Positions 1-64,000 of a DNA stretch of 64,000 nt are shown here, piece after piece. The stretch covers positions 1,376,001 to 1,440,000 of the forward strand of contig CBDCTJ010000007.1 in NCBI GenBank assembly GCA_965222115.1, given 5' to 3'. Numbering within the stretch: position 1 is the stretch's first letter; each line of letters begins with the position of its first letter. Source of the DNA: Planctomycetota bacterium (GTDB taxonomy: Bacteria; Planctomycetota; PLA2; JAEUHO01). Below the pieces are notes generated by a model, which saw only the letters and a program-made list of their open reading frames with translations, ran no database searches and was not told the origin of the DNA. The position numbers and the translations under genes are program-made.

Positions 1-1190
1 ATCAACAAGAAATTCAACGTGCCGCCACCAACCATGTGCTTGCCGGGCGCCGTATTGGTGCCCGCGTTCTTGGTATCGGGGTTCTTGGGATCGTAGTGAT
101 ACCAATCCTGAACGATGCGATTCACGAACGGCTCGGATGTCCGCGGCGTGCGCTTGGGAAGTTCGCCCCACCCCGCGCCAAACGTAGAAAACAGGAGGTT
201 CTTACCGACTTGCCCACTTGAGTTGGCCAAGCCGTTTGGGTGATTCTTTTCATCGACCGAGTTGAGCAAAAGGCGCGCGGTTTCTATCGCGTGGCAGGCG
301 ACGACGAACACCCGCGCCGTGACCTTGTGAACCTTGCCCTTCTGATCAATGTACTCAGCCGACTCGATACTCCCATCGGGCTTGCAGTTTAGTGCACGAA
401 CCATGGCACGACTGCGCACGTCGCATCGACCGGTGGCTTCCGCGCGTGGAATAAACGCCGCAAGAGAACTGCCTTTGGCATTGGTATTGCAGCCGTAACT
501 TCCGCAGTAGCCGCTGTAACTGCACTGCTGACGATCCTTGTAGAACGTGCTTAGCACCGCGCGCGGTAGCGGAATCGAGTGGAGCCCCAGCTTTTTGCAC
601 GTGGTGTCCATTTCGGCGGCCAAGGGATGCTCGCGCGTGGGCGGCAAGGGAAAGTCCTTGGACGATCGCTTATCGGTGAGTTGCTCGGGAAGCTTGACGA
701 CACGTCCCGATACGCCGACCTCTTTCTCAGCACGGTCATACCAGGGTTCCAGCTCGTTGTAGTCAATGGGCCAGTCGGCCAGCGACGCGCCCTCAAGCGG
801 TCCATATACCGAGTTCGTTTTGAACTCATCGGGCTTCATGCGCATGAAGAAGCCACTCATCAAGACACTTGCACCGCCAACTAAGGAGCCATTGTGGTAC
901 TTGTCAGTGACTTTGGTTGTTGCCGATGTAGAGCCGCCTTCTGTACCCGCTCCCGCGACACCGGTTGAAACACCTGCCTTAGCCGTGTCGAGCACGGGTT
1001 CGTCGCGCGGCGTGGGCCAAAGCGTTGGCCGGCGACACATTACGATTTCGTCTTTTAGAAACTCGCTGGGCGCGTAGCGCGGGCCCTTCTCCAGCACGAT
1101 GACGGTGTGTCCCGCTTCGGCCAGCACCGCTGCAACGGGGCCGCCGCCCGCACCACTACCAACCACCACAACATCGGCGTCAAAACTCAT
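1..1190 (-). CDS. GMC-family FAD oxidoreductase (gluconate 2-dehydrogenase flavoprotein-like), 3' end outside window
   Basis: Not in the ORF track (runs off the edge). Hand translation from ATG 1190: MSFDADVVVVGSGAGGGPVAAVLAEAGHTVIVLEKGP (GxGxxG FAD motif), later GSLVGGASV; ATGA overlap with the upstream subunit-3 gene. Confidence 0.88.
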   Translation of the reverse strand, partial: MSFDADVVVVGSGAGGGPVAAVLAEAGHTVIVLEKGPRYAPSEFLKDEIVMCRRPTLWPTPRDEPVLDTAKAGVSTGVAGAGTEGGSTSATTKVTDKYHNGSLVGGASVLMSGFFMRMKPDEFKTNSVYGPLEGASLADWPIDYNELEPWYDRAEKEVGVSGRVVKLPEQLTDKRSSKDFPLPPTREHPLAAEMDTTCKKLGLHSIPLPRAVLSTFYKDRQQCSYSGYCGSYGCNTNAKGSSLAAFIPRAEATGRCDVRSRAMVRALNCKPDGSIESAEYIDQKGKVHKVTARVFVVACHAIETARLLLNSVDEKNHPNGLANSSGQVGKNLLFSTFGAGWGELPKRTPRTSEPFVNRIVQDWYHYDPKNPDTKNAGTNTAPGKHMVGGGTLNFLL

Positions 1191-1858
1191 GACTCTGACG
1201 GCCTCCAGTGTTCCTTCGCGGGCCGAGGAAAGCCGGAGCGGTGGTTCGCCCATTTCCACGCCACTTCACCGATGTTTCCGCCGTGGACGGGATCGCCGAA
1301 AAACGCCTCCAAGGTGTAGGACACTGCGCGCTTGAAGAAGTCGCGACCCACACTGAAGCGCATGCCGCGTTGCTCTACAGTTTCGCCTTCAAAGTCCTTT
1401 AGCACCTTGACTTGATCCGCGTCGGACAGGGACGCGAAGTCTGAGGCGCCGCGCTTCGTTGCGTGGTCGTCAAGTCGCTTGGCGCAGTCGATGAAAATTG
1501 CCAAGTCGTTCGGATTCACGCCTGGATCCTTGAGTACGGCATCGAGGTAGCCAATGGCATTGACGTCGGCAGCACCGGGATCTTTCGGGCCACCGGAGGG
1601 AAGAATCTGGTTGAGGGCGGCGTTCAGCGTTCGCGCTTGTTCTTGTTTGAACGATTTCCAACCACCGCCGGGCGGCGTGGGCGTGATGCCTTTCGCGCGC
1701 GCCGGATCGCCGCAGCCTTGGAACCAAAAGAAGCTGGTCGTTGCGAGGCTCGCGGCGGCGCCGCCCGTTGTCAGCAAATGACGGCGCGAAACGCCCTCTT
1801 CCATTAGCTCGTCGAGCGCTCCGCCGGAAGATGTTGCGTCAGAAGAAGGATCGCTCAT
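1187..1858 (-). CDS. Gluconate 2-dehydrogenase subunit 3 family protein, Tat-exported
   Basis: Twin-arginine VSRRHLL; family-typical PGAADVNAIGYLD, FASLSDADQ, AFFGDPVHGGN; coupled to GMC gene. Confidence 0.85.
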   Translation of the reverse strand: MSDPSSDATSSGGALDELMEEGVSRRHLLTTGGAAASLATTSFFWFQGCGDPARAKGITPTPPGGGWKSFKQEQARTLNAALNQILPSGGPKDPGAADVNAIGYLDAVLKDPGVNPNDLAIFIDCAKRLDDHATKRGASDFASLSDADQVKVLKDFEGETVEQRGMRFSVGRDFFKRAVSYTLEAFFGDPVHGGNIGEVAWKWANHRSGFPRPAKEHWRPSES

Positions 1859-1917
1859 GGATGGACTCGCAAGATCGTGCGTTGCGAGTCAACGATACAC
1901 CGGGAGTGAAGCTAAGA

Positions 1918-3174
1918 CTAACGACGTGTGGGCGCGGCGAGATCCCGGTCACGCGCAGACTTGCTGCGAACATGACCCCACACGTGGAAGTTGTTGCGTC
2001 CGTTTTGCTTGACCTGGTAGAGCGCGCGGTCGGCCTGTGACAGCAAGTCATCGAGGGTGCGTTCTGGATCCGTGCTCGCGCTCCCGGCATCGAGCACGCT
2101 CACGCCCACTGAACACGTCACCTCAAGACCCGGCTTGATGCGCGACCAGTTATGTGCGGCCATGCGCTTCACCACGCGTGCGGCGAGATCCATGCCGTGA
2201 CCGGGATCTGCAGCCACAGCGGCGATGGCAAACTCTTCACCGCCTACGCGTGCCATGTGATCCATGGGACCCGCGGTGTCACGCAATACGGCCGCTGCTT
2301 CACGTAGCACGGAATCGCCCACACTATGGCCGTGGACATCATTGATGCGCTTGAAGAAGTCAAGATCCATCATGAGGACCGAGAGCGGCCACGAGTAGCG
2401 TTCGGCGCGCGCGATTTCGCCCGCCATAGTCTCTACAAACGCTCGGCGATTAGGCAGGTTGGTCAAGGGGTCACGTGTTGCCCGGTGCGTTAGACCCGTG
2501 ACTTCAACGTTAAAGCGGCGCAACGCCCGTGTGGCTACGTATACGCCGAGGAATAGAAATGCTGTACGCAAGCCAAGTGAAATGAGCTCGCTGTTGGGCA
2601 TGATACGCCCACGCCTAAGCGCAAGTTCAATCTCGGCGAGGCCGCTCGCTGTGATGCCGGATGGGAATAGCCAAGCACACAGTGCGTAGAAGAGGGCAAG
2701 AACGCATGTGATCACTGTGGCGCGATGGCGCGTGAGCACCGTACCTGCGAAGACGCACGTCATGAGTAGCAGAATAAAGAAGGGACTTGCTAGTCCACCC
2801 GACTCAAAGGTGACGAGCACGATGAATATGCCTGCCAAGAGAAAGAGCATTGTGCTGCGCTTGCTCTTATGCGCGTTGGGTCCGGTGCCCCGAGAGTACT
2901 CAATGGCGGCGAGTCCAAAACCCATGAGGACGCCGTCGAGGAGCAGCATCAGTGAGCCGCGGGATCCCTGCGTGCCCATGGCTTCGAACACACCATGAAG
3001 CAGAAGCGCGGCGCCGCCGGTCCACAGCAAAATTTGCCCGTACAGGCGCATGAGATCTTGCGGCCGCGTACGTCGAACGGCGGACATAGGGGTAGAACCA
3101 GGGGCGATCACGAATCTCCTGTCGGCCCACCACGGACCGATGTTCGTATCGACCGGCCCGAAGTAGGAATTCAT
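1918..3174 (-). CDS. Membrane-bound diguanylate cyclase (GGDEF)
   Basis: About 6 TM segments, then DPLTNLPNRR, DLDFFKRINDVHGHSVGD, RVGGEEF, ADRALY; ATG 3174 has AAGGA upstream. Confidence 0.92.
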   Translation of the reverse strand: MNSYFGPVDTNIGPWWADRRFVIAPGSTPMSAVRRTRPQDLMRLYGQILLWTGGAALLLHGVFEAMGTQGSRGSLMLLLDGVLMGFGLAAIEYSRGTGPNAHKSKRSTMLFLLAGIFIVLVTFESGGLASPFFILLLMTCVFAGTVLTRHRATVITCVLALFYALCAWLFPSGITASGLAEIELALRRGRIMPNSELISLGLRTAFLFLGVYVATRALRRFNVEVTGLTHRATRDPLTNLPNRRAFVETMAGEIARAERYSWPLSVLMMDLDFFKRINDVHGHSVGDSVLREAAAVLRDTAGPMDHMARVGGEEFAIAAVAADPGHGMDLAARVVKRMAAHNWSRIKPGLEVTCSVGVSVLDAGSASTDPERTLDDLLSQADRALYQVKQNGRNNFHVWGHVRSKSARDRDLAAPTRR

Positions 3175-3259
3175 GAGTTCCTTGGATCCGGGTGGCGTTC
3201 TGGCCTGCGTAGAGCGTGACTGGATTGCCACCACGCGCGGTGTTCGTAGTCTGTCAGCA

Positions 3260-3661
3260 CTACGCTGAATCGTCGGATGTGTCTTCGAGTTCCTCAGTCG
3301 CCGTCGATTCAAGTAGCCATGTCAAGTAGCGCGTGGAGGCCTGCTTGGGCGCAATCGCTACGAGTTCGGGCACGTCGTAGGCATGGAGGTCCAATACGCG
3401 GGCGCGCAACGCATCAAGTCGCTCGACAGTTGTCTTGATCAGCAAGAGCGACTCGGGGTCGTTGGAGACGGCATCCTTCCAGCGGTAAACGCTTCGGAGG
3501 CCAGGGATAACGTTCACGCATGCGGCCAAGCGTTCTTCCACAAGCGTAGTAGCGATCGATTCGCTTTGTTTGGGCGGAATGGTACACAGCACAATGCGCA
3601 TGTCGGCAGCGGGTGTCCACGTTGCGGCGTTGGCATTCTCAGGAGATTGGGTGTCGCTCAT
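3260..3661 (-). CDS. cutA: Divalent-cation tolerance protein CutA
   Basis: LVEERLAACVNVIPGLRSVYRW, LLIKT, HAYDVPEL motifs. Confidence 0.93.
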   Translation of the reverse strand: MSDTQSPENANAATWTPAADMRIVLCTIPPKQSESIATTLVEERLAACVNVIPGLRSVYRWKDAVSNDPESLLLIKTTVERLDALRARVLDLHAYDVPELVAIAPKQASTRYLTWLLESTATEELEDTSDDSA

Positions 3662-3813
3662 GGCCCGCCATCGTGCCACAGCGGGTGCCACTTCGAAGAA
3701 TGCTGCGCCCCCTTGGCACTGATTGCCGATAAATTCACTGTTTGCCTAGACGCCGAACCATCTAACTGCGCTCGCGTGTGCGCGATCGTTTCCCAAGACC
3801 GGAGGCTCGTTTC

Positions 3814-5646
3814 ATGTGCGGGATCGTCGGTCTGATTGGTGAATGCGAAAGCACCATTGCCGATCCGATTGGGCGTGCCCTAAGCACGCTGCGCTTGCGT
3901 GGACCCGACGGAGGGCGACGGTCCAACCTACAGTTGGGCATCCTCCATGCCACGTTCGCTGCGCGCCATCTCGCGCTGGTAGACCCCCGCCACGCGCGAC
4001 AACCTATCGTTCGCCCCAGCGGCGCTACGCTTGTTTGGAATGGCGAGGTTTATAACCATCGTCAACTGCGTGCTGAACTTCGCGATCGCGGGGAGTCGTT
4101 TGAAACCGAAAACGACGGTGAGGTACTCGCCGCACTGCTTGACTGCGACGGAATCGACGCGCTGCGCCGTGTGGAAGGTAGCTACGCGTTCGCGTTCTTA
4201 GGTGGCCCCCGTGGACCACTCTATCTGGGTCGCGATGCGATGGGTGTGCGCCCGCTCGTCTATGCGCGCCTTCCTCACGGACTCGTGTTTGCCAGTACAG
4301 TCGATGCGTTGGTATCGATGGGTGTATTTGATCCCGTTCCCGATCTCAACGCCATCTCCGATGTGTTGCGCGACGGGGTTGTGCCTTCGCATCGCACAGC
4401 ACTTCGCGGCGTACACCGCGTTCCGCAAAACTCCGTCATTGCATTCGATGTCAATCTTCACAGTTGGACGCAGCGAATCGAATCGGATGAAGACGACGAT
4501 GCCGAGTCGCACGAGTCTCTGTCTGTACTTGATCAACTGCGCGAGGCCGTTCGGGATCGATTGGCGGTCGATCGTCCTGCCGGTGTCTTGTTGTCTGGCG
4601 GTGTAGACAGTGCGTTGATCGCCGCATTGGCGAGCGAAGACCATCGCGTGCCGCTCTACACCATGGGATTTCCAGGTCATGTCAATCTCGATGAGTCGGC
4701 ACGCGCAAAGCGCACCGCGGCACGTCTGCGACAAGAACACATCGTTGTGCCCTGCCCGGATGATCCTACGGCGTGGGTATTGGGGATGGTGAACGCCTTT
4801 GATGAGCCCTTTGCGGACAGCAGCGCGGTGCCGGCGTGGGGTATTGCGCGCGCGATGCGTACGCGTGTGCGCGTTGCACTCACCGGTACCGGTGGCGACG
4901 AGGTGTTTGGTGGCTATCGACGCTATTGGTTGGTGGGGGCGGGGCCTTGGTTGCGTCACGTTCCAGAATTTGTGCGCGCGCCGGTTCGCAAGGTCTTGGA
5001 ACGTCGCGCCCCTGGCAGTGCCCGTGTGCTCGGTGCGGTTGACGATCCCGAGGGGTTCTATCGCGGGTTGCTGCGACTCCGTCCGCTTGGTGAAGTGCGA
5101 CGCGTTATGGGTCCACTTCTCAGTCGCACGGCAGAACCGGAGCACCGTCAAGGCCCCTTGTCTGCACGCGACGCCATGAACGAAGACGTCTTGCGTTACT
5201 TACCCGACGATCTACTTGTCAAAGAAGACCGGGCCTTTATGGCGCACGCCATCGAAGGGCGCCATCCCTTTCTTGATCGCCGCGTCATCCGTGCGGCAAG
5301 AGACTTGGAAGTGCGCGTGGGCCCCGGCCGTGGCCAACAAAAACAAGTCTTGCGCGCCTACGTTCGCGACGTGATCGACGAAGACTTGGCCCGCGTCGCC
5401 AAACGCGGTTTCGCGTTCCCCGTGGACGCGCTCTACCGCGGTCCCCTGCGACCCATGGCCGAAGACGCCCTACTTGGCCAACGTGCACGTGAACGCGGCT
5501 TCGTATCCCCCGTCGGCGCTCGCCGCCTCTTCCGCTCCCACCTCTCCGGCAAAATCAACGCTGGCCAAATGATCCACGCCCTCGTCGTCCTCGAACTCTG
5601 GGCCCGCCGCATGCTCGATCGACGTACGTTTCGATCGTCGGTGTAG
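3814..5646 (+). CDS. asnB: Asparagine synthase (glutamine-hydrolysing)-like amidotransferase
   Basis: N-terminal MCGI, RGPD, NGEVYN, LSGGVDS, GGDEVFGGY, PFLD; GGAGG RBS. Confidence 0.9.
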   Translation: MCGIVGLIGECESTIADPIGRALSTLRLRGPDGGRRSNLQLGILHATFAARHLALVDPRHARQPIVRPSGATLVWNGEVYNHRQLRAELRDRGESFETENDGEVLAALLDCDGIDALRRVEGSYAFAFLGGPRGPLYLGRDAMGVRPLVYARLPHGLVFASTVDALVSMGVFDPVPDLNAISDVLRDGVVPSHRTALRGVHRVPQNSVIAFDVNLHSWTQRIESDEDDDAESHESLSVLDQLREAVRDRLAVDRPAGVLLSGGVDSALIAALASEDHRVPLYTMGFPGHVNLDESARAKRTAARLRQEHIVVPCPDDPTAWVLGMVNAFDEPFADSSAVPAWGIARAMRTRVRVALTGTGGDEVFGGYRRYWLVGAGPWLRHVPEFVRAPVRKVLERRAPGSARVLGAVDDPEGFYRGLLRLRPLGEVRRVMGPLLSRTAEPEHRQGPLSARDAMNEDVLRYLPDDLLVKEDRAFMAHAIEGRHPFLDRRVIRAARDLEVRVGPGRGQQKQVLRAYVRDVIDEDLARVAKRGFAFPVDALYRGPLRPMAEDALLGQRARERGFVSPVGARRLFRSHLSGKINAGQMIHALVVLELWARRMLDRRTFRSSV

Positions 5647-5849
5647 GAGGCCATGCGGATGCGCGAACGGTGTGGGAGGGCGAGCTTTGAAATCAGCTCT
5701 TCGCTCACTTTCTCTACCGCAAGAAGGCGGCAAATGGATAGGTGCCGCCATTCAGCACCAATGTCAGGCGGTCAGCCGGACAGAATCTTGTTGGGTCTAC
5801 AGACACGCAGACCAGACGCCGCGGTTCATTGGCTTGAGCCAGATCGCTG

Positions 5850-5904
5850 GAGGCGCTTGCGCGAAGCGTATTATCGGCCGACAAAAACACATCTGGCTAC
5901 TCGC
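5850..5904 (+). repeat. Left arm of imperfect inverted repeat
   Basis: gaggcgcttg...cacatctggctactcgc matches the reverse complement of 12981-13035 at 45/55 nt by hand alignment. Confidence 0.85.
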
Positions 5905-6683
5905 TCGGTTAGTCATTCTTACACAACAAACGCATCTCGATCAATTGCAGTCAATGAGAGCATCATCGTAGCTACAAGACTAGATCATTGCATCTTGACG
6001 CTGCACATTTCCATAATGTCTTTCAGACTCAGGCGTGTTGGACTGTCCGAGTAATGATCCGAATTCAGGTTTCCGATGGATTGGAGCTCTTTCGAAAGCG
6101 TATAGCCCGTAGCGGTACGCTCTAAGACGGTTGCCTTTGAAGCTGGAGTCAGTAGGCGACTTCCATCGAGATAGATAAATTTCCAACTCAAAATGACCTC
6201 GCCGTGAAAACGTGCGACCACATCGGTTGGCGATGCTTGTCTGTCGGCAAGGGTCCCGTCCTTTAGTCACGCCGCATAGCGCAAATCTATCTCATGTGAG
6301 AGTCTTGAATCGGCTCCCTACGCAAGCGTGACATTTATGGCTCCTCGGTGAGCGTGCGCATTGCCGTAGTAGATAGATGTGAGTTCCGAGGCGTTAGCCT
6401 GATCGGAATGATAGTCCCATCGCGAAAACGAAGGCACAGGGATCCGGGCCTAATCCTGGCTCTCTGAATCGAGAACTAGCTCTGCAAAACATGGAGTTTC
6501 ACAGACGTCCTAGCCTTTCAGTCGAACGAGTGACTGACTCAAATCCTGACTTGCCCTTTTAGGGGATGATTGAATCGCAAAGCATGGTGATCAAAATAGT
6601 CGTACGCCGCCGTGGTGTCGGATACCATTGCAAAGTAAATCCACTGAGTTCAAGGATCGCAATTCAACGGGGGAGGAGTACGA

Positions 6684-8516
6684 GTGCTTCCTAGAATTTG
6701 CATAGCTCTCGTTCACGGAGTCGGTGTTCCGGAACGTGCGAGCATGATTCGGTCTGTGTGCAACGCGCTACGTTCCGAGAGCGATGCAGAGGACTTTATC
6801 GACATATCTGAGGCGAATGCAGATGACCTAGAACGTGGCGTCCTGCACACAACGAGTGCAGATGGCTCCATTTTGGTTGCTTCAAGCTACTGGGGAGACC
6901 TGTCGCTTGTGCAACCAGGGGTTCTGAACCTCGGACGCTCCATTTGGCGAGTAATTTCGGGATTACCAGATCTCGCACAGCGTGCCGCATCCGGATCCGG
7001 ACAGCTATCTGCTGTGATGTGCTGGTCAAATCGAGCTATCGCGGCGCTAATCGCTGGTCCATTGACCGCCTTGTACATTGCGTCTGTGCTCGTTGCGACT
7101 GTCCTGACTTTGGCTCCCATTGAATCAGCCGCACCTCACGGCGAGGACTCTGCTGTTCGTGTTTCGATTGGAGGAAGTTACTTGGTCACGCTGTTGGGTG
7201 GTTTGTACATTCTAGCGCGTGCCAGAAAATTGCTCCGGCCAAGGACCGCACTGAGATGGTTCGGGCTGTCGGTGTTCCTCGTTGGACTGTTAGGCCTACT
7301 AGCGCTTCTAGTACAAAATTCAATTCTAAGACGGATATTCGAGAATCATGACTATGATGCGGCTATGGTGGGAAGCGGTGGCATTGGTGATAACGTAACG
7401 ATGTCGACTGCAGGATTGCACCTGTGCTTGAACTGGTTTGTTCAGGACTTGGTGATGCTCTGTTGCTTTTTCTTCGTTATTGTTTCTGTGACAATTGTGT
7501 TGATCAAAATTGTCCGTGAACGGAGTTACGAGAAGTGTGCTCCATTGAGAGCTTCTTGTGTTTCCACTTTCTTGCTCTGGGCGATCTTTGCTATTTGTGC
7601 TGAGCCGTTCGACTTTTTCGTATACAAATCAATTGCGACAGCCACTGGATCTAGTGGCTACATGCTTTACTGGTACGAAATCGCTCTTGTTGCATGGTTG
7701 GTGGGGACGGTGATCATCGGCGGCGTTGTGTATATGGTACGAGGAATCGAAGCGAAGAGACACTTTGAGGATCCCGAAGAACAGCCGCCCCCCAGTCGCC
7801 TCCTTTTGTCGCTGCCGAATGAGATTTGGATCATGGCCTTCACGTTTGGAATGGCAGTCTTTGTCTGGGTGAACTCCTTGCACATCGTGAAAGGTAGATC
7901 AAGCCAGCTAGATCCGAATGTGATCCCGGTGTGGTATGTCAACCTAATCATTTTTGCAGTCATTCTTGTGGCGCTCGTCTTCTCGAGGCCCTTGCAAAGA
8001 GGCTTGCATGTAGTGAGTGATCTTGTCGCGCACTTCTCCTATCCGAAAGACGGCTTTCCCATTCGTAGGCAGATTCAAGAACGGTTCGACAGGCTCTTGG
8101 AGTTTGTGAAGGAGCACTCGGCTGCCGATGCCGATCTTGTAGTAATCTCACATAGCCAAGGCACTGTAGTTGCCGCGAATCAACTATCGAGGGCTTCATC
8201 TCTGCGCTACATTCAGGGTTTTAAGTCGGTGACGATGTTTACGTTCGGCTCTCCATTGTCGCACTTGTATGGCTACTATTTTCCGGATGGGGCGTCTGGG
8301 GCATCAAGACAACAACTAGATAGGCTTGCGCGAACCGTCCATTGGCACAATGTGTATCGAGTTGATGACTTTGTCGGTACGTCAATCGAGCTATTGCCTG
8401 CCACGTCTCAATCTAGGTGCGCAGTTGGAGGCCACAACAACTACTGGAGACCAGACGTCATGGAGAGAGTTAGGTTCGCGCTTAGGCTGCTTCACGGAGG
8501 GCGTGTGTCGATTTGA
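6684..8516 (+). CDS. Multi-pass membrane protein with split alpha/beta-hydrolase (lipase-like) motifs
   Basis: N-terminal IALVHGVG, many hydrophobic helices, then ISHSQG, TFGSP, DDFVG, HNNYW; GGAGGAG RBS before GTG. Confidence 0.75.
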   Translation: MLPRICIALVHGVGVPERASMIRSVCNALRSESDAEDFIDISEANADDLERGVLHTTSADGSILVASSYWGDLSLVQPGVLNLGRSIWRVISGLPDLAQRAASGSGQLSAVMCWSNRAIAALIAGPLTALYIASVLVATVLTLAPIESAAPHGEDSAVRVSIGGSYLVTLLGGLYILARARKLLRPRTALRWFGLSVFLVGLLGLLALLVQNSILRRIFENHDYDAAMVGSGGIGDNVTMSTAGLHLCLNWFVQDLVMLCCFFFVIVSVTIVLIKIVRERSYEKCAPLRASCVSTFLLWAIFAICAEPFDFFVYKSIATATGSSGYMLYWYEIALVAWLVGTVIIGGVVYMVRGIEAKRHFEDPEEQPPPSRLLLSLPNEIWIMAFTFGMAVFVWVNSLHIVKGRSSQLDPNVIPVWYVNLIIFAVILVALVFSRPLQRGLHVVSDLVAHFSYPKDGFPIRRQIQERFDRLLEFVKEHSAADADLVVISHSQGTVVAANQLSRASSLRYIQGFKSVTMFTFGSPLSHLYGYYFPDGASGASRQQLDRLARTVHWHNVYRVDDFVGTSIELLPATSQSRCAVGGHNNYWRPDVMERVRFALRLLHGGRVSI

Positions 8517-8829
8517 TGATGACCTGCCCTTCTTGATCGAAGACATAGTCGATCGTGAAGTCGCTACTGGAGAACTTTCGCGCAATGGATAATGCGCTGC
8601 GGTATCCAAGATCGTCGAAGTTAGATCGTAAGCACCCCGCCAACAGCCTTGAGAATCTAAATCGATAAGTCAAACGGCGGACCGCGGCGGACCGCGGTGG
8701 CCCGCCTCTTTCCAAACGAAGCTTCCTTGTTGAGACTCGTCAGCGCAGTGCTTATGGAGGTCAGTGAGGAATGGGAAGCCGGTCGGAGGTACCTGCACAG
8801 AGACGACGCTTGATTCGACATTCAAGAAT

Positions 8830-9019
8830 TTACAGAAAAAACGTTGCACTTTCGATCCTGCGATCTGGATCATCCGTATTTGCTTTAGTGATTTCGATGA
8901 AGTCATTCGAACCGTCCGAAGCTCGGAGCGCTTCGCACACAGATCGAATCATGCTAGTGCGTTCTGGTACTCCTAACTCCATGGACAAGGGCAATACAGA
9001 CTTTCGCGTCATTGTTCAC
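8830..9019 (-). pseudogene. Truncated, frameshifted inverted paralogue of the 5' end of the 6684-8516 gene
   Basis: GGAGGT RBS, then GTG-NNDAKVCIALVHGV / one extra base / GVPERTSMIRSVCEALRASDGSNDFIEITKANTDD, versus RICIALVHGVGVPERASMIRSVCNALRSESDAEDFIDISEANADD. Confidence 0.85.
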
Positions 9020-9195
9020 CAATTCACCTCCTGCCCGATCCGCACACGAGGTGAGCCGTGATCGGATCAACCACTACTTGAACAGCCCTCAATTTAGATG
9101 ACAGCGCACAGATTCTCTATATCGTAGCCTGTAACGGGTAGCACACCTGCGTTATCCACCTTCGATGAGGCCTTGTTTGGGAACCGGGAGAGAGT

Positions 9196-9501
9196 ATGGC
9201 CGAGCGAGTATTTAGAATCGAGAAAGAGACATCTCAAGTGATATGGGGATCTATTGACGGTCCAGGGCCCGTCGGTGTCGACTTGATTGTCCTCGTTTCT
9301 CTTGACGAACTGTCCCAGGAGCGAAAAATCGCCACACTGGAAGCGGTTGGCGAGGACGCAAAACGAACCAGGTTTTCTGCATTGTTGGGGTGGAATGACT
9401 GGATCCCAATAAACGTCAAAGACGTGCGGGCACTTGTTGTGAAAGCGAAAGACACGGACGTAAAGGTGCGAGTGACCGTTCTAGATTCGCGTCAATCTTA
9501 A
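9196..9501 (+). CDS. Hypothetical protein (101 aa)
   Basis: GGGAGAG before ATG, globular-looking sequence, first gene of a co-directional cluster. Confidence 0.6.
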   Translation: MAERVFRIEKETSQVIWGSIDGPGPVGVDLIVLVSLDELSQERKIATLEAVGEDAKRTRFSALLGWNDWIPINVKDVRALVVKAKDTDVKVRVTVLDSRQS

Positions 9502-9519
9502 TTGGAAGGAGGGGTTGCG

Positions 9520-10608
9520 ATGCGCGAATCTCTTGCTGATGATATCAGCGAAGTGCGCGAATCTTCTCGCGAAAGCGCGATTGAATCTACAGTCGACTCA
9601 AAATCAAACGATACTGACGTCGACATCTTGGATCGTCCGCAGCAGCGAGATCGGTTCGAACTTTCGAACTACGAGGATGTTGATGAGTCGCCGTACTCTG
9701 GCAGCTCCATGCAACGATCCGGGGATCATTCGTCTAGATCTCAATGGTCCCCTAAAGATCTTAAAGAGGTCGATATTCTCGAGCATCAACAACTATCTAC
9801 CCAAAGGCTGTTGAGATATGGACGTTCCTCAGACGAGAACAGAGAGCGCATGTTGACTGACCTATGCCGCGCGGAGATGGGCAGTCGAACTTCCTATTCT
9901 TTGGGGCGTACTGCCCGATCTAGAGTGAAAGAAGAGTTCGATAGTTTCCGGGTTTCGAGCCGAACGCGCAGCAATAGCAACGCTGTGTGCGATGTGGTGG
10001 CAATTGCAGGCAGCGCACGCTTTTATGCTCGTGTAGAGAGTTCGCGTCTAAATGACGGGACCCGAGCAGAACTCGGGTGCTTCGCCGTTGAAGATTTCGG
10101 AAATCGGACTCCTGAAGTCAGCCCGAGGGATAAGTTCTCAGGAGGAATTGGATGCAATGCCCCGACGAATGACAAGCATTCAAGCAGGTTGGTGCCCTCG
10201 GCCTCCACGACTATCCGAAGCACGCCAATGTCGCATGGCAAAAAAATCGCAGCGGCCGGAGCGAAGGCCACCACTAAGGAGATATCTGCTCTTACGCTCG
10301 ATGAGTTAGTATCCAGGACTCCTAAGAGCGCTCGTAGCTTTCGGCGTATCGGCGGTCCGATCAACACCGTACTTGACTCGCATGAGATAGTATCTGATGT
10401 CGTTGACGCAGTAAATCTATGGGAGACTGATCACCGTCAAGCCGAGCGTAAGCTGGGTCGCGCAGCCTATAGAACGACTGCTCTGTCAATAACACTTGGG
10501 CTTGGATGGGCGCTCTCTGGAGTTAGTTTCGGAGCGTCACTCTTAGTTGCGGGTGGGGTAGCGGCACTTCTTGGAGTAGGTGAGGAAGCCGTTTTTGGTA
10601 GCGATTGA
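9520..10608 (+). CDS. Hypothetical protein with C-terminal Gly-rich hydrophobic hairpin
   Basis: AAGGAGG RBS; Ser/Arg/Asp-rich N-terminus; C-terminal [30 protein letters not shown]. Confidence 0.6.
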   Translation: MRESLADDISEVRESSRESAIESTVDSKSNDTDVDILDRPQQRDRFELSNYEDVDESPYSGSSMQRSGDHSSRSQWSPKDLKEVDILEHQQLSTQRLLRYGRSSDENRERMLTDLCRAEMGSRTSYSLGRTARSRVKEEFDSFRVSSRTRSNSNAVCDVVAIAGSARFYARVESSRLNDGTRAELGCFAVEDFGNRTPEVSPRDKFSGGIGCNAPTNDKHSSRLVPSASTTIRSTPMSHGKKIAAAGAKATTKEISALTLDELVSRTPKSARSFRRIGGPINTVLDSHEIVSDVVDAVNLWETDHRQAERKLGRAAYRTTALSITLGLGWALSGVSFGASLLVAGGVAALLGVGEEAVFGSD

Positions 10609-10757
10609 TGCATGATCCAGGCCTTCCAGCGTTCCTAGGTCAACTCCAATTGATCGAATTTCTATCCGTACGATCTGATCTGCGCTTGAGCTACGCTTGC
10701 AATCTTAATATGCTCATCTAGAAATAAATCTCTAAGAGGTCTAATCGGGAGCGGAAT

Positions 10758-12059
10758 ATGACCAGAAAGTCGGTAGGTATCGTCCGAGAGCTTAGAGTTG
10801 ATCCGTGGCGATCATCAGACGTTGCGTTCATTCGCTCCGGTCTCTTGGCATCAGCTTCAAAACAATTGGGAGATGACGTTCCTGCTGTAGTGCCGTGGGT
10901 TATGCCCGATACGTGGAGACACGACGATGGATTAGATTCTTCCAAGATTGCTTCCGTTTTGGGATCCATGGCGCTAGCTCAGTTAGTGAACCATCGTGAA
11001 TCTGCAGCTGTAGATCGAGCCCGAGCGGCGTGCTACTCACATTGGCTACGGATGGGCAGTATCGCAGGGCAGATACAGAACGCCGAGATTGAAGCATATG
11101 TGTCCGAAAAGTCTTTAGAGCCACTCGTAGAGAACAGGACCAAGAAACGCACACGAGCATCGTGGATATCTCGGTTGGCTGAGTACGCAATAGAACGCGC
11201 TAGGTGGGTTGTGAAAGCGAATGAAGACAGAGCTCGCGCGGACCACGCACTGCACGGTAAGAACAAGCCAGCCAAGCACGGCTACCTGAACGTTCAGGGC
11301 GTGCATGGGTATAGTCACGGCCAGTCATCGGGACTTGGGGAAGTATTCGCGGCAGTAAAGTCAACCGTGAGTGAGTCTCAGGACAAAACGCGAAATGGCG
11401 AGGTAGTTACTACTCATCCAGTGCGATGGGAGACTCCGGGCGGATGGAAAGATTGCGATGGTCGACGGCCACGATCCGAAAGCTCTGATCGACGATCTGT
11501 GCTGCCGACTTATCCCAAACTTGACGCTTCAATTGACGGTCTGGAGACGGCCCTGCGCGCTGCGCTGGAAGCGAAGGAGGCTACCATTGCCGCCGCCCGA
11601 GCGCCCAATACTCAGGCATTGATTGACAACGCGGAACGGATTCTGAGCCTGGAGCTGAAGGGTCATATAGCGACACTGATGGATTGTTTCGCGTTTCCTC
11701 CATTCCGAGGACGAGTGACAGCCGTATACAAGGAAGTCGGGGAGTTTGTGCGCGCTGGTGAGCCTGTTTACAGAATTGACTCTGTTGAGCATCCGTCAGA
11801 TGATCGTAAAGAAAAGTTCTTCGCCGTAGGTTCGATTGTCCAACGAAACATGATCCAAGTCGGTCGTGCGTTTAACCTTCACGTAAAGGACTTATACGGG
11901 ACCGACACCTGGGAGTTCCCAGGCGTAGTCCGTGGGATTCGCGGCGCTTCTGCTGAAGATGACATTTGGGACGTCGTGCTTGAATTGGAGGCGCCTAAGG
12001 GAAAGATGTCTGCGGGAACGGTGCTCGTAGGTCCTGATGCGCACATAAAATTCGCGTAG
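10758..12059 (+). CDS. HlyD/membrane-fusion-like protein (barrel-sandwich hybrid motif)
   Basis: Coiled-coil-like segment followed by PPFRGRVTAVYKEVGEFVRAGEPVYRI and a beta-barrel-like C-terminus. Confidence 0.6.
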   Translation: MTRKSVGIVRELRVDPWRSSDVAFIRSGLLASASKQLGDDVPAVVPWVMPDTWRHDDGLDSSKIASVLGSMALAQLVNHRESAAVDRARAACYSHWLRMGSIAGQIQNAEIEAYVSEKSLEPLVENRTKKRTRASWISRLAEYAIERARWVVKANEDRARADHALHGKNKPAKHGYLNVQGVHGYSHGQSSGLGEVFAAVKSTVSESQDKTRNGEVVTTHPVRWETPGGWKDCDGRRPRSESSDRRSVLPTYPKLDASIDGLETALRAALEAKEATIAAARAPNTQALIDNAERILSLELKGHIATLMDCFAFPPFRGRVTAVYKEVGEFVRAGEPVYRIDSVEHPSDDRKEKFFAVGSIVQRNMIQVGRAFNLHVKDLYGTDTWEFPGVVRGIRGASAEDDIWDVVLELEAPKGKMSAGTVLVGPDAHIKFA

Positions 12060-12230
12060 CGCACTGATCCGCGGAATTCGGATATGCCCATGAGACCCAA
12101 GTCGATAGGTTGAGACTCCGGCATGACCACCTGAAGTACTTGGCAGCGAACAAGCTTAGACGTATACCTGAGTCGGCCGTTGGTTAGTGCCGCTGCCATT
12201 CTTTCTAAAACCATTGGCGAGCCCCATCTG

Positions 12231-12924
12231 ATGAGAACGAGACTGATCTTCTGCTGGACCGTGATTGCCACGATCGTATTGATTGGTGTGGGAATGATTA
12301 TCTATGGTTGTCAATATGCTAAGAGCGAAGTCAGTCAAGTACGCCAAGAGGTGTTTAAGGCTGGTCTCCAGTTGATAACCGTCTTTTGTCTAGGCGGTGG
12401 TGCTGCGGCCGCATTCCCGGCTTATCGAATCGAATCGCTCCGAGAGGAATCGGATTGCTGTGCGCCGACTGGGGGCGCATCAATCCATAGTAAATTCTTA
12501 TAACCGATTGAAATCGGTGCGACGCACGCTACGGGCATGCGGTTTGGTAGGCATCGCGGCGGGCCCGACAACGCTTGGTGCGTCACAGGCATTAAGAATC
12601 ATTCAACAGATGAGTGAACTTAATGACGTACAACTAGACCTAGAGGAGTCGGTCCAGAGCATAAACGCACAGAGTAAGTTGTTTCCTGACTGCGGAAGAC
12701 TGCTAAGAGAGTTGATCGAGATGGAAGGCTACGTAAATGACTCGCTAGAAGAGTGGGAAGCTCACGGATCAAGCGCAATGGCGGACAAGCCGAGTTTTCC
12801 TACGGAGAAAATGCCGAAATTGCTAGCGTTTCTTGGTTCATGCGATGAGGGTTTTAGAGAGGGTGCATCAGTTCCGATGCAGCGAATATCGGCCTATTTT
12901 CGCGAAGTCATCGGGACTACATGA
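12231..12924 (+). pseudogene. Frameshifted two-TM hypothetical protein
   Basis: ORF 12231-12503 (two TM helices) overlaps ORF 12397-12924 in another frame; they join plausibly at gcattcccgg (~12411-12420) as ...GGGAAAAF/RLIESNRSER... Confidence 0.6.
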
Positions 12925-12980
12925 GAATGTGCCCATTACCCTGACAAGAGTAAGACTAGAGCTACGTCCTGCTGGTACAT

Positions 12981-13035
12981 GCGAGTAGCCAGATGTGCCT
13001 TTGTCGGGCGGTAACTCGCTCCGAGTAAGTGCCTC
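12981..13035 (-). repeat. Right arm of imperfect inverted repeat
   Basis: Reverse complement matches 5850-5904 at 45/55 nt; further weaker match of 13232-13310 to 5735-5815. Confidence 0.85.
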
Positions 13036-13409
13036 TTGGCGCTTCGTCCTCTAAGAAACCCCGCGAGACGGGTCGTCTCTAAGTCAGCTCTCGCTTGAAT
13101 TTCGAGCCGTTGGACACAACGCGTATTAATTCGCACATGCTGCAACCGCGGGAGGCTCTCCCTGGGAGCCGTGGCTCGCTGTAGCGCTCCTCCTGTTGGA
13201 TCTTGGCGAAAAGGTCTCAGGTCCTATTGAACTGGCAGAGTCGGTGTAGCCCTCAACGACTTCTTGTCCAGTCGGCACTAGAAAATGGGTATTGAAGGCC
13301 TGCCTCTCCAAACGAGCAAGTAGTTCTGATCCTAAAGTGCTTGTGAATTCGCCTCTTCATGAACGCGGCCCTCCCTGAGTATTCGCTACAGGCCTTTGGT
13401 CAACGGCCT

Positions 13410-15275
13410 CTAACTCCGCTTCGGCACCAACGTAACAAAGTGGGCGACAGCGCCTGGGCGCACACCTTCAATCGTCTGCGAACGATAGCCCTCTTTGCTG
13501 AGGCGGATCGTCATGGGCCTGTCGGCGAGGTCGCGGGAGACGAACCAGCCCATGGTGTCGGTGGAGCTGCGGGGTTCGTCGCCGAAGAGGGAGTCGCCGG
13601 TGCTTGCGGGCTTGAGGAGTACGGGGCGACCGCCTTCGGAACGTGAGACGTCGATGTTTACGCCAGCAAGCGGAACGCCGTAAGGATCGTTCACGGCCAC
13701 GTGCAAGGGATAGCCGCGCAACAACGTGACGGACATTGGCGTCTTCGAGGATCGATCGGCGGCTTCGAGGGCCATGGCGTAACCGGGAGCGCGAATTTCA
13801 ACTTCGGCAGGGCCGGTTGGGAGCGACGTCCATGATGCTTGACCGCGATCGTTGGTGAGTGAACGGACGGTAATGCGTTCACCTCGATGGGAGATGTGGA
13901 CGGTGACATGTGCGCGCGCAACGGGCTGGCCCATGCGAGAGGCGACGTGTACGGCGAAGGGCTTGTCTCGCTTGAGTGTTATGCGCTGCGCGTCTTCAAA
14001 CGAGTCGACATTCACACGCATGGGTGAGTGGTCGCCGGATTGAACGAACACGGAATTGCGACCATTGCCCGAGATCGGCACGACCGCTTCGCCCTTGGCA
14101 TTGCTCTTCGCAGTGTTTCGCAACGGCCTAAGGCCAGCTTCTGCCGCTTGGCTGTGAATGTTCACCGTGACTGTGGCGCCGGCAATCGGTTTCCCATCTG
14201 CGTCTGAGACAACGACATGCGCGTCTCGTGGTTTGGGGACCACGACCTTGGCAGGCAACGTCTCGATAGACTGCTCAAACGTATAGGACGAGCCATCTTT
14301 GCGAGTCATCCGCGCGCGAAGCATGGTGTTGACGTTGCCGCTTGGGAGGTCACCAAGAACGCGATCTACTTTGTCGCCCGACCCGCGCACAACCACGCGC
14401 CATGGTCCCTTCCGTTCTTGGGTGGCGATTTCCCAGGTGAGCGTTCCCGTATCAGCGCTCGTGTCAAAGATGACGGGTGCCACGTCGGACCGTGGCAGTC
14501 GTACGACAAGTGTTTCGGGAACGCGCAGCGTCATCATGCGCGTAATGACGCGCGCGGCATCGGCGGCGGCTTCCGTAGGTGGTCCAACTCGTATACGAAC
14601 CAAGTCGTTTCGGGCCGGAACCACCAATGTGCCGTCCTCACCCGTCTTTCCCGCGAGTTTGAATGTACGATTCGCAGTGAGCGCAGCGTCAATCGCAATC
14701 GGCACGCCGGCAATTGTGTCGCCCGATGCGGCATCGACAACGCGTACGGTGCGGGCCTGTGGACGACGGGTCATTCCCGCCGGTGTTGGAGGTAAGCGAA
14801 ACGACAAACGATGCACAGGAATCTGACCGACCTGTCCGTGGCGTAGAAACTGTCCCTTCTTACGAATGCCCAGTCCGCCAATCAGTGACTTCAATCGCGC
14901 GCGGCCCTTTGTGTCGGGCGTGTGCGAAGGCGTGCTATGACTGCCGGGGCTCACCTGCCAGTCCGTACCCATGTCGCCCTTTGCTGTAAGCACTTCTACT
15001 TCTACACCTTCAGGTGGCGGCATGGTGGACGGGGGATCCTTGGGTGTGTCGGCCTCGGTGGGATCACGTTCCGGCGGCGTGTTGCGCTCGGGCGCATCGG
15101 TATGGGGGGTGTTGGTTTGCTCCTGCTTGGTTTTCAGGAACCCACTGCCGCCGCCCCCGGACCACACGCCGGGCAACCACTGGTTGAGCTGAAGGAGAAA
15201 GAACAACAGCACCAATGCCATGAGGAAGAACAGCGTGCGGCGTACACGCATCCGCGGACGTTTCGTATTACCCAT
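13410..15275 (-). CDS. Membrane-anchored carboxypeptidase regulatory-like (beta-sandwich repeat) protein
   Basis: N-terminal TM; repeated V-x-D-x-x-G-x-P/T-I-A-G-x-x-V modules, TNDRG, APGY, KEGY. Confidence 0.75.
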   Translation of the reverse strand: MGNTKRPRMRVRRTLFFLMALVLLFFLLQLNQWLPGVWSGGGGSGFLKTKQEQTNTPHTDAPERNTPPERDPTEADTPKDPPSTMPPPEGVEVEVLTAKGDMGTDWQVSPGSHSTPSHTPDTKGRARLKSLIGGLGIRKKGQFLRHGQVGQIPVHRLSFRLPPTPAGMTRRPQARTVRVVDAASGDTIAGVPIAIDAALTANRTFKLAGKTGEDGTLVVPARNDLVRIRVGPPTEAAADAARVITRMMTLRVPETLVVRLPRSDVAPVIFDTSADTGTLTWEIATQERKGPWRVVVRGSGDKVDRVLGDLPSGNVNTMLRARMTRKDGSSYTFEQSIETLPAKVVVPKPRDAHVVVSDADGKPIAGATVTVNIHSQAAEAGLRPLRNTAKSNAKGEAVVPISGNGRNSVFVQSGDHSPMRVNVDSFEDAQRITLKRDKPFAVHVASRMGQPVARAHVTVHISHRGERITVRSLTNDRGQASWTSLPTGPAEVEIRAPGYAMALEAADRSSKTPMSVTLLRGYPLHVAVNDPYGVPLAGVNIDVSRSEGGRPVLLKPASTGDSLFGDEPRSSTDTMGWFVSRDLADRPMTIRLSKEGYRSQTIEGVRPGAVAHFVTLVPKRS

Positions 15276-15384
15276 TTCCCCAAGGTAGCAGGTGTCAAGC
15301 TGCCGCGGCTCTCAGTACGCGGACTCGCCGCAACTGACAGGCGAAGTCGACGATCTCTGCGCGGGCGAGCGGTCCGAGGGCTTG

Positions 15385-17055
15385 TTACGCACCTGCCATG
15401 AAGAGGTTTGCCCAGCGTGTGTCGGCGAATTCTTCGCGCGAGGTGCGCAGGACGGCGCGATACACCGGGCTGCCGGAGTTGAGGAACGAGAGTTCCTGAA
15501 TCATCTCAATGGCGTGGAGTCCGCGAGTGGCCTCGATGGCTTGCGGCTGGCCACGCATGGCCTTGCGAACCTCGGCGAGCTTACTGCGTGCGTCTTCAAG
15601 TCGGCCCCGGCGCATCAGGGTGTAGGCGCCGCGAAGTCCGTCTTCCGCCCAGTTGTGGGCGCGACGGGCAACCGACTGCACGCGCACATTACCTGGTTGC
15701 TCGCGACCAATGGAGGCCACTTCCCCCCAGTCGCCGCGACGCGCGGCTTGCTTTGCACGTGCATGGGGCGTGGTACCGCGAGCAGTTGCAACGACCGACG
15801 TGCGAGAACGCTTATCGCGCGCACCGACAGTTGGGCGCGCCGCGCGATTTGCGCGGACAAACACGGGCGTGGGAATGGCCGAGTCGTTCAACTGGCCATC
15901 GGGATCGCCTCGAAGCGACGAACGCAAGGGCCGATTCGTCGAAGCCATAGAACCGTTGGGCAGGAATGACTCAACACGACGAACGGTGGGCGGCGGCAAT
16001 GTGCCGGCGCGCCTCACGCGGTCGACCGAGCGCGACGCGACGCGTCGGTTTGAGGAGGTTCGACGAGCCTCTCTGCGGGGTACCGTTGGGAGTGTGCGAG
16101 CCACGCGGTTGCTTGTCCATCCTGCCGGCGGTGCAGCGTCGTCATTGGATGGCGGTGCAATAGACACAACCGCGCGCGGGCGATAGGGAACGGCCGTCTT
16201 CCCAAACCCATGGGATTCCGTTCGCGGCGCGACGGGGATCGTGCGACCGGAGAGCATATTGCTTGGCAGATCACTCAACGGCGCTGTGGCTGTATTGTCT
16301 CTAATCGACTGGTTGATGAGCGACTCGTTTGAATGCGTGGTGGACGCCCCCGAACCGGGGACTGCACAAGCGCCGCCTACTCAGCCAAATTCAATGGTGG
16401 ACGGCGCAACGAAATCGCGGCGCGACCGTCCCCAAGTTCCCACGGTAGGCATGCCCGCACTGGACGACCCCGAAAAGCGCTGTCGTTGGGTATTCGGCGT
16501 GTGCGCGCGCGACGTCTTAAGGTGTAATTGTTCAGCAGCGTTCAAGTGCCTACGGAATTGATCGAGCGATGTCTTTCCGCTCCAGCCCTGAATCCAACGA
16601 CCGTCGGCGGTAAGAAATGCGCACCACGGATAGAACTTTCGGTTGGAAAGATTCGCATCGAAGAGTGCGCGCAACGATTCATCCATGGACTTTGGATCGA
16701 CGGCCAAGCCAATCGACACCTGGGACACGCGATGTTTCACGCTCGGATGTGGCAATACCTTCTTGCAGAGCAACTTGCAGTACGTGCAGCGCTTGCTGCC
16801 GACTTCGACAAAGATCAGGCGATTGCTGCGCGTAGCTTGCGCAATAGCGGAAGCGAACTGTGTTTCCCAGTGGAGCGTGCCACCGTCATTGAAGTAGGGG
16901 TGACGTGCGGCTTCTGCGTTGTTGCCGAAGGTGCTCATTAGCGTCAATGTGCCCAAGAGCAGTGTCCACAGTCGAATGCTCCTTAGCGCATGACGCGTAG
17001 ACGCACGATGTTCTCGCGCCGCGTGTGGCCTATTGCTGTGTGATCGCTGGCCCAT
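15385..17055 (-). CDS. Secreted thioredoxin-fold protein with in-frame TGA (candidate selenocysteine, codon 225) and helical C-terminal domain
   Basis: ORFs 16381-17178 and 15385-16278 share a frame and are separated only by TGA at 16381-16383; signal peptide, CTYC, then FG-U-VGGAC; C-terminal domain aligns with paralogue 17402-19504. Start codon uncertain. Confidence 0.7.
16335..16380 (-). promoter_or_regulatory. SECIS-like stem-loop 3' of the in-frame UGA
   Basis: mRNA UGA-GUAGGCG-GCG-CUU-GUG-CA-GUCCCC-[GGUUC]-GGGGGC-GUC-CAC-CA-CGC; apical loop starts with G, 24 nt after UGA. Confidence 0.55.
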
Positions 17056-17401
17056 CAACCCTCCGATTCCCAGTCTCGCGCGCGCCCTGCGAGTTCGCTG
17101 GACACCTGCGCGAGACAACAAGTACGCGTGGCGGCGGTTCTTGCGTCCACCACGTCGTTGGACGACGACGAAGCGCACACCCTGACGGACATGGCCCGAG
17201 CTGGACCTTGCCCGACATCGGAGATCGCGCTTCGCCTCCTATTCGTCGCACTCGGACGGGATAAATCGGTTCTTGATAGTTCGTACGTAAAAAATCCTAA
17301 ATATGTACAATTCCGGTACATACGACCGCTATGGGCGACGGATCGAGCCCTCCAAAATCGAAGTGTGAAGGGCTTTGTCGGTTCCTTGATTTTCTACGCT
17401 G

Positions 17402-19504
17402 CTAGCGCTGGAAGAGCGAACTCCAGTAGGAGTTGCCCAGGTCGCGGCGGGCGCGGCTCAGGTAGAGACGCTGCTCACTCGTGGTGCGGGCGGCCTCGAT
17501 GCGCTCGGCGTTGTGGATCGCGATGGCGCCCTTTGCCGCCTCTCGCGCGGCAGCCGTGTGGGGCATGCGGCGGCGCACGCGCTGGAGGTCGTCCCTGGCC
17601 CGGTCGTAGCGACCCTTGCGAATGTCCTCGAGCGCGCCCTGCAACATTTCGTGTGCCCAGGCATCGGCGCGGGAGGACGTGCGTCGCACGGTACCCGGCT
17701 CCGCGTCGGGAGCAGGCGCGTTGGGAGGCAATACTTCCGGAGAGAGTTCCACGGGCGCTTCAACCGGGACGGCGTTGCCATAAGGATGTGTCACACCCGG
17801 CACCTCGGGAAGCGGTGGGGGCGCAATGCCCCCAGAGTATTGGTCGCCCGAATTCTGAGATGCGATCGGCGCCGGCGTTGTTGCGTGAGGCGTCTGGCCC
17901 TCTGATGTTGAATGGCTCTGTGAAGACGATGCAAACACACCGCGCGGCTCGACTTTACGTTCTGGTGTTGCCTCGGGTGCTCGAGCAACGTGACGCGGAT
18001 CTTGCCCCGGCCAAACGTCCTTCGGGTTGTTCCATTCGGTCTCACCGAACTCATTGACGACCGCCTCCGCACCTTCTCGGAACGCAGCTTCCGCTTCGGC
18101 GGCACGCGCGGCTGCATTGGATGCGACGGCTTCACGCTGTTCGCGTTCGGAATCCCTGCGTTCGGAATTAACGTCGGCATACGTTGCGGGGGGCGGAAGC
18201 ATGGGATCACCGGCGGTTGCGGTTGCCGTGTCACCCGGTTGCGCAGGTGTGCCGGCGTACGAACGCGTAGTGGGCACGCGCTGGATGTCACTGCGGAACT
18301 GATCCGGCGTGCGCTTGCCTGAGAAGCCGTGTACCCACTGCATGTCGGCGGTTAGGAAGCCAACAAGTGGCATGAACTTCGCCGTGGGCAAGTTGTCGCG
18401 AAGGATGTTGTCTACGGCGACAACTTCCGGCGAAAGAATCTCGTTGATGTAACCCACCGCAACGAAACGAAGTTCATTCTCGGTCTGTGGCACGGTGGTT
18501 TCTTTGAAGTAATCGCAAATCTTGCAATCGGGCTTGGTGGACAACACAAGAATGTGGCGCCCGCTTTGACGTGCGGCCGCTTGTGCTTCACTCCAACGGT
18601 AATACCAGCGGAATGGTTCGGGGGTGGGTTGCGCTTGGGGAGTAGGCGCTGGCGTATTTACAGCTACAGGTGGTGTGTAGGCTGGCGGTTGCGCTTGTGC
18701 AGAGAGAGTAGGCGGAGCAACAGGTGCAGCATTCGGTGTGGGTGTTGCTGTCATGGCAGGAGGTGCTGGGGGCATGGGCGCTACGGGATTTGGCGTTGCG
18801 GCACGTGGTGCCGGCGTTGTGTAACCCGGAGGCGGTTGCGCGGGGTACGTGTGGGGTGCAGCCGCTGAAGTAGGACCTGCTCCGTAATAGGGTGACGATG
18901 CAGATGGATACGTCGTTGTGGGTTGCGCAGGAGCGGGCGTGTACGAAGGTGCCGGAGCCGATGCCACGGGCGCCGGTGTTGTGCCTGCATACGTTGTTAC
19001 GGCACCTGCATGGGGCGTTGGCGTGGAAACCGTTGCGCCTTGGTACGTTCCGTTTGGATATACATAGGTAGGTGCGGATGCTTGCGGATAGGTGTACGTC
19101 GTATGCGGTGCAACGGTTCCTTGCGGATAGGCATAGGTGGTTACAGGACGTGCAGCGTGTGTGTAGGTTGCAGGTGGCGCCGCATACGTGGTGTGAGGAA
19201 CGGCTGCTTGGGGATACGTATACGTCGGATACGTATACGTGGGTGCTTGCACTTGTGCGGCATATCGTTGTGGCGTCTGAGGCGTTGCCTGCGCAACGGT
19301 TCGGCGTACGGCTTTGCGGCCCGCCTTGGCCGACGTCCCGGCGCTGGGTCCGTAGTTCGGGACAGCGACCGGATCGGGCTCGTCCTTGGACGAACTACAC
19401 GCTACCAACCCCAGTGAGAGCGTCGCAATGAGCGCGAGCATGCTGGGGGCCCTCTTGCAGGCGGAACTGCGCAGGGCAGCGGTCAAAACGCGAGACAGTC
19501 GCAT
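17402..19504 (-). CDS. Lipoprotein: Pro/Thr/Tyr low-complexity region + thioredoxin-fold domain + helical C-terminal domain
   Basis: Lipobox LVAC; TYTYP-type repeats; WYYRWSEAQAAARQSGRHILV..CKIC; GGAGGA RBS. Confidence 0.8.
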   Translation of the reverse strand: MRLSRVLTAALRSSACKRAPSMLALIATLSLGLVACSSSKDEPDPVAVPNYGPSAGTSAKAGRKAVRRTVAQATPQTPQRYAAQVQAPTYTYPTYTYPQAAVPHTTYAAPPATYTHAARPVTTYAYPQGTVAPHTTYTYPQASAPTYVYPNGTYQGATVSTPTPHAGAVTTYAGTTPAPVASAPAPSYTPAPAQPTTTYPSASSPYYGAGPTSAAAPHTYPAQPPPGYTTPAPRAATPNPVAPMPPAPPAMTATPTPNAAPVAPPTLSAQAQPPAYTPPVAVNTPAPTPQAQPTPEPFRWYYRWSEAQAAARQSGRHILVLSTKPDCKICDYFKETTVPQTENELRFVAVGYINEILSPEVVAVDNILRDNLPTAKFMPLVGFLTADMQWVHGFSGKRTPDQFRSDIQRVPTTRSYAGTPAQPGDTATATAGDPMLPPPATYADVNSERRDSEREQREAVASNAAARAAEAEAAFREGAEAVVNEFGETEWNNPKDVWPGQDPRHVARAPEATPERKVEPRGVFASSSQSHSTSEGQTPHATTPAPIASQNSGDQYSGGIAPPPLPEVPGVTHPYGNAVPVEAPVELSPEVLPPNAPAPDAEPGTVRRTSSRADAWAHEMLQGALEDIRKGRYDRARDDLQRVRRRMPHTAAAREAAKGAIAIHNAERIEAARTTSEQRLYLSRARRDLGNSYWSSLFQR

Positions 19505-19616
19505 CGGAAATCCTCCCGGAGCTATTAGCGAACCTGTGTTAGGCGCCTACTCCCTTTGATCGCCGAGCGTAAGGCTCAACTTTCGCTTATCAAAGAGCCA
19601 CGTTTGCATGAAAGTG

Positions 19617-19784
19617 GTGCCATTTTTGTGCCATTTTGTCAGGTGCGATTCCGGCCATGTCGGAAGTTGTGACATCTTGTCACCAAATCTATCCCATTGC
19701 AGGCGATTTACCGATCATAAGTCGTTTATTCATAGACCTTTATGACTTACGTGCGTGTCGGATTTCTACGGCACAGCCTTGGCG
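19617..19784. promoter_or_regulatory. Putative divergent sigma54-type promoters with palindromic operator/enhancer sites
   Basis: GG-N10-GC boxes: TGGCACAAAAATGGCA (- strand, ~19618-19633) and CGGCACAGCCTTGGCG (+, 19769-19784); palindromes TGCCA-TTT-TGTCA (19629-19641) and GTGACA-TCT-TGTCAC (19669-19683). Confidence 0.45.
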
Positions 19785-19964
19785 TAAGGGGAGTTCGATC
19801 TGCGACCGTAGCTGGGGTGCGCCAATTGCGTCTCCACGACGTTTGTTCGCAATCGCTTCGCGGCGTCACGCAGCGGTCATTGACCACGGCGACAGGCCCG
19901 CGAGCCGCGTGAAAAGAATTCGAACGGGTTGATTTCAACTCGTCTGCTGAAGGAGAGCCATCCC

Positions 19965-21590
19965 ATGGGGGCCAAGCAACTCAGCTTTGATCAAGATGCC
20001 CGCGAACTGATCCGTTCGGGCGTTGAGAAACTCGCCAAGGCCGTCAAGGCCACCTACGGACCCCGTGGTCGCAATGCGGTCATCGACAAGGGGTGGGGCA
20101 GTCCCAACATCACCAAAGATGGTGTGACGGTTGCCGAAGAAGTCGAGCTCAGCAATCCCTACGAGGACATGGGCGCGCAACTTGTCAAAGAGGCCGCCAC
20201 AAAAACCTCCGACGTCGCGGGCGACGGCACCACCACCGCCACCGTACTTGCCGAGGCGCTCTTCCTTGCGGCACATAAGTTCGTATCCGCGGGTGCAAGT
20301 GCGTCGGCAATTGCACGCGGTGTGCGTGAAGCCACCGCCGAGGTTGTCAAGTCGCTTGAAAAGATGTCTCGCAAAGTGTCGGCCGACAAAGCCCACGTGA
20401 AACACGTCGCCACCATCGCGGCCAATGGCGACACCGAAATCGGCAGCATGATCGCCGAAGCGATGGACAAGGTTGGCAAGGACGGCGTCATTACCATTGA
20501 AGAGGGCAAGACGCTCGACACCGTTGTGAATGTCATTCAGGGTATGCAGTTTGATCGTGGCTTCTTGTCGCCGCATTTTGTGACCGACACCGAACGCATG
20601 GAAGTGGTGCTTGAACGCCCCTACGTGTTGATCTGGGAAGATAAGATTTCGGCGGCCACCAAGCTCGTGCCGTTGCTTGAGGCCGTGTCCAAGACCGGTC
20701 GTCCGTTGTTGTTGATTTCGGAAGATGTCGATGGCGATGCACTCGCCACGCTCGTGCTCAACAAGTTGCGCGGCGTTGTTCAGACGGCTGCGGTCAAGGC
20801 ACCGGGGTACGGCGATCGTCGCAAGGCCATGCTTCAAGACATTGCTGTGCTGACCGGTGCAAAGGCACAGTTCAAAGACCTCGCACCCGACCTTGAGAAT
20901 GTCACGATCAAGGATCTCGGCACCTGCCGACGCATTACGATCACCGGTGACAACACAACGATTGTGGATGGTGCGGGTTCTGCCGCCTCGATCAAGACGC
21001 GCATTGCGACCATCCGCCGCGACATGGAAACCACCGACTCCGACTACGACCGCGAGAAGTTGCAAGAGCGCCTTGCCAAGCTCGCGGGTGGCGTAGCGCA
21101 GATCGAAGTTGGCGCCGCAACCGAAACCGAAATGAAAGAGAAGAAGGCGCGCGTCGAAGACGCGCTTCATGCCACCCGCGCAGCGGTGGAAGAAGGCATC
21201 CTTCCCGGTGGCGGTACCGCGCTCGTTCGTGCAGAAAAGGCCGTTGAAGCGCTTCTGAAGAAGTTTAAGGGCGACGAGGCAATGGGTGTGCAGGCCGTGT
21301 TTGACGCACTTTCGGTGCCGCTTCGCACTGTGGCCGACAACGCGGGCTTTGAGGGTCACGTGGTGCTTCGCATGGTGCGCAAGGCCGCGTCGGCGATGGG
21401 CTTCGATGCCACCGTGGGCGAACTCAAGAACATGTTCGACGCGGGCATTGTAGATCCCACCAAGGTGGTGCGCGCGGCGCTTCAAAACGCCGCTAGCGTT
21501 GCCAACTTGCTCGTGTCCACCGACACGTTGATCGCCAATCTTCCCGAGAAGGAAGAGCACGAAGATCACCACCACGATCACGACTTCTAA
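19965..21590 (+). CDS. groEL: Chaperonin GroEL (copy 1, His-rich C-terminus)
   Basis: [38 protein letters not shown]; ends [11 protein letters not shown]. Confidence 0.98.
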
Positions 21591-21709
21591 GTCGGGATCA
21601 CTTTAAAACGGCAGCGCGGCTCGCCCGGGCCGCTCCCCTCGTTCAATTTATTTACAGTTTGACCTTGAAGGACGCAGCGCGTCTTTGCCTTCCTGGAGAT
21701 TCACCAACC

Positions 21710-22000
21710 ATGGCTATTCATCCCCTTGACGATCGCATCGTTGTAAAGCCGGTCGACGCCGAAACCAAGTCCGCGGGTGGCATCTTGCTTCCCGATAGCG
21801 CCAAAGAGAAGCCTCAGCGTGCCAAGGTTGTAGCTGTTGGCGAAGGTCGATTGACCGACAGCGGCAAGCGCGTGGCCCTTTCGGTTAAGAAAGGCGACGA
21901 GATCCTTTTCGGCAAGTACGCTGGCACGGAAATCAAGTGGCAGGGAACGGAATACAAGATCCTGCGTGAGAACGAAGTTCTCGCCATCATCGAAAAGTAG
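21710..22000 (+). CDS. groES: Co-chaperonin GroES
   Basis: [29 protein letters not shown]. Confidence 0.98.
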
Positions 22001-22065
22001 GAACGACAAGAAGTCGTTGCCTCCCTCGTACCGTTAATCGATTTCAAGAAACAGGACCCCTCCTC

Positions 22066-23673
22066 ATGGCTAAGCAATACCTCTACGACATTGAAGCGCG
22101 CCAGCGCATTGCCAGCGGTGTGAAGCAACTCGCCGACGCGGTGCGCGTCACGTTGGGACCCGCGGGACGCAATGTGATTGCTCAAAAGTCCTTCGGCAAC
22201 CCCACCATCACGCGTGACGGGGTAACCGTGGCCAAAGAAGTCGAGTTGGTAGACCCATTCGAGAACATGGGCGCCAAGCTCGTGACCGAAGCGGCTCAGA
22301 AGACCAACGATGTCGCAGGCGACGGCACTACGTCGTCCACGGTGTTGACCGACGCGATTCTTCGCGAAGGTCTCAAGGCCGTGGCTGCCGGCGCGCAGCC
22401 CATCGCACTGAAGCGCGGAATCGACAAAGCGGTTGAGGCCGTTGTGGCGCGCATCGAATCGATGGCGAAGAAGGTCACGACACTTGCCCAGAAGGCTGCT
22501 GTTGCCACCATTTCCGCCAATCACGACACCGAGATCGGCGATCTCTTGGCCGAGGCGGTGGACAAGGTGGGGCGCGATGGCGTCATTACGGTTGAAGAGG
22601 GCAAGACCACCGAAACTGTGCTCGACTTTGTTGACGGTATGCAGATCGACAAGGGATTCCTGTCGCCCTACTTCATCACCGACACCAAGGACCTCACGTG
22701 CGTGCTCGAAGACGCCTATGTATTGCTCTACGAGAAGAAGCTCAGCAATCTGCGCGACTTGATTCCCGTCCTTGAAGCTGTCGCCCACGCCGGTCGTCCG
22801 CTCTTGGTGATTGCCGAAGACGTTGAAGGCGAATGCTTGGCCGCGCTCGTGGTCAACCGTTTGCGTGGTGCGCTCAAGGTTTGTGCCGTGAAGGCGCCCG
22901 GCTTTGGTGATCGTCGCAAGGCCATGATGGAAGACCTTGCCGTGCTTACTGGCGGCACGTTCATTAGCGAAGACCTCGGTCTCCAGCTCGACAACGTAAC
23001 GGTCAAGGAACTTGGCACGGTCAAGAAGGCCATTATCAGCAAAGACGACTGCACGCTCAGCGAGGGTGCTGGCAAGAAGAAAGCCATTCAGGCTCGTATT
23101 GCGCAGATTCGCAATCAAATCGAAGCATCCACGTCGGATTACGATAAGGAAAAGCTGCAAGAGCGCTTGGCCAAGCTTCAGGGTGGCGTAGCGGTCGTCA
23201 AGGTCGGCGCGGCAACCGAACTTGAACTCAAGGAACGCAAGTACCGCGTGGAAGACGCTCTCAATGCCACACGCGCTGCCGTGGAAGAGGGCATTGTGCC
23301 TGGCGGCGGAGCCACGTTGATTCGTTGCATTGAGGCGCTCAGCAAGCTCCGCGTGCGTGGTACCGATGAGAAGATGGGCGTAGACATCATTCGCAAGGCG
23401 CTTGAGGCCCCGCTTCGTCAGATCGCAAAGAATGCCGGCGAAGTGGGTGCCGTCATTGTGGACGAGGTGCTAAACGGAAAGTCCACCCACGGGTGGGACG
23501 CGAAGGACCGCAAGTTCGTCGATATGTACAAGGCAGGCATTATTGACCCCGCGAAGGTCGTGCGCGCCGCACTTCAGAACGCCGCGTCGATCGCAGGCAT
23601 GATTCTCACCACCGAAACGCTGATCACCGACCTCAAGGACGAGGACAAGTCGGCGGTTGGCGCCGAGTTGTAG
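22066..23673 (+). CDS. groEL: Chaperonin GroEL (copy 2)
   Basis: [35 protein letters not shown]. Confidence 0.98.
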
Positions 23674-23674
23674 C

Positions 23675-23740
23675 GTCGCAGCAATCGGGTCGCGGCAGTC
23701 GGGTCGCAGCAATCGGGTCGCAGCAATCGGGTCGCAGCAA
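23675..23740 (+). repeat. 14-bp tandem repeat (gtcgcagcaatcgg) x~4.7
   Basis: Directly visible; one unit has two substitutions. Confidence 0.95.
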
Positions 23741-23814
23741 ACAATGCGTACGGTTCGCAAGCATTGATTGTTCAGCAGAATAACAATCCTCAAACTCCAC
23801 GGTAGGATCGCGTC

Positions 23815-24969
23815 GTGCCGAACAACGGAAAACGTGATTACTACGACGTACTTGGCGTGTCGCGAGACGCGTCCGATCAGGACGTAAAAAAGGCCTATCG
23901 GCGTCTCGCGCTCAAGTACCACCCCGACAAGAATCCGGGTGATGACGAAGCGGCCGCACGTTTCAAAGAAGCGGCGGAAGCCTATGACGTGCTTTCCGAT
24001 TCCGAAAAGCGCGCGCGCTATGACCAATACGGTCACGCGGGTGTCGATGGCCAAGTCGGGTTCTCCGACGCATCCGACATCTTCGGTGCGTTTAGCGAGA
24101 TCTTTGGCGACTTCTTTGGTGGCGGACGACGGTCGCGCGTGGCGCGTGGAGCCAGTCTGCGCGTAGAAGTCGTCGTCCCGTTTGAAGAAATGGCCGAGGG
24201 CATCACCAAAACGCTCTCGCTCAAACGTCGCGTTCGATGCGATACGTGTGAGGGCGCCGGTTCCGAAGACGGTCGCCCACCGGTGTCTTGTCCCACATGT
24301 GGGGGCGGTGGTTACGTAGCAACCAACCAAGGCTTCTTTTCCATGCGCCGCACCTGCCCGCGCTGCCACGGCGGTGGGGGCGTGATTGAACGGCCCTGTA
24401 AACGTTGTTCCGGCGAGGGACTCGTTGCGGGCAAACGTGAAATCGAATTGCAAATTCCCGAGGGCATTCACGACGGCGTTGTGTTGCGCATGACCGGCGA
24501 AGGCGAGCCCGCGCCGCGCGGTGGTCATCCCGGCGACCTCAACGTGATTGTGCGCGTGCGTGATCACGACCTCTTTGTGCGTTCCCCGGAAGATCCTGCC
24601 GACTTGTTGATGGCCGTGCCGGTACCGGTAACAACGGCGATTCTCGGTGGTCACGTCGAGATTCCGTCGTTGCTTGGAACGGTTACGCTCGATGTGCCGT
24701 CGGGAACCAAGCCCGGTGCGCTGTTGCGCGTGCGCGGCGCAGGTCTGCCACGCTTTCAACGTAGTGGCCGCGGTCACTTGTATGCCCGTATCACCTACGA
24801 CGTTCCGTCCCGTCCGAGTCGCAAGATGAAGAAGGCGCTTGAGGCCCTTCGCGAATTGGAACAACACGAGTCGGGCCCGGCTCGACGTGCGTTTGCCGAC
24901 GATGTTCGTCGCTATGAACAGCAGCGCGAACGCCGCGCTCGTAAGAACGCCAAACACGCCTCCGACTAG
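23815..24969 (+). CDS. dnaJ: Chaperone DnaJ
   Basis: J-domain with HPD, four CxxCxGxG zinc motifs; GTG start. Confidence 0.97.
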
Positions 24970-24984
24970 GCGCGAGAATGAACC

Positions 24985-25686
24985 ATGAGTGACGCAGAAA
25001 CACCTGTATCCGGTAAAGACAAGAGGGCCGACGCCGAGTCGCCGATTGGCCGTGCCGATGAATCAACGGATGCGGCGGGCGCCAACGATGCGCCCGCACC
25101 GAACGAAGACACAGGCGCAGTTGACGCCAGCAAAGACACCCCTCCGCTTACGACCGAGCAAGAGCTCGAGCAGGCCAGGGAAGAAATTGAGGAGCTTGGC
25201 AACAAGTTGCGCCGCGTTGAGGCATCGTTCCTCAACGAAACCAAGCGCATGCGCAAGAACGCGGAGAACCAACAAAAGTTCGCCATCGAGCGTGTGATTG
25301 TGGATCTCTTGCCGGTTCTGGATGCACTCCACAGCGCGCGCGCGGGCTTTGAGCGTGTGGGCGAAGACGAAGGCTCCGCCATTCGTGGGCAGATGATCGA
25401 GGGTATGGACCTAATCGAAAGGCAGTTCTCCACCGTTTTGTCGCGCCACGGTGTGGAGCCCATCGACGCGATGGGTACTGCATTTGATCCCTCTGTTCAC
25501 GAGGCCATGATGGTGCTTGAGCAAGAGGGCGTGGACGTGCAGACGGTGACCGAAGTATTTCGTCCCGGATACACACTTCACGGTCGCGTGGTGCGGCCCG
25601 CGCAAGTGGTGGTGGCTAAGCCGGCCACGCCGTCGGGGCCATCCGATTCATCTGATGCGGCGGAAGTGGGTGAGGTGAACGAGTAG
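24985..25686 (+). CDS. grpE: Nucleotide exchange factor GrpE
   Basis: LLPVLDAL, FDPSVHEA, GYTLHGRVVRPAQVVV. Confidence 0.95.
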   Translation: MSDAETPVSGKDKRADAESPIGRADESTDAAGANDAPAPNEDTGAVDASKDTPPLTTEQELEQAREEIEELGNKLRRVEASFLNETKRMRKNAENQQKFAIERVIVDLLPVLDALHSARAGFERVGEDEGSAIRGQMIEGMDLIERQFSTVLSRHGVEPIDAMGTAFDPSVHEAMMVLEQEGVDVQTVTEVFRPGYTLHGRVVRPAQVVVAKPATPSGPSDSSDAAEVGEVNE

Positions 25687-26067
25687 ATGCCTACCTACGA
25701 CTATGCATGCGATGCCTGTGGTCATCGCTTTGAACACTTCCAGAGCATGTCGAGCCGAAAGCTCCGCACGTGTCCCAAGTGCAAGGCCAAGAAGCTGCGG
25801 CGTTTGGTTGGCTCAGGCGCGGGCGTGATTTTCAAAGGCAGTGGCTTCTACGAAACCGACTACAAGCGTGCGGGTTCATCGTCGAACGACGCATCGTCCA
25901 AGGAGGCAGCGTCCACTAGCGACGCATCAGGCGGTTCCTCTTCAGAAACGAAGTCTTCGGAATCCACGTCAACGTCCGACACCAGTTCATCGTCGAGTTC
26001 CAAGTCCTCGGACGACAATTCCTCGGGAAAAAAGTCCTCGGATAGCGCGTCTTCGTCCAGTGAATGA
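25687..26067 (+). CDS. FmdB-family zinc-ribbon protein with Ser-rich tail
   Basis: [31 protein letters not shown]. Confidence 0.92.
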
Positions 26068-26476
26068 TCCGTTGCCTCGTTCCGATGCGTCCAACGCCGG
26101 CCAACTCACGTCGTGGCCGTGCCCAACGTGTGGAACGAGCGTGACCCTGACCGGCGAACCGTCGCAAACGTCGTCACCCTCCAATGCATCCACATCGCGC
26201 CCAGCCGATGAAGCGGGCGAACACGACGGCAACAAGAACCCGTTCCGCCCCTTTTGTTCGTCCAAATGCAAGTGGATCGACCTCGGTCGGTGGCTCGATG
26301 GCAGCTACACTGTGCCCGGCGCCCCCGGGATGTTCCTCACAGGCCAGGCCGCGGATGGCCCGGCCGTGGATGCCTTCTATCATCAACCCACATTTCCCGG
26401 ATCCGAGCCGGAATCGGATCCACTGCATGAAGGTGGTGATGACAGTGAAAACGCGTCGCGAGATCGAGATCGCTGA
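26060..26476 (+). CDS. yacG: DNA gyrase inhibitor YacG
   Basis: CPTCG...[21 protein letters not shown]; GTG start overlapping the upstream gene. Confidence 0.85.
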
Positions 26477-27626
26477 GCGCGTTTCCGTTGATCGCCAACG
26501 CGCCGTGGATCGAATGTTGTGGCGCGCCACCGGTCGTGCCGCCAACGACGGTCGCAAGCGACTTCTCGCGGTACTTGGCGTTTTGTTGACGGGCCCCGTG
26601 TGGTGGGCGGGTGCGTTTGCGTCGCGGTTGATAGCCAATGGCTGGGGCGACGCGACGACAGGCATCACGCGTCCCTTCGAGTATGTGCTTACGCCACTCA
26701 AACGCGCGTACTACGCCGACCACGACATTGGCATGTTTGGCTACCTCATGTGGTTGTGGGTGTTGACGGTTTTGTTGTGGGGCTATTTCGGCGGCGCCAT
26801 CAATCGCATGGCAGCGACCGACATTGCGCGTCCCGACGGCGATCGTGAGGATGCGAGCGATGTACGGGCCTTTGCGAGCAAACACTGGCGCACGTTTGTT
26901 GGTGCGCGGTTGGCACCTTGGTTCGGGGTCGCGGCACTGTTGGGTGTCATTGTGTTGCTTTCGTTTGCGGGGCGCTTGCCGGGTGGGTGGGGGCAAACAG
27001 GCAAGATCATTGCCGTACTTGCATCGATTCCCCTTGCGTCGTTGGCAGTCGTTCTCGCATCGCTGCACACGCTTACCGGTTTCTTGCAGGCACCGACGAT
27101 TGCTTGTGAAGATGCAGATCTCTTTGATGCGCTCAGTCGGCCAAACGTATATGCCGGAGCCGGCCGCTCACGACTTGTCGGAACGCGCGTGCGTTATGCG
27201 TGGGGCGCCTTTGCGGGCATTCTTTGGCAGCTGGCGCGCATGGTGGGAGCGCTTTTGCTCGCTTGGGCCTGCATTCGCGTGGGTGCCGGCACCGACGGTT
27301 GGGATCGCGCCATGGCCGTCATTAAGGCCTGGGGCGTGCCGCCCGATGCGGAGCGACTTGGCATCACCATGTGGGACTATGTCGTTGCCGGCACCGTCAT
27401 GTTGGGCATCACCGCGTTGGTCGTGTTCTTCGTTGGTAGCGTGATTGTGCGCGTGATCTGCGGACGTACGGCGTCCTATCTTTCACTCCGGCATGCCGTG
27501 GATGGCACACCTACCGATGTCATTCACACGCCGGTTCGCGCGACGTATGCCATGAGCGTCGAATCCGCGGGCAACGAAGCGAGCACGCGCTTTTCTTCCG
27601 AGCCGCTGACAAAGCGGAGGGTGTAG
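26439..27626 (+). CDS. Hypothetical multi-pass membrane protein
   Basis: Several hydrophobic helices, host-like codon usage, operon position. Confidence 0.75.
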
Positions 27627-27630
27627 CGCT

Positions 27631-28410
27631 ATGTCGAGTGTCGTCGCGACGAGTGTGCCCGTACTTGAGATCTTTAGCACGGTGCAGGGAGAGGGTCCAA
27701 ACGTCGGCATGCGGCAGATTTTTGTTCGCTTGGCGGGGTGTGACTTGCGTTGCGCCTTCTGTGATACGCCCGAGTCCTATCCCACGCCGAAGCGCGCTCA
27801 CGTTTGGTCTCCCACCGTGCATGCCAATCCCACGTATCTGATAAACCCGGTGACTATCAATGACGTGCTTGATTCAGTTGCTGCGCTTCACGCCGACGTG
27901 CCGAGTCATCGCGCCGTCTCCATTACGGGTGGCGAACCCTTGTTGCGTCCTGGAGCAGTGATTGCCATCGCGAAGGGCGTTCGTGCATTGGGTCTACGGG
28001 TTCATTTGGAAACGGGTGGGCACCGTCCGGACGCATTGGACCAAGTCCTGCCACACGTCGATGGCGTGAGTCCGGACATCAAGATCGAGAGTGCCTGTGG
28101 CGTGCCTACGCCGTGGGACGCGCACCACGCGAGCCTGCGTGTGCTTGCCAAGGACCCGCAGAAAGTCATCGCCGTGAAAGCCGTAGTTTGTGCGACGACG
28201 ACCGCCGAAGAAGTCACACACGCCGCGCGCGTTGTTGCGACCCATCTGCCCCATGCGCCATTCGTGATTCAACCGGTCACGCGACTCGCGCCCGATCGAC
28301 CTGCCGAACCGTCGGGCGACCATCTGCTCGCGCTTCAAGCCGCCGCGTCGCGATTTCACCGAGACGTGCGCGTGATTCCCCAGCTTCATCGCGTCTTGAA
28401 GCTTCCCTAG
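27631..28410 (+). CDS. queE: 7-carboxy-7-deazaguanine synthase (radical SAM)
   Basis: EIFSTVQGEG, FVRLAGCDLRCAFCDT, TGGEP, IPQLH. Confidence 0.92.
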   Translation: MSSVVATSVPVLEIFSTVQGEGPNVGMRQIFVRLAGCDLRCAFCDTPESYPTPKRAHVWSPTVHANPTYLINPVTINDVLDSVAALHADVPSHRAVSITGGEPLLRPGAVIAIAKGVRALGLRVHLETGGHRPDALDQVLPHVDGVSPDIKIESACGVPTPWDAHHASLRVLAKDPQKVIAVKAVVCATTTAEEVTHAARVVATHLPHAPFVIQPVTRLAPDRPAEPSGDHLLALQAAASRFHRDVRVIPQLHRVLKLP

Positions 28411-28464
28411 CCCGTATTGGCCGATAGGTTTTCGTCTGTCCATGCGCAATCCACGAGGTATCTG

Positions 28465-29733
28465 ATGAACAACGGTCTGCTCTGGAGTCTCTTGTGGATC
28501 GTTACACTTGGCGCCGCATTTTTTGTTGGGCAGTCGCTCGCCGGTGACGGCGGAGCCACCGACGATTTGCCAAGTGATGAATTGGCTGTGCTGCGCCAAG
28601 AGAACGAACGACTTCGTGGTGAGCTTTCGAACCGAAACGCGCCTTTACTTGGCGGTCGTGATGATGGCGAGCGCCGAAACGGTGGCGCATCAACCACTAC
28701 ACGTGACGGTGGTGATTCAACGAATCGGAGCGGCTCAAGCGGTGCCGGTACCCTGTCGAGTTTTCGCCTCGCCGGTCATGCCGACCCCGATATTGCGGTG
28801 GCGGAGTTTCTGGATTACGCCCGCACCATGTTGGCGCGGGGCGAAGAGGGGCATCTTCAGTTGCTGCGAACGTTTGATGCGATTCAGCGCGGCAGCAAGG
28901 GGCAAGCGTTTCGCCGCTTGTTCGGCGATGATTTCCAATCGTCGCGCTTTCTCTATGAAGTCATGCGCTTTGGCGTAGAGCATGAACGCCAAGTGGCCGC
29001 CATGACCGAGACGATTTTTCGTGCCATGGCAAATGACCCCGACTCGTTGAGTGAGTTTGATGACGATTCGTTTGAGGTTTTCACCGAAGGTATCGCGTTG
29101 CCCATGCCCGCCATCGTCGATCGCGCCACGATGGATCGGCTACGAGGCTATGCGCGCACGGTGATGGAGAAGGACCGCAGCCAATTGCCCAAGTCGCTTC
29201 GGAACATGCATCGGCACATGCGAAACGTGTTGCGTGCGTGGGCGCCCCTGACATCGCTCGATGACGCGTCCACACGCCTCAGTGCGGGCAACTTGCCGCT
29301 CGACGAAGCCACGGCGTTGTTGCGTCGCATGTCGAAGGAGCAGTTGAAGTCGGTGGACGTCGTATCAACATCGGCGAAGCTGCTTGAGAGCGGTGATTCC
29401 GACATCCTCAACTACTTTGAGAACGACCGCATTGTGAAGGTGCGCGAACAATTGGACCCGTACGTATTGAAAGGCATGGCGCAGAAGAAGTATGCCGATC
29501 ATCAGTTTCGTGCCTACCTCGTGCGCACCGGCCGTGGATCGTGGGATAAGGCGCGCCCGCTGATTGACGAGGCGCTGAAGTTAGGCGGCGGCGCGCCCAA
29601 TCGTGTCTTGGCAGCCGCCGTTCGCCTTCGACCGCCGCCCGACAGCGATTGGATTCGTTGGGCCCTCGATCACTACGCGCTTACACCCGCGGTCGAGAAG
29701 TCGATTCGTGATCGCTACAAGCTCGGTAAGTGA
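28465..29733 (+). CDS. Hypothetical membrane-anchored/secreted helical protein
   Basis: GAGGT RBS, N-terminal hydrophobic segment, short coiled coil. Confidence 0.7.
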   Translation: MNNGLLWSLLWIVTLGAAFFVGQSLAGDGGATDDLPSDELAVLRQENERLRGELSNRNAPLLGGRDDGERRNGGASTTTRDGGDSTNRSGSSGAGTLSSFRLAGHADPDIAVAEFLDYARTMLARGEEGHLQLLRTFDAIQRGSKGQAFRRLFGDDFQSSRFLYEVMRFGVEHERQVAAMTETIFRAMANDPDSLSEFDDDSFEVFTEGIALPMPAIVDRATMDRLRGYARTVMEKDRSQLPKSLRNMHRHMRNVLRAWAPLTSLDDASTRLSAGNLPLDEATALLRRMSKEQLKSVDVVSTSAKLLESGDSDILNYFENDRIVKVREQLDPYVLKGMAQKKYADHQFRAYLVRTGRGSWDKARPLIDEALKLGGGAPNRVLAAAVRLRPPPDSDWIRWALDHYALTPAVEKSIRDRYKLGK

Positions 29734-29764
29734 CGCGTTGCCCGATGGCGGTATCGTAGTTTCC

Positions 29765-30247
29765 ATGCGCATTCAGATCCTGCGACTCATTCCCTGCCTA
29801 TTGCTCGTCACGCTCGTGTCCGTCGGGTGCGGGACCAGCGAAACAGACCAAGGCAAGTATCACGACATCGCCGGCGAGTGGGTCGTTGACATGAGCAAGG
29901 TCAAGTCGTCGTTGCGCGAACACCTGATTCCCAAAGACGTGATGACGCAAATGGGGAAGGATCGCAAGCAAGGCATTTTGTCATTGTTGGGTAGCTTCTT
30001 GGTCACCATCAAATCCGACGGATCCTATGAAATGCTGGGCCTATGGCGCCTCCCACACTCGCTCGACGTGTCAGCGATCTTGGGGCACTTCGAGAAGAGC
30101 GAGCGGCACTATCGCGTCTATGACACTCGTGGGAGATACACACCCACGCGTACGCTTCGTCAGATCGACGACGGTCTTGTGCTGCAGTTTCACGATCAAC
30201 AGGCGTGGCTGAAAGCACTTTACCTTGTGCGCAAGCCGACCAAGTAG
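29765..30247 (+). CDS. Hypothetical lipoprotein
   Basis: Lipobox-like VSVGC; IAGEWVVD strand reminiscent of lipocalin-like domains. Confidence 0.65.
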   Translation: MRIQILRLIPCLLLVTLVSVGCGTSETDQGKYHDIAGEWVVDMSKVKSSLREHLIPKDVMTQMGKDRKQGILSLLGSFLVTIKSDGSYEMLGLWRLPHSLDVSAILGHFEKSERHYRVYDTRGRYTPTRTLRQIDDGLVLQFHDQQAWLKALYLVRKPTK

Positions 30248-30271
30248 GCACGCGACGTGTAGAGTAGGCGC

Positions 30272-31759
30272 ATGAGCCCTGCTCCCACCCCACCTCCACC
30301 TGACGACGACAACAATCGGGAAGTCGATCAGGAAGCCGGGCACGATGTAACCATCGCGACGACGGGTGATGGTTCGGGTGAAGTGAGCGCCGAGGAACAA
30401 GCATCGCCATCTGCTGTCATTGCCCCGCCCGTCATCGCCATCGTGGGGCGACCCAATGTGGGCAAATCCACATTGCTAAATGCCATGGCGCGCACGCGCG
30501 TGGCCATTGTTGAACCCACACCGGGCGTTACGCGCGATCGCATCGGCGTGCTCTGTACGTATGCCGAACGAACGGTAGAAGTGGTGGACACGGGCGGTGT
30601 TGGCATTGTGGACATGCAGGGACTCGAAGAGGACGTCGAAGGACAGATCGCCTCGGCCGTTGAGAATGCCGACGTGATTCTCTTCGTGGTGGATGCACGC
30701 GACGGATTGATGCAACTCGATTCGCGCGTGGGCGAGTTGTTGCGTCGCACAAAAACGCCCGTGCTTTTGCTGGCCAACAAAGTTGAGGGCGAGCGGCCTA
30801 CGTGGAATCTGCACGAGTTTTTGCCGCTTAGCTACGGCGAGCCTCTCCCCATTTCAGCGAAAGAGAAGATCGGCCTCGACGCCTTGGAATCTCTCGTCGA
30901 ACGCTACTTACCCAAGGGCAAGACCACGCCCGTGCGCATGGCACCGCCCGATCTGCGCCTTGCGATCGTGGGACGTATGAACGCCGGCAAGAGTTCGCTC
31001 GTCAACGCGCTCATTCATCAGGATCGCATGATCGTGAGTGAGGTGCCCGGCACCACCCGTGACAGTGTGGACATTCGTTTTGAGCTTGATGGTCGCTCGT
31101 TTGTCGCGATTGACACGGCGGGAATTCGCAAAGAGAAGACGGTTCATGGTTCCGTGGACTTTTATGCTCAGCGTCGGGCAGAAAAAGCCATGCGACGCGC
31201 CAACGTGACCGCGCTTGTACTCGATGCCACGCGCGATGTTGGACGGTTGGATCGAAAGATTGCCGACTATGCGGTGCGCTTTTATCAGCCCGTCGTCATC
31301 GTCGCCAACAAATGGGACCTCTGTGACGACATGACGCCCAAGGCGTTTACCGCGTACTTGGATAAAGCCCTTCCCGGAAATCGCTACGCACCGATTGTGT
31401 ACGCGAGCGCGCTCACCGGCTGGAATGTGCATCGCGTCATGGACGTGGCGTGGGGGCTGTTCCAGCAGGCCACCACACGTGTGGGGACTTCAGAAGTGAA
31501 CAGCGTGTTAGAGTCGGCCTACGCACTTCGTAAGCCTCGTCCCAAGAAAGGGAAGATCGGTCGCATCTATTACGGAAGTCAGGTTGAGATTGAGCCGCCA
31601 ACGTTCGTTGTCTTTGTGAACGAAACGTGGCTCTTCCCCAAGAATTACATTCGCTACCTTGAGAACCGCATCCGCGAAGCGTTCCCGATGGACGAGGTGC
31701 CGGTCAAAATCGTCCTTAAGGCGCGGGATCGTTCGCCGTCCAAGAATATGTACGGATAG
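30272..31759 (+). CDS. der: Ribosome biogenesis GTPase Der (EngA)
   Basis: Two G domains: GRPNVGKS/DTGG/NKVE and GRMNAGKS/DTAG/NKWD; KH-like C-terminus. Confidence 0.97.
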   Translation: MSPAPTPPPPDDDNNREVDQEAGHDVTIATTGDGSGEVSAEEQASPSAVIAPPVIAIVGRPNVGKSTLLNAMARTRVAIVEPTPGVTRDRIGVLCTYAERTVEVVDTGGVGIVDMQGLEEDVEGQIASAVENADVILFVVDARDGLMQLDSRVGELLRRTKTPVLLLANKVEGERPTWNLHEFLPLSYGEPLPISAKEKIGLDALESLVERYLPKGKTTPVRMAPPDLRLAIVGRMNAGKSSLVNALIHQDRMIVSEVPGTTRDSVDIRFELDGRSFVAIDTAGIRKEKTVHGSVDFYAQRRAEKAMRRANVTALVLDATRDVGRLDRKIADYAVRFYQPVVIVANKWDLCDDMTPKAFTAYLDKALPGNRYAPIVYASALTGWNVHRVMDVAWGLFQQATTRVGTSEVNSVLESAYALRKPRPKKGKIGRIYYGSQVEIEPPTFVVFVNETWLFPKNYIRYLENRIREAFPMDEVPVKIVLKARDRSPSKNMYG

Positions 31760-31811
31760 CACGTCGTTCCTCGATGCACGTCATGCCTGTAGGGCTGCTA
31801 CGATTCGCTGC

Positions 31812-33389
31812 ATGAACGGACGACCCGCCCTTGCATTGTTGATCTTCGTGAGCCTTTTGATGTTGGCTCCGCATACCTCCGCTAAGGACGAACCCCTGCA
31901 TCTCGAGGGAAGTAGCGCAACGATTCAGGCGCCGCCATCTAGTTGGGCGCACACCAAGCACGACGAGCAAGCGGGGCAAATCGGTTGCACTTGGACCTAC
32001 AAGGGAAGTGGTGCTGTGGTCTCAGTGCTTGTCTTCCCCGTGCGGCGCGAAGGCACGGCCAAGGCGTTGCTCCGGCAAGCGGTGGATACAGCGGTCCGCG
32101 GGCGTACGCGCAGCGGCTTTGGCATGCTCGACCAAAAATCGTTTCAGATCCTCGGGCGCGATGGAAGCGACGCACGCATTGAGATTGCGTTGGCGAAAGA
32201 GAAGGCGCTCGGTCACGCGCGACTTCTACGCATTGCCGATGCGCAATGGGCATTTGCGTGGGGCTATGCGCCCGAGAAGGCACCTGCCGATGTGGCCGGT
32301 CTCATCAAGCGTGTGGTGACGAGTCTACAAACCACCGATCCAGCGCTGTTCACACTGCGATTCGACGAGCGTCCCACGTTTTCTCGCGAAGTCGTGACGG
32401 TCAAGGGCGAGGAGGCGATTCGCCGCGAACACATCATTGCCCTGCAACTGCTCTTAGAGGCCTCACGTGGAGAGCGCTATCCGGTAGCCGTGCGTCCCTT
32501 GTTGCGCAAGGCGCTGGTGGATGACGCTCGACGATCGAAGTCGAAATGGCGTGATGGGTTTCGAGAAGCACTTCGTTCGGTGCGAAAGGCGGAGCATCAA
32601 CCGCTTGACGTACGCCGTAAGCTCTTTACCGAATGGGGTACGGCAATCTTCGCTGGTTATGTTCTTCGCTCCGTGCGACGTGAACTCGCCGGCATGAAAG
32701 TCACTACGATCTGGGAGAAGCTAAGTGCACCCGTAGCAACGCATAAAGGTGAGTCGCTCAAAACCTGCGACTACTCCGCCCTGGCAGAAATGGCATCGTT
32801 CTTCGCGTCACTAGGACTGGATAAGGGCGTGCCCGTGAGCGACGAGATCCAAGCGAGCCTCAAGAAGTCGCTCGCGAAACGTTGGACGTCCCTCTGCGAT
32901 CGCGCGGGATTCCCGGATTCGCCTGCCAAGAACAAGCAGGCCGAACCAAAGAAAGACGATGCCGATAGCCAGTCCAAGGATGCAGACGATCCGAGTAAGA
33001 GAAACGAATCGCCGAAGAAAGACGAATCGCCAGCACTTACCGACGATCAGAAAGCCGCACGCGCCGAAGTCGAACGCCTGCAACACGCCGATCGTCAATG
33101 GGCCACGCTTCGCTACGCCTGGGACCGCGCCGCGCCCGAAGCACGTTTGGCGTTTCGCAAGGCGTTGGTCAAACGTGTGTTTGCGGACAGCGAGGAGAAA
33201 TCGAAGGCAATTGATGCGCTCAAGAACCGAGCTGCTCTCAAGCGTTGGTTTGAGGCGCAGGATGCGGAACAAGCGCCGAGTGCAGATGATATTGTGCGTC
33301 GCATGATGGAAATGACGGGGGAAGAGCGAGAGGGACTGATCGAGATGCTGGGGGTGGGGGACGCGGATGACTTGAGGTTTGGGTGGTAA
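31812..33389 (+). CDS. Hypothetical secreted protein
   Basis: Signal peptide (..APHTSA), long ORF with host-like codon usage. Confidence 0.7.
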   Translation: MNGRPALALLIFVSLLMLAPHTSAKDEPLHLEGSSATIQAPPSSWAHTKHDEQAGQIGCTWTYKGSGAVVSVLVFPVRREGTAKALLRQAVDTAVRGRTRSGFGMLDQKSFQILGRDGSDARIEIALAKEKALGHARLLRIADAQWAFAWGYAPEKAPADVAGLIKRVVTSLQTTDPALFTLRFDERPTFSREVVTVKGEEAIRREHIIALQLLLEASRGERYPVAVRPLLRKALVDDARRSKSKWRDGFREALRSVRKAEHQPLDVRRKLFTEWGTAIFAGYVLRSVRRELAGMKVTTIWEKLSAPVATHKGESLKTCDYSALAEMASFFASLGLDKGVPVSDEIQASLKKSLAKRWTSLCDRAGFPDSPAKNKQAEPKKDDADSQSKDADDPSKRNESPKKDESPALTDDQKAARAEVERLQHADRQWATLRYAWDRAAPEARLAFRKALVKRVFADSEEKSKAIDALKNRAALKRWFEAQDAEQAPSADDIVRRMMEMTGEEREGLIEMLGVGDADDLRFGW

Positions 33390-33612
33390 CGTACGGATTC
33401 GTACCGGGAGCAAATGCGCAACATCACAATTTGTGCCGGGAGCGAATGCGCGGAGAGCCTCACGTTCCCAGCCCTCCCCTCCCAGGGGGAGAGTGGAAGC
33501 AAGTATGCGCGGAATTCTCGTGCTGGAAGGCACAGAGCCTTTCCACCCTCCGTCGCGACCCTGCCACCGCCCCGGTTGGTATCATTCCCCGCCCTGTCTC
33601 GGAGGACCCTTG

Positions 33613-35241
33613 ATGCGCTCAACCCAATCAACGCTGTGGCGAACGGTCACATGCGGCCTCGCACTTGCATTTGCCATTTCATTGGGAGCATGCGGCGGCG
33701 ATTCCGGTGGTGGTGACTCGGCCGACGGCGGGAAGAGGCTGACTGTTGAATTGCGCTACGGAAACAACTCGCGGCCCTACATGCCGTGGCCCGAGGACGT
33801 GGCCAAGCAGTTGGCGGGAGCCATGGAGAGTGCGGGCATTGATGTGAAACTTCGGAAAGAAGAGTGGAACCCCTTCTTGGATCAAGTGAAGAACGGCGAA
33901 CACCAAATGGCGATCCTCGGTTGGTCCGCCGACGTGGCCGATCCCGACAATTTCCTCTATGTCTTGCTCGATAAGGACAATGCTCGTCCCGGCAGCGCCA
34001 ACAATATCAGTTTCTACGACTCCGAAGAAGTCCATCAACTACTCACCAAGGCCCAGCGCATCGGTGACAAGGCTGAGCGCATCAAGCTCTACAAGAAGGC
34101 GCAAGAGATTATCTTCGACGACGTGCCCATGATGCCGTTGGTCTACAACCTGAAACTCCACGCGCATCGCAAAGAAGTGTCACCTCTTGAGGTGCAGCCC
34201 GTTACGCATCCCCTGCTGCGACTGATCAAGACGCCCCAGGACGGAGACCTTGTGTATCTGCGCGGCAGCGATAGCGAGATGCTGGATCCCGCCGATGTTA
34301 CGGATGGCGAAAGTTCCAAAGTCATTGAGCAAATCTATGACACGTTGACGCGATTCAAGTCGGGTACGAGCGACGTGGAGCCTTCGCTTGCCGAGTCCTG
34401 GACGCACAATGATGATCGCACGCAGTGGACGTTTCGCATTCGAGGCGGCGTCAAATTTCATGACGGCACGCCCGTGAACGGCGCAGCGGTCGTCAATGCC
34501 TTCGAGCGTCAACGCGACGAGAAACACCCGCATCATTTCCCCGATGGCACGTGGAGCTACTGGAAAGACAACTTCAAGTTCGTGGACAAGGTTCGCTTGG
34601 GCGACGATCCCATGGACGTTGTGTTCGAGCTCAATCGCGCGGCGCCGCCGTTTTTCCTGTCGTTGCTTGCCATGTTTACCACGTCCATTCCATCGCCGAC
34701 GGCACTCGAGCTCCACGGCAAAGACTTCCGCCGCAACCCGGTGGGATCAGGCCCCTTTCGATTCGTTTCTTGGAAATCGGCCGTTGAGATCAAGCTCGCG
34801 CGCAATGACGACTACTGGGACGGCGCGCCGGCCATTCAGTCTGTTTCATTCCAAGTTTCCCGCGATCCAACCGTGCGCGCTGAACGCTTGGCGTCTCACC
34901 AGCGCGCGGACATCATCGACAATCTCGATCCCCTCACGGTCGAAAAGCTCGCCGCCGACCCGGGCGTAACGATTGAGAAAATCCCCGGCCTCAACGTGTG
35001 CTATGCGGCCATGAACACACAAAAGCCCCCCTTCGACAACAAACTTGTCCGCCAGGCGATCGCGCATCTCGTAGACAAAGACCGCATTGTCAAAATCGTC
35101 TACCGCGGCGAAGGCAAGCCCGCCACGACCCCGCTTCCTCCTACGTTATTTGGTCACAATAGCGACATCGTGGATCGCAAGCGCGATGTGAAGAAGGCGA
35201 AAGAATTGCTGAAGCAGGCGGGGTATGGGGTGGGGGATTAG
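33613..35241 (+). CDS. dppA: Peptide ABC transporter substrate-binding lipoprotein (DppA family), circularly permuted
   Basis: GGAGGA RBS, lipobox LGAC; DppA C-terminal motifs (RPYMP, GWSADVADPDNF, LYKKAQEII) precede N-terminal motifs (LDP, IYDTL, PSLAESW, GVKFHDG, PVGSGPF, AKELLKQAGY). Confidence 0.88.
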   Translation: MRSTQSTLWRTVTCGLALAFAISLGACGGDSGGGDSADGGKRLTVELRYGNNSRPYMPWPEDVAKQLAGAMESAGIDVKLRKEEWNPFLDQVKNGEHQMAILGWSADVADPDNFLYVLLDKDNARPGSANNISFYDSEEVHQLLTKAQRIGDKAERIKLYKKAQEIIFDDVPMMPLVYNLKLHAHRKEVSPLEVQPVTHPLLRLIKTPQDGDLVYLRGSDSEMLDPADVTDGESSKVIEQIYDTLTRFKSGTSDVEPSLAESWTHNDDRTQWTFRIRGGVKFHDGTPVNGAAVVNAFERQRDEKHPHHFPDGTWSYWKDNFKFVDKVRLGDDPMDVVFELNRAAPPFFLSLLAMFTTSIPSPTALELHGKDFRRNPVGSGPFRFVSWKSAVEIKLARNDDYWDGAPAIQSVSFQVSRDPTVRAERLASHQRADIIDNLDPLTVEKLAADPGVTIEKIPGLNVCYAAMNTQKPPFDNKLVRQAIAHLVDKDRIVKIVYRGEGKPATTPLPPTLFGHNSDIVDRKRDVKKAKELLKQAGYGVGD

Positions 35242-35455
35242 AAGGTCTTACAACCTATTGGGCACCCCGTCTTACTGCTTGTTTCTTGGCATTGGAATTG
35301 GCGTCGTTGGCACGCTACTGCTCACAGATTCGAAGCAGGCTACGGAATTCGACGCAGGTCGCGCGTTCTCGGGTTGAGTCAACGTCTTTGGAGAAGTTTT
35401 CGGCTGGGGGCCGAGATTTCATCCTCGACACAATCGGCGCAACACAATCAGTCAC

Positions 35456-35561
35456 CGGTCCCGAAGGGACATACGCGGATAGCCCAGGGTGCACAACGAG
35501 CGTAGCGAGTTGAAACCCTGGGACAAAACGCAACAACAATCTCAGCGCCCTGTAAGGGCGC
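35456..35561 (+). repeat. REP-like composite palindromic element, copy 1
   Basis: Hairpins GTCCC-GAA-GGGAC, CCCAGGGT...ACCCTGGG, GCGCCCT-GTA-AGGGCGC. Confidence 0.85.
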
Positions 35562-35594
35562 AAGCGTCTCCGCCAACCGATGCAACGTCATGAG

Positions 35595-36047
35595 TCAGTC
35601 CCAAATGTAGCGCTCGTCGTACACAACAAGATTTTGCTCAAACAGTTTCAGCAACTCTTCCTTGTACGTCCATTTGCGGTGGTGTTCTCGTTGGTGCTCA
35701 ATGTAGTCAATGACAGGTTCTTTGTGACTTGGGCTCACCGAGAAGGCGCCGTATCCATTCTGCCATCTAGAGTCGGCGAGTAGCGGTACCGAATCTCGGA
35801 TCCATCGCGTCGATCCAGTCTTGATGTTCTGAATGACCTTTGAAATGGCCTTGGTACGAGGAAGACTCAACATCAAGTGGATATGGTCATCTACGGATCC
35901 TGCAGACAGGAGTACTCCCCCAAGTCTTCGGACGATTCCTCCGATGTAGCTGTGCAGTTCACTCCGCCACGCGTCGCCTAGCAATGGCTTCCGGCCCTTT
36001 GTACTGAAGATTACATGAACCAAGATGTTGGAGAGTGATTGCGACAT
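35595..36047 (-). mobile_element. tnpA: IS200/IS605-family Y1 HUH transposase (REP-associated tyrosine transposase-like)
   Basis: HVIFSTK, DHIH (HUH), WQNGYGAFSVS, YIEHQREHH; no tnpB; flanked by palindromic repeats. Confidence 0.92.
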
Positions 36048-36210
36048 GCACCTGCCTCAGAGTCGAACCCGTCTTGAATCTCGGCGCTCGACGTCGACGT
36101 TGCTAGATGCCGGCCCCAACACACTCTTCGCACAACTCCGTTGCAGGTAACACGTCGGGACGGATTCTTCATCCACCAGAATGGTTGGGATGCCTCTGCA
36201 AGTCGCACTA

Positions 36211-36300
36211 CCGCCCTTACAGGGCGGCGGATTATTGGGGAACCTCATACCAGGGTTCGGAAGCCTCACCCTTCGCTATCAGCTTCCATGCCTTCGGCAT
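36211..36300 (-). repeat. REP-like element, copy 2 (inverted relative to copy 1)
   Basis: CCGCCCT-TAC-AGGGCGG, CCAGGGT...ACCCT, GCTATC, ATGCC-TTC-GGCAT in mirror order. Confidence 0.8.
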
Positions 36301-36519
36301 GGCCCTGTCTTCCATATGCCCAAGGACGAGTAACGGGTATTGGCCTAGCCCAACCACCAGGCATCCTTGGAAACGTCTCCGCGCATGTTTCCGCCGTCAA
36401 TACTACGAACGCGCCCTAGGAGCTTCATGATCTGTCCCTGCCACCTCTCTTGATCTGGGCAGAGCCACATCTTGTGTCAAGGCGTATCGTCAACACCTCC
36501 GAGTAACACAACCCTTAGA

Positions 36520-36640
36520 CGGTCCCGAAGGGACATACGTTGATAGCTCGGAGTGCCCGCGAGGAAACAGTGCGGGAGCGCAGCGAACTGAAACCCGGGG
36601 ACCTCGTGAATGAAACACAAACTGACCGCCCAGTATGGTT
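36520..36640 (+). repeat. REP-like element, copy 3 (degenerate)
   Basis: 20-nt identity cggtcccgaagggacatacg with 35456-35475; gagcgcagcgaactgaaacccgggga resembles gagcgtagcgagttgaaaccctggga. Confidence 0.8.
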
Positions 36641-36770
36641 GGACGGGGCGTGCGCAGGTTGAGATTCTGAATACCAGGGATCGGGCGAGGCGAAGGATTG
36701 AGATTCAGCTTCCGAAAGAGCGGGCAAGCAACAAGCGTATCGGCTAATTCAATATCGAATCAACCGCCCA

Positions 36771-38597
36771 CTACTTTAGGCGTGACAATTGTATGTCCAC
36801 AGCTGTCACTTTGTTCGGAAACACTTGAAACTCGGTGCTCGCTTGTTCGTACCCTGGCATCATGATTGCCAATAGATACTCCCCAGCCGGGCAACTTGTC
36901 AGCCACTCCCTTTGTTTGGGTGGAGTCCTCGTGTTGGATAGTGGAACTTGAATTCTTGCTGGGCCAAACTTCCCTGTGATGTTGTTCTTCAGTAGGGCCA
37001 TGAGCCGGGAACCGTAAATTCGTTGTCCACTGGCATTCTTTACTCGTACGAAGAACCCAGTGGGAGGTGGAAGCCGTACTTGATATTTGAGATTGTTCCC
37101 GGCTTCAATTTTTAGCTCTTCTCTCCTAACACCGTCTCGTACCCAAACTTTCAATTCGCGATCGGGAACACCTTTGAACGACCATTCGTTTCTTGTCTTG
37201 GAGCGCAGGCCGTCCAACAAGAATGAGAAATTGTTCTCCAGCCGAACTTCGAGGCTTAACTCGCTGGGAATCGCGACTTCTTTCGGATAATCATGCTTCA
37301 CGACTATCGAAAGTTCGCGGCGACTGAAAAAACCATGCCACGGAACTCTGACTCTCTCCCATCGAGCATCTTCATTGTGCTTCCATAGGCGCACCGTCGT
37401 GGCGATGGTGCCATACCCTGGGGAACTCACCTCGAGTTTCGCGTTTTGAGGTAAATCCGCCGAGCTGGTCCTAGATCGTCTTACGAATCCGGAGTACCTA
37501 GCTCTCCCAATTGATTGTTCACTTTTGAAGCCGTCTCGGCTTGAGCGCCACACGTCTTTCCAAAGGACGCGTTCCGTAACGAGCTCACATTTTGTTTGAC
37601 CGCCCGCCAACTTCTTCAGGCGCAAGACAGGCATCCCTGCGTCGAGTGGCTTGTTGGAATCCACCTCTTCTAATTCTAAAAAAAAAGCTCGCAATTCGTG
37701 CAGCGTAAACAGCACGTTTGCTCGACCAACTCTTACTACTTTGCTACTTAGAGACACAGTTCCACGTCCGGCATCGCCGCGGCTAGTACCGGCATATCCA
37801 GACGCACAGCAGCATAGTTGCACAGCCGATAGGTTGTTGGAAACTGATATTGAAAAGCTGCCATCGTTAAGGGTTCTCGTACTTCGCATGTTTACAGCAG
37901 CCGGTGCGGAGCCATTTCCTTCGTCGCTCCATGAACCTGAACAGCGAGTAATCAATTCTTGGCTTGCTCCAATGGGCAGGCAGCATACCTGGGCTTTTGC
38001 GATAGGCGCGCCAGAATCATCCACAACTCTGCCCGACACGGTTGCACCTAACGGGTCCATCCCAATCTCGTGGGCACCAGAATCAGAGATGACGCTTAGT
38101 ACCTCGCTTTGCATCTCCTCAATCGCGTCTTCGTACCCAGCCGATCTAACGATTAGTTTCAAGACCTCTCGTGAACTGGGGATTTGGGCGGTCCCCTTTT
38201 CGCCCGATGTTCGACGGAAAACTACATCTTCATTCTTCAGCGCAAGCAAGTTAGATGATCGCCTGAGTCCCCAGATATGCGCGTTGGAGATTGGGAGCTT
38301 CGTTTTTCGGTCAACTACCGAGACCGCGAAAGAAGTCCCTGCTTCGCTCGGCTCAGGCATATCCTCGCTTGCGTCCTGCAACGAATCTACCACGCTCCCC
38401 TCAAGTGTGCTGTTCGACGAAAGTCCTACATCGTCTCCCAAGATCGCCGTGAGGTGACTATATCGGTCGTCGGCCCGCGCTGATCTCGTAGCTGTCGTGT
38501 CTTGGATCAGCGCCAAGTACAGAAAGTAGCCCGCGCAGGCAGCCATGACTCCTACACATATGAGCAGTCGGGGCGACCGCTCAAATAGCGTTCTCAT
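36771..38597 (-). CDS. Membrane-anchored carboxypeptidase regulatory-like domain protein
   Basis: N-terminal TM; VSVVDRKTKLPISNA, VSGRVVDDSGAPIAKAQV, SAGY/SPGY/MPGY; ATGA-coupled to the upstream gene. Confidence 0.75.
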   Translation of the reverse strand: MRTLFERSPRLLICVGVMAACAGYFLYLALIQDTTATRSARADDRYSHLTAILGDDVGLSSNSTLEGSVVDSLQDASEDMPEPSEAGTSFAVSVVDRKTKLPISNAHIWGLRRSSNLLALKNEDVVFRRTSGEKGTAQIPSSREVLKLIVRSAGYEDAIEEMQSEVLSVISDSGAHEIGMDPLGATVSGRVVDDSGAPIAKAQVCCLPIGASQELITRCSGSWSDEGNGSAPAAVNMRSTRTLNDGSFSISVSNNLSAVQLCCCASGYAGTSRGDAGRGTVSLSSKVVRVGRANVLFTLHELRAFFLELEEVDSNKPLDAGMPVLRLKKLAGGQTKCELVTERVLWKDVWRSSRDGFKSEQSIGRARYSGFVRRSRTSSADLPQNAKLEVSSPGYGTIATTVRLWKHNEDARWERVRVPWHGFFSRRELSIVVKHDYPKEVAIPSELSLEVRLENNFSFLLDGLRSKTRNEWSFKGVPDRELKVWVRDGVRREELKIEAGNNLKYQVRLPPPTGFFVRVKNASGQRIYGSRLMALLKNNITGKFGPARIQVPLSNTRTPPKQREWLTSCPAGEYLLAIMMPGYEQASTEFQVFPNKVTAVDIQLSRLK

Positions 38598-39154
38598 TGA
38601 CACGTGCAGCCGGAATTTGAAACACCAGTCCAAATGGGGGGGTCTAGTGGCATCGGCGGGGTCCACACGATGCCGACGTCCTCGCAAGTCAAGGAGGATC
38701 CGATGCACTCGCCCTCACAGCCCTTCCAAAGCGTGTTCCCACTCTGAGGGTCACTGTATCGAACTGAATCGCACAGCCAGGGTCCGTTCCCGCCGACTTG
38801 GTCGGGATAGTGCCAACCAAAGTGAGTCCCGCTAATGAATATGGGGCAGGTACACGTCGCCCGAGTCACCACCGTGCCCGCTAGCCCTGAGGGATGTCCG
38901 GCTGGTACCGTGTATCCTGGGAAGTCCTGAAGTTGACAATCCGGAACGGACCCTCCCGGGCAGGGTCCATCGCAGTCTATGACCTGAAGAAAGTCAAAGA
39001 AAATTGGCGTCCCTCCGATAGTCAACCAGAAGCCTTCGTAGTGCAGCGTCTTGCCGCGGCACTGGCCAGATTGCGCGGACGCTATATTAAACCCACCGAG
39101 CGCAATCGAACATATCGCGACCAATAAGGGAGCAATTCCTATCCAAAACCTCAT
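38594..39154 (-). CDS. Secreted cysteine-rich protein with two 6-Cys modules
   Basis: AGGAGGA RBS, signal peptide ending ASA, 12 Cys in the mature part. Confidence 0.8.
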   Translation of the reverse strand: MRFWIGIAPLLVAICSIALGGFNIASAQSGQCRGKTLHYEGFWLTIGGTPIFFDFLQVIDCDGPCPGGSVPDCQLQDFPGYTVPAGHPSGLAGTVVTRATCTCPIFISGTHFGWHYPDQVGGNGPWLCDSVRYSDPQSGNTLWKGCEGECIGSSLTCEDVGIVWTPPMPLDPPIWTGVSNSGCTCQ

Positions 39155-39175
39155 TCGTGTATCCTCCTGCTAGAT

Positions 39176-39535
39176 TTATGCCCTAGACTGACTAGACGCA
39201 CGCCAAATTTCGAGACTCGTGATAACTACTAGGCCGCTCACTACCATCGCTATCCCATCTGACATCTTAGCCGCCCCAAGGCAGCCACATTGACCGACAG
39301 GTCGCGGGTGCAGGAGTCGTGCGAAGGCTGCGCCAGCGTATGCGAAAGCCAGCACAAAGGCAGTGGGCCTTGCAGTAATCGGTACGGCAATTCCGACGGC
39401 GCACAACAGCTCAAGTAAGGCGACTTCCGTGTTTGGTCCCTGGCGATCGGGAGATGATCCGTCCCCTGAGAGCTTTTCATAGACTGCCCACACTAAGAAC
39501 AGGACTAAGGACCAACGCAGGGCGTGCCAGTACAT
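39176..39535 (-). CDS. MauE/DoxX-family membrane protein
   Basis: AVYEKL, ALLELLCAVG, CGCLG motif; GAGGAG RBS. Confidence 0.8.
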   Translation of the reverse strand: MYWHALRWSLVLFLVWAVYEKLSGDGSSPDRQGPNTEVALLELLCAVGIAVPITARPTAFVLAFAYAGAAFARLLHPRPVGQCGCLGAAKMSDGIAMVVSGLVVITSLEIWRASSQSRA

Positions 39536-39795
39536 TTGAGACTCCTCACTCCTCAACCCTATACGAGCCTTTGGGACGAAGCGCCGAAAAGCTGAGAGAA
39601 ATCCACACGGATCTAAATTTATGTTTTGAACCCGCTCCATAGGCCGATGTGACTAGGCAAGATCACTTGAGATATCTAGCACTGAGCCTGGACATAACAC
39701 TACATCCGTGAATCTAGGCCCTTGCCACTCACCGCGGAGTCCACATTGGCGCAAAAGGTCGCGCTGCTTAGGTTGAGGCGCCTACGTTCTTGTGC

Positions 39796-40191
39796 TCAAT
39801 TCAAAATCGAATCATCCGCCCACTCCGGCGTCCACACGATTTCGCACGGTTGCAGCGTGTCAAACTCGTCCCACGAGAGATTGAACGTGAAGATCCAGTC
39901 GGCGACATCCAGGCGAATGTCGAGATCGAGCACGAACGAGTCTAACTTGCGATACGTGGACGTGCGGGCGCGCCGGAGTTTGCGAATCAGCTTGCGCATA
40001 TCGGGGTCTTCGCCTGGGACCGCAGCCGTTCCGAGTTTGCCGTTGCCGCAATTCCAAATGAACTCGGCGACTTGGAGATTGGTCTCCTTGTCCCACTTGA
40101 GGAAGCCGGGTTCAAAGGCAATGAGCGTGAATTGCACGACTGCATTGGCCTCCTTGAGAACAACGTCCTCGGGCTTGATGAACTTCTTCAT
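39796..40191 (-). CDS. Small hypothetical protein (131 aa)
   Basis: AGAAGGGG before ATG 40191; host-like codon usage; Trp/acidic-rich. Confidence 0.65.
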   Translation of the reverse strand: MKKFIKPEDVVLKEANAVVQFTLIAFEPGFLKWDKETNLQVAEFIWNCGNGKLGTAAVPGEDPDMRKLIRKLRRARTSTYRKLDSFVLDLDIRLDVADWIFTFNLSWDEFDTLQPCEIVWTPEWADDSILN

Positions 40192-40261
40192 ACCCCTTCT
40201 ACGCACGAGTGCGCGAAAGGTAACATATCGCCACAAAGCCCGGGCGCATCTCCGAAGACGG

Positions 40262-42706
40262 CTACTTGGCCACCCCCGGCACAAGTCCACCGAAAACCGC
40301 GCTCGGCACCCAATGCGTGGCTTCGTCGTAGGCGCGCATGGCCTTCGTACTGGGAGGCAACAGTTCAAATTTGATCCAGCGCCGCATGCCGCGGAGGAGG
40401 TCATAGCATGATTTATTGAGCGCCGCATTGCTGTCGAGTTGCGTAATGATGAGGTCGTAAATGCCATCAATGCCTCGCAACCAATGCGGCCGGCTCGTTG
40501 CGCGAGGTTCGAATGGGGCCAAACGTGCCATGATCGATCCGTTTCCTGAAGAGAGTAGCTGCGACACATCGTTGCGAGCATCAGATTGCGTCCGAGCGAG
40601 GCCTGCCGTCGCGAACCAATACCACAGGCCCTCTCGCCGCTGTGCGCGCGATTGCTCGAGATACGTCGTAATGCGCGGATCGTTTACAGCGCCCAGTCGT
40701 GCAAGCCCGGCGTAACTGCGGTCTGCCAACACCATGGCGGCGGAGACAGTATCGCCCGCACGAAAGTGTTTCCATGCCGCGCGCGAGTCCTTTCGCTCCT
40801 GAATGTGGCGCTCACCCTCTTCGGCCTCGAAGGTCGCGTCTGCGTTGTGCCACAAGAACTCAAGCTCATTCGCCCCGGTAGCGCGAACTACAAGCGCTGT
40901 CAATGCGTCGATCGATCTGGCTTCATCATCGTGATAATGGACACCCTTTATTTCAGGGTCGGGGGCGAGCCTACGGAGTTCTGCGTCGATCGTCTTGTTC
41001 TGTACGTACGTAAGTGATCGACGATGTCGAGACTTCCAGTAGACCGAGCCCTCACCGCGAAACGCCTTGAGCATGACATCTTCATGTCCGGTCACGCCCA
41101 GGCGTGCCAATGCCGCAAGAAGCGAGGGCTTGATCCCTGGCTGCGATTCTAAAAGTGTCGTAATGAGTGCAATCGTTGCGTCGCGATCCCGCACTTCAAG
41201 CAGCGATAGCAATCGGAGCCAATGAACTTCATCGCCGCGGCTCTGTTTCAAGTCAGGTAAGCTTGAGAGTCGCTTTGCAAGTCGTTTGGCACGCTCACGC
41301 GAAAGACTCTCGGGATCCGCATTCACGTGCCACTCAGCGAGTTTACGAATGTGCGTCGTCGATTCGGGGTCCATCGTGTTCCACAGCGCGTCGCTCAACA
41401 TTCGTAGATGATTCGGTGTGATGTTTACGCCAAACATGCGGCGCATAAGTTCTCGCATGCCGGGTGTGAACTGCACAGACGCACGCGATCGCCGATCCAT
41501 CGGCCCATTCAAGATTCGTTTCGCGGCTCGCGTGGCCGATTCCTTGGGCAATGCACGCCACGACATGAGTTCTACAAACGCATTGACGCGAGCCGATCGG
41601 CTGGCATCTTGCTTCTGGTGGCGCTCTAGACGCTCGCGATAGACCTCGGGCTTTCCCAGCAACGCAAGTGCGGTTGCCGCGCACCAACTGCGTTCGTCGC
41701 GGTTCTTTGTCAGCGCCAACACTTGTTCGGCGTCTTCTTTGGAAAGCCTCGCACGATGTCGCATGCTCCATGTGCCGAGGTTCACGATGTGAGAGGCAAA
41801 CGCTCGCGTCGGCGCGTCAAACGCGTCAACGAATGTCCTGAGAAATGGAAGGTCCTTTTCTGCCGGTTGATAACGCATGAGCGCGAGTTGAATCCACGAC
41901 TTTGGCGCAGACACACTCAATGGCTTGTTCTTTGGATCGCCGATATCGAATCCCCGTTTGCGGTCATTCAACGAACGAAAGAGCTCCAGGATCCCCTCCG
42001 GGAGGCCACCGTCGCTGGGCACTTGGGTTCGCGGCGAGACCGAGGCGAGTGTGGGCGGCTTCGTGTTGGCACGTTCCGCACGCAAGCGCTCCAATCCGTA
42101 TAGCAGTCCCACGAGAATCGCATCTTGATGTTTGAACTCGGAGTCGAACTCGCAAACGTCAATGAATGCGTCGAGCAACTGTTCAAACATAGGTGTGGGG
42201 CTTGACGCCAATAGCGGGAGAAGTCCGGCAAGCTGGCGTGGCGTGAGGCAGCTTCGTACTCGCTTGTAGTCGATTCGTTCGCGCTGTTTTTCCGTGGCGG
42301 TAGCGGCTAGCTTAAGGTGTGAAGGAATGTCTTCGGACCGCAACGTGCCATTGGACTTGTCTATGGCCCACCAAGGCGCACGGGAGATAGCCTCCAGCGA
42401 ACCACTGAGCAGTTTCCGCTTGCGCGCCATTCCCTCGGTGTCGAGATTCGGGAAGTCCAGTCCCCGCGCCGCTTGTCTCGCTAGTTTGAGATCCTCGCCC
42501 TCGAAGGCGGCGCGCAGCACGTTTCGCTTGTGGCTTGCGTAAGTCTCTCGGCTACGCCACCACTGGCGAACTTCTTTGTGTTTGGCATGCGCTTCGTCGA
42601 GTAGCGCGCGAAACGTGTCGAGTTCACCTTTGGCGCTGGCCGTGTGAGGCGGCGCCAACAACAGGAGGACAGAAATTAGACCCATTCGCGCAAGGGAGAT
42701 ACGCAT
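40262..42706 (-). CDS. Large secreted helical hypothetical protein
   Basis: Signal peptide (..PHTASA), long Ala/Leu/Arg-rich helical ORF. Confidence 0.7.
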   Translation of the reverse strand: MRISLARMGLISVLLLLAPPHTASAKGELDTFRALLDEAHAKHKEVRQWWRSRETYASHKRNVLRAAFEGEDLKLARQAARGLDFPNLDTEGMARKRKLLSGSLEAISRAPWWAIDKSNGTLRSEDIPSHLKLAATATEKQRERIDYKRVRSCLTPRQLAGLLPLLASSPTPMFEQLLDAFIDVCEFDSEFKHQDAILVGLLYGLERLRAERANTKPPTLASVSPRTQVPSDGGLPEGILELFRSLNDRKRGFDIGDPKNKPLSVSAPKSWIQLALMRYQPAEKDLPFLRTFVDAFDAPTRAFASHIVNLGTWSMRHRARLSKEDAEQVLALTKNRDERSWCAATALALLGKPEVYRERLERHQKQDASRSARVNAFVELMSWRALPKESATRAAKRILNGPMDRRSRASVQFTPGMRELMRRMFGVNITPNHLRMLSDALWNTMDPESTTHIRKLAEWHVNADPESLSRERAKRLAKRLSSLPDLKQSRGDEVHWLRLLSLLEVRDRDATIALITTLLESQPGIKPSLLAALARLGVTGHEDVMLKAFRGEGSVYWKSRHRRSLTYVQNKTIDAELRRLAPDPEIKGVHYHDDEARSIDALTALVVRATGANELEFLWHNADATFEAEEGERHIQERKDSRAAWKHFRAGDTVSAAMVLADRSYAGLARLGAVNDPRITTYLEQSRAQRREGLWYWFATAGLARTQSDARNDVSQLLSSGNGSIMARLAPFEPRATSRPHWLRGIDGIYDLIITQLDSNAALNKSCYDLLRGMRRWIKFELLPPSTKAMRAYDEATHWVPSAVFGGLVPGVAK

Positions 42707-42795
42707 CAGCAAGCTCCGCAATTCAATTGGCCAACGGCGTAGCATACTCGCCCAAGGTGGTGGGAATAAACGCGGCGCGGTATGGTCGCGTCGCG

Positions 42796-43815
42796 ATGTT
42801 GCTCTACGTGCTCCGCCGTCTGGTACTGACGATTCCCCTGCTGCTCGGGGTGTCGTTTCTCGTTTTCGTGGTGGTCACGAGCATTCCCGGTGACCCGTGC
42901 CTGCGGAAGTTGGGCGCCAAGACCAGTCCCGAGGCTTTGGCTGGATGCCGAACGGCGTTGAAGTTGGATCGTCCCTTCCCGGAACGCTACGCCCACTTCG
43001 TTACGAATGCGGCTCAGCTCGACTTTGGCGAAGACCTCGTCACGGGCGAAGACGTAGGACCGGTCATCATGGAGCGCTTGGCGCCCACGGTTGAGTTGAC
43101 GCTCGTGGCGTTGTTTCTTGCCTTCATACTCGGCACCTGGATTGGCACGCGCTCGGCGCTTCGACCGGGCACATGGTTTGATGCATTTGGTCAAGTCGTG
43201 AGCTTGGCGGGCGTTTCAATCCCCGTGTTTTGGTTGGGCCTCATGTTGTCGGCGTGGCTCGGTTCGCGTCTCGGGTGGTTGCCATTCAGTGGTTGGCACG
43301 CCGATCAAATCGGACCCGACGTCAACTATGCGACGGGCTTCTATATGACTGAGTCGCTGTTCCGACTCGAATTGGGCTCGTTCTTTCGTGCGCTCAAACA
43401 CATCGCGCTGCCCGCAATGACGCTGGCGACGATTCCGCTTGCAACCATTACGCGCATGACGCGTTCGTCGGTGCTCGAAGAAGTGGGTCAAGACTATGTA
43501 ACGACAGCGCGCTCCAAGGGACTAAACGAACGGGTGGTGATTGGGCGACACGTTCGGCGCAACGCGTTAATTCCCGTGGTTACCATCACCGGGCTTCAAC
43601 TTGGGTCGCTTCTTTCGGGCGCGGTTCTTACGGAGACCATTTTCAGTTGGCCCGGACTCGGGACACACATGGTGGAAGCGGCCGACGCGCGAAACTATCC
43701 CGTGCTCATTGGCTGCATGATGCTGTTTGTTGTGATTTTCATTCTGGTAAACTTGCTCGTGGACGTGCTCTATCACTGGATCGATCCCCGTATGCGCGCG
43801 GCGAGTGGCGTCTAA
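42796..43815 (+). CDS. dppB: Peptide ABC transporter permease
   Basis: YVLRRL, IPGDP, SIPVFWLG, RMTRSSVLE, DYVTTARSKG, ETIFSWPGLG, IDPRMR. Confidence 0.95.
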   Translation: MLLYVLRRLVLTIPLLLGVSFLVFVVVTSIPGDPCLRKLGAKTSPEALAGCRTALKLDRPFPERYAHFVTNAAQLDFGEDLVTGEDVGPVIMERLAPTVELTLVALFLAFILGTWIGTRSALRPGTWFDAFGQVVSLAGVSIPVFWLGLMLSAWLGSRLGWLPFSGWHADQIGPDVNYATGFYMTESLFRLELGSFFRALKHIALPAMTLATIPLATITRMTRSSVLEEVGQDYVTTARSKGLNERVVIGRHVRRNALIPVVTITGLQLGSLLSGAVLTETIFSWPGLGTHMVEAADARNYPVLIGCMMLFVVIFILVNLLVDVLYHWIDPRMRAASGV

Positions 43816-44701
43816 GGTGGTGGGCGAGGTTCCTACGGGCCGAATTGCACAGTTGTGGCATCGATTCCGTTTGGGCATACGCGCACTTTGCAAGGATCGC
43901 GGTGCGCTCGTCGGTCTCGTGTTGATCGGGCTTGTATTGTTGATGGCCGCTACCGCCGACTTTGCCACCTGGAACCCGAGTCAACTCGACTACGACATCG
44001 ACTTCGCACCCGCTCCGCCTTCCGGAACGCACTTGCTCGGTACCGACGCCGCGGGCTTTGATGTGTGGTCACGACTCTTGCATGGCTCCCGCCTTTCGCT
44101 GCTAACGGGCGTGATGGCGATCGTGCTCGCGCTTTCCATCGGTGTTCCCATGGGTGCGATCAGTGGTTATGCCGGCGGGTGGACCGATAGCATTTTGATG
44201 CGCGCCGTCGACGTCATGTTGGCGTTTCCAAGCGTGGTATTGGCCGTTGGCATCGCCGCGGTCTTGGACAAGCGTGCGATGTCCACATTGATCATATCCG
44301 TCGGTATTGTAAACATTCCGACCATCGCCAGGCAGGTTCGCGCATCGGTATTGCAGGCCAAGAGCCACGAGTATGTGACGGCCGCGAAGGCCATGGGCAT
44401 GTCGCCGCTTCGCATTCTTCGACGCCACGTTTTGCCCAACTGTTTGGCGCCCATCATTGTCTTGAGCACGCTTGGCGTTGGGAGTGCGATTTTGACGGCG
44501 GCGGGATTGAGTTTTCTCGGTCTCGGTCCCGATGCGCGCGTGGCCGAATGGGGCGTCATGCTCACCGACGGCAAACGCTTCATCTCACGACCCGAACAAT
44601 GGGTAATCATTCCGCCGGGCGTTGCCATTGCCATCACGGTTCTCGGGTTCAATCTGGTGGGGGACGGCCTACGACGAGCGTTGGATCCGCGCTCGCGATG
44701 A
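43805..44701 (+). CDS. dppC: Peptide ABC transporter permease
   Basis: HLLGTD, GSRLSL, EYVTAAKAMG, HVLPN, LSFLGLG, GDGLRRALDPR. Confidence 0.95.
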   Translation: MASKVVGEVPTGRIAQLWHRFRLGIRALCKDRGALVGLVLIGLVLLMAATADFATWNPSQLDYDIDFAPAPPSGTHLLGTDAAGFDVWSRLLHGSRLSLLTGVMAIVLALSIGVPMGAISGYAGGWTDSILMRAVDVMLAFPSVVLAVGIAAVLDKRAMSTLIISVGIVNIPTIARQVRASVLQAKSHEYVTAAKAMGMSPLRILRRHVLPNCLAPIIVLSTLGVGSAILTAAGLSFLGLGPDARVAEWGVMLTDGKRFISRPEQWVIIPPGVAIAITVLGFNLVGDGLRRALDPRSR

Positions 44702-44812
44702 GCACGATCGCAATATGACGGTGGCATGACGGAGCAGCGTTCTGCTAGGGGGTTGCGACCCGGCGACGAACGTACGGCGTAGCCCGTGGCTTACGCGGAG
44801 AGACTCGTGAAG

Positions 44813-45427
44813 ATGATGCAGGAAATATCACGGACCAACAAGTGGCGCGCGCCTTTGCTCGCGATGCTCTTGATGATGTCGTGCGTGGCGTGTCAAACGG
44901 CAGACAGTTTCAAAGACGTGGAAAAGGAGCCGGGTCAGCGTTCCGACGGGTTTCCAGCACCGAACCGCGGTGAGGTGTGGGATGCGGCCGTGAGTGTCTT
45001 GCGCACGCAAGGCTATCGGCCCGATCTTTCGGCCTCGTCGAAGGGCGAGGGCGTCGTGCGCAGTGAGTGGTTGCACTCCATGGCGCCGTTCTCACGGTCG
45101 GGTTGGAGGGAGCGCGCTATTGTGCGCATCGTCCCGGCGGGCGAGCGCGACGGCTACTACCGTCTTCAGACCACCGTCACGCGACAAACCAACGACAACA
45201 TCAAGAACCCGAGTGATCGTGAAGATGCGGAGTGGACGCAGGCCAAGCGCAACCCCATGTCCGAGAACCTCATCAATCGTCGCATTGAAATGGAGTTCCT
45301 CTCAGGCGACGTGAGCAACAAATACCGCAAACGCCACGGCATGAAGAGCAAGCGCAGCGATCGACTGAGCGACGTCGAAGAAGACGACGACCTCTACGAA
45401 GAACGCAATAGCGACGAAGATCGGTAG
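44813..45427 (+). CDS. Hypothetical lipoprotein
   Basis: Lipobox-like CVAC; acidic tail. Confidence 0.7.
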   Translation: MMQEISRTNKWRAPLLAMLLMMSCVACQTADSFKDVEKEPGQRSDGFPAPNRGEVWDAAVSVLRTQGYRPDLSASSKGEGVVRSEWLHSMAPFSRSGWRERAIVRIVPAGERDGYYRLQTTVTRQTNDNIKNPSDREDAEWTQAKRNPMSENLINRRIEMEFLSGDVSNKYRKRHGMKSKRSDRLSDVEEDDDLYEERNSDEDR

Positions 45428-45437
45428 CAGTCCTTTG

Positions 45438-46661
45438 CTACCGTGCCGTGTCTGATTCGAGACTGGCGATTACGATTTGTTTTCCGTTGTGCCCGCGAGT
45501 AAACACAAGCGTTGCAGCGCGTGACCCTGACGATGTGTGGCGCTTCTGTAACACATCGGCGCGATCATGAATGCCTTGTTTACGTATCGTGAGGCGGCCA
45601 ACGTCGTGATCGCGGAGCCATTTGCGAATGGCCTTAGGTTGGTGCGGAAGCACGGCGTCGATGCGAAGCCAATGACCCGGCAGTTCGTTGATGGCTTGCT
45701 CGCCTACGAGGTAGCTCGTTTCTCGATGAATGGCGTGAAGGCTGTGAGTAGCCGCTACGTGGCCGACGAGTCCTGCGCGAACTACTGAAATGTCAGGATC
45801 AAGGAGATAGGCGCCAACGTCGGTAGGTCCAGGCATCGGGCGCGGCGTTGTCACTCCTTCCACAAACTTGCCCGAAGGAAGCGTCGTAGCGCGGAGCGGT
45901 GCATGACGTTTCCAATCCCCGATGTACACCCGGCGTTCCCTGGCACGACCGTGTAGTGAAATCCATTCGTTTTGCCTTGCCGACTTCATCGCGCCACACG
46001 CCTGCTCGCTCGGTTGTTCGATGATCGCAAGCTTGAGCATCGACCGTTCGGCGTGTGCAAGCAGCGCGTCCCAAGTTTCGGGGGCAGGCGCGTAGTTTGC
46101 TTTGCGTCGATTGTGATCACCTTCCGCGCGTCGATCCGGATCGATGTATACGTTGTCGCCATACGGTGCGTCGAGGAGACAATCCTGATGACGCACATCG
46201 ATGCGCTCGCTTAAGCCCCAAACAGAAACGTTGTGCCGAAGAATGGACGCGAGGTGCCGGTTCATCTCATAGGCAATGACGCGGTGTCCGCACTTCGCCG
46301 CGGCCCACGCATCAATGCCAAGGCCTGCACAGAGATCGTGAATTGGAGTATCCGAATCGGGCCATTGCTCCGCACGATGCGTTGCGACGTCCCATGCGGT
46401 GGCTTGCTCCAACGCCGTGCGATCAAAGAGCATGTTGTCATTTGGTGTGCACTTCCGCTCGGCTCGCTGCATGAGTTCGTCCTGCTCAACTAGCCACGAC
46501 GTCGCCTCGGCCGACGTTTTCTGCCGCAGCGCCTCCACCCGCCGATGGGGCGGATCGTCACGAAGCGAGCGCGCCAACGCCAGGAGTGCTTGCCCTTCGG
46601 CGCTCGCCAAAAAGTCGATTTTGAGATCTGTGGCGCTCACAAGTGCCGTCCCGTGCCTCAC
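45438..46661 (-). CDS. SAM-dependent methyltransferase with THUMP-like C-terminal domain
   Basis: ALEQAT..VATHRA, DLCAGLGIDA, YIDPDRR, YLLDPD..VVRAGLV. Confidence 0.85.
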   Translation of the reverse strand: MRHGTALVSATDLKIDFLASAEGQALLALARSLRDDPPHRRVEALRQKTSAEATSWLVEQDELMQRAERKCTPNDNMLFDRTALEQATAWDVATHRAEQWPDSDTPIHDLCAGLGIDAWAAAKCGHRVIAYEMNRHLASILRHNVSVWGLSERIDVRHQDCLLDAPYGDNVYIDPDRRAEGDHNRRKANYAPAPETWDALLAHAERSMLKLAIIEQPSEQACGAMKSARQNEWISLHGRARERRVYIGDWKRHAPLRATTLPSGKFVEGVTTPRPMPGPTDVGAYLLDPDISVVRAGLVGHVAATHSLHAIHRETSYLVGEQAINELPGHWLRIDAVLPHQPKAIRKWLRDHDVGRLTIRKQGIHDRADVLQKRHTSSGSRAATLVFTRGHNGKQIVIASLESDTAR

Positions 46662-46756
46662 TTGAGGCTACGTCGCGAACTTTTGAAGCGGAATTTCGTC
46701 CAAGGCCGTCCGGCAGAAACAATCCTCTGGAGCAGCCCTGCCCATCTGACCGATGA

Positions 46757-49228
46757 GTGAATGCCCCCGACAGGAGCAACGTGGAGCCGAACAAGCCCCC
46801 CCCGAGCGATCTCGCCAAGATCCCCACCACGCTACCCGGGATCCGGCTTTCCAGCACCGTGGTGTTTCCCTTCGACGTGGTGTCGGTCGCGCTTGAACGC
46901 GATCGCAGCATTCGCATGATCGAGGCGCACCGCACCGATGCGGCGATTGTTGCCTGCTTTGTTCCCACGTCCGACATCGAAGAAGACGTTGTCGTCACCA
47001 AAGACGATCTCTACGAGGTGGGCGTTGCGTGTCGCGTGATTCATCGCATGCGTATGCCCAATGGCACGATCCAAGTTGTGTTTCAAGGACTTCGTCGCAT
47101 TCGCCTCGTGGATGTTGTTCAGAGTGAGCCGCACCTCGAGTTTCAAGTGAAGGCGTGCCAAGAGCGCGAGCCGCGTGGTGCCGATGTTGATGGTCTGATA
47201 TTCCGCACGATGGAAACGGTTGACAAGGTTGTTGCGGCGGAGGGTAATTATCCCGCCGAGATGACCAACATTCTGCGCATGAATATTGCGGGCGCAGGAC
47301 GTTTTGCCGATCTTGTGGGCGCGCATCTCAATCTGCCGTTGCCTGTGAAGCGGAGAATCTTGTCGGCATCCAATGTTCGTGATCGCCTGCGGTTGGTGGA
47401 AGAGTCGCTGCAAGAAACACTGGCGCGCATGCAAGTGGAGGGCGAAGTATCGGAGAAAGTACGCGCCGACCTGAGTACGCGGCAGCGTGAACATCTTTTG
47501 CGCGCACAGCTTAAGGCCATTCGTGAAGAACTCGGTATCGATGGTGATTCGGAGGCGGAGTTGCTCGAACTTCGCGAGCGCGTCGACGATACGCCGCTCA
47601 CGGAGGAAGCGCGTAAAGCCGTTACGCGCGAGATCGATCGCTTGGCATCGATGCAACCAGCTTCGGCCGAGTACCACGTCGTGCGCACCTACGTGGGCTG
47701 GATTCTGGACTTGCCTTGGGCCACGCCCGAATCCAAGAAGATCGATTTGAAGAAAGCGCGCCGCATTTTGGATCGCGACCATCACGGTCTTGAGGATGTG
47801 AAAGAACGCATTCTCGAGTTCTTGGCGGTTCAAACGCTGCGGGAAGATCCCAAGACGCCGGTGCTTTGTTTGGTTGGTCCGCCTGGCGTAGGCAAGACGA
47901 GTTTGGGTCGCAGCGTTGCCGAGGCGATGGGACGCGAGTTTGTGCGCTTTAGTGTGGGCGGTATGCGCGATGAGGCGGAGATCCGCGGTCATCGACGAAC
48001 GTATGTGGGCGCCATGCCCGGAAAGATCATTCAGGCTATCAAACGTGCCGGCGTTCGTGATCCGGTGTTCATGTTGGACGAGATCGACAAGATGGGCTCC
48101 GACGCGCGAGGTGATCCTTCGAGTGCCATGCTTGAAGTCCTCGACCCGTCGCAGAATGACACGTTTGGCGACCATTACTTAGATACAGCGTTTGACTTGT
48201 CGCGCGTGTTCTTCCTCTGCACCGCGAATGTGTTGGAGGCGATTCCTGGGCCGCTGCGTGACCGCATGGAGATCGTGCGTCTTGCGGGTTATACGCGCTT
48301 GGAAAAGATGCAGATCGCGCGCAAGCATATTCTTCCGCAAGTCTTGGAAGAAAATGGACTCACGTCCAAGCAGTTGGTGTTTACCGACAAAGGACTGCGC
48401 GCGCTCATCGACGGCTACACCCGTGAGGCGGGCGTGCGTGAACTGCGTCGGCAAATGAGTCGCGTTTGTCGTCAGCGAGCACTCGATGTGGCGCGTGCCG
48501 AAAACGGCGAAGTTAAGCGTCAACAGGTAGACGACAAGCGACTGGAATCGATTCTTGGACCGCGCCGCTTCGACGATACGCACCGCGCCGACGAGGCACA
48601 GGTGGGCGTAACCGCGGGACTCGCGTGGACGCCCGTGGGCGGCGACCTGTTGTTTTTCGAGGCCACGCTCGTACCCGGCAAGGGACGTTTGCAGGTCACG
48701 GGGCAACTCGGGGATGTCATGAAGGAAAGCGCAACGGCCGCACTTACCTACATACGTAGCATCTCGACGGATCTAGAAATCAACCCGGCTGCATTTGAGA
48801 GCTTCGACATTCACCTGCATGTGCCCGACGGCGCAACGCCAAAGGATGGACCAAGCGCTGGCGTAACGATTGCTGCGTGTCTCGCGAGCTTACTCACCGG
48901 AAAGCCGGCGCGTGCCGACATTGCCATGACCGGCGAGATCACAATCAAGGGACGCGTCTTGGCGGTGGGGGGCATCAAGGAGAAGGTCCTCGCGGCGCAC
49001 CGGGCGGGCATGCGACTTGTGCTGTTGCCCGACGCCAACCGCAAAGACCTACACGAAATTCCCGAGGACATTCGCGAAGCGACCGAAATTCGTTTCACGA
49101 GAACTGCCCGCGAAAACATCGAGGCGGCGCTGCTGCCCATCTTCTTGCCGAATGGCAACAGCACCGATCTCCCCGATACCTTTCCCGACCAACCCGGCGC
49201 TCCCCCCGACCAACCACGCGCCAGATAA
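46757..49228 (+). CDS. lon: ATP-dependent protease La
   Basis: [41 protein letters not shown]. Confidence 0.97.
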
Positions 49229-49363
49229 ACCAGGTATTTTTGGCGCGTCGCGCGATGCGACCGGGCCGCAGAGCGCGAGCCACTGCCGTGTGCGCCACAA
49301 AAGCCAGGCTTTTGTGGCGCATCGAGGATCCGTGCGCCGCAGATACCAGGTAATTTTGGCGCG

Positions 49364-51763
49364 TTACTTGTCGTTGGTGGTTTTGGGGGAGTCGGGTGCT
49401 TTGAGGACGCCGGCGAGGACCTCGAGGCCGCGCATGGCTACACGGCGGACGTCGGGATCGGGGTCGCTGGTGCTCATGATGGCGAGTCGGGGTAAGGCTT
49501 CCTTGGCGCCCATGCCCACGAGAGCAAGGACCGCCGCGCGGCGCTTCCCCGCATCTTCGGCGTCGAGCATCTCGAAGAGCTGTTTGGTAGTCTCCTCATC
49601 GACGTCGTTCATCATGCGCTTTGCTGCTGCGAGTCGTTGCCGATGCTCTTTAATCAGGTCTATCACGCTGCCCGCGTCGTTTGTGTACTGCGTGTACTCA
49701 TAGGCGTAGATGAGATAGGGTAGCGACGCAGGGTGCTTCGTCTTCCGCGCGGCATCGATCAGCGCGTCGTGTAGATCCGACCTGGGATCGATCTTGCCAT
49801 TGGCGGCGAGAGCCCACGCATCGGACAGTGATTTAATGTCTCCGCGCTTGCCTAGTGCCCGAAGGGCGGGCGGTGCCCAGCGGCTCTCGCGATGGGCCGC
49901 GAGTCGCCGCAGGAGTTCGAGTGACGAATCCACGGTCATCTCGCCCAACGCGCGAGTCAAGTAGCGCTCACGCCCCTCGAAGTCATCGCGCGACTTGATC
50001 CATGACTCGAAGGTCACAACGGCTCGGTCGTTATCGGCCGCCGCCAGTGCCTGAATGAGATTCGTTGCTTGTTCGAGGTTGAGCGTGGGCACGGTCTCTT
50101 CAATACGTTTGATCATGAGCAGATCGCGCTGTCGACACGCGGTCCGGTAGAGATTGGCGTGTTGGGTAGAAGGGAATTCGATACCTTCCAGTGACACAAT
50201 CTCGCCCCACGAAATCTTTGTTTCGAGCGCTCTGTGAACATTGGCCAAGTAGTAGATGAATTCCACCGCCACGGGACGCCATCGAAGTGGCAATGCCTTC
50301 AATCGTTGGATCACTCGTGTTGCAATACCATCGTGCATGGACAAATTGACGATCGCGGGTCGTACCTCGCCTCCATGGTACCGCGTCATGTAGTTATCGA
50401 GCCATGCGTCATCCCCGACGAGTTCCGCGGGAATCGTGTCTCGGTTACCGAGCCGTTGACGAAGCTTTGTTGCCAAATCACTCGAACGTGTGCTTGTCCG
50501 GCTTCGCTTAGGTACTGGACGTGTTGCGAGATCGAGTGGTACGGCAGCGCGCCAAAGCAAAACACGATTGTTGTGAAACGCTTCGCCACCCGCGTCAATG
50601 ATAGCTTCGAGCAACTTCCAGACCCGGTGGGTAACTCGCCTGTCGCTGCTCGAAAGATCGTCTTGCAACGCGCGAAGCATTACCTGTAAGTCATCATGAG
50701 ACATTGTCTGCAGCGGGTTAAGGCGTGAGTTGGTGTTGTCGAGCAGGGTGCGAGCGGCCCACGTTGCGCGCGCGGGGTCCTTGCTTCGTACGATCGTGAG
50801 GCAGGCTTCGAAGGCCGGGGCATGCTCGCTTTGCAACGCGACTTCCAATGCAAGATCCGAATAGGGGCCTTGTGCTTGAACAATGCCCATCAACGCATCT
50901 CTATTTCGCAGTGAATAGATAAAGAACGTCCGCCAAAATTCTCGTGAAGTCTTCGTGGACGTATCGGGAACAACACGCTTTGCCCAGGCGAATAGCTGGT
51001 CAACGTTTCCCGTGTAGTACTTGGGGAGCGCGCTCAACATATGCTCCGCCGCTTGCTTGTCGCCTGAGGCTAAGATCGACTCCACGTGCGTGAGGACGGA
51101 TTCTCCTTCTTCTGAAACCAAGTGCTTGGCGGCTGCGGCGGCGATGTCACCGGGCGTGTCCAAAACGACTTTGGCAAGCACACTGCGTACGGCTTCGGTC
51201 CGACGTGGTAGGCGTTTTGCGACGGCCTGTTCGAACGTTCGCTTTTTTTCACGCTCGAGTGTACGGAATGAGACCGTGTCCATGGGTGCATATAGTTCAC
51301 GGATCTTTGATTCCAGCGGACTCATAGCAGCGTTCGACCCGCTCTTGCTGGCGACGCCAACTGCCATGCCGATCGACGTCCTCACGACGTCACCGGGCGT
51401 CAGAGTGAGGCCGAGTAGGCGGAAGAGGCGCGTTTTGTCTTGGGGGGACAGAACGCTGGCTTGCTTCTGGGCGATCTCTATCAAGACGGCCTTCGCATCA
51501 TTCGTATGGCCTGCGAGCACGATGGACTCGGCGACGTTCAAGAACGCGCCTGCCCATTGCTTGTTGCTCGCATACTTGTCTTGCGCTTTGCGCAAGGCAG
51601 CTACCACTTCGCTGGGTTGACCATCCACACGAAGTAGCGTTTCCATCTTGCGGACGAAGGCCTCGGGTGTGGCCTCGTCGGCGTTGGCATGCGGTGCGAG
51701 GGCCGACCACAACAGCGTGCCCGTGAGTGCGGCGACTAGGAGGGGACGTATGAGAGGATTCAT
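49364..51763 (-). CDS. Secreted HEAT-repeat protein
   Basis: AAGGAG RBS, signal peptide ending ANA, C-terminal HEAT-like [18 protein letters not shown]. Confidence 0.75.
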
Positions 51764-51831
51764 GATGGGCTCCTTGTTCAGTGGGTTACGCCCAAAACAA
51801 TGACGCCGATTCATCGCGAGTTGCGATCACG

Positions 51832-51862
51832 GTGTCAACTGGATGTATCTAAGTTGTCAAAT
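51832..51862. promoter_or_regulatory. Putative OmpR/PhoB-type binding site (11-bp periodic TGTCA)
   Basis: TGTCA 51833, TGTAT 51844, TGTCA 51855, upstream of the HEAT gene. Confidence 0.45.
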
Positions 51863-52562
51863 CTCGGAGGATCTCGAAGGTGCCGTCCGGCGGGTCGAAG
51901 CGATAGCCCACGCCGTGCGCGGTGTGTATGAATGTGGGGCCCGCATCGCCGATCTTTTCGCGTACACGTGCCACGTGCATATCGACCGTGCGCGTAGATG
52001 GATAGCGGTCCACACCCCACACCGTATCGAGAAACGTGTCGCGCGAGACGACGCGCCCCTTCTCGGCGATAAGCAACTTTAGGACACCCACTTCCATCTT
52101 CGTGAGCGGATGAACCGTGCCGTCGCGTCGTACGGTCATCGCCGCGAGATCCACAACGGCGTTGCCAATGCGAGCTTGTTCGGGCGCGTCCGGTACATTC
52201 GACCGTAGCCGAGCTCGAACGCGGGCCATTAGCTCCTTGAGCGAAAACGGCTTCACCAAATAGTCGTCGGCGCCGAGATCAAGTCCGGTCACGCGATCTT
52301 CTTCGCGTCCGCGTGCCGTGAGCATCAAGATCTGCGCTTTGTTGCCTTCGCTTGTAAGGCGTTTGCAGATCTCATAGCCATCCATGCTCGGCAACATGAG
52401 GTCAAGCACGATTAACGCGAACGTCTTGGTGCGCGCACGATCCAGTGCCTGACGACCGTCGCTGATGCGTTCCACCGCATAGCCCTCTCGTTCCAAGGCA
52501 TCGCCCACCACCAGGGCCAAGCTCTCGTCGTCTTCGACCAACAGAAGTTCTGGCTTGCTCAT
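51849..52562 (-). CDS. OmpR/PhoB-family response regulator
   Basis: LLVEDD, LDLMLP, GADDYLVKPF, winged-helix RTVDMHVARVR..GVGYRF. Confidence 0.96.
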   Translation of the reverse strand: MSKPELLLVEDDESLALVVGDALEREGYAVERISDGRQALDRARTKTFALIVLDLMLPSMDGYEICKRLTSEGNKAQILMLTARGREEDRVTGLDLGADDYLVKPFSLKELMARVRARLRSNVPDAPEQARIGNAVVDLAAMTVRRDGTVHPLTKMEVGVLKLLIAEKGRVVSRDTFLDTVWGVDRYPSTRTVDMHVARVREKIGDAGPTFIHTAHGVGYRFDPPDGTFEILRDLTT

Positions 52563-54355
52563 GGCGACCTGTCCTTTGCTTCATACGGAAGTTCGATTGT
52601 GAAACGTGCGCCGCCACCGTCGCGATCTTCCGCATGCACTGTACCGCCGTGCGCGATGGCGATTTCACGGACGAAGTAAAGACCCAGGCCGACGCCCGGC
52701 ACGGCGCTTTCATCCGCGGAGCTACCGCGCACGAAGCGCTTGAAGAGACGTCGGCCACTCTCACCGCGCAGACCTACGCCGCGATCTGCCACCGAGATCC
52801 TGTACGCCTGCTCAACGGCGATTCCTGAAACGTCAATAGCGCCCCCGTGCGTGCCAAACTTGCACGCGTTGTCTATGAGGTTGCGAATCGCCGCTGCCAG
52901 TGCATCCGCGTCAATTGGCATGTCCCGCGAATCGGGCTCGATTGCCTCGTTCAGCGTGAGCGAGTGCTCCGCAACCACAGGTCGCATCTGTTCCACCACG
53001 TCTTGCAATACGCGGGACGGGCGATTTGGCGAAGGTTGAATGACGTAGTGGCCGGCGCGTTCCACGCGCGCAGCGTCAAGCACGTCGCGCACGCTTGCCC
53101 CGAGGCGCGTCATCTCTTTCACGATGTGTTTGGCGTACGTGCGCATGCGCGGCGAGGCATCCTCCTCGTCTTCCATGAACTCCGCCATGGCGCGCACCGA
53201 AGCAATTGGCGTCTTCATTTCATGCGACACCGACGCCACAAAGTCTGCTTGTAGGCGTTGCGCGCGTCGTGCCTTCCACACACCCCAGGCCGCGATGAGC
53301 ACGCCCAATGCAAAGATGCCGAGACCCAGCAATAGTGACGTCTTCGCCGTACGCGATGCGACGACGTCCGGCGCGGGCGCAACCAGTTCAAAGTCGCCGA
53401 GCTCGGCGGGAAGCAACGCTGCAACGATGGGCAAATCAGGCCTGGGCGCGTCCATCCGCTTTCGAACGCTCGCCCCATTCAGTCCGGCTCCTTGGTGAAG
53501 CACATCCGAAATGTGCAGGAGTTCGATGGAGTCAGCGGTGCGACGTGCCATGAGATGGTCTTTTGCAATGGGGACGATTGAAACGTCACCATTCTTCATG
53601 GTGCTTGCCAGCCACGAACCGCGCTGTGCATTTGATACGGCATGATCTAGATTTGGTTGATGATCGCCCCTTGGATGCGGCAGAAGTTCGAGGAGTCGTT
53701 CCGGCGGAAGCGAAGTGCCCGTGTGAATCAGCTGACCATGATCGAGGAGACTGAGCAGCTTGGAGCGCGCCGATTCACTTCCTTCGCTGTCGAGACTGCG
53801 CGCTTGAAAGTACAAGAGTCCATGCCGCAACAGCGTGCTCTTCGGGTCGAGCAACGTGTGCCCAATTGGTAGCGCGAGTCCATCAGCGGCCGCTTGTGCA
53901 CAGGCGTCGCCCTGCCCCAGCATGGTGAGTATGCGGCAACGTCGAAGATGAATGAGCGCGATCTGCTGAGCATGCGCGGCTTCGTCGAGATCAGCAGAGG
54001 CAATGTGCTCGATTGCAGATCGCAACATCACTTCAGCACGTTCGGGTTGTTGCTCGGTGAAGGCCACGTAGTCGGCTTCTTCGAGAATGAGTGCTGTACT
54101 CTCCGCAAGCCCCCTCGTTGCGTCCTCGTAGCGATTCACAATCAGCCACGCTGTGTGCGGCGTTCCCTGAAAGTCGCGTGCCCACGCCTTGAGGTTACGC
54201 GCTGCGGTTTCTAGGGACGTGCGCAACGCCTCGACGCGTTCTTGTTGGCGCTGTTTGCCCTCATGGACAAAGCCCTGCCACCCAAGCACGCCCAGCACGG
54301 CGCCGCCCGCCAAAAGCAGCAGCAGCGCCCCTACGAATGTGGCTCCGAGTCGCAT
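52559..54355 (-). CDS. Sensor histidine kinase
   Basis: Two TMs, SHEMKTP, NLIDNACKF, DRGVG, GVGLGL. Confidence 0.94.
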   Translation of the reverse strand: MRLGATFVGALLLLLAGGAVLGVLGWQGFVHEGKQRQQERVEALRTSLETAARNLKAWARDFQGTPHTAWLIVNRYEDATRGLAESTALILEEADYVAFTEQQPERAEVMLRSAIEHIASADLDEAAHAQQIALIHLRRCRILTMLGQGDACAQAAADGLALPIGHTLLDPKSTLLRHGLLYFQARSLDSEGSESARSKLLSLLDHGQLIHTGTSLPPERLLELLPHPRGDHQPNLDHAVSNAQRGSWLASTMKNGDVSIVPIAKDHLMARRTADSIELLHISDVLHQGAGLNGASVRKRMDAPRPDLPIVAALLPAELGDFELVAPAPDVVASRTAKTSLLLGLGIFALGVLIAAWGVWKARRAQRLQADFVASVSHEMKTPIASVRAMAEFMEDEEDASPRMRTYAKHIVKEMTRLGASVRDVLDAARVERAGHYVIQPSPNRPSRVLQDVVEQMRPVVAEHSLTLNEAIEPDSRDMPIDADALAAAIRNLIDNACKFGTHGGAIDVSGIAVEQAYRISVADRGVGLRGESGRRLFKRFVRGSSADESAVPGVGLGLYFVREIAIAHGGTVHAEDRDGGGARFTIELPYEAKDRSP

Positions 54356-54406
54356 GCATACACACTGCCCGCTCCGCCCCGCCAAGTGTCACGCACTCGT
54401 AAAAAC

Positions 54407-54460
54407 TACGCCTGCGTGCCAGGCACTACGATGTACCCCATACGCCTGCGTGCCGGGCAC
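54407..54460 (+). repeat. 20-bp direct repeat x2 with internal palindrome
   Basis: tacgcctgcgtgcc(a/g)ggcac at 54407-54426 and 54441-54460; GTGCC-N-GGCAC core. Confidence 0.85.
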
Positions 54461-54470
54461 CGAGTAGTAC

Positions 54471-55409
54471 CTAAAGGGCCATGAGGGCGACGCCGAGGAT
54501 GGCGATGAGGGTGGCGATCCAGGCGATGGGGCCGCGGCGTTCACCGAGAAAAATGGCACTGAGGGGTAGCTGGTAGATGGGTGTTAGCGAGTTGAGGGTG
54601 GTGACGACGCCGGTGTGCGTGCCCCACTGAATGCCGAGTTGATTGAGCCAGATGCCGCCGAACGTGCCGACGAGCGCGCTGATGCCGAGAATGATGCGCG
54701 CGGCGGGCGCGAAGATCTGCCGAAGCCACGTTCGTAGGCGTCCACGGAGTAGGCCCCATGCCATAAGTGCAACGGTGCCTGTCGTGAGTCGAATGGACGC
54801 CGCAACGCTGCCTTCCATGTCGGCCACATTCATGGCATGACGCGTGAGTAACACAGCGGCCGCTTGCAGTAGCGCGGCGATAGCAGCATTCACCATTCCT
54901 TTGCGTGTGTCGCCAATAGGTCGCGAGGGGTCCGGTCGCTCAAGCACCGCCAGGGCAATGCCACCAAGCGTCACGGCCATTCCAGCAATGATTACGAGCC
55001 CGGGATGTTCGTTGTAGGGCGGAAGGGACGCGCCAATGGCTGTGACCACGGGTGCGAGGCAGAAGATCAACATCGCCCGTTGTGGCCCGATTTGAAGCAG
55101 GGCGCGCATGAGAAAGGTGTCGCAAATGGCGAGCCCCACAACACCCGATCCCACCAAGAAGAGGACGGATTCGGTTGGGCCATGAAAGGGAAACGGGTTG
55201 CCCTTGGTCACGAGCAGCAAGAGCGCGAACCCAATGGTGGCAGTGAGATTCTTGCCAAGGTTGAGCGCTGCACCCGATATGGGGCCCGGTACGCGTGCGA
55301 AGCCAATGCCCGCGCACGCCCACACCAAAGCACTTAATGTCGCGGCGATTTCGCCCGCGTAGAGGAATGGTGGCGAACTCGCCGTGGCCAGGGGCTGTGA
55401 AAGCGTCAC
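54471..55409 (-). CDS. DMT/EamA-family transporter
   Basis: About 10 TM segments in two repeats; AIFLGER. Confidence 0.88.
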   Translation of the reverse strand: MTLSQPLATASSPPFLYAGEIAATLSALVWACAGIGFARVPGPISGAALNLGKNLTATIGFALLLLVTKGNPFPFHGPTESVLFLVGSGVVGLAICDTFLMRALLQIGPQRAMLIFCLAPVVTAIGASLPPYNEHPGLVIIAGMAVTLGGIALAVLERPDPSRPIGDTRKGMVNAAIAALLQAAAVLLTRHAMNVADMEGSVAASIRLTTGTVALMAWGLLRGRLRTWLRQIFAPAARIILGISALVGTFGGIWLNQLGIQWGTHTGVVTTLNSLTPIYQLPLSAIFLGERRGPIAWIATLIAILGVALMAL

Positions 55410-55492
55410 TGCGTGTCATCCTTCCCCGGTCCGGCTGGAATGCCAAAGTTCCCCTGGCGTTTCTCTCCCTGCGCGCGGGCATGGGCAGAAGA

Positions 55493-57553
55493 ATGTCTTC
55501 CCCAGCGAACTCGGAGTCACCTATGGATTGGCAAGCGCAAAGAAGGCCACGAATCACTCGGTTGCGCGCCTGGCGACGGATCGTCTGTATCGCGCTCCTC
55601 GCCGCCGTCCTCCCCAGTTGCGGTGATCCCCAGCCCGCATCCGGTGAGAGGGACACGCGTGACGCGGACGCGCGCCCGGAACACGCCGATGTGGGCCCCA
55701 CCAAGATTCGTTTTGTAGATGTCACCAAAGAAGCGGGCATGACCGCGATCAATCATTCCGGACGTGCGGGGTCCAAGGAATATCTTATCGAAGCCGTCGG
55801 TCCTGGCTCTGCGTGGCTGGATTACAACCATGACGGCTTTATGGATCTCTTCATTCCCGATGGCGATGTCTTTAGTAACTATCGGTTCCAGCAGATTACA
55901 GAAGAGCGAGACGGCACCAAGCGCGATCGCGTGATTTGTGTGCGCCGCGAAGACGCCAAAGAGTCGTATCGCGCGCAGCTTTGGCGCAACAATGGTGACG
56001 GCACATTTACCGACGTGGCCGCCACGGCGGGCGTGGATAGTCCCGCATGGTCATTTGGCACGACGGCGTTTGACTACAACGCCGACGGATGGACCGATTT
56101 GTTTGTTGCCAACTGGGGCCACGATCAGCTCTATCGCAACAACCAAGACGGCACATTTACGGAAGTCGCCGCCGAGGTGGGCGTGCAGGGTGATGAAGGC
56201 GCATGGTCTACGTGTGCAGCCGTGGGCGATATCGACGGTGACGGGCGTTTGGATCTCTATGTCGCGCGTTATTCGGATCCGTCGGCGGAAGTGGACCGCC
56301 TTCGCCGGAAGAACAAGATGTCACTGGATGTGCCCGTGAACACAGTGCCCGGACGCGATACGTTTTGGCGTGGAATGCGAGTCTATATTGGTCCTGTGGG
56401 ACTTTTGCCGCAAGCCGATATTGCCTACCAACAGCAGGCAGACGGCACGTTTCGGGATGTTACGAAGGCATGGGGCCTTGTTCCGCTCGAGAGCCATCAA
56501 TACGGATTTACGACGGCACTATTTGACTATAATGGCGATGGATTGACCGATCTCTATGTTGCCAACGACTCCGTGGAAAACTTTCTTTGGGAACAAGCAC
56601 GCGACTCAAAGGACCGCGTGGTCTTTGAGGATCGAGCAAGCGTGCTGGGCGTAAAGACGAAAAGCGGCACGGCAGGCCAAGCCAGCATGGGGCTGACGTG
56701 CAGCGACATCAATCAAGATGGGGAAGTGGACTACTTCGTCACCAACTTCAGTCATGACTACAACAACATTTTTCTCGGAAACCGCATGAGCAGCGGAAAC
56801 TACTACTTCAAGGATCGCGGTCGGCGCGTGATGGCGCAACAGGTGTATTACGATCTATCGTGGGGATGCGGGTGGGAGGACTTCGATAACGATGGCGACT
56901 GGGATCTGTACGTTGCGAACGGTCACGTCTATTACGAAGTGGAAAACTTCAAAGACATTGGCTCCGAGTACGAGCAGTACAACGCGCTCTTTGAATGCAT
57001 CGATGCCGAGTCATTGAGCTATCGCGAAATCGGTCCAAAGGCACAGGCCAAGCCGGCCGGACTCGACCCAAAGGACTTGGATGCGGGTGACGGTATGGCC
57101 GTCAAGCGTTGTTCGCGGCAAGCGGCGTTTGCGGACTTCAACAACGACGGTCGTATGGACGTCGTCGTGAGCAACCTCAATGCCGCTCCGACCGTGCTCG
57201 CTGGGGCTGGCCCCTCCGATGAAAACCATGGATGGGTCAAGCTGACGCTTGAGATGCCAGACTCGGGCAATCGCGACGCCCTGGGCGCATTCGTGCAAGT
57301 CGAAACCGATGTCTCGGTGCAGTACCGACCGGTGGTGGCGCTCACCTCGTTCTTGGGAACCAATGACCCTCGGCTCCATTTCGGCGTAGGTGCGGCAAAG
57401 ACCTGCACGATTCGCGTTCGCTGGCCCGGTCAGCGAAAGTTTGAAACCGAACTCAATAATATTGCAATTGGCAAGCATTATCGTGTGATTCGAGGCAAGA
57501 AGGATCCTGTAGAGGTCCCAATGAAATCATTTGAAGTCACACCATCAAAATAG
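55493..57553 (+). CDS. CRTAC1-family lipoprotein (FG-GAP repeats + ASPIC/UnbV)
   Basis: Lipobox LPSC; repeated DxNxDGxxDL; RLHFGVG, IRVRWP; start uncertain. Confidence 0.9.
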   Translation: MSSPANSESPMDWQAQRRPRITRLRAWRRIVCIALLAAVLPSCGDPQPASGERDTRDADARPEHADVGPTKIRFVDVTKEAGMTAINHSGRAGSKEYLIEAVGPGSAWLDYNHDGFMDLFIPDGDVFSNYRFQQITEERDGTKRDRVICVRREDAKESYRAQLWRNNGDGTFTDVAATAGVDSPAWSFGTTAFDYNADGWTDLFVANWGHDQLYRNNQDGTFTEVAAEVGVQGDEGAWSTCAAVGDIDGDGRLDLYVARYSDPSAEVDRLRRKNKMSLDVPVNTVPGRDTFWRGMRVYIGPVGLLPQADIAYQQQADGTFRDVTKAWGLVPLESHQYGFTTALFDYNGDGLTDLYVANDSVENFLWEQARDSKDRVVFEDRASVLGVKTKSGTAGQASMGLTCSDINQDGEVDYFVTNFSHDYNNIFLGNRMSSGNYYFKDRGRRVMAQQVYYDLSWGCGWEDFDNDGDWDLYVANGHVYYEVENFKDIGSEYEQYNALFECIDAESLSYREIGPKAQAKPAGLDPKDLDAGDGMAVKRCSRQAAFADFNNDGRMDVVVSNLNAAPTVLAGAGPSDENHGWVKLTLEMPDSGNRDALGAFVQVETDVSVQYRPVVALTSFLGTNDPRLHFGVGAAKTCTIRVRWPGQRKFETELNNIAIGKHYRVIRGKKDPVEVPMKSFEVTPSK

Positions 57554-57731
57554 TTGGCAAGCTATATGTATAATACAATAAAAATCGGCAACGCGTGGGG
57601 GGCGCGTGTGGGCCCGAGCGGAGACCTTTCGCCGGAGTTTTAGGCGCGACGGTGGGTCTTCGATCGTTCAATGTTGCCGCTCTTCGTGCGTGCTTAAGAT
57701 TGCACGTGCCTGAGCGTGCCGGAGCCTCTGC

Positions 57732-58148
57732 ATGAACGTGTCTGCCTTCCTTGCCAATGCCTCCCCGGTACTTGGCACTGCGTCGATTCGCGAATACGCA
57801 CCGGTACTAGCGATGTTGATCTTCGCGCTTCTATTTGCGGCGCTCAATCTCGGCCTTTCGTTTGTGCTCGGCAAGAAGGCGCCGCCGAATCCAGTTAAAG
57901 ACGCGGCCTACGAATGTGGCATGCCACCGATTACGGATGCGCATCAGCGCTTCAGCGTCAAGTTCTACCTCGTGGCAATTCTGTTCGTGTTGTTTGATAT
58001 TGAAGTGGTGTTCCTCTATCCCTGGGCCGTGTACTTCGGAAAGCTCAAAGCGTTTATGTTTTTCGAAATGCTCGTGTTCATCGGCATTCTCTTTATTGGT
58101 TGGTGGTACGTGGTGCGCAAGGGTGCGGTAGACTGGGCCAACGAGTAG
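57732..58148 (+). CDS. nuoA: NADH-quinone oxidoreductase subunit A
   Basis: [22 protein letters not shown]. Confidence 0.96.
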
Positions 58149-58192
58149 CCCGCGAAGAGTTCCAAGGTGCGTCCAACGAAAGGACTGTTTCA

Positions 58193-58846
58193 ATGACCCT
58201 TCCTCCTAGCCGCACGAGCGATGGCGATCGCGTCACGCAGAAGGCCGACATGCTGGAGGCCACGGGTAGCAGCGAGGGCTCGTTCCTGCTCAGCACGGTG
58301 CAGTCGATGGTCAATTGGTCGCGAAAGAACAGTGTGTGGCCGTTGCCGCTTGGTCTCTCGTGTTGCGGAATTGAGTTCATGGCCACCGCCGCGAGTCGTT
58401 ACGACATGGCCCGATTTGGCATGGAGGTCGCGCGTTTTTCCCCGCGACAGGCCGACCTTTTGCTCGTCGCCGGAACGCTCACCTACAAGATGGCGCACGT
58501 CATGACGCGCCTTTATGACCAGATGGCCGAACCCAAGTGGGTGATCGCAATGGGTGCCTGCGCGTCCTCAGGCGGCATGTTTCGCAGTTATCCCGTGGTG
58601 CAGGGCATTGACGAGTTCATTCCTGTGGACTTCTATATTCCCGGCTGCCCGCCACGTCCCGACGCCGTCCTCAACTGCCTGCTCCAGCTTCAGAAGAAGA
58701 TCGAGCGCGACCGCAGTTATCAATTGCGTTTGAGCACACCCGAGGCAGAGGCAAGCGATCCGCTCTCTGAAGAGAACGCGCTTCCAGGCAGGGGCGAAGG
58801 CCCACCCATTGCCTTGGCAACGGACGACCAAAGCTACGGACGCTAA
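58193..58846 (+). CDS. nuoB: NADH-quinone oxidoreductase subunit B
   Basis: [26 protein letters not shown]. Confidence 0.97.
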
Positions 58847-58915
58847 CCCCTTTCGATTCTGCGCCCATTCGTGTTCCGCGGGTCGCCTGTCTCCCGCACC
58901 TAAGAGGCACCAATC

Positions 58916-59452
58916 GTGACGAGTTCTTCAGCCCCCACACTGCGATCCAGTTCCTTGACTTACAGCGACGCAGCGCCCGAATCCGTATCTGACGCCGTAG
59001 AGAAGGCGCTCGCACCCTTTAGTCCGTCGTGGTGTGTGCATCCAAGTCTTGAGGACCAAGGCGGGTATCCTGCGTGCCTGATCGCCGTTGAACATTGGCA
59101 GGACGCGTTTCGCGCACTTCGTGACTCAGCGGGATTCGATTATCTCCGCGACCATACGGCAGTTGACTACCCCGATCGCAAACCGCGTTTCACCGTGATC
59201 GGTTTGCCGGTCAACGTAACGACACAAGAACAGCTCATTGTGAAAACCCGCGTTGACGACGGTGAGGCCGTGCCCACGCTCAGCGGTCTCTGGAAATCGG
59301 CCGACTGGGCCGAGCGCGAGACGTTCGATATGTTCGGGATTCCCTTCTCCGATCACCCGGACCTCACGCGCATTTACATGCCGCAGGACTACGACGGCTG
59401 GCCCATGCGCCGCGACTTCCCGCTTCAGGGGCACCTGCGGTTTCAGGATTAG
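58916..59452 (+). CDS. nuoC: NADH-quinone oxidoreductase subunit C
   Basis: TAVDY, ADWAERETFDMFGI, PMRRDFP. Confidence 0.95.
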   Translation: MTSSSAPTLRSSSLTYSDAAPESVSDAVEKALAPFSPSWCVHPSLEDQGGYPACLIAVEHWQDAFRALRDSAGFDYLRDHTAVDYPDRKPRFTVIGLPVNVTTQEQLIVKTRVDDGEAVPTLSGLWKSADWAERETFDMFGIPFSDHPDLTRIYMPQDYDGWPMRRDFPLQGHLRFQD

Positions 59453-59500
59453 GCGCTTTCAGGCATATAGGCGCTTTCAGGATTAGGCCCTGAAGGGCAT
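59441..59500 (+). repeat. Short imperfect tandem repeat over the nuoC stop ending in a REP-like hairpin
   Basis: tttcaggattaggcgc / tttcaggcatataggcgc / tttcaggattaggccc; last unit runs into GCCCT-GA-AGGGC. Confidence 0.75.
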
Positions 59501-59738
59501 GATTCTGAGATCGATTCTCAACAACGGGCCCCAAATTGGTGTCGAGCTGGGCGGTGTTTCGCGGTCGGAATTCACACCACCCAAGTGACGTGAATGCGTC
59601 ACTTGCGGACGGGTATGTCGTCGCGCGTTTTCTACTTCACGAAAGCGATTCCTGACTGCGAACCCTTTTCGCGCGTTGCCTGCTCCCTCATACCCTCATG
59701 GCGATCCACGCACCCCCCATGCGAGACCCCTGCGCCCC

Positions 59739-61061
59739 ATGAGCGTGCCCGCCGACCCTTCCGCTCCCGCTGCGCCCCCAACACCGGTGGGTGAGCCACC
59801 TGAATTTGCTCAGTCGCCGAGTACGAATCCAAGCAACCGCGGTGCGCACAACCCTGATGTTCAGGCCGACATTCTTTTGGATGCCGGGGATGACCCCGGT
59901 GAGCGCATGGTGCTCAACATGGGGCCGCAACACCCATCCACGCACGGCGTGTTGCGCATTCTACTTGAGATCGATGGCGAGCGTGTGATTACCGCCACGC
60001 CCGATGTGGGCTATCTCCATCGTGGCATGGAAAAACTCGGTGAGAGTCTTGGGTACCACCGTTTCATTCCCTACACAGATCGACTCGACTACCTCGCACC
60101 GCTTTCAAACAACTGTGCGATTGCATTGGCGGCCGAACGCGTCTGTGGCATTGACATTCCGGAACGTGCAAAGTCGTTGCGAGTGATTTGCTGCGAGTTG
60201 GCGCGCATCTCCGCGCACTTGCTCGGACTGGGCGCCTACTCCATGGACGTGGGCGCCATGACCGTGTTCCTGTACACGTTTACGGAGCGCGAGCGACTCT
60301 ACAACTTCTTTGAGTACCTGACCGGCGCACGCTTTACCACGTCGTATACCCGTATTGGTGGCGTTGCCCGTGACGCGGAAGATGGTTGGCTTCAAGAAGT
60401 CCTTCAGTTTGTGAAAGGCTTTCATAAGAAGGTCGATACGTGGGAGAAGTTGCTCACACGCAACCGCATTTGGCGCATTCGCAACGAAGGCGTGGGCGTG
60501 ATCACGCAACAGATGGCGCTCAGCTACGGCATCACCGGGCCCGTGTTGCGCGGCAGTGGCGTGCCTTACGACGTGCGCAAGGATCGGCCGTACTTCGGCT
60601 ACGAGAAGTACGACTTTGATGTGCCCGTTGGAGAACACGGCGACGCCTACGACCGCTATTTGGTGCGGTTGGAGGAAATGCGTCAATCGGCGCGCATCGT
60701 GGCGCAGGCCATCGACGGCATTCGTCCGGGACCGATTCTTGCCGACGAACCCAAGTACGTGCTTCCCGAGAAGTACGACGTGCTCACCAGCATGGAGGAG
60801 CTGATTCACCAGTTCATGTTGGTTACGGGTGAAATGGATTCGCCCAAGGGTGAGATTCACTCCTACATCGAAAACCCCAAGGGCGAACACGGCTACTACG
60901 TTCGTTCGGAAGGTGGCGCCGCACCCTGGCGACTCAAGATGCGCGCGCCGTCGTTCGTCAATCTGCAAGTGTTGAAGGACATCTTGCCGGGGCAAATGAT
61001 TGCCGACATTGTGGCCATTCTCGGCTCGATCGACTTCGTGATGGGGGAGTGCGACAAGTGA
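59739..61061 (+). CDS. nuoD: NADH-quinone oxidoreductase subunit D
   Basis: NMGPQHPSTHGVLR, GYLHRG, DRLDY, ENPKGE, VMGECDK; start uncertain. Confidence 0.96.
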   Translation: MSVPADPSAPAAPPTPVGEPPEFAQSPSTNPSNRGAHNPDVQADILLDAGDDPGERMVLNMGPQHPSTHGVLRILLEIDGERVITATPDVGYLHRGMEKLGESLGYHRFIPYTDRLDYLAPLSNNCAIALAAERVCGIDIPERAKSLRVICCELARISAHLLGLGAYSMDVGAMTVFLYTFTERERLYNFFEYLTGARFTTSYTRIGGVARDAEDGWLQEVLQFVKGFHKKVDTWEKLLTRNRIWRIRNEGVGVITQQMALSYGITGPVLRGSGVPYDVRKDRPYFGYEKYDFDVPVGEHGDAYDRYLVRLEEMRQSARIVAQAIDGIRPGPILADEPKYVLPEKYDVLTSMEELIHQFMLVTGEMDSPKGEIHSYIENPKGEHGYYVRSEGGAAPWRLKMRAPSFVNLQVLKDILPGQMIADIVAILGSIDFVMGECDK

Positions 61062-61570
61062 GCGACGCCACGACTGCGGCGCCCGTAAACGCCGCGCCAT
61101 TTCCGCCGGCTGAACTGAAGGACGCGTGCGAGTCGCTCATCGCGCGCTATCCCACGCGCGTGGCCGCACTGATTCCGATATTGCATCTTGCGCAAAAGCA
61201 CTTCGACAACTGGATCAGTCCAGAGGTGGAAGCCGGCGTTGCCAAGTATCTCGACGTGAGCCCGGCGCATGTGCGCGGCGTGTTGACGTTTTACAGCATG
61301 TACAACACGAAGCCTGCTGGGAAACATGAAGTCTGGATCTGCCGCACGCTTACCTGTTGGTTGCGCGGCGCCGACGATCTACGTAAGACCGCGCTCGACA
61401 AGGCGGGTTTGAAGCACGTGGGGGACGTGGGCGAAGACGGCAAGTTTCTGGTCAAGAACATGGAGTGTCTTGGTCTCTGTGAACAGGCCCCCGCTGTCTT
61501 TGTGGATGGCGAGCCACATATGCACGTGACGTGCGAGAAGTTGGCCGAGCTAATGGAGGGCTGTGACTAA
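61058..61570 (+). CDS. nuoE: NADH-quinone oxidoreductase subunit E
   Basis: TFYSMY, CRTLTC, ECLGLC; GTGA overlap with nuoD. Confidence 0.95.
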   Translation: MSDATTAAPVNAAPFPPAELKDACESLIARYPTRVAALIPILHLAQKHFDNWISPEVEAGVAKYLDVSPAHVRGVLTFYSMYNTKPAGKHEVWICRTLTCWLRGADDLRKTALDKAGLKHVGDVGEDGKFLVKNMECLGLCEQAPAVFVDGEPHMHVTCEKLAELMEGCD

Positions 61571-61640
61571 TCCAACGCACGGATCTCGTTGATCCATTGG
61601 GTCACCGAGCCCGGTATCAGGACCTCACTCAGAACGATTC

Positions 61641-63050
61641 ATGAGCAAGCGCTACCCAGAAACGAAAGTCCTCTCGAAGAACTTCGAGCGCGATCAAGCG
61701 TGGACATTGAAGGTTGCCAAAAAGCACGGCGCCTACAAGAGCCTTGAAAAGGCCATGACCACCATGACGCCCGACGAAGTCACGGCCGAGGTGAAGACCA
61801 GTCGTCTTCGCGGACGTGGTGGTGCCGGGTTTCCTACGGGCGTGAAGTGGGGCTTCATTCCCAAGGACAGCGACAAGCCCAAGTACATTGCACTCAATGG
61901 CGACGAGAGTGAGCCGGGCACGTTCAAGGATCGCTACCTAATGGAACTCGATCCGCACCTCGTGTTGGAGGGGTGCTTGATTGCCGCCTACGCCGTAGCG
62001 GCCAGCAAAATTTGGATCTACATTCGCGGCGAGTATCCGCTGTGTATCGCGCGCATGGAACAAGCCATCGAAGAGGCGCGTGAGGCCGGCATCCTTGGCG
62101 ACCACGTGATGGGGCTTGAGTCAAAGAACGGTGCCAAGAAGGGCAAGTTCGCGTGCGACGCCCACGTCCATATCGGCGCCGGGGCTTACATCTGCGGTGA
62201 AGAGACCGCCATGCTCGAATCACTCGAAGGCAAGCGTGGGCATCCCCGTATCAAGCCACCGTTTCCCGCGGTGGAAGGTGCGTTCGCGTGTCCCACGGTG
62301 ATCAACAACGTGGAGACGCTGGCCCACGTTCCGTGGATTATCGAATACGGCGGTGAGGCATTCGCAGCACAGGGCATTGCGCCGGATCCAGACAATCCGC
62401 GCAGTGTGGGTTCGTCGGGCACCAAGTTGATGGGGCTATCGGGCGACATCAAGACGCCGGGTTGCTGGGAGTTTGAGTTCGGGATTACGCTTCGTGAGTT
62501 GATCTACGACTATGGCGAAGGGCCGCGTGACGGTCGCAAGGTCAAGGCCGTGATTCCCGGTGGGTTGTCGATGCCGGTGCTCATGGAGCATGAACTTGAC
62601 GTCAAGATGGGCTTTGACGACTTGCAAAAGGCCGGTAGCGGGCTTGGCACCGCGTGTGCGATTGTGATGGACGATCAGTGCGACATGGTTGAGGCGTGCG
62701 AGAACATTGCGCACTTCTTTGCCGACGAGTCGTGTGGTCAGTGCACACCTTGTCGTGAAGGGTGCCACTGGCTTGAGAAGATTTACCGTCGGTTTAACGC
62801 CGGTGAAGGCACCGTGGCCGACTTGGAATTGCTTGAGAGTTTGTTTTTCAACATCGAGGGCCGCACCATTTGCGCGTTGGCCGATGCCGCGGTATGGCCG
62901 TTGCGTTCGATTCTGCGCAAGTTCCGCGATGAGTTCGTGGCCAAGATGTTGCCGGAAGAGCAGGAAAAAGAGCGCAAGCGCGTTGCCGAGGCCGAGCGTG
63001 TACCTGGGGAGGGTACGGAACAGCTTGCGGCAGCGGGAGGATCGAGCTAA
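61641..63050 (+). CDS. nuoF: NADH-quinone oxidoreductase subunit F
   Basis: LRGRGGAGFPTG, DESEPGT, GAGAYICGEETA, ESCGQCTPCREG. Confidence 0.98.
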   Translation: MSKRYPETKVLSKNFERDQAWTLKVAKKHGAYKSLEKAMTTMTPDEVTAEVKTSRLRGRGGAGFPTGVKWGFIPKDSDKPKYIALNGDESEPGTFKDRYLMELDPHLVLEGCLIAAYAVAASKIWIYIRGEYPLCIARMEQAIEEAREAGILGDHVMGLESKNGAKKGKFACDAHVHIGAGAYICGEETAMLESLEGKRGHPRIKPPFPAVEGAFACPTVINNVETLAHVPWIIEYGGEAFAAQGIAPDPDNPRSVGSSGTKLMGLSGDIKTPGCWEFEFGITLRELIYDYGEGPRDGRKVKAVIPGGLSMPVLMEHELDVKMGFDDLQKAGSGLGTACAIVMDDQCDMVEACENIAHFFADESCGQCTPCREGCHWLEKIYRRFNAGEGTVADLELLESLFFNIEGRTICALADAAVWPLRSILRKFRDEFVAKMLPEEQEKERKRVAEAERVPGEGTEQLAAAGGSS

Positions 63051-64000
63051 GTGGCTGAAGCCTCCACCCCCAAGCCGAACACGATCTTCATTGATGGGAC
63101 GGAATATCCCTTCAAACCCGGTCAGACCGTTATCCAGGTGGCCCATGAGAATGGCTACGACGTTCCACACTACTGCTACCACCCGGGATTGAGCATTGCG
63201 GGCAACTGCCGCATTTGCATGGTGGAAGTTGAGGGCCAGGACCGCCCGCAGATCTCATGCAAGATGGGTTGTTGGCCCGGTTTGCGCGTGCGCACCGATA
63301 GCGACCTCGCCAAGGACGCGCGACGCGGCGTGATGGAAATGTTGCTCGTCAACCACCCGCTCGATTGCCCCATTTGCGATCAGGCGGGCGAGTGTCACCT
63401 GCAGGATTACAGCTACGAACACGGCGAGGGCGAGAGCCGCGCATCCACGCCCAAAACGCACCTGCCAAAGAACGTGCCGTTTGGCGAAGGCATCGTTTAC
63501 GACGCCGAGCGCTGCATCAAGTGCACACTATGCGTTCGATTCTGCGAAGAGATTACCGATACGCATGAGTTGGCCATGGCCAACCGCTCCGATCACGAGA
63601 TGGTCGTAATGACCTCGGAGGGTGAGTTCAAATCGGGTTATTCCATGAACATTGTGGACATCTGCCCGGTGGGAGCGTTGACATCGCGCGACTTCAGGTT
63701 CAAGAGCCGCTTGTGGTTTATGGAATTCGTACCCACGGTGTGTACGAGTTGCGCGCGTGGCTGCAGTGTCACCGTGGGCGTTCGTGGTGGAGATATCCTG
63801 CGCAACGAGCCGCGTGAAAATCAGGACATCAACAAGTGGTGGATGTGCGACGCCGGTCGTCTCGACTACCGCCACGCCAATAGCGAGACGCGTCTTTCAT
63901 CTGCCGCGATTCGCAACAAGGATGGTTCGTGGCGTGCGGCCGGCTATGAAGAGGCTATTGTCGAAGCTGCGAAGGTGCTTCGCGACGCTGGCAAGGGCGG
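63051..64000 (+). CDS. nuoG: NADH-quinone oxidoreductase subunit G (N-terminal part, truncated by window)
   Basis: Hand translation from GTG 63051: PHYCYHPGLSIAGNCRICMVE, NHPLDCPICDQAGECHLQ, RCIKCTLCVRFC, DICPVGAL. Confidence 0.95.
   Translation, partial: MAEASTPKPNTIFIDGTEYPFKPGQTVIQVAHENGYDVPHYCYHPGLSIAGNCRICMVEVEGQDRPQISCKMGCWPGLRVRTDSDLAKDARRGVMEMLLVNHPLDCPICDQAGECHLQDYSYEHGEGESRASTPKTHLPKNVPFGEGIVYDAERCIKCTLCVRFCEEITDTHELAMANRSDHEMVVMTSEGEFKSGYSMNIVDICPVGALTSRDFRFKSRLWFMEFVPTVCTSCARGCSVTVGVRGGDILRNEPRENQDINKWWMCDAGRLDYRHANSETRLSSAAIRNKDGSWRAAGYEEAIVEAAKVLRDAGKG

Follow-up and report, generated by a model that had tools for sequence, protein, structure and literature searches.

The window analysed here is a stretch of 64,000 nucleotides from a Planctomycete. 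On its minus strand, ORF 17178..16381 (265 aa) is followed in a common frame by ORF 16278..15385 (297 aa), and a single TGA at 16383..16381 divides the two. These coordinates, and the peptide ...STIEFG-U-VGGACAVPGSG... that is obtained by reading through the TGA, had been given in a preliminary description of the sequence and are both correct. There are zero in-frame stops other than the TGA, and downstream of it the frame stays open for 331 codons. Translated from the ATG at 17055, the gene yields 556 residues with a CTYC motif at positions 90-93, U225, C230 and five Cys in total, in line with the product of about 556 residues with a CTYC site and a U/C pair that had been expected. The parts of the gene and its neighbour are the following:

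15385..17055, minus strand: whole read-through gene, from ATG 17055 through one in-frame TGA to the stop TAA at 15387-15385, 556 residues
16909..17055, minus strand: signal-peptide-like N-terminal region, residues 1-49 (hydrophobic helix 26-41 in the structural model; AEA ahead of a conserved HPYF in the alignment)
16501..16908, minus strand: thioredoxin-like (Trx) domain, residues 50-185, Thioredoxin_7 / DsbH-like (Pfam PF13899, structural model, Foldseek)
16777..16788, minus strand: CTYC redox motif, C90 and C93, both Cys (translation)
16381..16383, minus strand: in-frame TGA, proposed Sec225 (ORFs, translation, contigs of sequencing runs)
16366..16383, minus strand: U-V-G-G-A-C motif, U225 to C230, aligned with C-x-[GDNT]-G-x-C of homologues
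16340..16367, minus strand: SECIS-like hairpin, core GUCCCCG-GUU-CGGGGGC at 16362-16346 with GUG/CAC flanks
15769..16500, minus strand: disordered linker rich in R/S/A/T/P, residues 186-429 (244 residues), containing the U/C motif (structural model)
15973-15999, minus strand: LPPPTVRRV in the linker (alignment)
15895-15909, minus strand: GDPDG in the linker (alignment)
15400..15768, minus strand: C-terminal helical domain, residues 430-552, ending in RWANLF (structural model; conserved in the family; 92% identical in the protein P0029 of a relative)
17402..19504, minus strand: tandem paralogue, a 700-aa ORF with the Trx and C-terminal domains together and a linker that lacks the Cys motif

The paralogue is thus intact, both domains being held inside one ORF as the preliminary description had it. 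For the read-through protein itself, a Pfam search gives Thioredoxin_7 (PF13899) at 31.7 bits against a gathering cut-off of 27, with Thioredox_DsbH slightly under its own cut-off; a score above gathering together with a Trx fold carrying CxxC places the protein among the Thioredoxin_7 / DsbH-like proteins. Because a hydrophobic helix at residues 26-41 is followed by AEA ahead of the conserved HPYF, the protein is probably exported.

An AlphaFold2 (AF2) model built on a 35-sequence alignment resolves two folded domains, the Trx domain at residues 50-185 (pLDDT about 97) and a helical C-terminal domain at 430-552 (pLDDT 96-97), which also folds by itself (pLDDT 96.1, pTM 0.88). Between them the linker, at about residues 196-421, reaches a pLDDT of only about 40-48, which agrees with the flexible arm on which the Sec/Cys pair had been placed, and the model gives no confident contact or position for the U/C motif. 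The solved folds nearest to the Trx domain in Foldseek are those of DUF255/DsbH (3ira, 7tkv, 2ju5) and of DsbD-gamma (2fwe, 1vrs). For the C-terminal domain the same search returned no significant solved neighbour (best E 0.9), the weak rows being TPR-like (SycD, BamD, NprR).

The stretch was found in four sequencing runs (X1-X4) from one study and two samples, none of the runs being listed as RNA. X1 and X2 have contigs across its whole length, and in X3 the codon falls within a separate 151-nt contig (16305-16455); all three carry the TGA with zero differences, at a low depth of 2.4-4.3, so that in these contigs the codon at 16381 reads TGA and not TGC, TGT or TGG. This support comes from contigs, X4 lacking cover at the TGA, and the contigs of X1-X3 are possibly the assembly's own source. 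Could the codon then be a sequencing or assembly error for TGC, TGT or TGG? The low depth and the error-ridden contig ends found elsewhere in the assembly, such as the end of contig C1 with selD, would favour this. Against it, contigs from three runs and two samples agree, the 151-nt contig from a separate run among them, the window is placed 1.38 Mb deep in a contig of 3.07 Mb, and a relative likewise has a stop there. We give an error of this kind a nearly negligible probability.

The linker cysteine motif in homologues

With the read-through protein as query, matches were found in 33 of 41 genomes, including all 24 of the other genomes of the same family (24/24); the matching genomes with named contigs are Planctomycetota MAGs. 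In full-length homologues both domains are encoded by one single ORF. Their linkers are highly variable and have only short motifs in common, namely C-x-[GDNT]-G-x-C, LPxPxVR and G[SD]PDG. Of the 33 full-length representatives, 22 have the first of these in their linker, 16 of them in the strict form CxGGxC, and shuffling the linker residues would lead one to expect it in 0.08 of 33. It lies 183-214 residues after HPYF at the homologue loci, and the UVGGAC of the window lies at 173.

In a MAFFT alignment the U column coincides with the first Cys of this motif, which puts the TGA at a position where Cys is conserved. The classical criterion for a Sec/Cys pair, as worded in the accessible part of PMC1088965, asks that two homologues or more have Cys in the UGA column; here the 22 representatives with the motif supply it, and coding sequence is conserved on both sides of the in-frame UGA. 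The resemblance of UxxxxC to a CxGGxC-type pair, first noted from the window alone, thus extends to single-ORF homologues with a conserved motif and a Cys at the TGA column. The window linker differs in its content, holding U225 and C230 only, compared with 4-17 Cys in homologue linkers. A linker TGA was not found in any other genome searched, and the hairpin described below therefore has no support from covariation.

Selenocysteine in the genome and the hairpin after the UGA

The genome that contains the window has the complete machinery that the preliminary description had asked for. Profile scores are 346.6 bits for selB (cut-off 242.25), 480.7 for selA (267.9) and 150.6 for selD (125), and ARAGORN reports a tRNA-SeC with anticodon tca. 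The selD gene has an in-frame UGA of its own (RLTKYAAAGGUAAKV). It sits at the end of C1, which duplicates the start of contig C7 and has many frameshifts; contig ends in this assembly are poor.

At least seven other genes of the genome have TGA at catalytic Cys positions. Family-based searches gave, with TGA read as U, a peroxiredoxin (FYPADFTFVUATEF), two redoxin-like proteins (GTGUKPC and GTTUGPC) and three Thioredoxin_7 proteins (SPGULGC, GREKPGUPPC and FTUQPUKDC). A lipoprotein-like ORF with QISEAUGKC matches no family. The FTUQPUKDC protein (L069) matches the equivalog model of the Trx7/PDZ selenoprotein, NF041199, at 351.7 bits against a cut-off of 300. Molybdopterin genes of the Fdh type gave four matches, with TGA in none. 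De novo scans for TGA-interrupted ORFs were too noisy, returning 305 candidates for GC3 plus hairpin and 1049 for a nearby Cys; one scan candidate, L047, looks non-coding. Judged by its genes, the organism clearly uses Sec widely.

Downstream of the UGA the mRNA can form the core hairpin GUCCCCG-GUU-CGGGGGC, with 7 ungapped bp, an energy of -12.3 kcal/mol and a loop that starts 25 nt after the UGA. In an alternative pairing, GUCCCC-GGUUC-GGGGGC, the loop starts at 24 nt, and the stem continues into a longer, imperfect GUG..CAC stem. The element is of the SECIS type in lying immediately 3' of the UGA and having a small apical loop that contains G. For comparison we considered hairpins located 16-37 nt behind a codon, with an ungapped stem of at least 4 bp and a loop of 3-10 nt that has a G in its first two bases. 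Stop-to-stop ORFs of at least 300 codons have 8018 Cys codons in their distal two-thirds; of 3000 taken from these as a sample, 1.2% are followed by a hairpin as good as this one or better, and so are 1.1% of 718 genuine TGA stops of such ORFs. The fold energy of the whole 81-nt stretch is ordinary (z = -0.51; 50 of 200 shuffles fold as well).

The hairpin also resembles those at the other seven UGA sites of the genome, where stems have 5-8 bp and the loops (GGC, CGUGC, GGU, GUU, CGUGAC, CGUGU) mostly contain GU. Loops start 17-26 nt after the codon in six of these sites, and 35 nt after the upstream TGA of the UQPU pair, both TGAs of which share one hairpin. The closest in type is that of the Trx7/PDZ gene, with an 8-bp stem and a GUU loop at +26. 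Among the Cys homologues, 12 sites of the CxGGxC type were compared; their best hairpins range from 0 to -10.7 kcal/mol and none reaches -12.3, in loci with a GC content of 70-76% vs 61% at the window locus. Neither a T-run after the hairpin nor another terminator-like site was found, and an Rfam search of 16150-16550 gave no match. The SECIS-like hairpin proposed from the letters is accordingly there: only about 1% of controls match or exceed it, it fits the SECIS pattern of the genome, and it is missing in the Cys homologues.

The UGA might also be read through without selenium, by a near-cognate tRNA for Trp, Cys or Arg. This reading has to face a full Sec system in active use in the same genome, and the presence of two hallmarks of a Sec site, the Cys column and the hairpin with a G-containing loop. 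We allow it a very slight chance.

A close relative and the probable continuity of the gene

The protein collections contain one closer relative. P0003 (212 aa, on an ENA contig of 170,822 bp) is 69-70% identical to the N-terminal ORF of the window and ends in ...SDYVVSPPVGGG. In the BLAST alignment the last aligned residue is a Trp, after which 17 residues lead to the stop in P0003 vs 16 in the window. The terminal VGGG of P0003 can also be aligned to the VGGA of the window, and the stop would then fall on the second Cys column. P0029 (76 aa, also from ENA, longest contig 170,822 bp) matches the final 76 residues of the window protein at 92% identity. Because source and contig size are equal, we infer, without proof, that the two proteins are encoded on one contig. 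As this relative is known from protein sequences alone, its stop codon may not be TGA, and the 76-aa call could hide further breaks. A family-wide genome search gave 44% as the best other match, and a search with the C-terminal ORF for proteins of near length returned only the window's own protein.

The relative bears on two alternatives to recoding. In the first, the gene is truly split: the TGA would end an exported Trx protein of 224 residues, and the C-terminal part would start at TTG 16278 or ATG 16257. Gene callers do predict two proteins, both here (P0002 and P0004) and in the relative (P0003 and P0029), and the fact that the relative conserves both halves is no less compatible with two working genes than with read-through. 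What this reading leaves unexplained is that the stop falls exactly on the conserved Cys column with a SECIS-type hairpin after it, and that the motif continues (VGGAC) within the 34 codons that separate the TGA from any start-like codon. Moreover, the downstream ORF has neither a signal peptide nor a Shine-Dalgarno-like sequence before its first start-like codons, and in every full-length homologue the C-terminal domain is fused to an exported Trx domain. A split gene is in our judgement unlikely, with a small probability.

The second alternative is a nonsense mutation from TGY to TGA that has left a pseudogene. TGA is one substitution away from the Cys codons, among the genomes searched a linker TGA occurs in this lineage only, and the reduction of the Cys cluster to one pair can be read as decay. 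A decaying pseudogene is hard to reconcile with the relative, because that lineage, with 31% divergence in the Trx half, has its stop at the position of the TGA to within one residue and is better conserved C-terminally, its last 76 residues being those with 92% identity. Nor does decay agree with the intact frame of 331 codons downstream, or with a hairpin that is specific to the TGA form. The chance of a nonsense mutation is slight.

We consider it probable, instead, that the TGA is a selenocysteine codon and that the window protein is a genuine selenoprotein of a subfamily not yet described. The checks suggested in the preliminary description, as far as they were carried out, all speak for this. 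The GC-rich hairpin with its GUU loop, 25 nt downstream, would recruit SelB with Sec-tRNA(Sec), and recoding of the UGA would give a single exported protein of 556 residues. This product would consist of a signal peptide, a DsbH/DsbD-gamma-like Trx domain with CTYC, the disordered linker and the helical, TPR-like C-terminal domain, and Sec would replace the first Cys of the linker motif, so that CxGGxC of the homologues appears here as UVGGAC. Standard SelB/SECIS recoding to one exported two-domain protein, with Sec in the conserved linker motif, is the portion of the interpretation that can be called shown or strongly supported.

Probable Sec positions in the family and a possible role of the linker

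Sec is also found elsewhere in the family. In same-order Planctomycetota (L027, L028, L032, L066) and in a Blastocatellia MAG (L067), UG[NG]C replaces CxxC, and behind the UGA there is a conserved hairpin of 8 bp with a GUN loop, of which 2 of 11 predicted pairs are kept through changes on both sides among five sequences. Moreover, at least 15 protein clusters start directly after the redox motif (9 by coordinates and 6 by sequences, at the protein level only), which fits the expectation for ORFs cut by a TGA there. With Sec in the redox motif of these relatives and in the linker here, the family therefore seems, as far as sequences tell, to have gained Sec at two separate sites.

The protein of the window does not fall into a selenoprotein family that we could identify. 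With the read-through protein (P0001) an NCBIfam search at E up to 0.1 gave no match, despite the many selenoprotein models in that collection, and P0001 stays outside the Trx7/PDZ (seleno)protein family NF041199, for which at least 300 bits are required. In the accessible part of a 2026 review covering 119 families or subfamilies (PMC13188914), Table 1 has Thioredoxin_7 only as Trx7/PDZ (CxxU) and no U-x-G-G-x-C, and for pfam13899 the accessible part of a 2022 review (PMC9312934) likewise has only the PDZ form. A non-PDZ Thioredoxin_7 selenoprotein or a UxGGxC motif is absent from the accessible parts of PMC13188914, PMC13326102, PMC1088965 and PMC9312934, and the lists of BSepDB or of the deep-Sep supplement might contain the family. 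To this extent the statement that the architecture is not that of a described selenoprotein family holds good. The same 2026 review, in its accessible text, treats proteins that share an architecture as distinct subfamilies when their Sec positions differ (PMC13188914). By that rule the window protein would count as a new subfamily, one that is unusual because its Sec lies outside the folded redox site.

Several known proteins come close to this one. The window protein shares with Trx-fold selenoproteins (UxxC/CxxU) an exported Trx-like oxidoreductase, a hairpin within the coding region after the UGA, and Cys homologues. It differs from them in that its CxxC-type redox motif, CTYC, has two Cys, and the proposed Sec at residue 225 lies outside it, some 130 residues C-terminal of it within a disordered linker. 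DsbD-gamma and DsbH are redox proteins of the periplasm and hand electrons from one Cys pair to another. They are among the nearest solved folds to the window Trx domain. The window protein has no membrane domain, those proteins have no selenium, and its linker motif and helical C-terminal domain have no counterpart in them. Mammalian thioredoxin reductase has a flexible C-terminal GCUG arm, with adjacent Cys and Sec at the very C-terminus and near a dithiol centre. The likeness here is a Sec/Cys pair on a flexible segment beside a dithiol centre, and in both a shuttling of reducing equivalents is proposed; the two differ in fold and in domain of life, and the window protein has U-x4-C in an internal linker and no flavin domain. 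The UXX-star, KCU-star and SaoC families, as they appear in the accessible part of Table 1 of PMC13188914, also have Sec outside a compact catalytic fold, but at the extreme C-terminus, whereas the proposed Sec of the window protein is internal and lies between two folded domains.

U225 and C230, spaced by V-G-G-A, could join in a small selenylsulfide loop carried by the mobile linker. This loop could exchange with substrates or with CTYC, be it in its own protein or in a partner, and the linker would then work as a relay arm in redox transfer. With selenium the exchange would be faster and more resistant to over-oxidation, and the TPR-like C-terminal domain may hold the linker motifs or clients. 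We put this relay function of the U/C arm forward tentatively and rate it as less likely than not. In its broadest form the proposal is that this is the first bacterial selenoprotein with Sec in a short U-x-G-G-x-C motif of a disordered inter-domain linker, forming a mobile selenylsulfide arm that serves an ordinary CxxC Trx domain as a periplasmic analogue of the Sec arm of thioredoxin reductase, and that Cys was exchanged for Sec independently at two sites of the family. Taken as a whole this is possible, with the odds somewhat against it.

To our knowledge, bacterial selenoproteins nearly always have Sec within a folded redox site, and search pipelines rely on that. If the reading given here is true, a Sec placed in a disordered linker while the protein retains its normal CxxC would widen the kinds of sites at which selenium is used. 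It would also correct the annotation, two hypothetical ORFs becoming one gene, and would identify as redox-active the CxGGxC linker motif that a widespread Planctomycetota family conserves. With active-site Sec in some lineages and linker Sec in another, the family would offer a natural pair for comparing the benefit of selenium by position.

Linker motifs and gene neighbourhood

Two further short motifs are kept in linkers of the Trx-plus-helical-domain family that elsewhere defy alignment, and at the first of them the AF2 pLDDT of the main-gene read-through protein rises slightly, to about 60.

15973-15999, minus: LPPPTVRRV, conserved across family linkers
15895-15909, minus: GDPDG, conserved across family linkers
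17402-19504, minus: tandem paralogue
13410-15275, minus: gene for a 621-aa protein; Pfam matches CarboxypepD_reg and Big_1 Ig-like repeats
19929-21590, plus: GroEL

The linker of the tandem paralogue is without Cys, and N-terminal to its Trx domain lies a long low-complexity region that contains repeated TYTYP/TYxYP units. The 621-aa protein is encoded immediately downstream of the main gene and may, with the two Trx paralogues, belong to a cell-envelope gene cluster. The window-encoded GroEL has a His-rich C-terminal tail.

The selD reading

L049 (G000:C1:654300-655637): contig C1 end of the source genome, G000
L009 (G000:C7:1-2829): contig C7 start

The C7 start, which carries selA, is repeated at the C1 end, where frameshifts are numerous and disrupt the selD frame as well; the pattern resembles poor polishing at the end of the contig more than an inactivated selD gene.

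Putative selenocysteine in relatives and other genes

L027:1714-1773 (minus), L028:1714-1773, L032:624-683, L066:2615-2674, L067:2615-2674: redox-motif relatives
L069:355-366 (G000:C7:1860751-1860762): UxxU site, Trx7/PDZ selenoprotein
L048:340-342 (G000:C3:149088-149618), minus: in-frame TGA, lipoprotein-like ORF with LLIAGC lipobox

Five relatives of the Trx-plus-helical-domain family carry UG[NG]C at the redox motif and share a conserved 8-bp hairpin with a GUN loop and two compensatory pairs; one comes from a Blastocatellia (Acidobacteriota) MAG. The Trx7/PDZ protein of the source genome matches NF041199 with 351.7 bits (cut-off 300) and reads FT-U-QP-U-KDC, from a pair of TGAs spaced by two codons; a 2026 review enters this family as CxxU with a single Sec (PMC13188914). 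The lipoprotein-like ORF, with its TGA in the context QISEA-U-GKC-KRV, has no match in Pfam or NCBIfam, and is a candidate that may represent a further undescribed Trx-like selenoprotein.

Follow-up and report, generated by a model that had tools for sequence, protein, structure and literature searches.

A natural circular permutant among the ligand-binding proteins of ABC transporters is Treponema pallidum Tp0684 (TpMglB-2), which is assigned to 'Type Ic / Cluster Bc' and described (Brautigam et al. 2016, PMC4990184) as a lipid-tethered protein that retains ligand binding and closes around the ligand, with a topology common to its homologue family. Its permutation moved three strands of the N-lobe to the C-terminus and added a fourth cross-over; according to the same study, the permuted part could not be aligned by the authors, who considered its acquisition from another gene (PMC4990184). 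In E. coli DppA, an arginine (R383) and an aspartate (D436) bind the carboxyl group and the amino group, respectively, of the dipeptide, and the lobe that includes the aspartate (D408/D436) is referred to as domain III or the C-lobe (PMC8566422, PMC12136057). No earlier account of permutation in a family-5 (cluster C) binding protein was found in the literature outside subscription-only papers, and such a protein was apparently undescribed before.

The window considered here, a 64,000-nucleotide stretch of Planctomycetota DNA, contains on its plus strand a stop-free open reading frame (33613-35241) for a 542-residue lipoprotein, preceded by a ribosome-binding site (GGAGGA, 33601-33606) that lies 6 nt 5' of the ATG. 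Its lipoprotein-type signal peptide (residues 1-27, 33613-33693) ends in the lipobox LGAC, within a stretch (...AISLGAC, residues 21-27) that agrees with the standard lipobox consensus; the lipidation cysteine, Cys27 (33691-33693), is invariant in a 51-sequence family alignment with a mean column identity of 58%, and a lipobox-like Cys is present in 26 of the 28 permuted proteins inspected. A flexible tether rich in Gly, Ser and Asp follows (residues 28-40, 33694-33732), as delimited by AlphaFold2 pLDDT values below 50 at residues 26-35 and by a profile match that starts only at residue 41. An NCBIfam 'lipo-invert tail' match to residues 4-39 is weak (E 0.47) and was read as signal-peptide noise. 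The motifs listed in the preliminary description of this gene all occur in the translation, in the order given there, and its account of a clean reading frame with its own ribosome-binding site and signal agrees with the features above.

Relative to E. coli DppA (PDB 1dpp, 1dpe and 8z1y), H. pylori DppA/HbpA (6ofq) and H. parasuis GbpA (3m8u), which likewise belong to PF00496 and cluster C, the mature chain consists of two blocks in swapped order. Searched against the PDB with phmmer, it gives two significant blocks: residues 211-540 and 69-190 match residues 31-371 (i-E 8e-57) and 393-514 (i-E 2e-27) of 6ofq, and residues 209-539 and 52-197 match residues 27-369 and 381-524 of chain 8z1y_F, with E-values that exclude chance. 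Similarly, PF00496 is matched with 300.2 bits (E 3e-89, cut-off 32.4) in two stretches, the best of which aligns residues 255-541 with positions 2-281 of the 368-position profile. A canonical-order HMM of 535 positions, built from 28 canonical relatives, delimits the rearrangement: block 1 (residues 41-204, 33733-34224), the former C-terminal third, corresponds to positions 367-530, and block 2 (residues 209-539, 34237-35229), the former N-terminal two thirds, to positions 41-366. According to these coordinates, the old C-terminus meets the old N-terminus through four residues (IKTP, residues 205-208, 34225-34236), and the new termini sit in the loop following the AKELLKQAGY helix; block 2 ends with the terminal helix KKAKELLKQAGY, after which only a three-residue tail (VGD) and a TAG stop codon remain (35230-35241). 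In terms of the E. coli DppA precursor, the new start and end of the chain correspond to residues ~373 and ~369. The preliminary description had proposed exactly this arrangement, namely an order that is the reverse of that of E. coli DppA, with the old termini fused at ~34230 and new ones opened after the AKELL helix, and had expected comparison with PF00496 and E. coli DppA to yield two collinear blocks in swapped order; the matches to the PDB chains, the HMM borders and the comparison of junctions bear it out on each point. Since the canonical N-to-C order of family 5 is found neither against PDB chains nor against the Pfam profile or the canonical HMM, the protein is to be regarded, from its sequence, as a permuted variant of family 5 / PF00496 and not as a standard member.

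The AlphaFold2 model of the protein is confident (pLDDT 92.5, pTM 0.87), also across the junction, where ten-residue blocks from 190 to 220 reach pLDDT values of 92-98; modelling had been put forward earlier as a check of the proposal. Foldseek matches of this model to the PDB are headed exclusively by DppA, GbpA, OppA or NikA-type proteins (GbpA 3m8u and the DppA entries 6ofq, 1dpp and 5f1q; E 1e-27 to 1e-25), with an rmsd of 1.7-2.5 Å over ~350 columns, an identity of 31-35% and a TM-score of 0.56-0.61; only ~350 of the 542 residues are aligned because the aligner is order-dependent. Block 1 carries R54, Y56 and D107, the counterparts of E. coli DppA R355, Y357 and D408, and in the alignment to 8z1y_F R54 falls on R383 and D107 on D436 (precursor numbering, equal to R355 and D408 of the mature protein). 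In the 51-sequence alignment R54, P55, Y56, G103, W104, S105, D107, D110 and D112 are invariant. In the alignment with E. coli DppA, the first strand past the tether (residues 44-50) falls after the AKALLKEAG helix and before R383, so that by homology mapping the lipid anchor would have been relocated to the other lobe, the C-terminal one in DppA, which agrees with the earlier suggestion that it is attached to a different lobe. On this reading the structural elements would all be retained, and the change would lie in the connectivity of the chain, with the old termini fused through four residues, and in the point of attachment of the lipid anchor.

With TpMglB-2 the window protein has in common the natural circular permutation of a tethered binding protein, but TpMglB-2 is a sugar-binding, MglB-like protein of cluster B (PMC4990184), whereas the window protein is, from its sequence, of the family-5 / cluster C type, and PF00496 is the only significant Pfam family in it, with no match of the Peripla_BP type. 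Assignment to 'Type Ic / Cluster Bc' (PMC4990184) was considered and rejected: the phenomenon is shared, the family is not. Moreover, unlike the permuted part of TpMglB-2 as presented there, both blocks of the window protein align cleanly, and a canonical sister exists in the same locus.

The swapped order is widespread. Among the 120 best-matching relatives in the database, 75 show it, with 67 cut as in the window protein and eight around position 285 of the canonical reference P0112, and the remaining 45 are collinear; it is also seen in 20 of 80 genome loci, all 20 of them from Planctomycetota genomes counted at species level, which supplies the permuted orthologues that had earlier been recommended as a search target. 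A search with the junction region (residues 150-270) yielded 33 matches that cover at least 97% of it, all of them previously in the set, while most others cover ~50%; one protein, P0321, covers 76%. These counts bear on the possibility that a normal dppA-like gene was misjoined during assembly, with two of its pieces transposed. The same order and junction motif recur both in 66 other protein clusters, which come from independent contigs, and in 18 further species-level genomes, at identities of 50-83% that cannot all derive from one assembly; in addition, the reading frame opens with a signal peptide and closes with a stop codon at the new termini. An assembly artefact thus appears effectively refuted and hardly deserves credence, and it is virtually certain that the permutation is real and conserved.

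In relatives, the gene directly precedes two permease genes: dppB starts 0-67 nt past the stop of the binding-protein gene in all 18 swapped loci with downstream sequence, within 9 nt in 12 of the 18, and dppC follows dppB in 18 of 18. In the window, a dppB-type gene (42796-43815, plus strand; 339 residues, Pfam BPD_transp_1 and BPD_transp_1_N, start set from the translation and relatives) and a dppC-type gene (43805-44701, plus strand; BPD_transp_1 and OppC_N, syntenic with relatives) are also present, but a 7,554-nt block (35242-42795) that is missing from the relatives lies between them and the binding-protein gene. The block contains minus-strand genes and, as indicated by its repeats, an IS200-like element (~35434-36556), and its G+C content is 0.525-0.557 against ~0.59; an insertion in the window genome has parted the binding-protein gene from the permease genes, and coupling to DppBC in this genome is uncertain. 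Pfam (E at most 0.1) gave only MauE and PEGA/CarboxypepD_reg matches for the hyp576, orf213 and insertion reading frames, the MauE match being weak (E 7.8e-5) and below its cut-off, and the best ESM Atlas score for the upstream hyp576 protein (0.82) was uninformative. Rfam had no match in the whole 64-kb window, and a terminator scan of 33200-35700 returned two terminator-like sites, both inside the reading frame and fewer than in shuffled sequences.

The broken operon raises the question of whether the gene is rearranged and decaying, with a product that is non-functional at least in the window genome. Besides the block with its IS200-like element, which parts the gene from dppBC only in the window, such decay would fit the outcome of a promoter scan of 33200-35700, in which no promoter-like site, and none of the sigma-70 kind upstream of the gene, was found, although the method is weak for Planctomycetota. 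Against it stand the intact reading frame, the retained ligand residues and a short end branch (0.068, versus a median of 0.16 in the careful tree), on which the protein pairs with P0002 at 86% identity over aligned columns. Furthermore, the family overall is under purifying selection, with dN/dS values of 0.146, 0.156, 0.219 and 0.226 for the four closest pairs and of ~0.18 for the window gene versus L006 and L001, where dS is saturated (~1.9). Decay is therefore considered very unlikely; the preliminary description had also argued against it, and the intact frame, the widespread architecture, the dN/dS range of 0.15-0.23 and the confident AlphaFold2 model bear out that argument.

The reading that best accounts for these observations, and that very probably holds, is that of a functional, lipid-anchored family-5 / cluster C peptide-binding protein that is a natural circular permutant and arose in place. 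Its chain begins in the usual last third, which holds the Arg and Asp for clamping the carboxyl and amino ends of the peptide, then reaches the old C-terminus and, through the four-residue link, the old N-terminal strand, to end past the AKELL helix. The protein would most likely capture di- or oligopeptides by Venus-flytrap closure and pass them to the DppB/DppC permease encoded directly downstream in every relative with sequence there; like DppA, it keeps the Arg/Asp pair (R54/D107), DppB/DppC-type permeases are encoded directly after it in relatives and 7.5 kb away in the window, and a role as peptide-binding partner of DppBC is likely. A functional permutant could alternatively have acquired a changed role linked to its topology, for example binding of a non-peptide ligand or action as a DppBC-independent receptor. 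Consistent with this, the protein scores 249.6 bits against the NCBIfam DppA equivalog NF043070 (cut-off 1005), although the swapped order alone reduces this score, and also falls far under the equivalog cut-offs for OppA, NikA and GsiB; its S2 region shows greater divergence, Pfam annotation lists family-5 proteins with fused chemoreceptor and kinase modules, and no ABC ATPase gene (dppD/F-type) was found near the gene among the 47 of 84 window reading frames scanned (at least 150 residues). Such a change is nevertheless improbable, as the Arg and Asp contacting the ends of the peptide in E. coli DppA are invariant among the 51 aligned sequences, all 18 relatives retain the close coupling to dppB-dppC, and the canonical sisters hold the same operon position.

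These sisters also locate the origin of the peptide-binding permutant. In the careful tree, the 37 swapped rows form a single clade (support 100/99), sister (100/98) to eight canonical rows that include L020 and L023, two loci of canonical order with the same der-sbp-dppB-dppC synteny as the swapped loci; because the sister genes occupy the identical chromosomal position, the permutation arose in place. Both halves of the permuted proteins have their nearest canonical relatives in this same sister clade, at ~45-48% identity.

Within the clade, two cut sites can be distinguished: type A proteins are cut, as the window protein, at canonical-HMM position ~366, and type B proteins at ~275. The latter (P0029, P0037, P0038, P0040, P0041, P0042 and P0045; loci L005 and L009) are 60-65% identical to the window protein and share with it the lipoprotein signal, the position upstream of dppB-dppC and a junction motif common to both types (VTHPxLRL..P.DG.LVYLRG), the fused junction of the permutants having 0-10 residues; they differ in that their new termini lie ~90 residues earlier (HMM positions 278-531, then 40-274), in the loop preceding the strand ..IPGLNV, a cut that we place, from the domain borders of DppA, at its hinge. 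In the type B locus L009 the hyp576 gene is absent between der and the binding-protein gene. The two different permutants substitute for one another at the same operon position within one Planctomycetota clade. AU tests rejected neither type B (p 0.17) nor type A (p 0.059) as one clade and so gave no decision on a nesting of type B within type A. A segment-wise identity test gave no signal of a paralogous origin for the ~85-residue segment that differs between the types (B2-A24 54.0%, B7-B2 51.9%, A24-A24 52.3%). An AlphaFold2 model of type B (P0045, from a seven-sequence alignment) was too poor for use (pLDDT 64.2, pTM 0.47), probably because the alignment was shallow.

How the new order came about is suggested by fused doubles elsewhere in the family. 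P0121 (1202 residues) consists of two copies (62-550 and 557-1041) that are six residues apart, P0187 (1137 residues) is another double, P0152 (2754 residues) holds four copies, and locus L061 has one stop-free stretch with two. These tandem proteins, of two to four complete copies, are 27-35% identical to the window protein, and none lies within the Planctomycetota clade. The six-residue joint of P0121 (HMM positions 533 to 48) resembles the internal junction of the permutants, residues 46-541 of the window protein align across it (396-883), and P0121 clusters with the permutant P0249 in the quick tree (SH-aLRT 94). The binding-protein gene at the ancestral der-sbp-dppB-dppC position of a Planctomycetota lineage may have been duplicated in tandem; the copies would have been fused in frame, the second one losing its signal peptide and tether, and the outer parts of the fused double would then have been lost. 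This duplication-fusion-truncation route is the moderately favored one. Gene fission with re-fusion, or recombination between two different paralogues, could have produced the same order: a double-length close relative of the clade was not found in a longer-homologue search, a kind of search in which such a negative is weak evidence, and among whose 19 matches the distant P0121 (33% identity) was the only tandem double; moreover, family-5 genes often stand as separate members of tandem arrays (as in L050 and L062). Such an origin is nonetheless unlikely, as the halves are equally near the same canonical sister clade (45-48% identity) and fused doubles with a six-residue joint do exist and group with permutants.

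Elsewhere in the family, permutation had multiple origins. A single origin for all permuted forms is rejected (p-AU 5e-6), and at least three further independent origins are found, the cut sites seen lying near HMM positions 153, 190, 275, 298, 340-354 and 366-370. Half a dozen surface loops have been opened in this way, in several independent bacterial lineages and at least one archaeon, and nearly all permuted proteins are membrane-tethered. A tentative extension is that the cluster C fold is a hot-spot for permutation by way of fused doubles, with relocation of the tether selected and not a product of neutral drift; if so, the position of the tether might, for example, determine the way in which the permease meets the loaded protein.

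It is rare for a natural circular permutant to have canonical sisters that are clear and alignable, as a test case requires, and the present clade combines two cut sites at 60-65% identity with a canonical sister that occupies the same operon. Through this sister, the two cut sites, the fused doubles and the further origins, the duplication-fusion-truncation model becomes testable with natural sequences. The clade also provides a natural experiment that bears on whether docking of a binding protein to its ABC permease depends on where the lipid anchor sits. Artificial permutation of binding proteins is routine in the construction of biosensors, and the naturally tolerated cut sites listed above are candidates for such engineering. 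Finally, annotation pipelines will encounter proteins of this kind as two out-of-order partial matches, which may be flagged as fragments or fall below cut-offs; the window protein itself fell below the family cut-off in NCBIfam.

The ORF at positions 33613-35241 (+) encodes a DppA-type family-5 lipoprotein of 542 residues that is free of internal stops, is preceded by a GGAGGA motif 6 nt ahead of its ATG and opens with a hydrophobic signal closing in LGAC (Cys27) and then a stretch rich in Gly, Ser and Asp. Despite a longer possible frame from TTG 33379, 33613 is the likely start because homologues begin at the signal peptide. Every motif quoted in the preliminary description, which had proposed a natural circular permutation of DppA, is found in the translation in the stated order, and three comparisons each return two exchanged blocks. 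When searched with phmmer against all PDB chains, the protein gives two strong blocks per match, residues 211-540 and 69-190 aligning to 31-371 (i-E 8e-57) and 393-514 (i-E 2e-27) of H. pylori DppA/HbpA (6ofq), and residues 209-539 and 52-197 to 27-369 and 381-524 of E. coli DppA (8z1y_F). PF00496 likewise scores 300 bits split over two stretches, and the NCBIfam DppA, NikA, SapA, GsiB and OppA models each match in two stretches, far under their own cut-offs. On an HMM of 535 positions built from 28 relatives of canonical order, residues 41-204 correspond to 367-530 and residues 209-539 to 41-366; four residues (IKTP) thus link the old C-terminus to the old N-terminal strand, and the new termini open in the loop that separates the AKELLKQAGY helix from strand LTVEL, as had been deduced, with no element lost or duplicated. 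The permutation is thus real, and its original interpretation is supported.

Among the best 120 relatives drawn from 5.8 billion clusters, order relative to the canonical reference P0112 is swapped in 75 and collinear in 45, the swapped relatives being 50-83% identical and lying on many independent contigs. Permuted orthologues occupy 20 of 80 loci fetched from GTDB contigs (one genome per species), all 20 titled Planctomycetota, Planctomycetia or Planctomycetales. Mean column identity in a 51-member family alignment is 58%, and dN/dS is 0.146, 0.156, 0.219 and 0.226 for the four closest locus pairs and 0.18-0.58 for more distant ones, where dS is near saturation; the low ratios agree with the argument against decay already made from the clean frame, ribosome-binding site and signal. 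AlphaFold2, run on the same alignment, yields a model with pLDDT 92.5 and pTM 0.87, in which 10-residue blocks around the junction reach 92-98 and values under 50 are confined to the tether (residues 26-35). Its Foldseek PDB matches, as far as shown, are mostly cluster C proteins that bind peptides, nickel or opines, with GbpA (3m8u) and DppA (6ofq, 1dpp and 5f1q) at the top; the aligner being order-dependent, these cover the larger block alone (~350 columns, TM 0.56-0.61, rmsd 1.7-2.5 Å). Taken together, the independent contigs, the 20 loci, conservation, dN/dS and confident fold make an assembly artefact or a decaying gene very unlikely.

A maximum-likelihood tree (52 rows, 492 columns; permutant blocks rearranged to match the canonical columns) unites the 37 swapped Planctomycetota rows in a single clade (100/99), sister to 8 canonical rows (100/98), and the next branch outward is canonical too. 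Canonical rows include loci L020-L023, whose binding-protein genes share the synteny of the permutants (der directly upstream in L021-L023; in L020-L022 dppB follows, together with dppC and/or orf213); because these sisters occupy the same place, the permutation must have occurred in situ at the chromosomal locus. For both halves of the permutants the closest group is that canonical sister clade, equally distant from each (44-48% identity), which argues for an origin by self-duplication, rather than as a chimera of two paralogues. The canonical sisters are lipoproteins with long Gly/Ser tethers, and such a tether is missing from the junction of the permutants.

Within the clade the protein is cut either as here (type A, canonical HMM ~366) or at ~275 (type B: P0029, P0037, P0038, P0040, P0041, P0042, P0045, the shorter P0074, and loci L005 and L009). 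Type B proteins map to HMM positions 278-531 and then 40-274, are 60-65% identical to the protein described here, share its junction motif VTHPxLRL..P.DG.LVYLRG and are encoded upstream of dppB-dppC; each type is seamless where the other is cut. The maximum-likelihood tree nests type B within type A at two places, and AU tests reject neither a single type B clade (p 0.17) nor a single type A clade (p 0.059). An independent character, the hypothetical gene hyp576, favours type A as a single group, since a homologue separates der from the binding-protein gene in 16 of the 17 type A loci whose upstream sequence is available (none was detected in L011) and is missing from type B L009 and canonical L021-L023, der being an immediate neighbour there. 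The two cut sites reflect either different trimmings of a double-length ancestor or a second permutation of one permutant; a segment-identity test for old paralogy between the types found no trace of it.

An exhaustive phmmer search over 1.84 billion representatives, biased to permuted forms by its permuted query, gave 15 permuted and 3 tandem multi-copy proteins among its best 150 matches. Cuts fall at HMM positions 366-370 (P0126, P0164, P0203, P0226, P0235), 340-354 (P0127, P0170), ~298 (P0147, from an NCBI cluster named Candidatus Methanofastidiosia archaeon), ~190 (P0156) and ~153 (P0249, P0255, P0191). In P0191 (927 aa) the permuted family-5 domain is fused with a Peripla_BP_6 domain of the amino-acid-binding type, and P0203 and archaeal P0147 have a hydrophobic tail at the C-terminus besides the N-terminal signal. 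In a quick 102-row tree, which flags long branches and compositional outliers and leaves the exact count of origins uncertain, permuted proteins are scattered among canonical clades, P0170 lies within a canonical Planctomycetota group (99-100 SH-aLRT), and starred branches force at least three further origins of the A-like cut. A constraint that unites all 50 permuted rows in a single clade lowers the log-likelihood by 653 units (p-AU 4.6e-6), and such a clade is rejected. The fused double P0121, whose copies (62-550 and 557-1041) are mutually closest, groups with permutant P0249 (SH-aLRT 94). Loci L061, L070, L072-L074, L078 and L080, mostly Chloroflexota/Anaerolineae, have stop-free stretches of ~1260-1350 codons whose C-terminal half contains a family-5 domain; in L061 two tandem copies share one frame.

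The Planctomycetota proteins are thus a conserved, apparently unrecognised permuted clade of peptide-binding lipoproteins and one of several independent permutations in the family, of moderate-to-high interest for protein evolution and binding-protein engineering; a full-text literature search, with most subscription journals outside its scope, returned no report of a permuted family-5/cluster C protein. The closest precedent for natural permutation is TpMglB-2 of Treponema pallidum, a member of cluster B rather than C, which its report describes as a circularly permuted, lipid-tethered sugar-binding protein, proposing a 'Type Ic / Cluster Bc' and asking whether tethering drives topology (PMC4990184). 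Here tethering does not discriminate, because a lipobox-like Cys is carried by all 14 canonical relatives examined as well as by 26 of 28 permuted proteins examined.

Residues R54, Y56 and D107, invariant in the 51-member alignment, correspond, counting along the 8z1y_F alignment, to R383, Y385 and D436 of the E. coli DppA precursor (R355, Y357 and D408 of the mature protein). Two reports state that R383/R355 and D436/D408 hold the dipeptide carboxyl and amino groups, and that reversing both charges eliminates binding and transport (PMC12136057, PMC8566422). In all 18 swapped loci with downstream sequence, dppB starts 0-67 nt past the binding-protein stop (at most 9 nt in 12) and is followed by dppC. 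Because these ligand residues are invariant and dppB-dppC lies directly downstream in relatives, the protein is most likely a lipid-tethered, peptide-capturing partner of a DppBC-type importer, probably serving ordinary peptide uptake. It would work like other DppA-type cluster C proteins, from which it differs in collinearity and in scoring below the DppA equivalog cut-off.

Relatives keep the order der, hyp576, binding protein, dppB, dppC, orf213, a THUMP-like gene on the opposite strand and lon. The secreted-looking hyp576 product (~525 aa; 31812-33389 in the window, also at L001-L019 and L024) shows 25-31% identity among loci, has no family matches and gave an uninformative best score of 0.82 in the ESM Atlas. 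After dppB and dppC (42796-44701, +) stands not dppD/F but orf213 (44786-45427; 213 aa, conserved, without family matches), as in relatives and canonical-order sister loci; an ABC ATPase gene is absent from the window locus and, judging by conserved gene order only, from those of relatives.

The operon is split in this genome, because dppB begins only at 42796, after 7,554 nt of intervening sequence that follow the stop of the binding-protein gene at 35241. This block (35242-42795), missing from all 18 relatives, has a G+C content of 0.525-0.557 against ~0.59 around it. It contains an IS200-like element (35434-36556) with a Y1_Tnp transposase gene (35595-36047, minus; Pfam E 1e-23). On either side of this gene are 59-nt direct repeats at 35434-35492 and 36498-36556, imperfect at 76% identity, which include the hairpin GTCCCGAAGGGAC, and perfectly complementary 15-nt inverted arms at 35546-35560 and 36212-36226. 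Also present are a CarboxypepD_reg/PEGA protein gene (36771-38708, minus), a small ORF (39176-39640) with a weak, sub-cut-off MauE-like match (E 7.8e-5), an 827-aa ORF without family matches (40262-42745, minus) and further unassigned minus-strand and small ORFs.

Elsewhere in the window, a chaperone cluster spans 19929-25686, with GroEL-type genes (19929-21590 and 22066-23673), dnaJ (23815-24969) and grpE (24985-25686). Positions 6001-14000, of lower G+C (0.507-0.552), hold ORFs of 610, 368, 433 and 175 aa that match no Pfam family within an E cut-off of 1e-5, and are possibly foreign DNA. The NADH dehydrogenase genes nuoB, C, D, E and F lie in order at 58100-63050.
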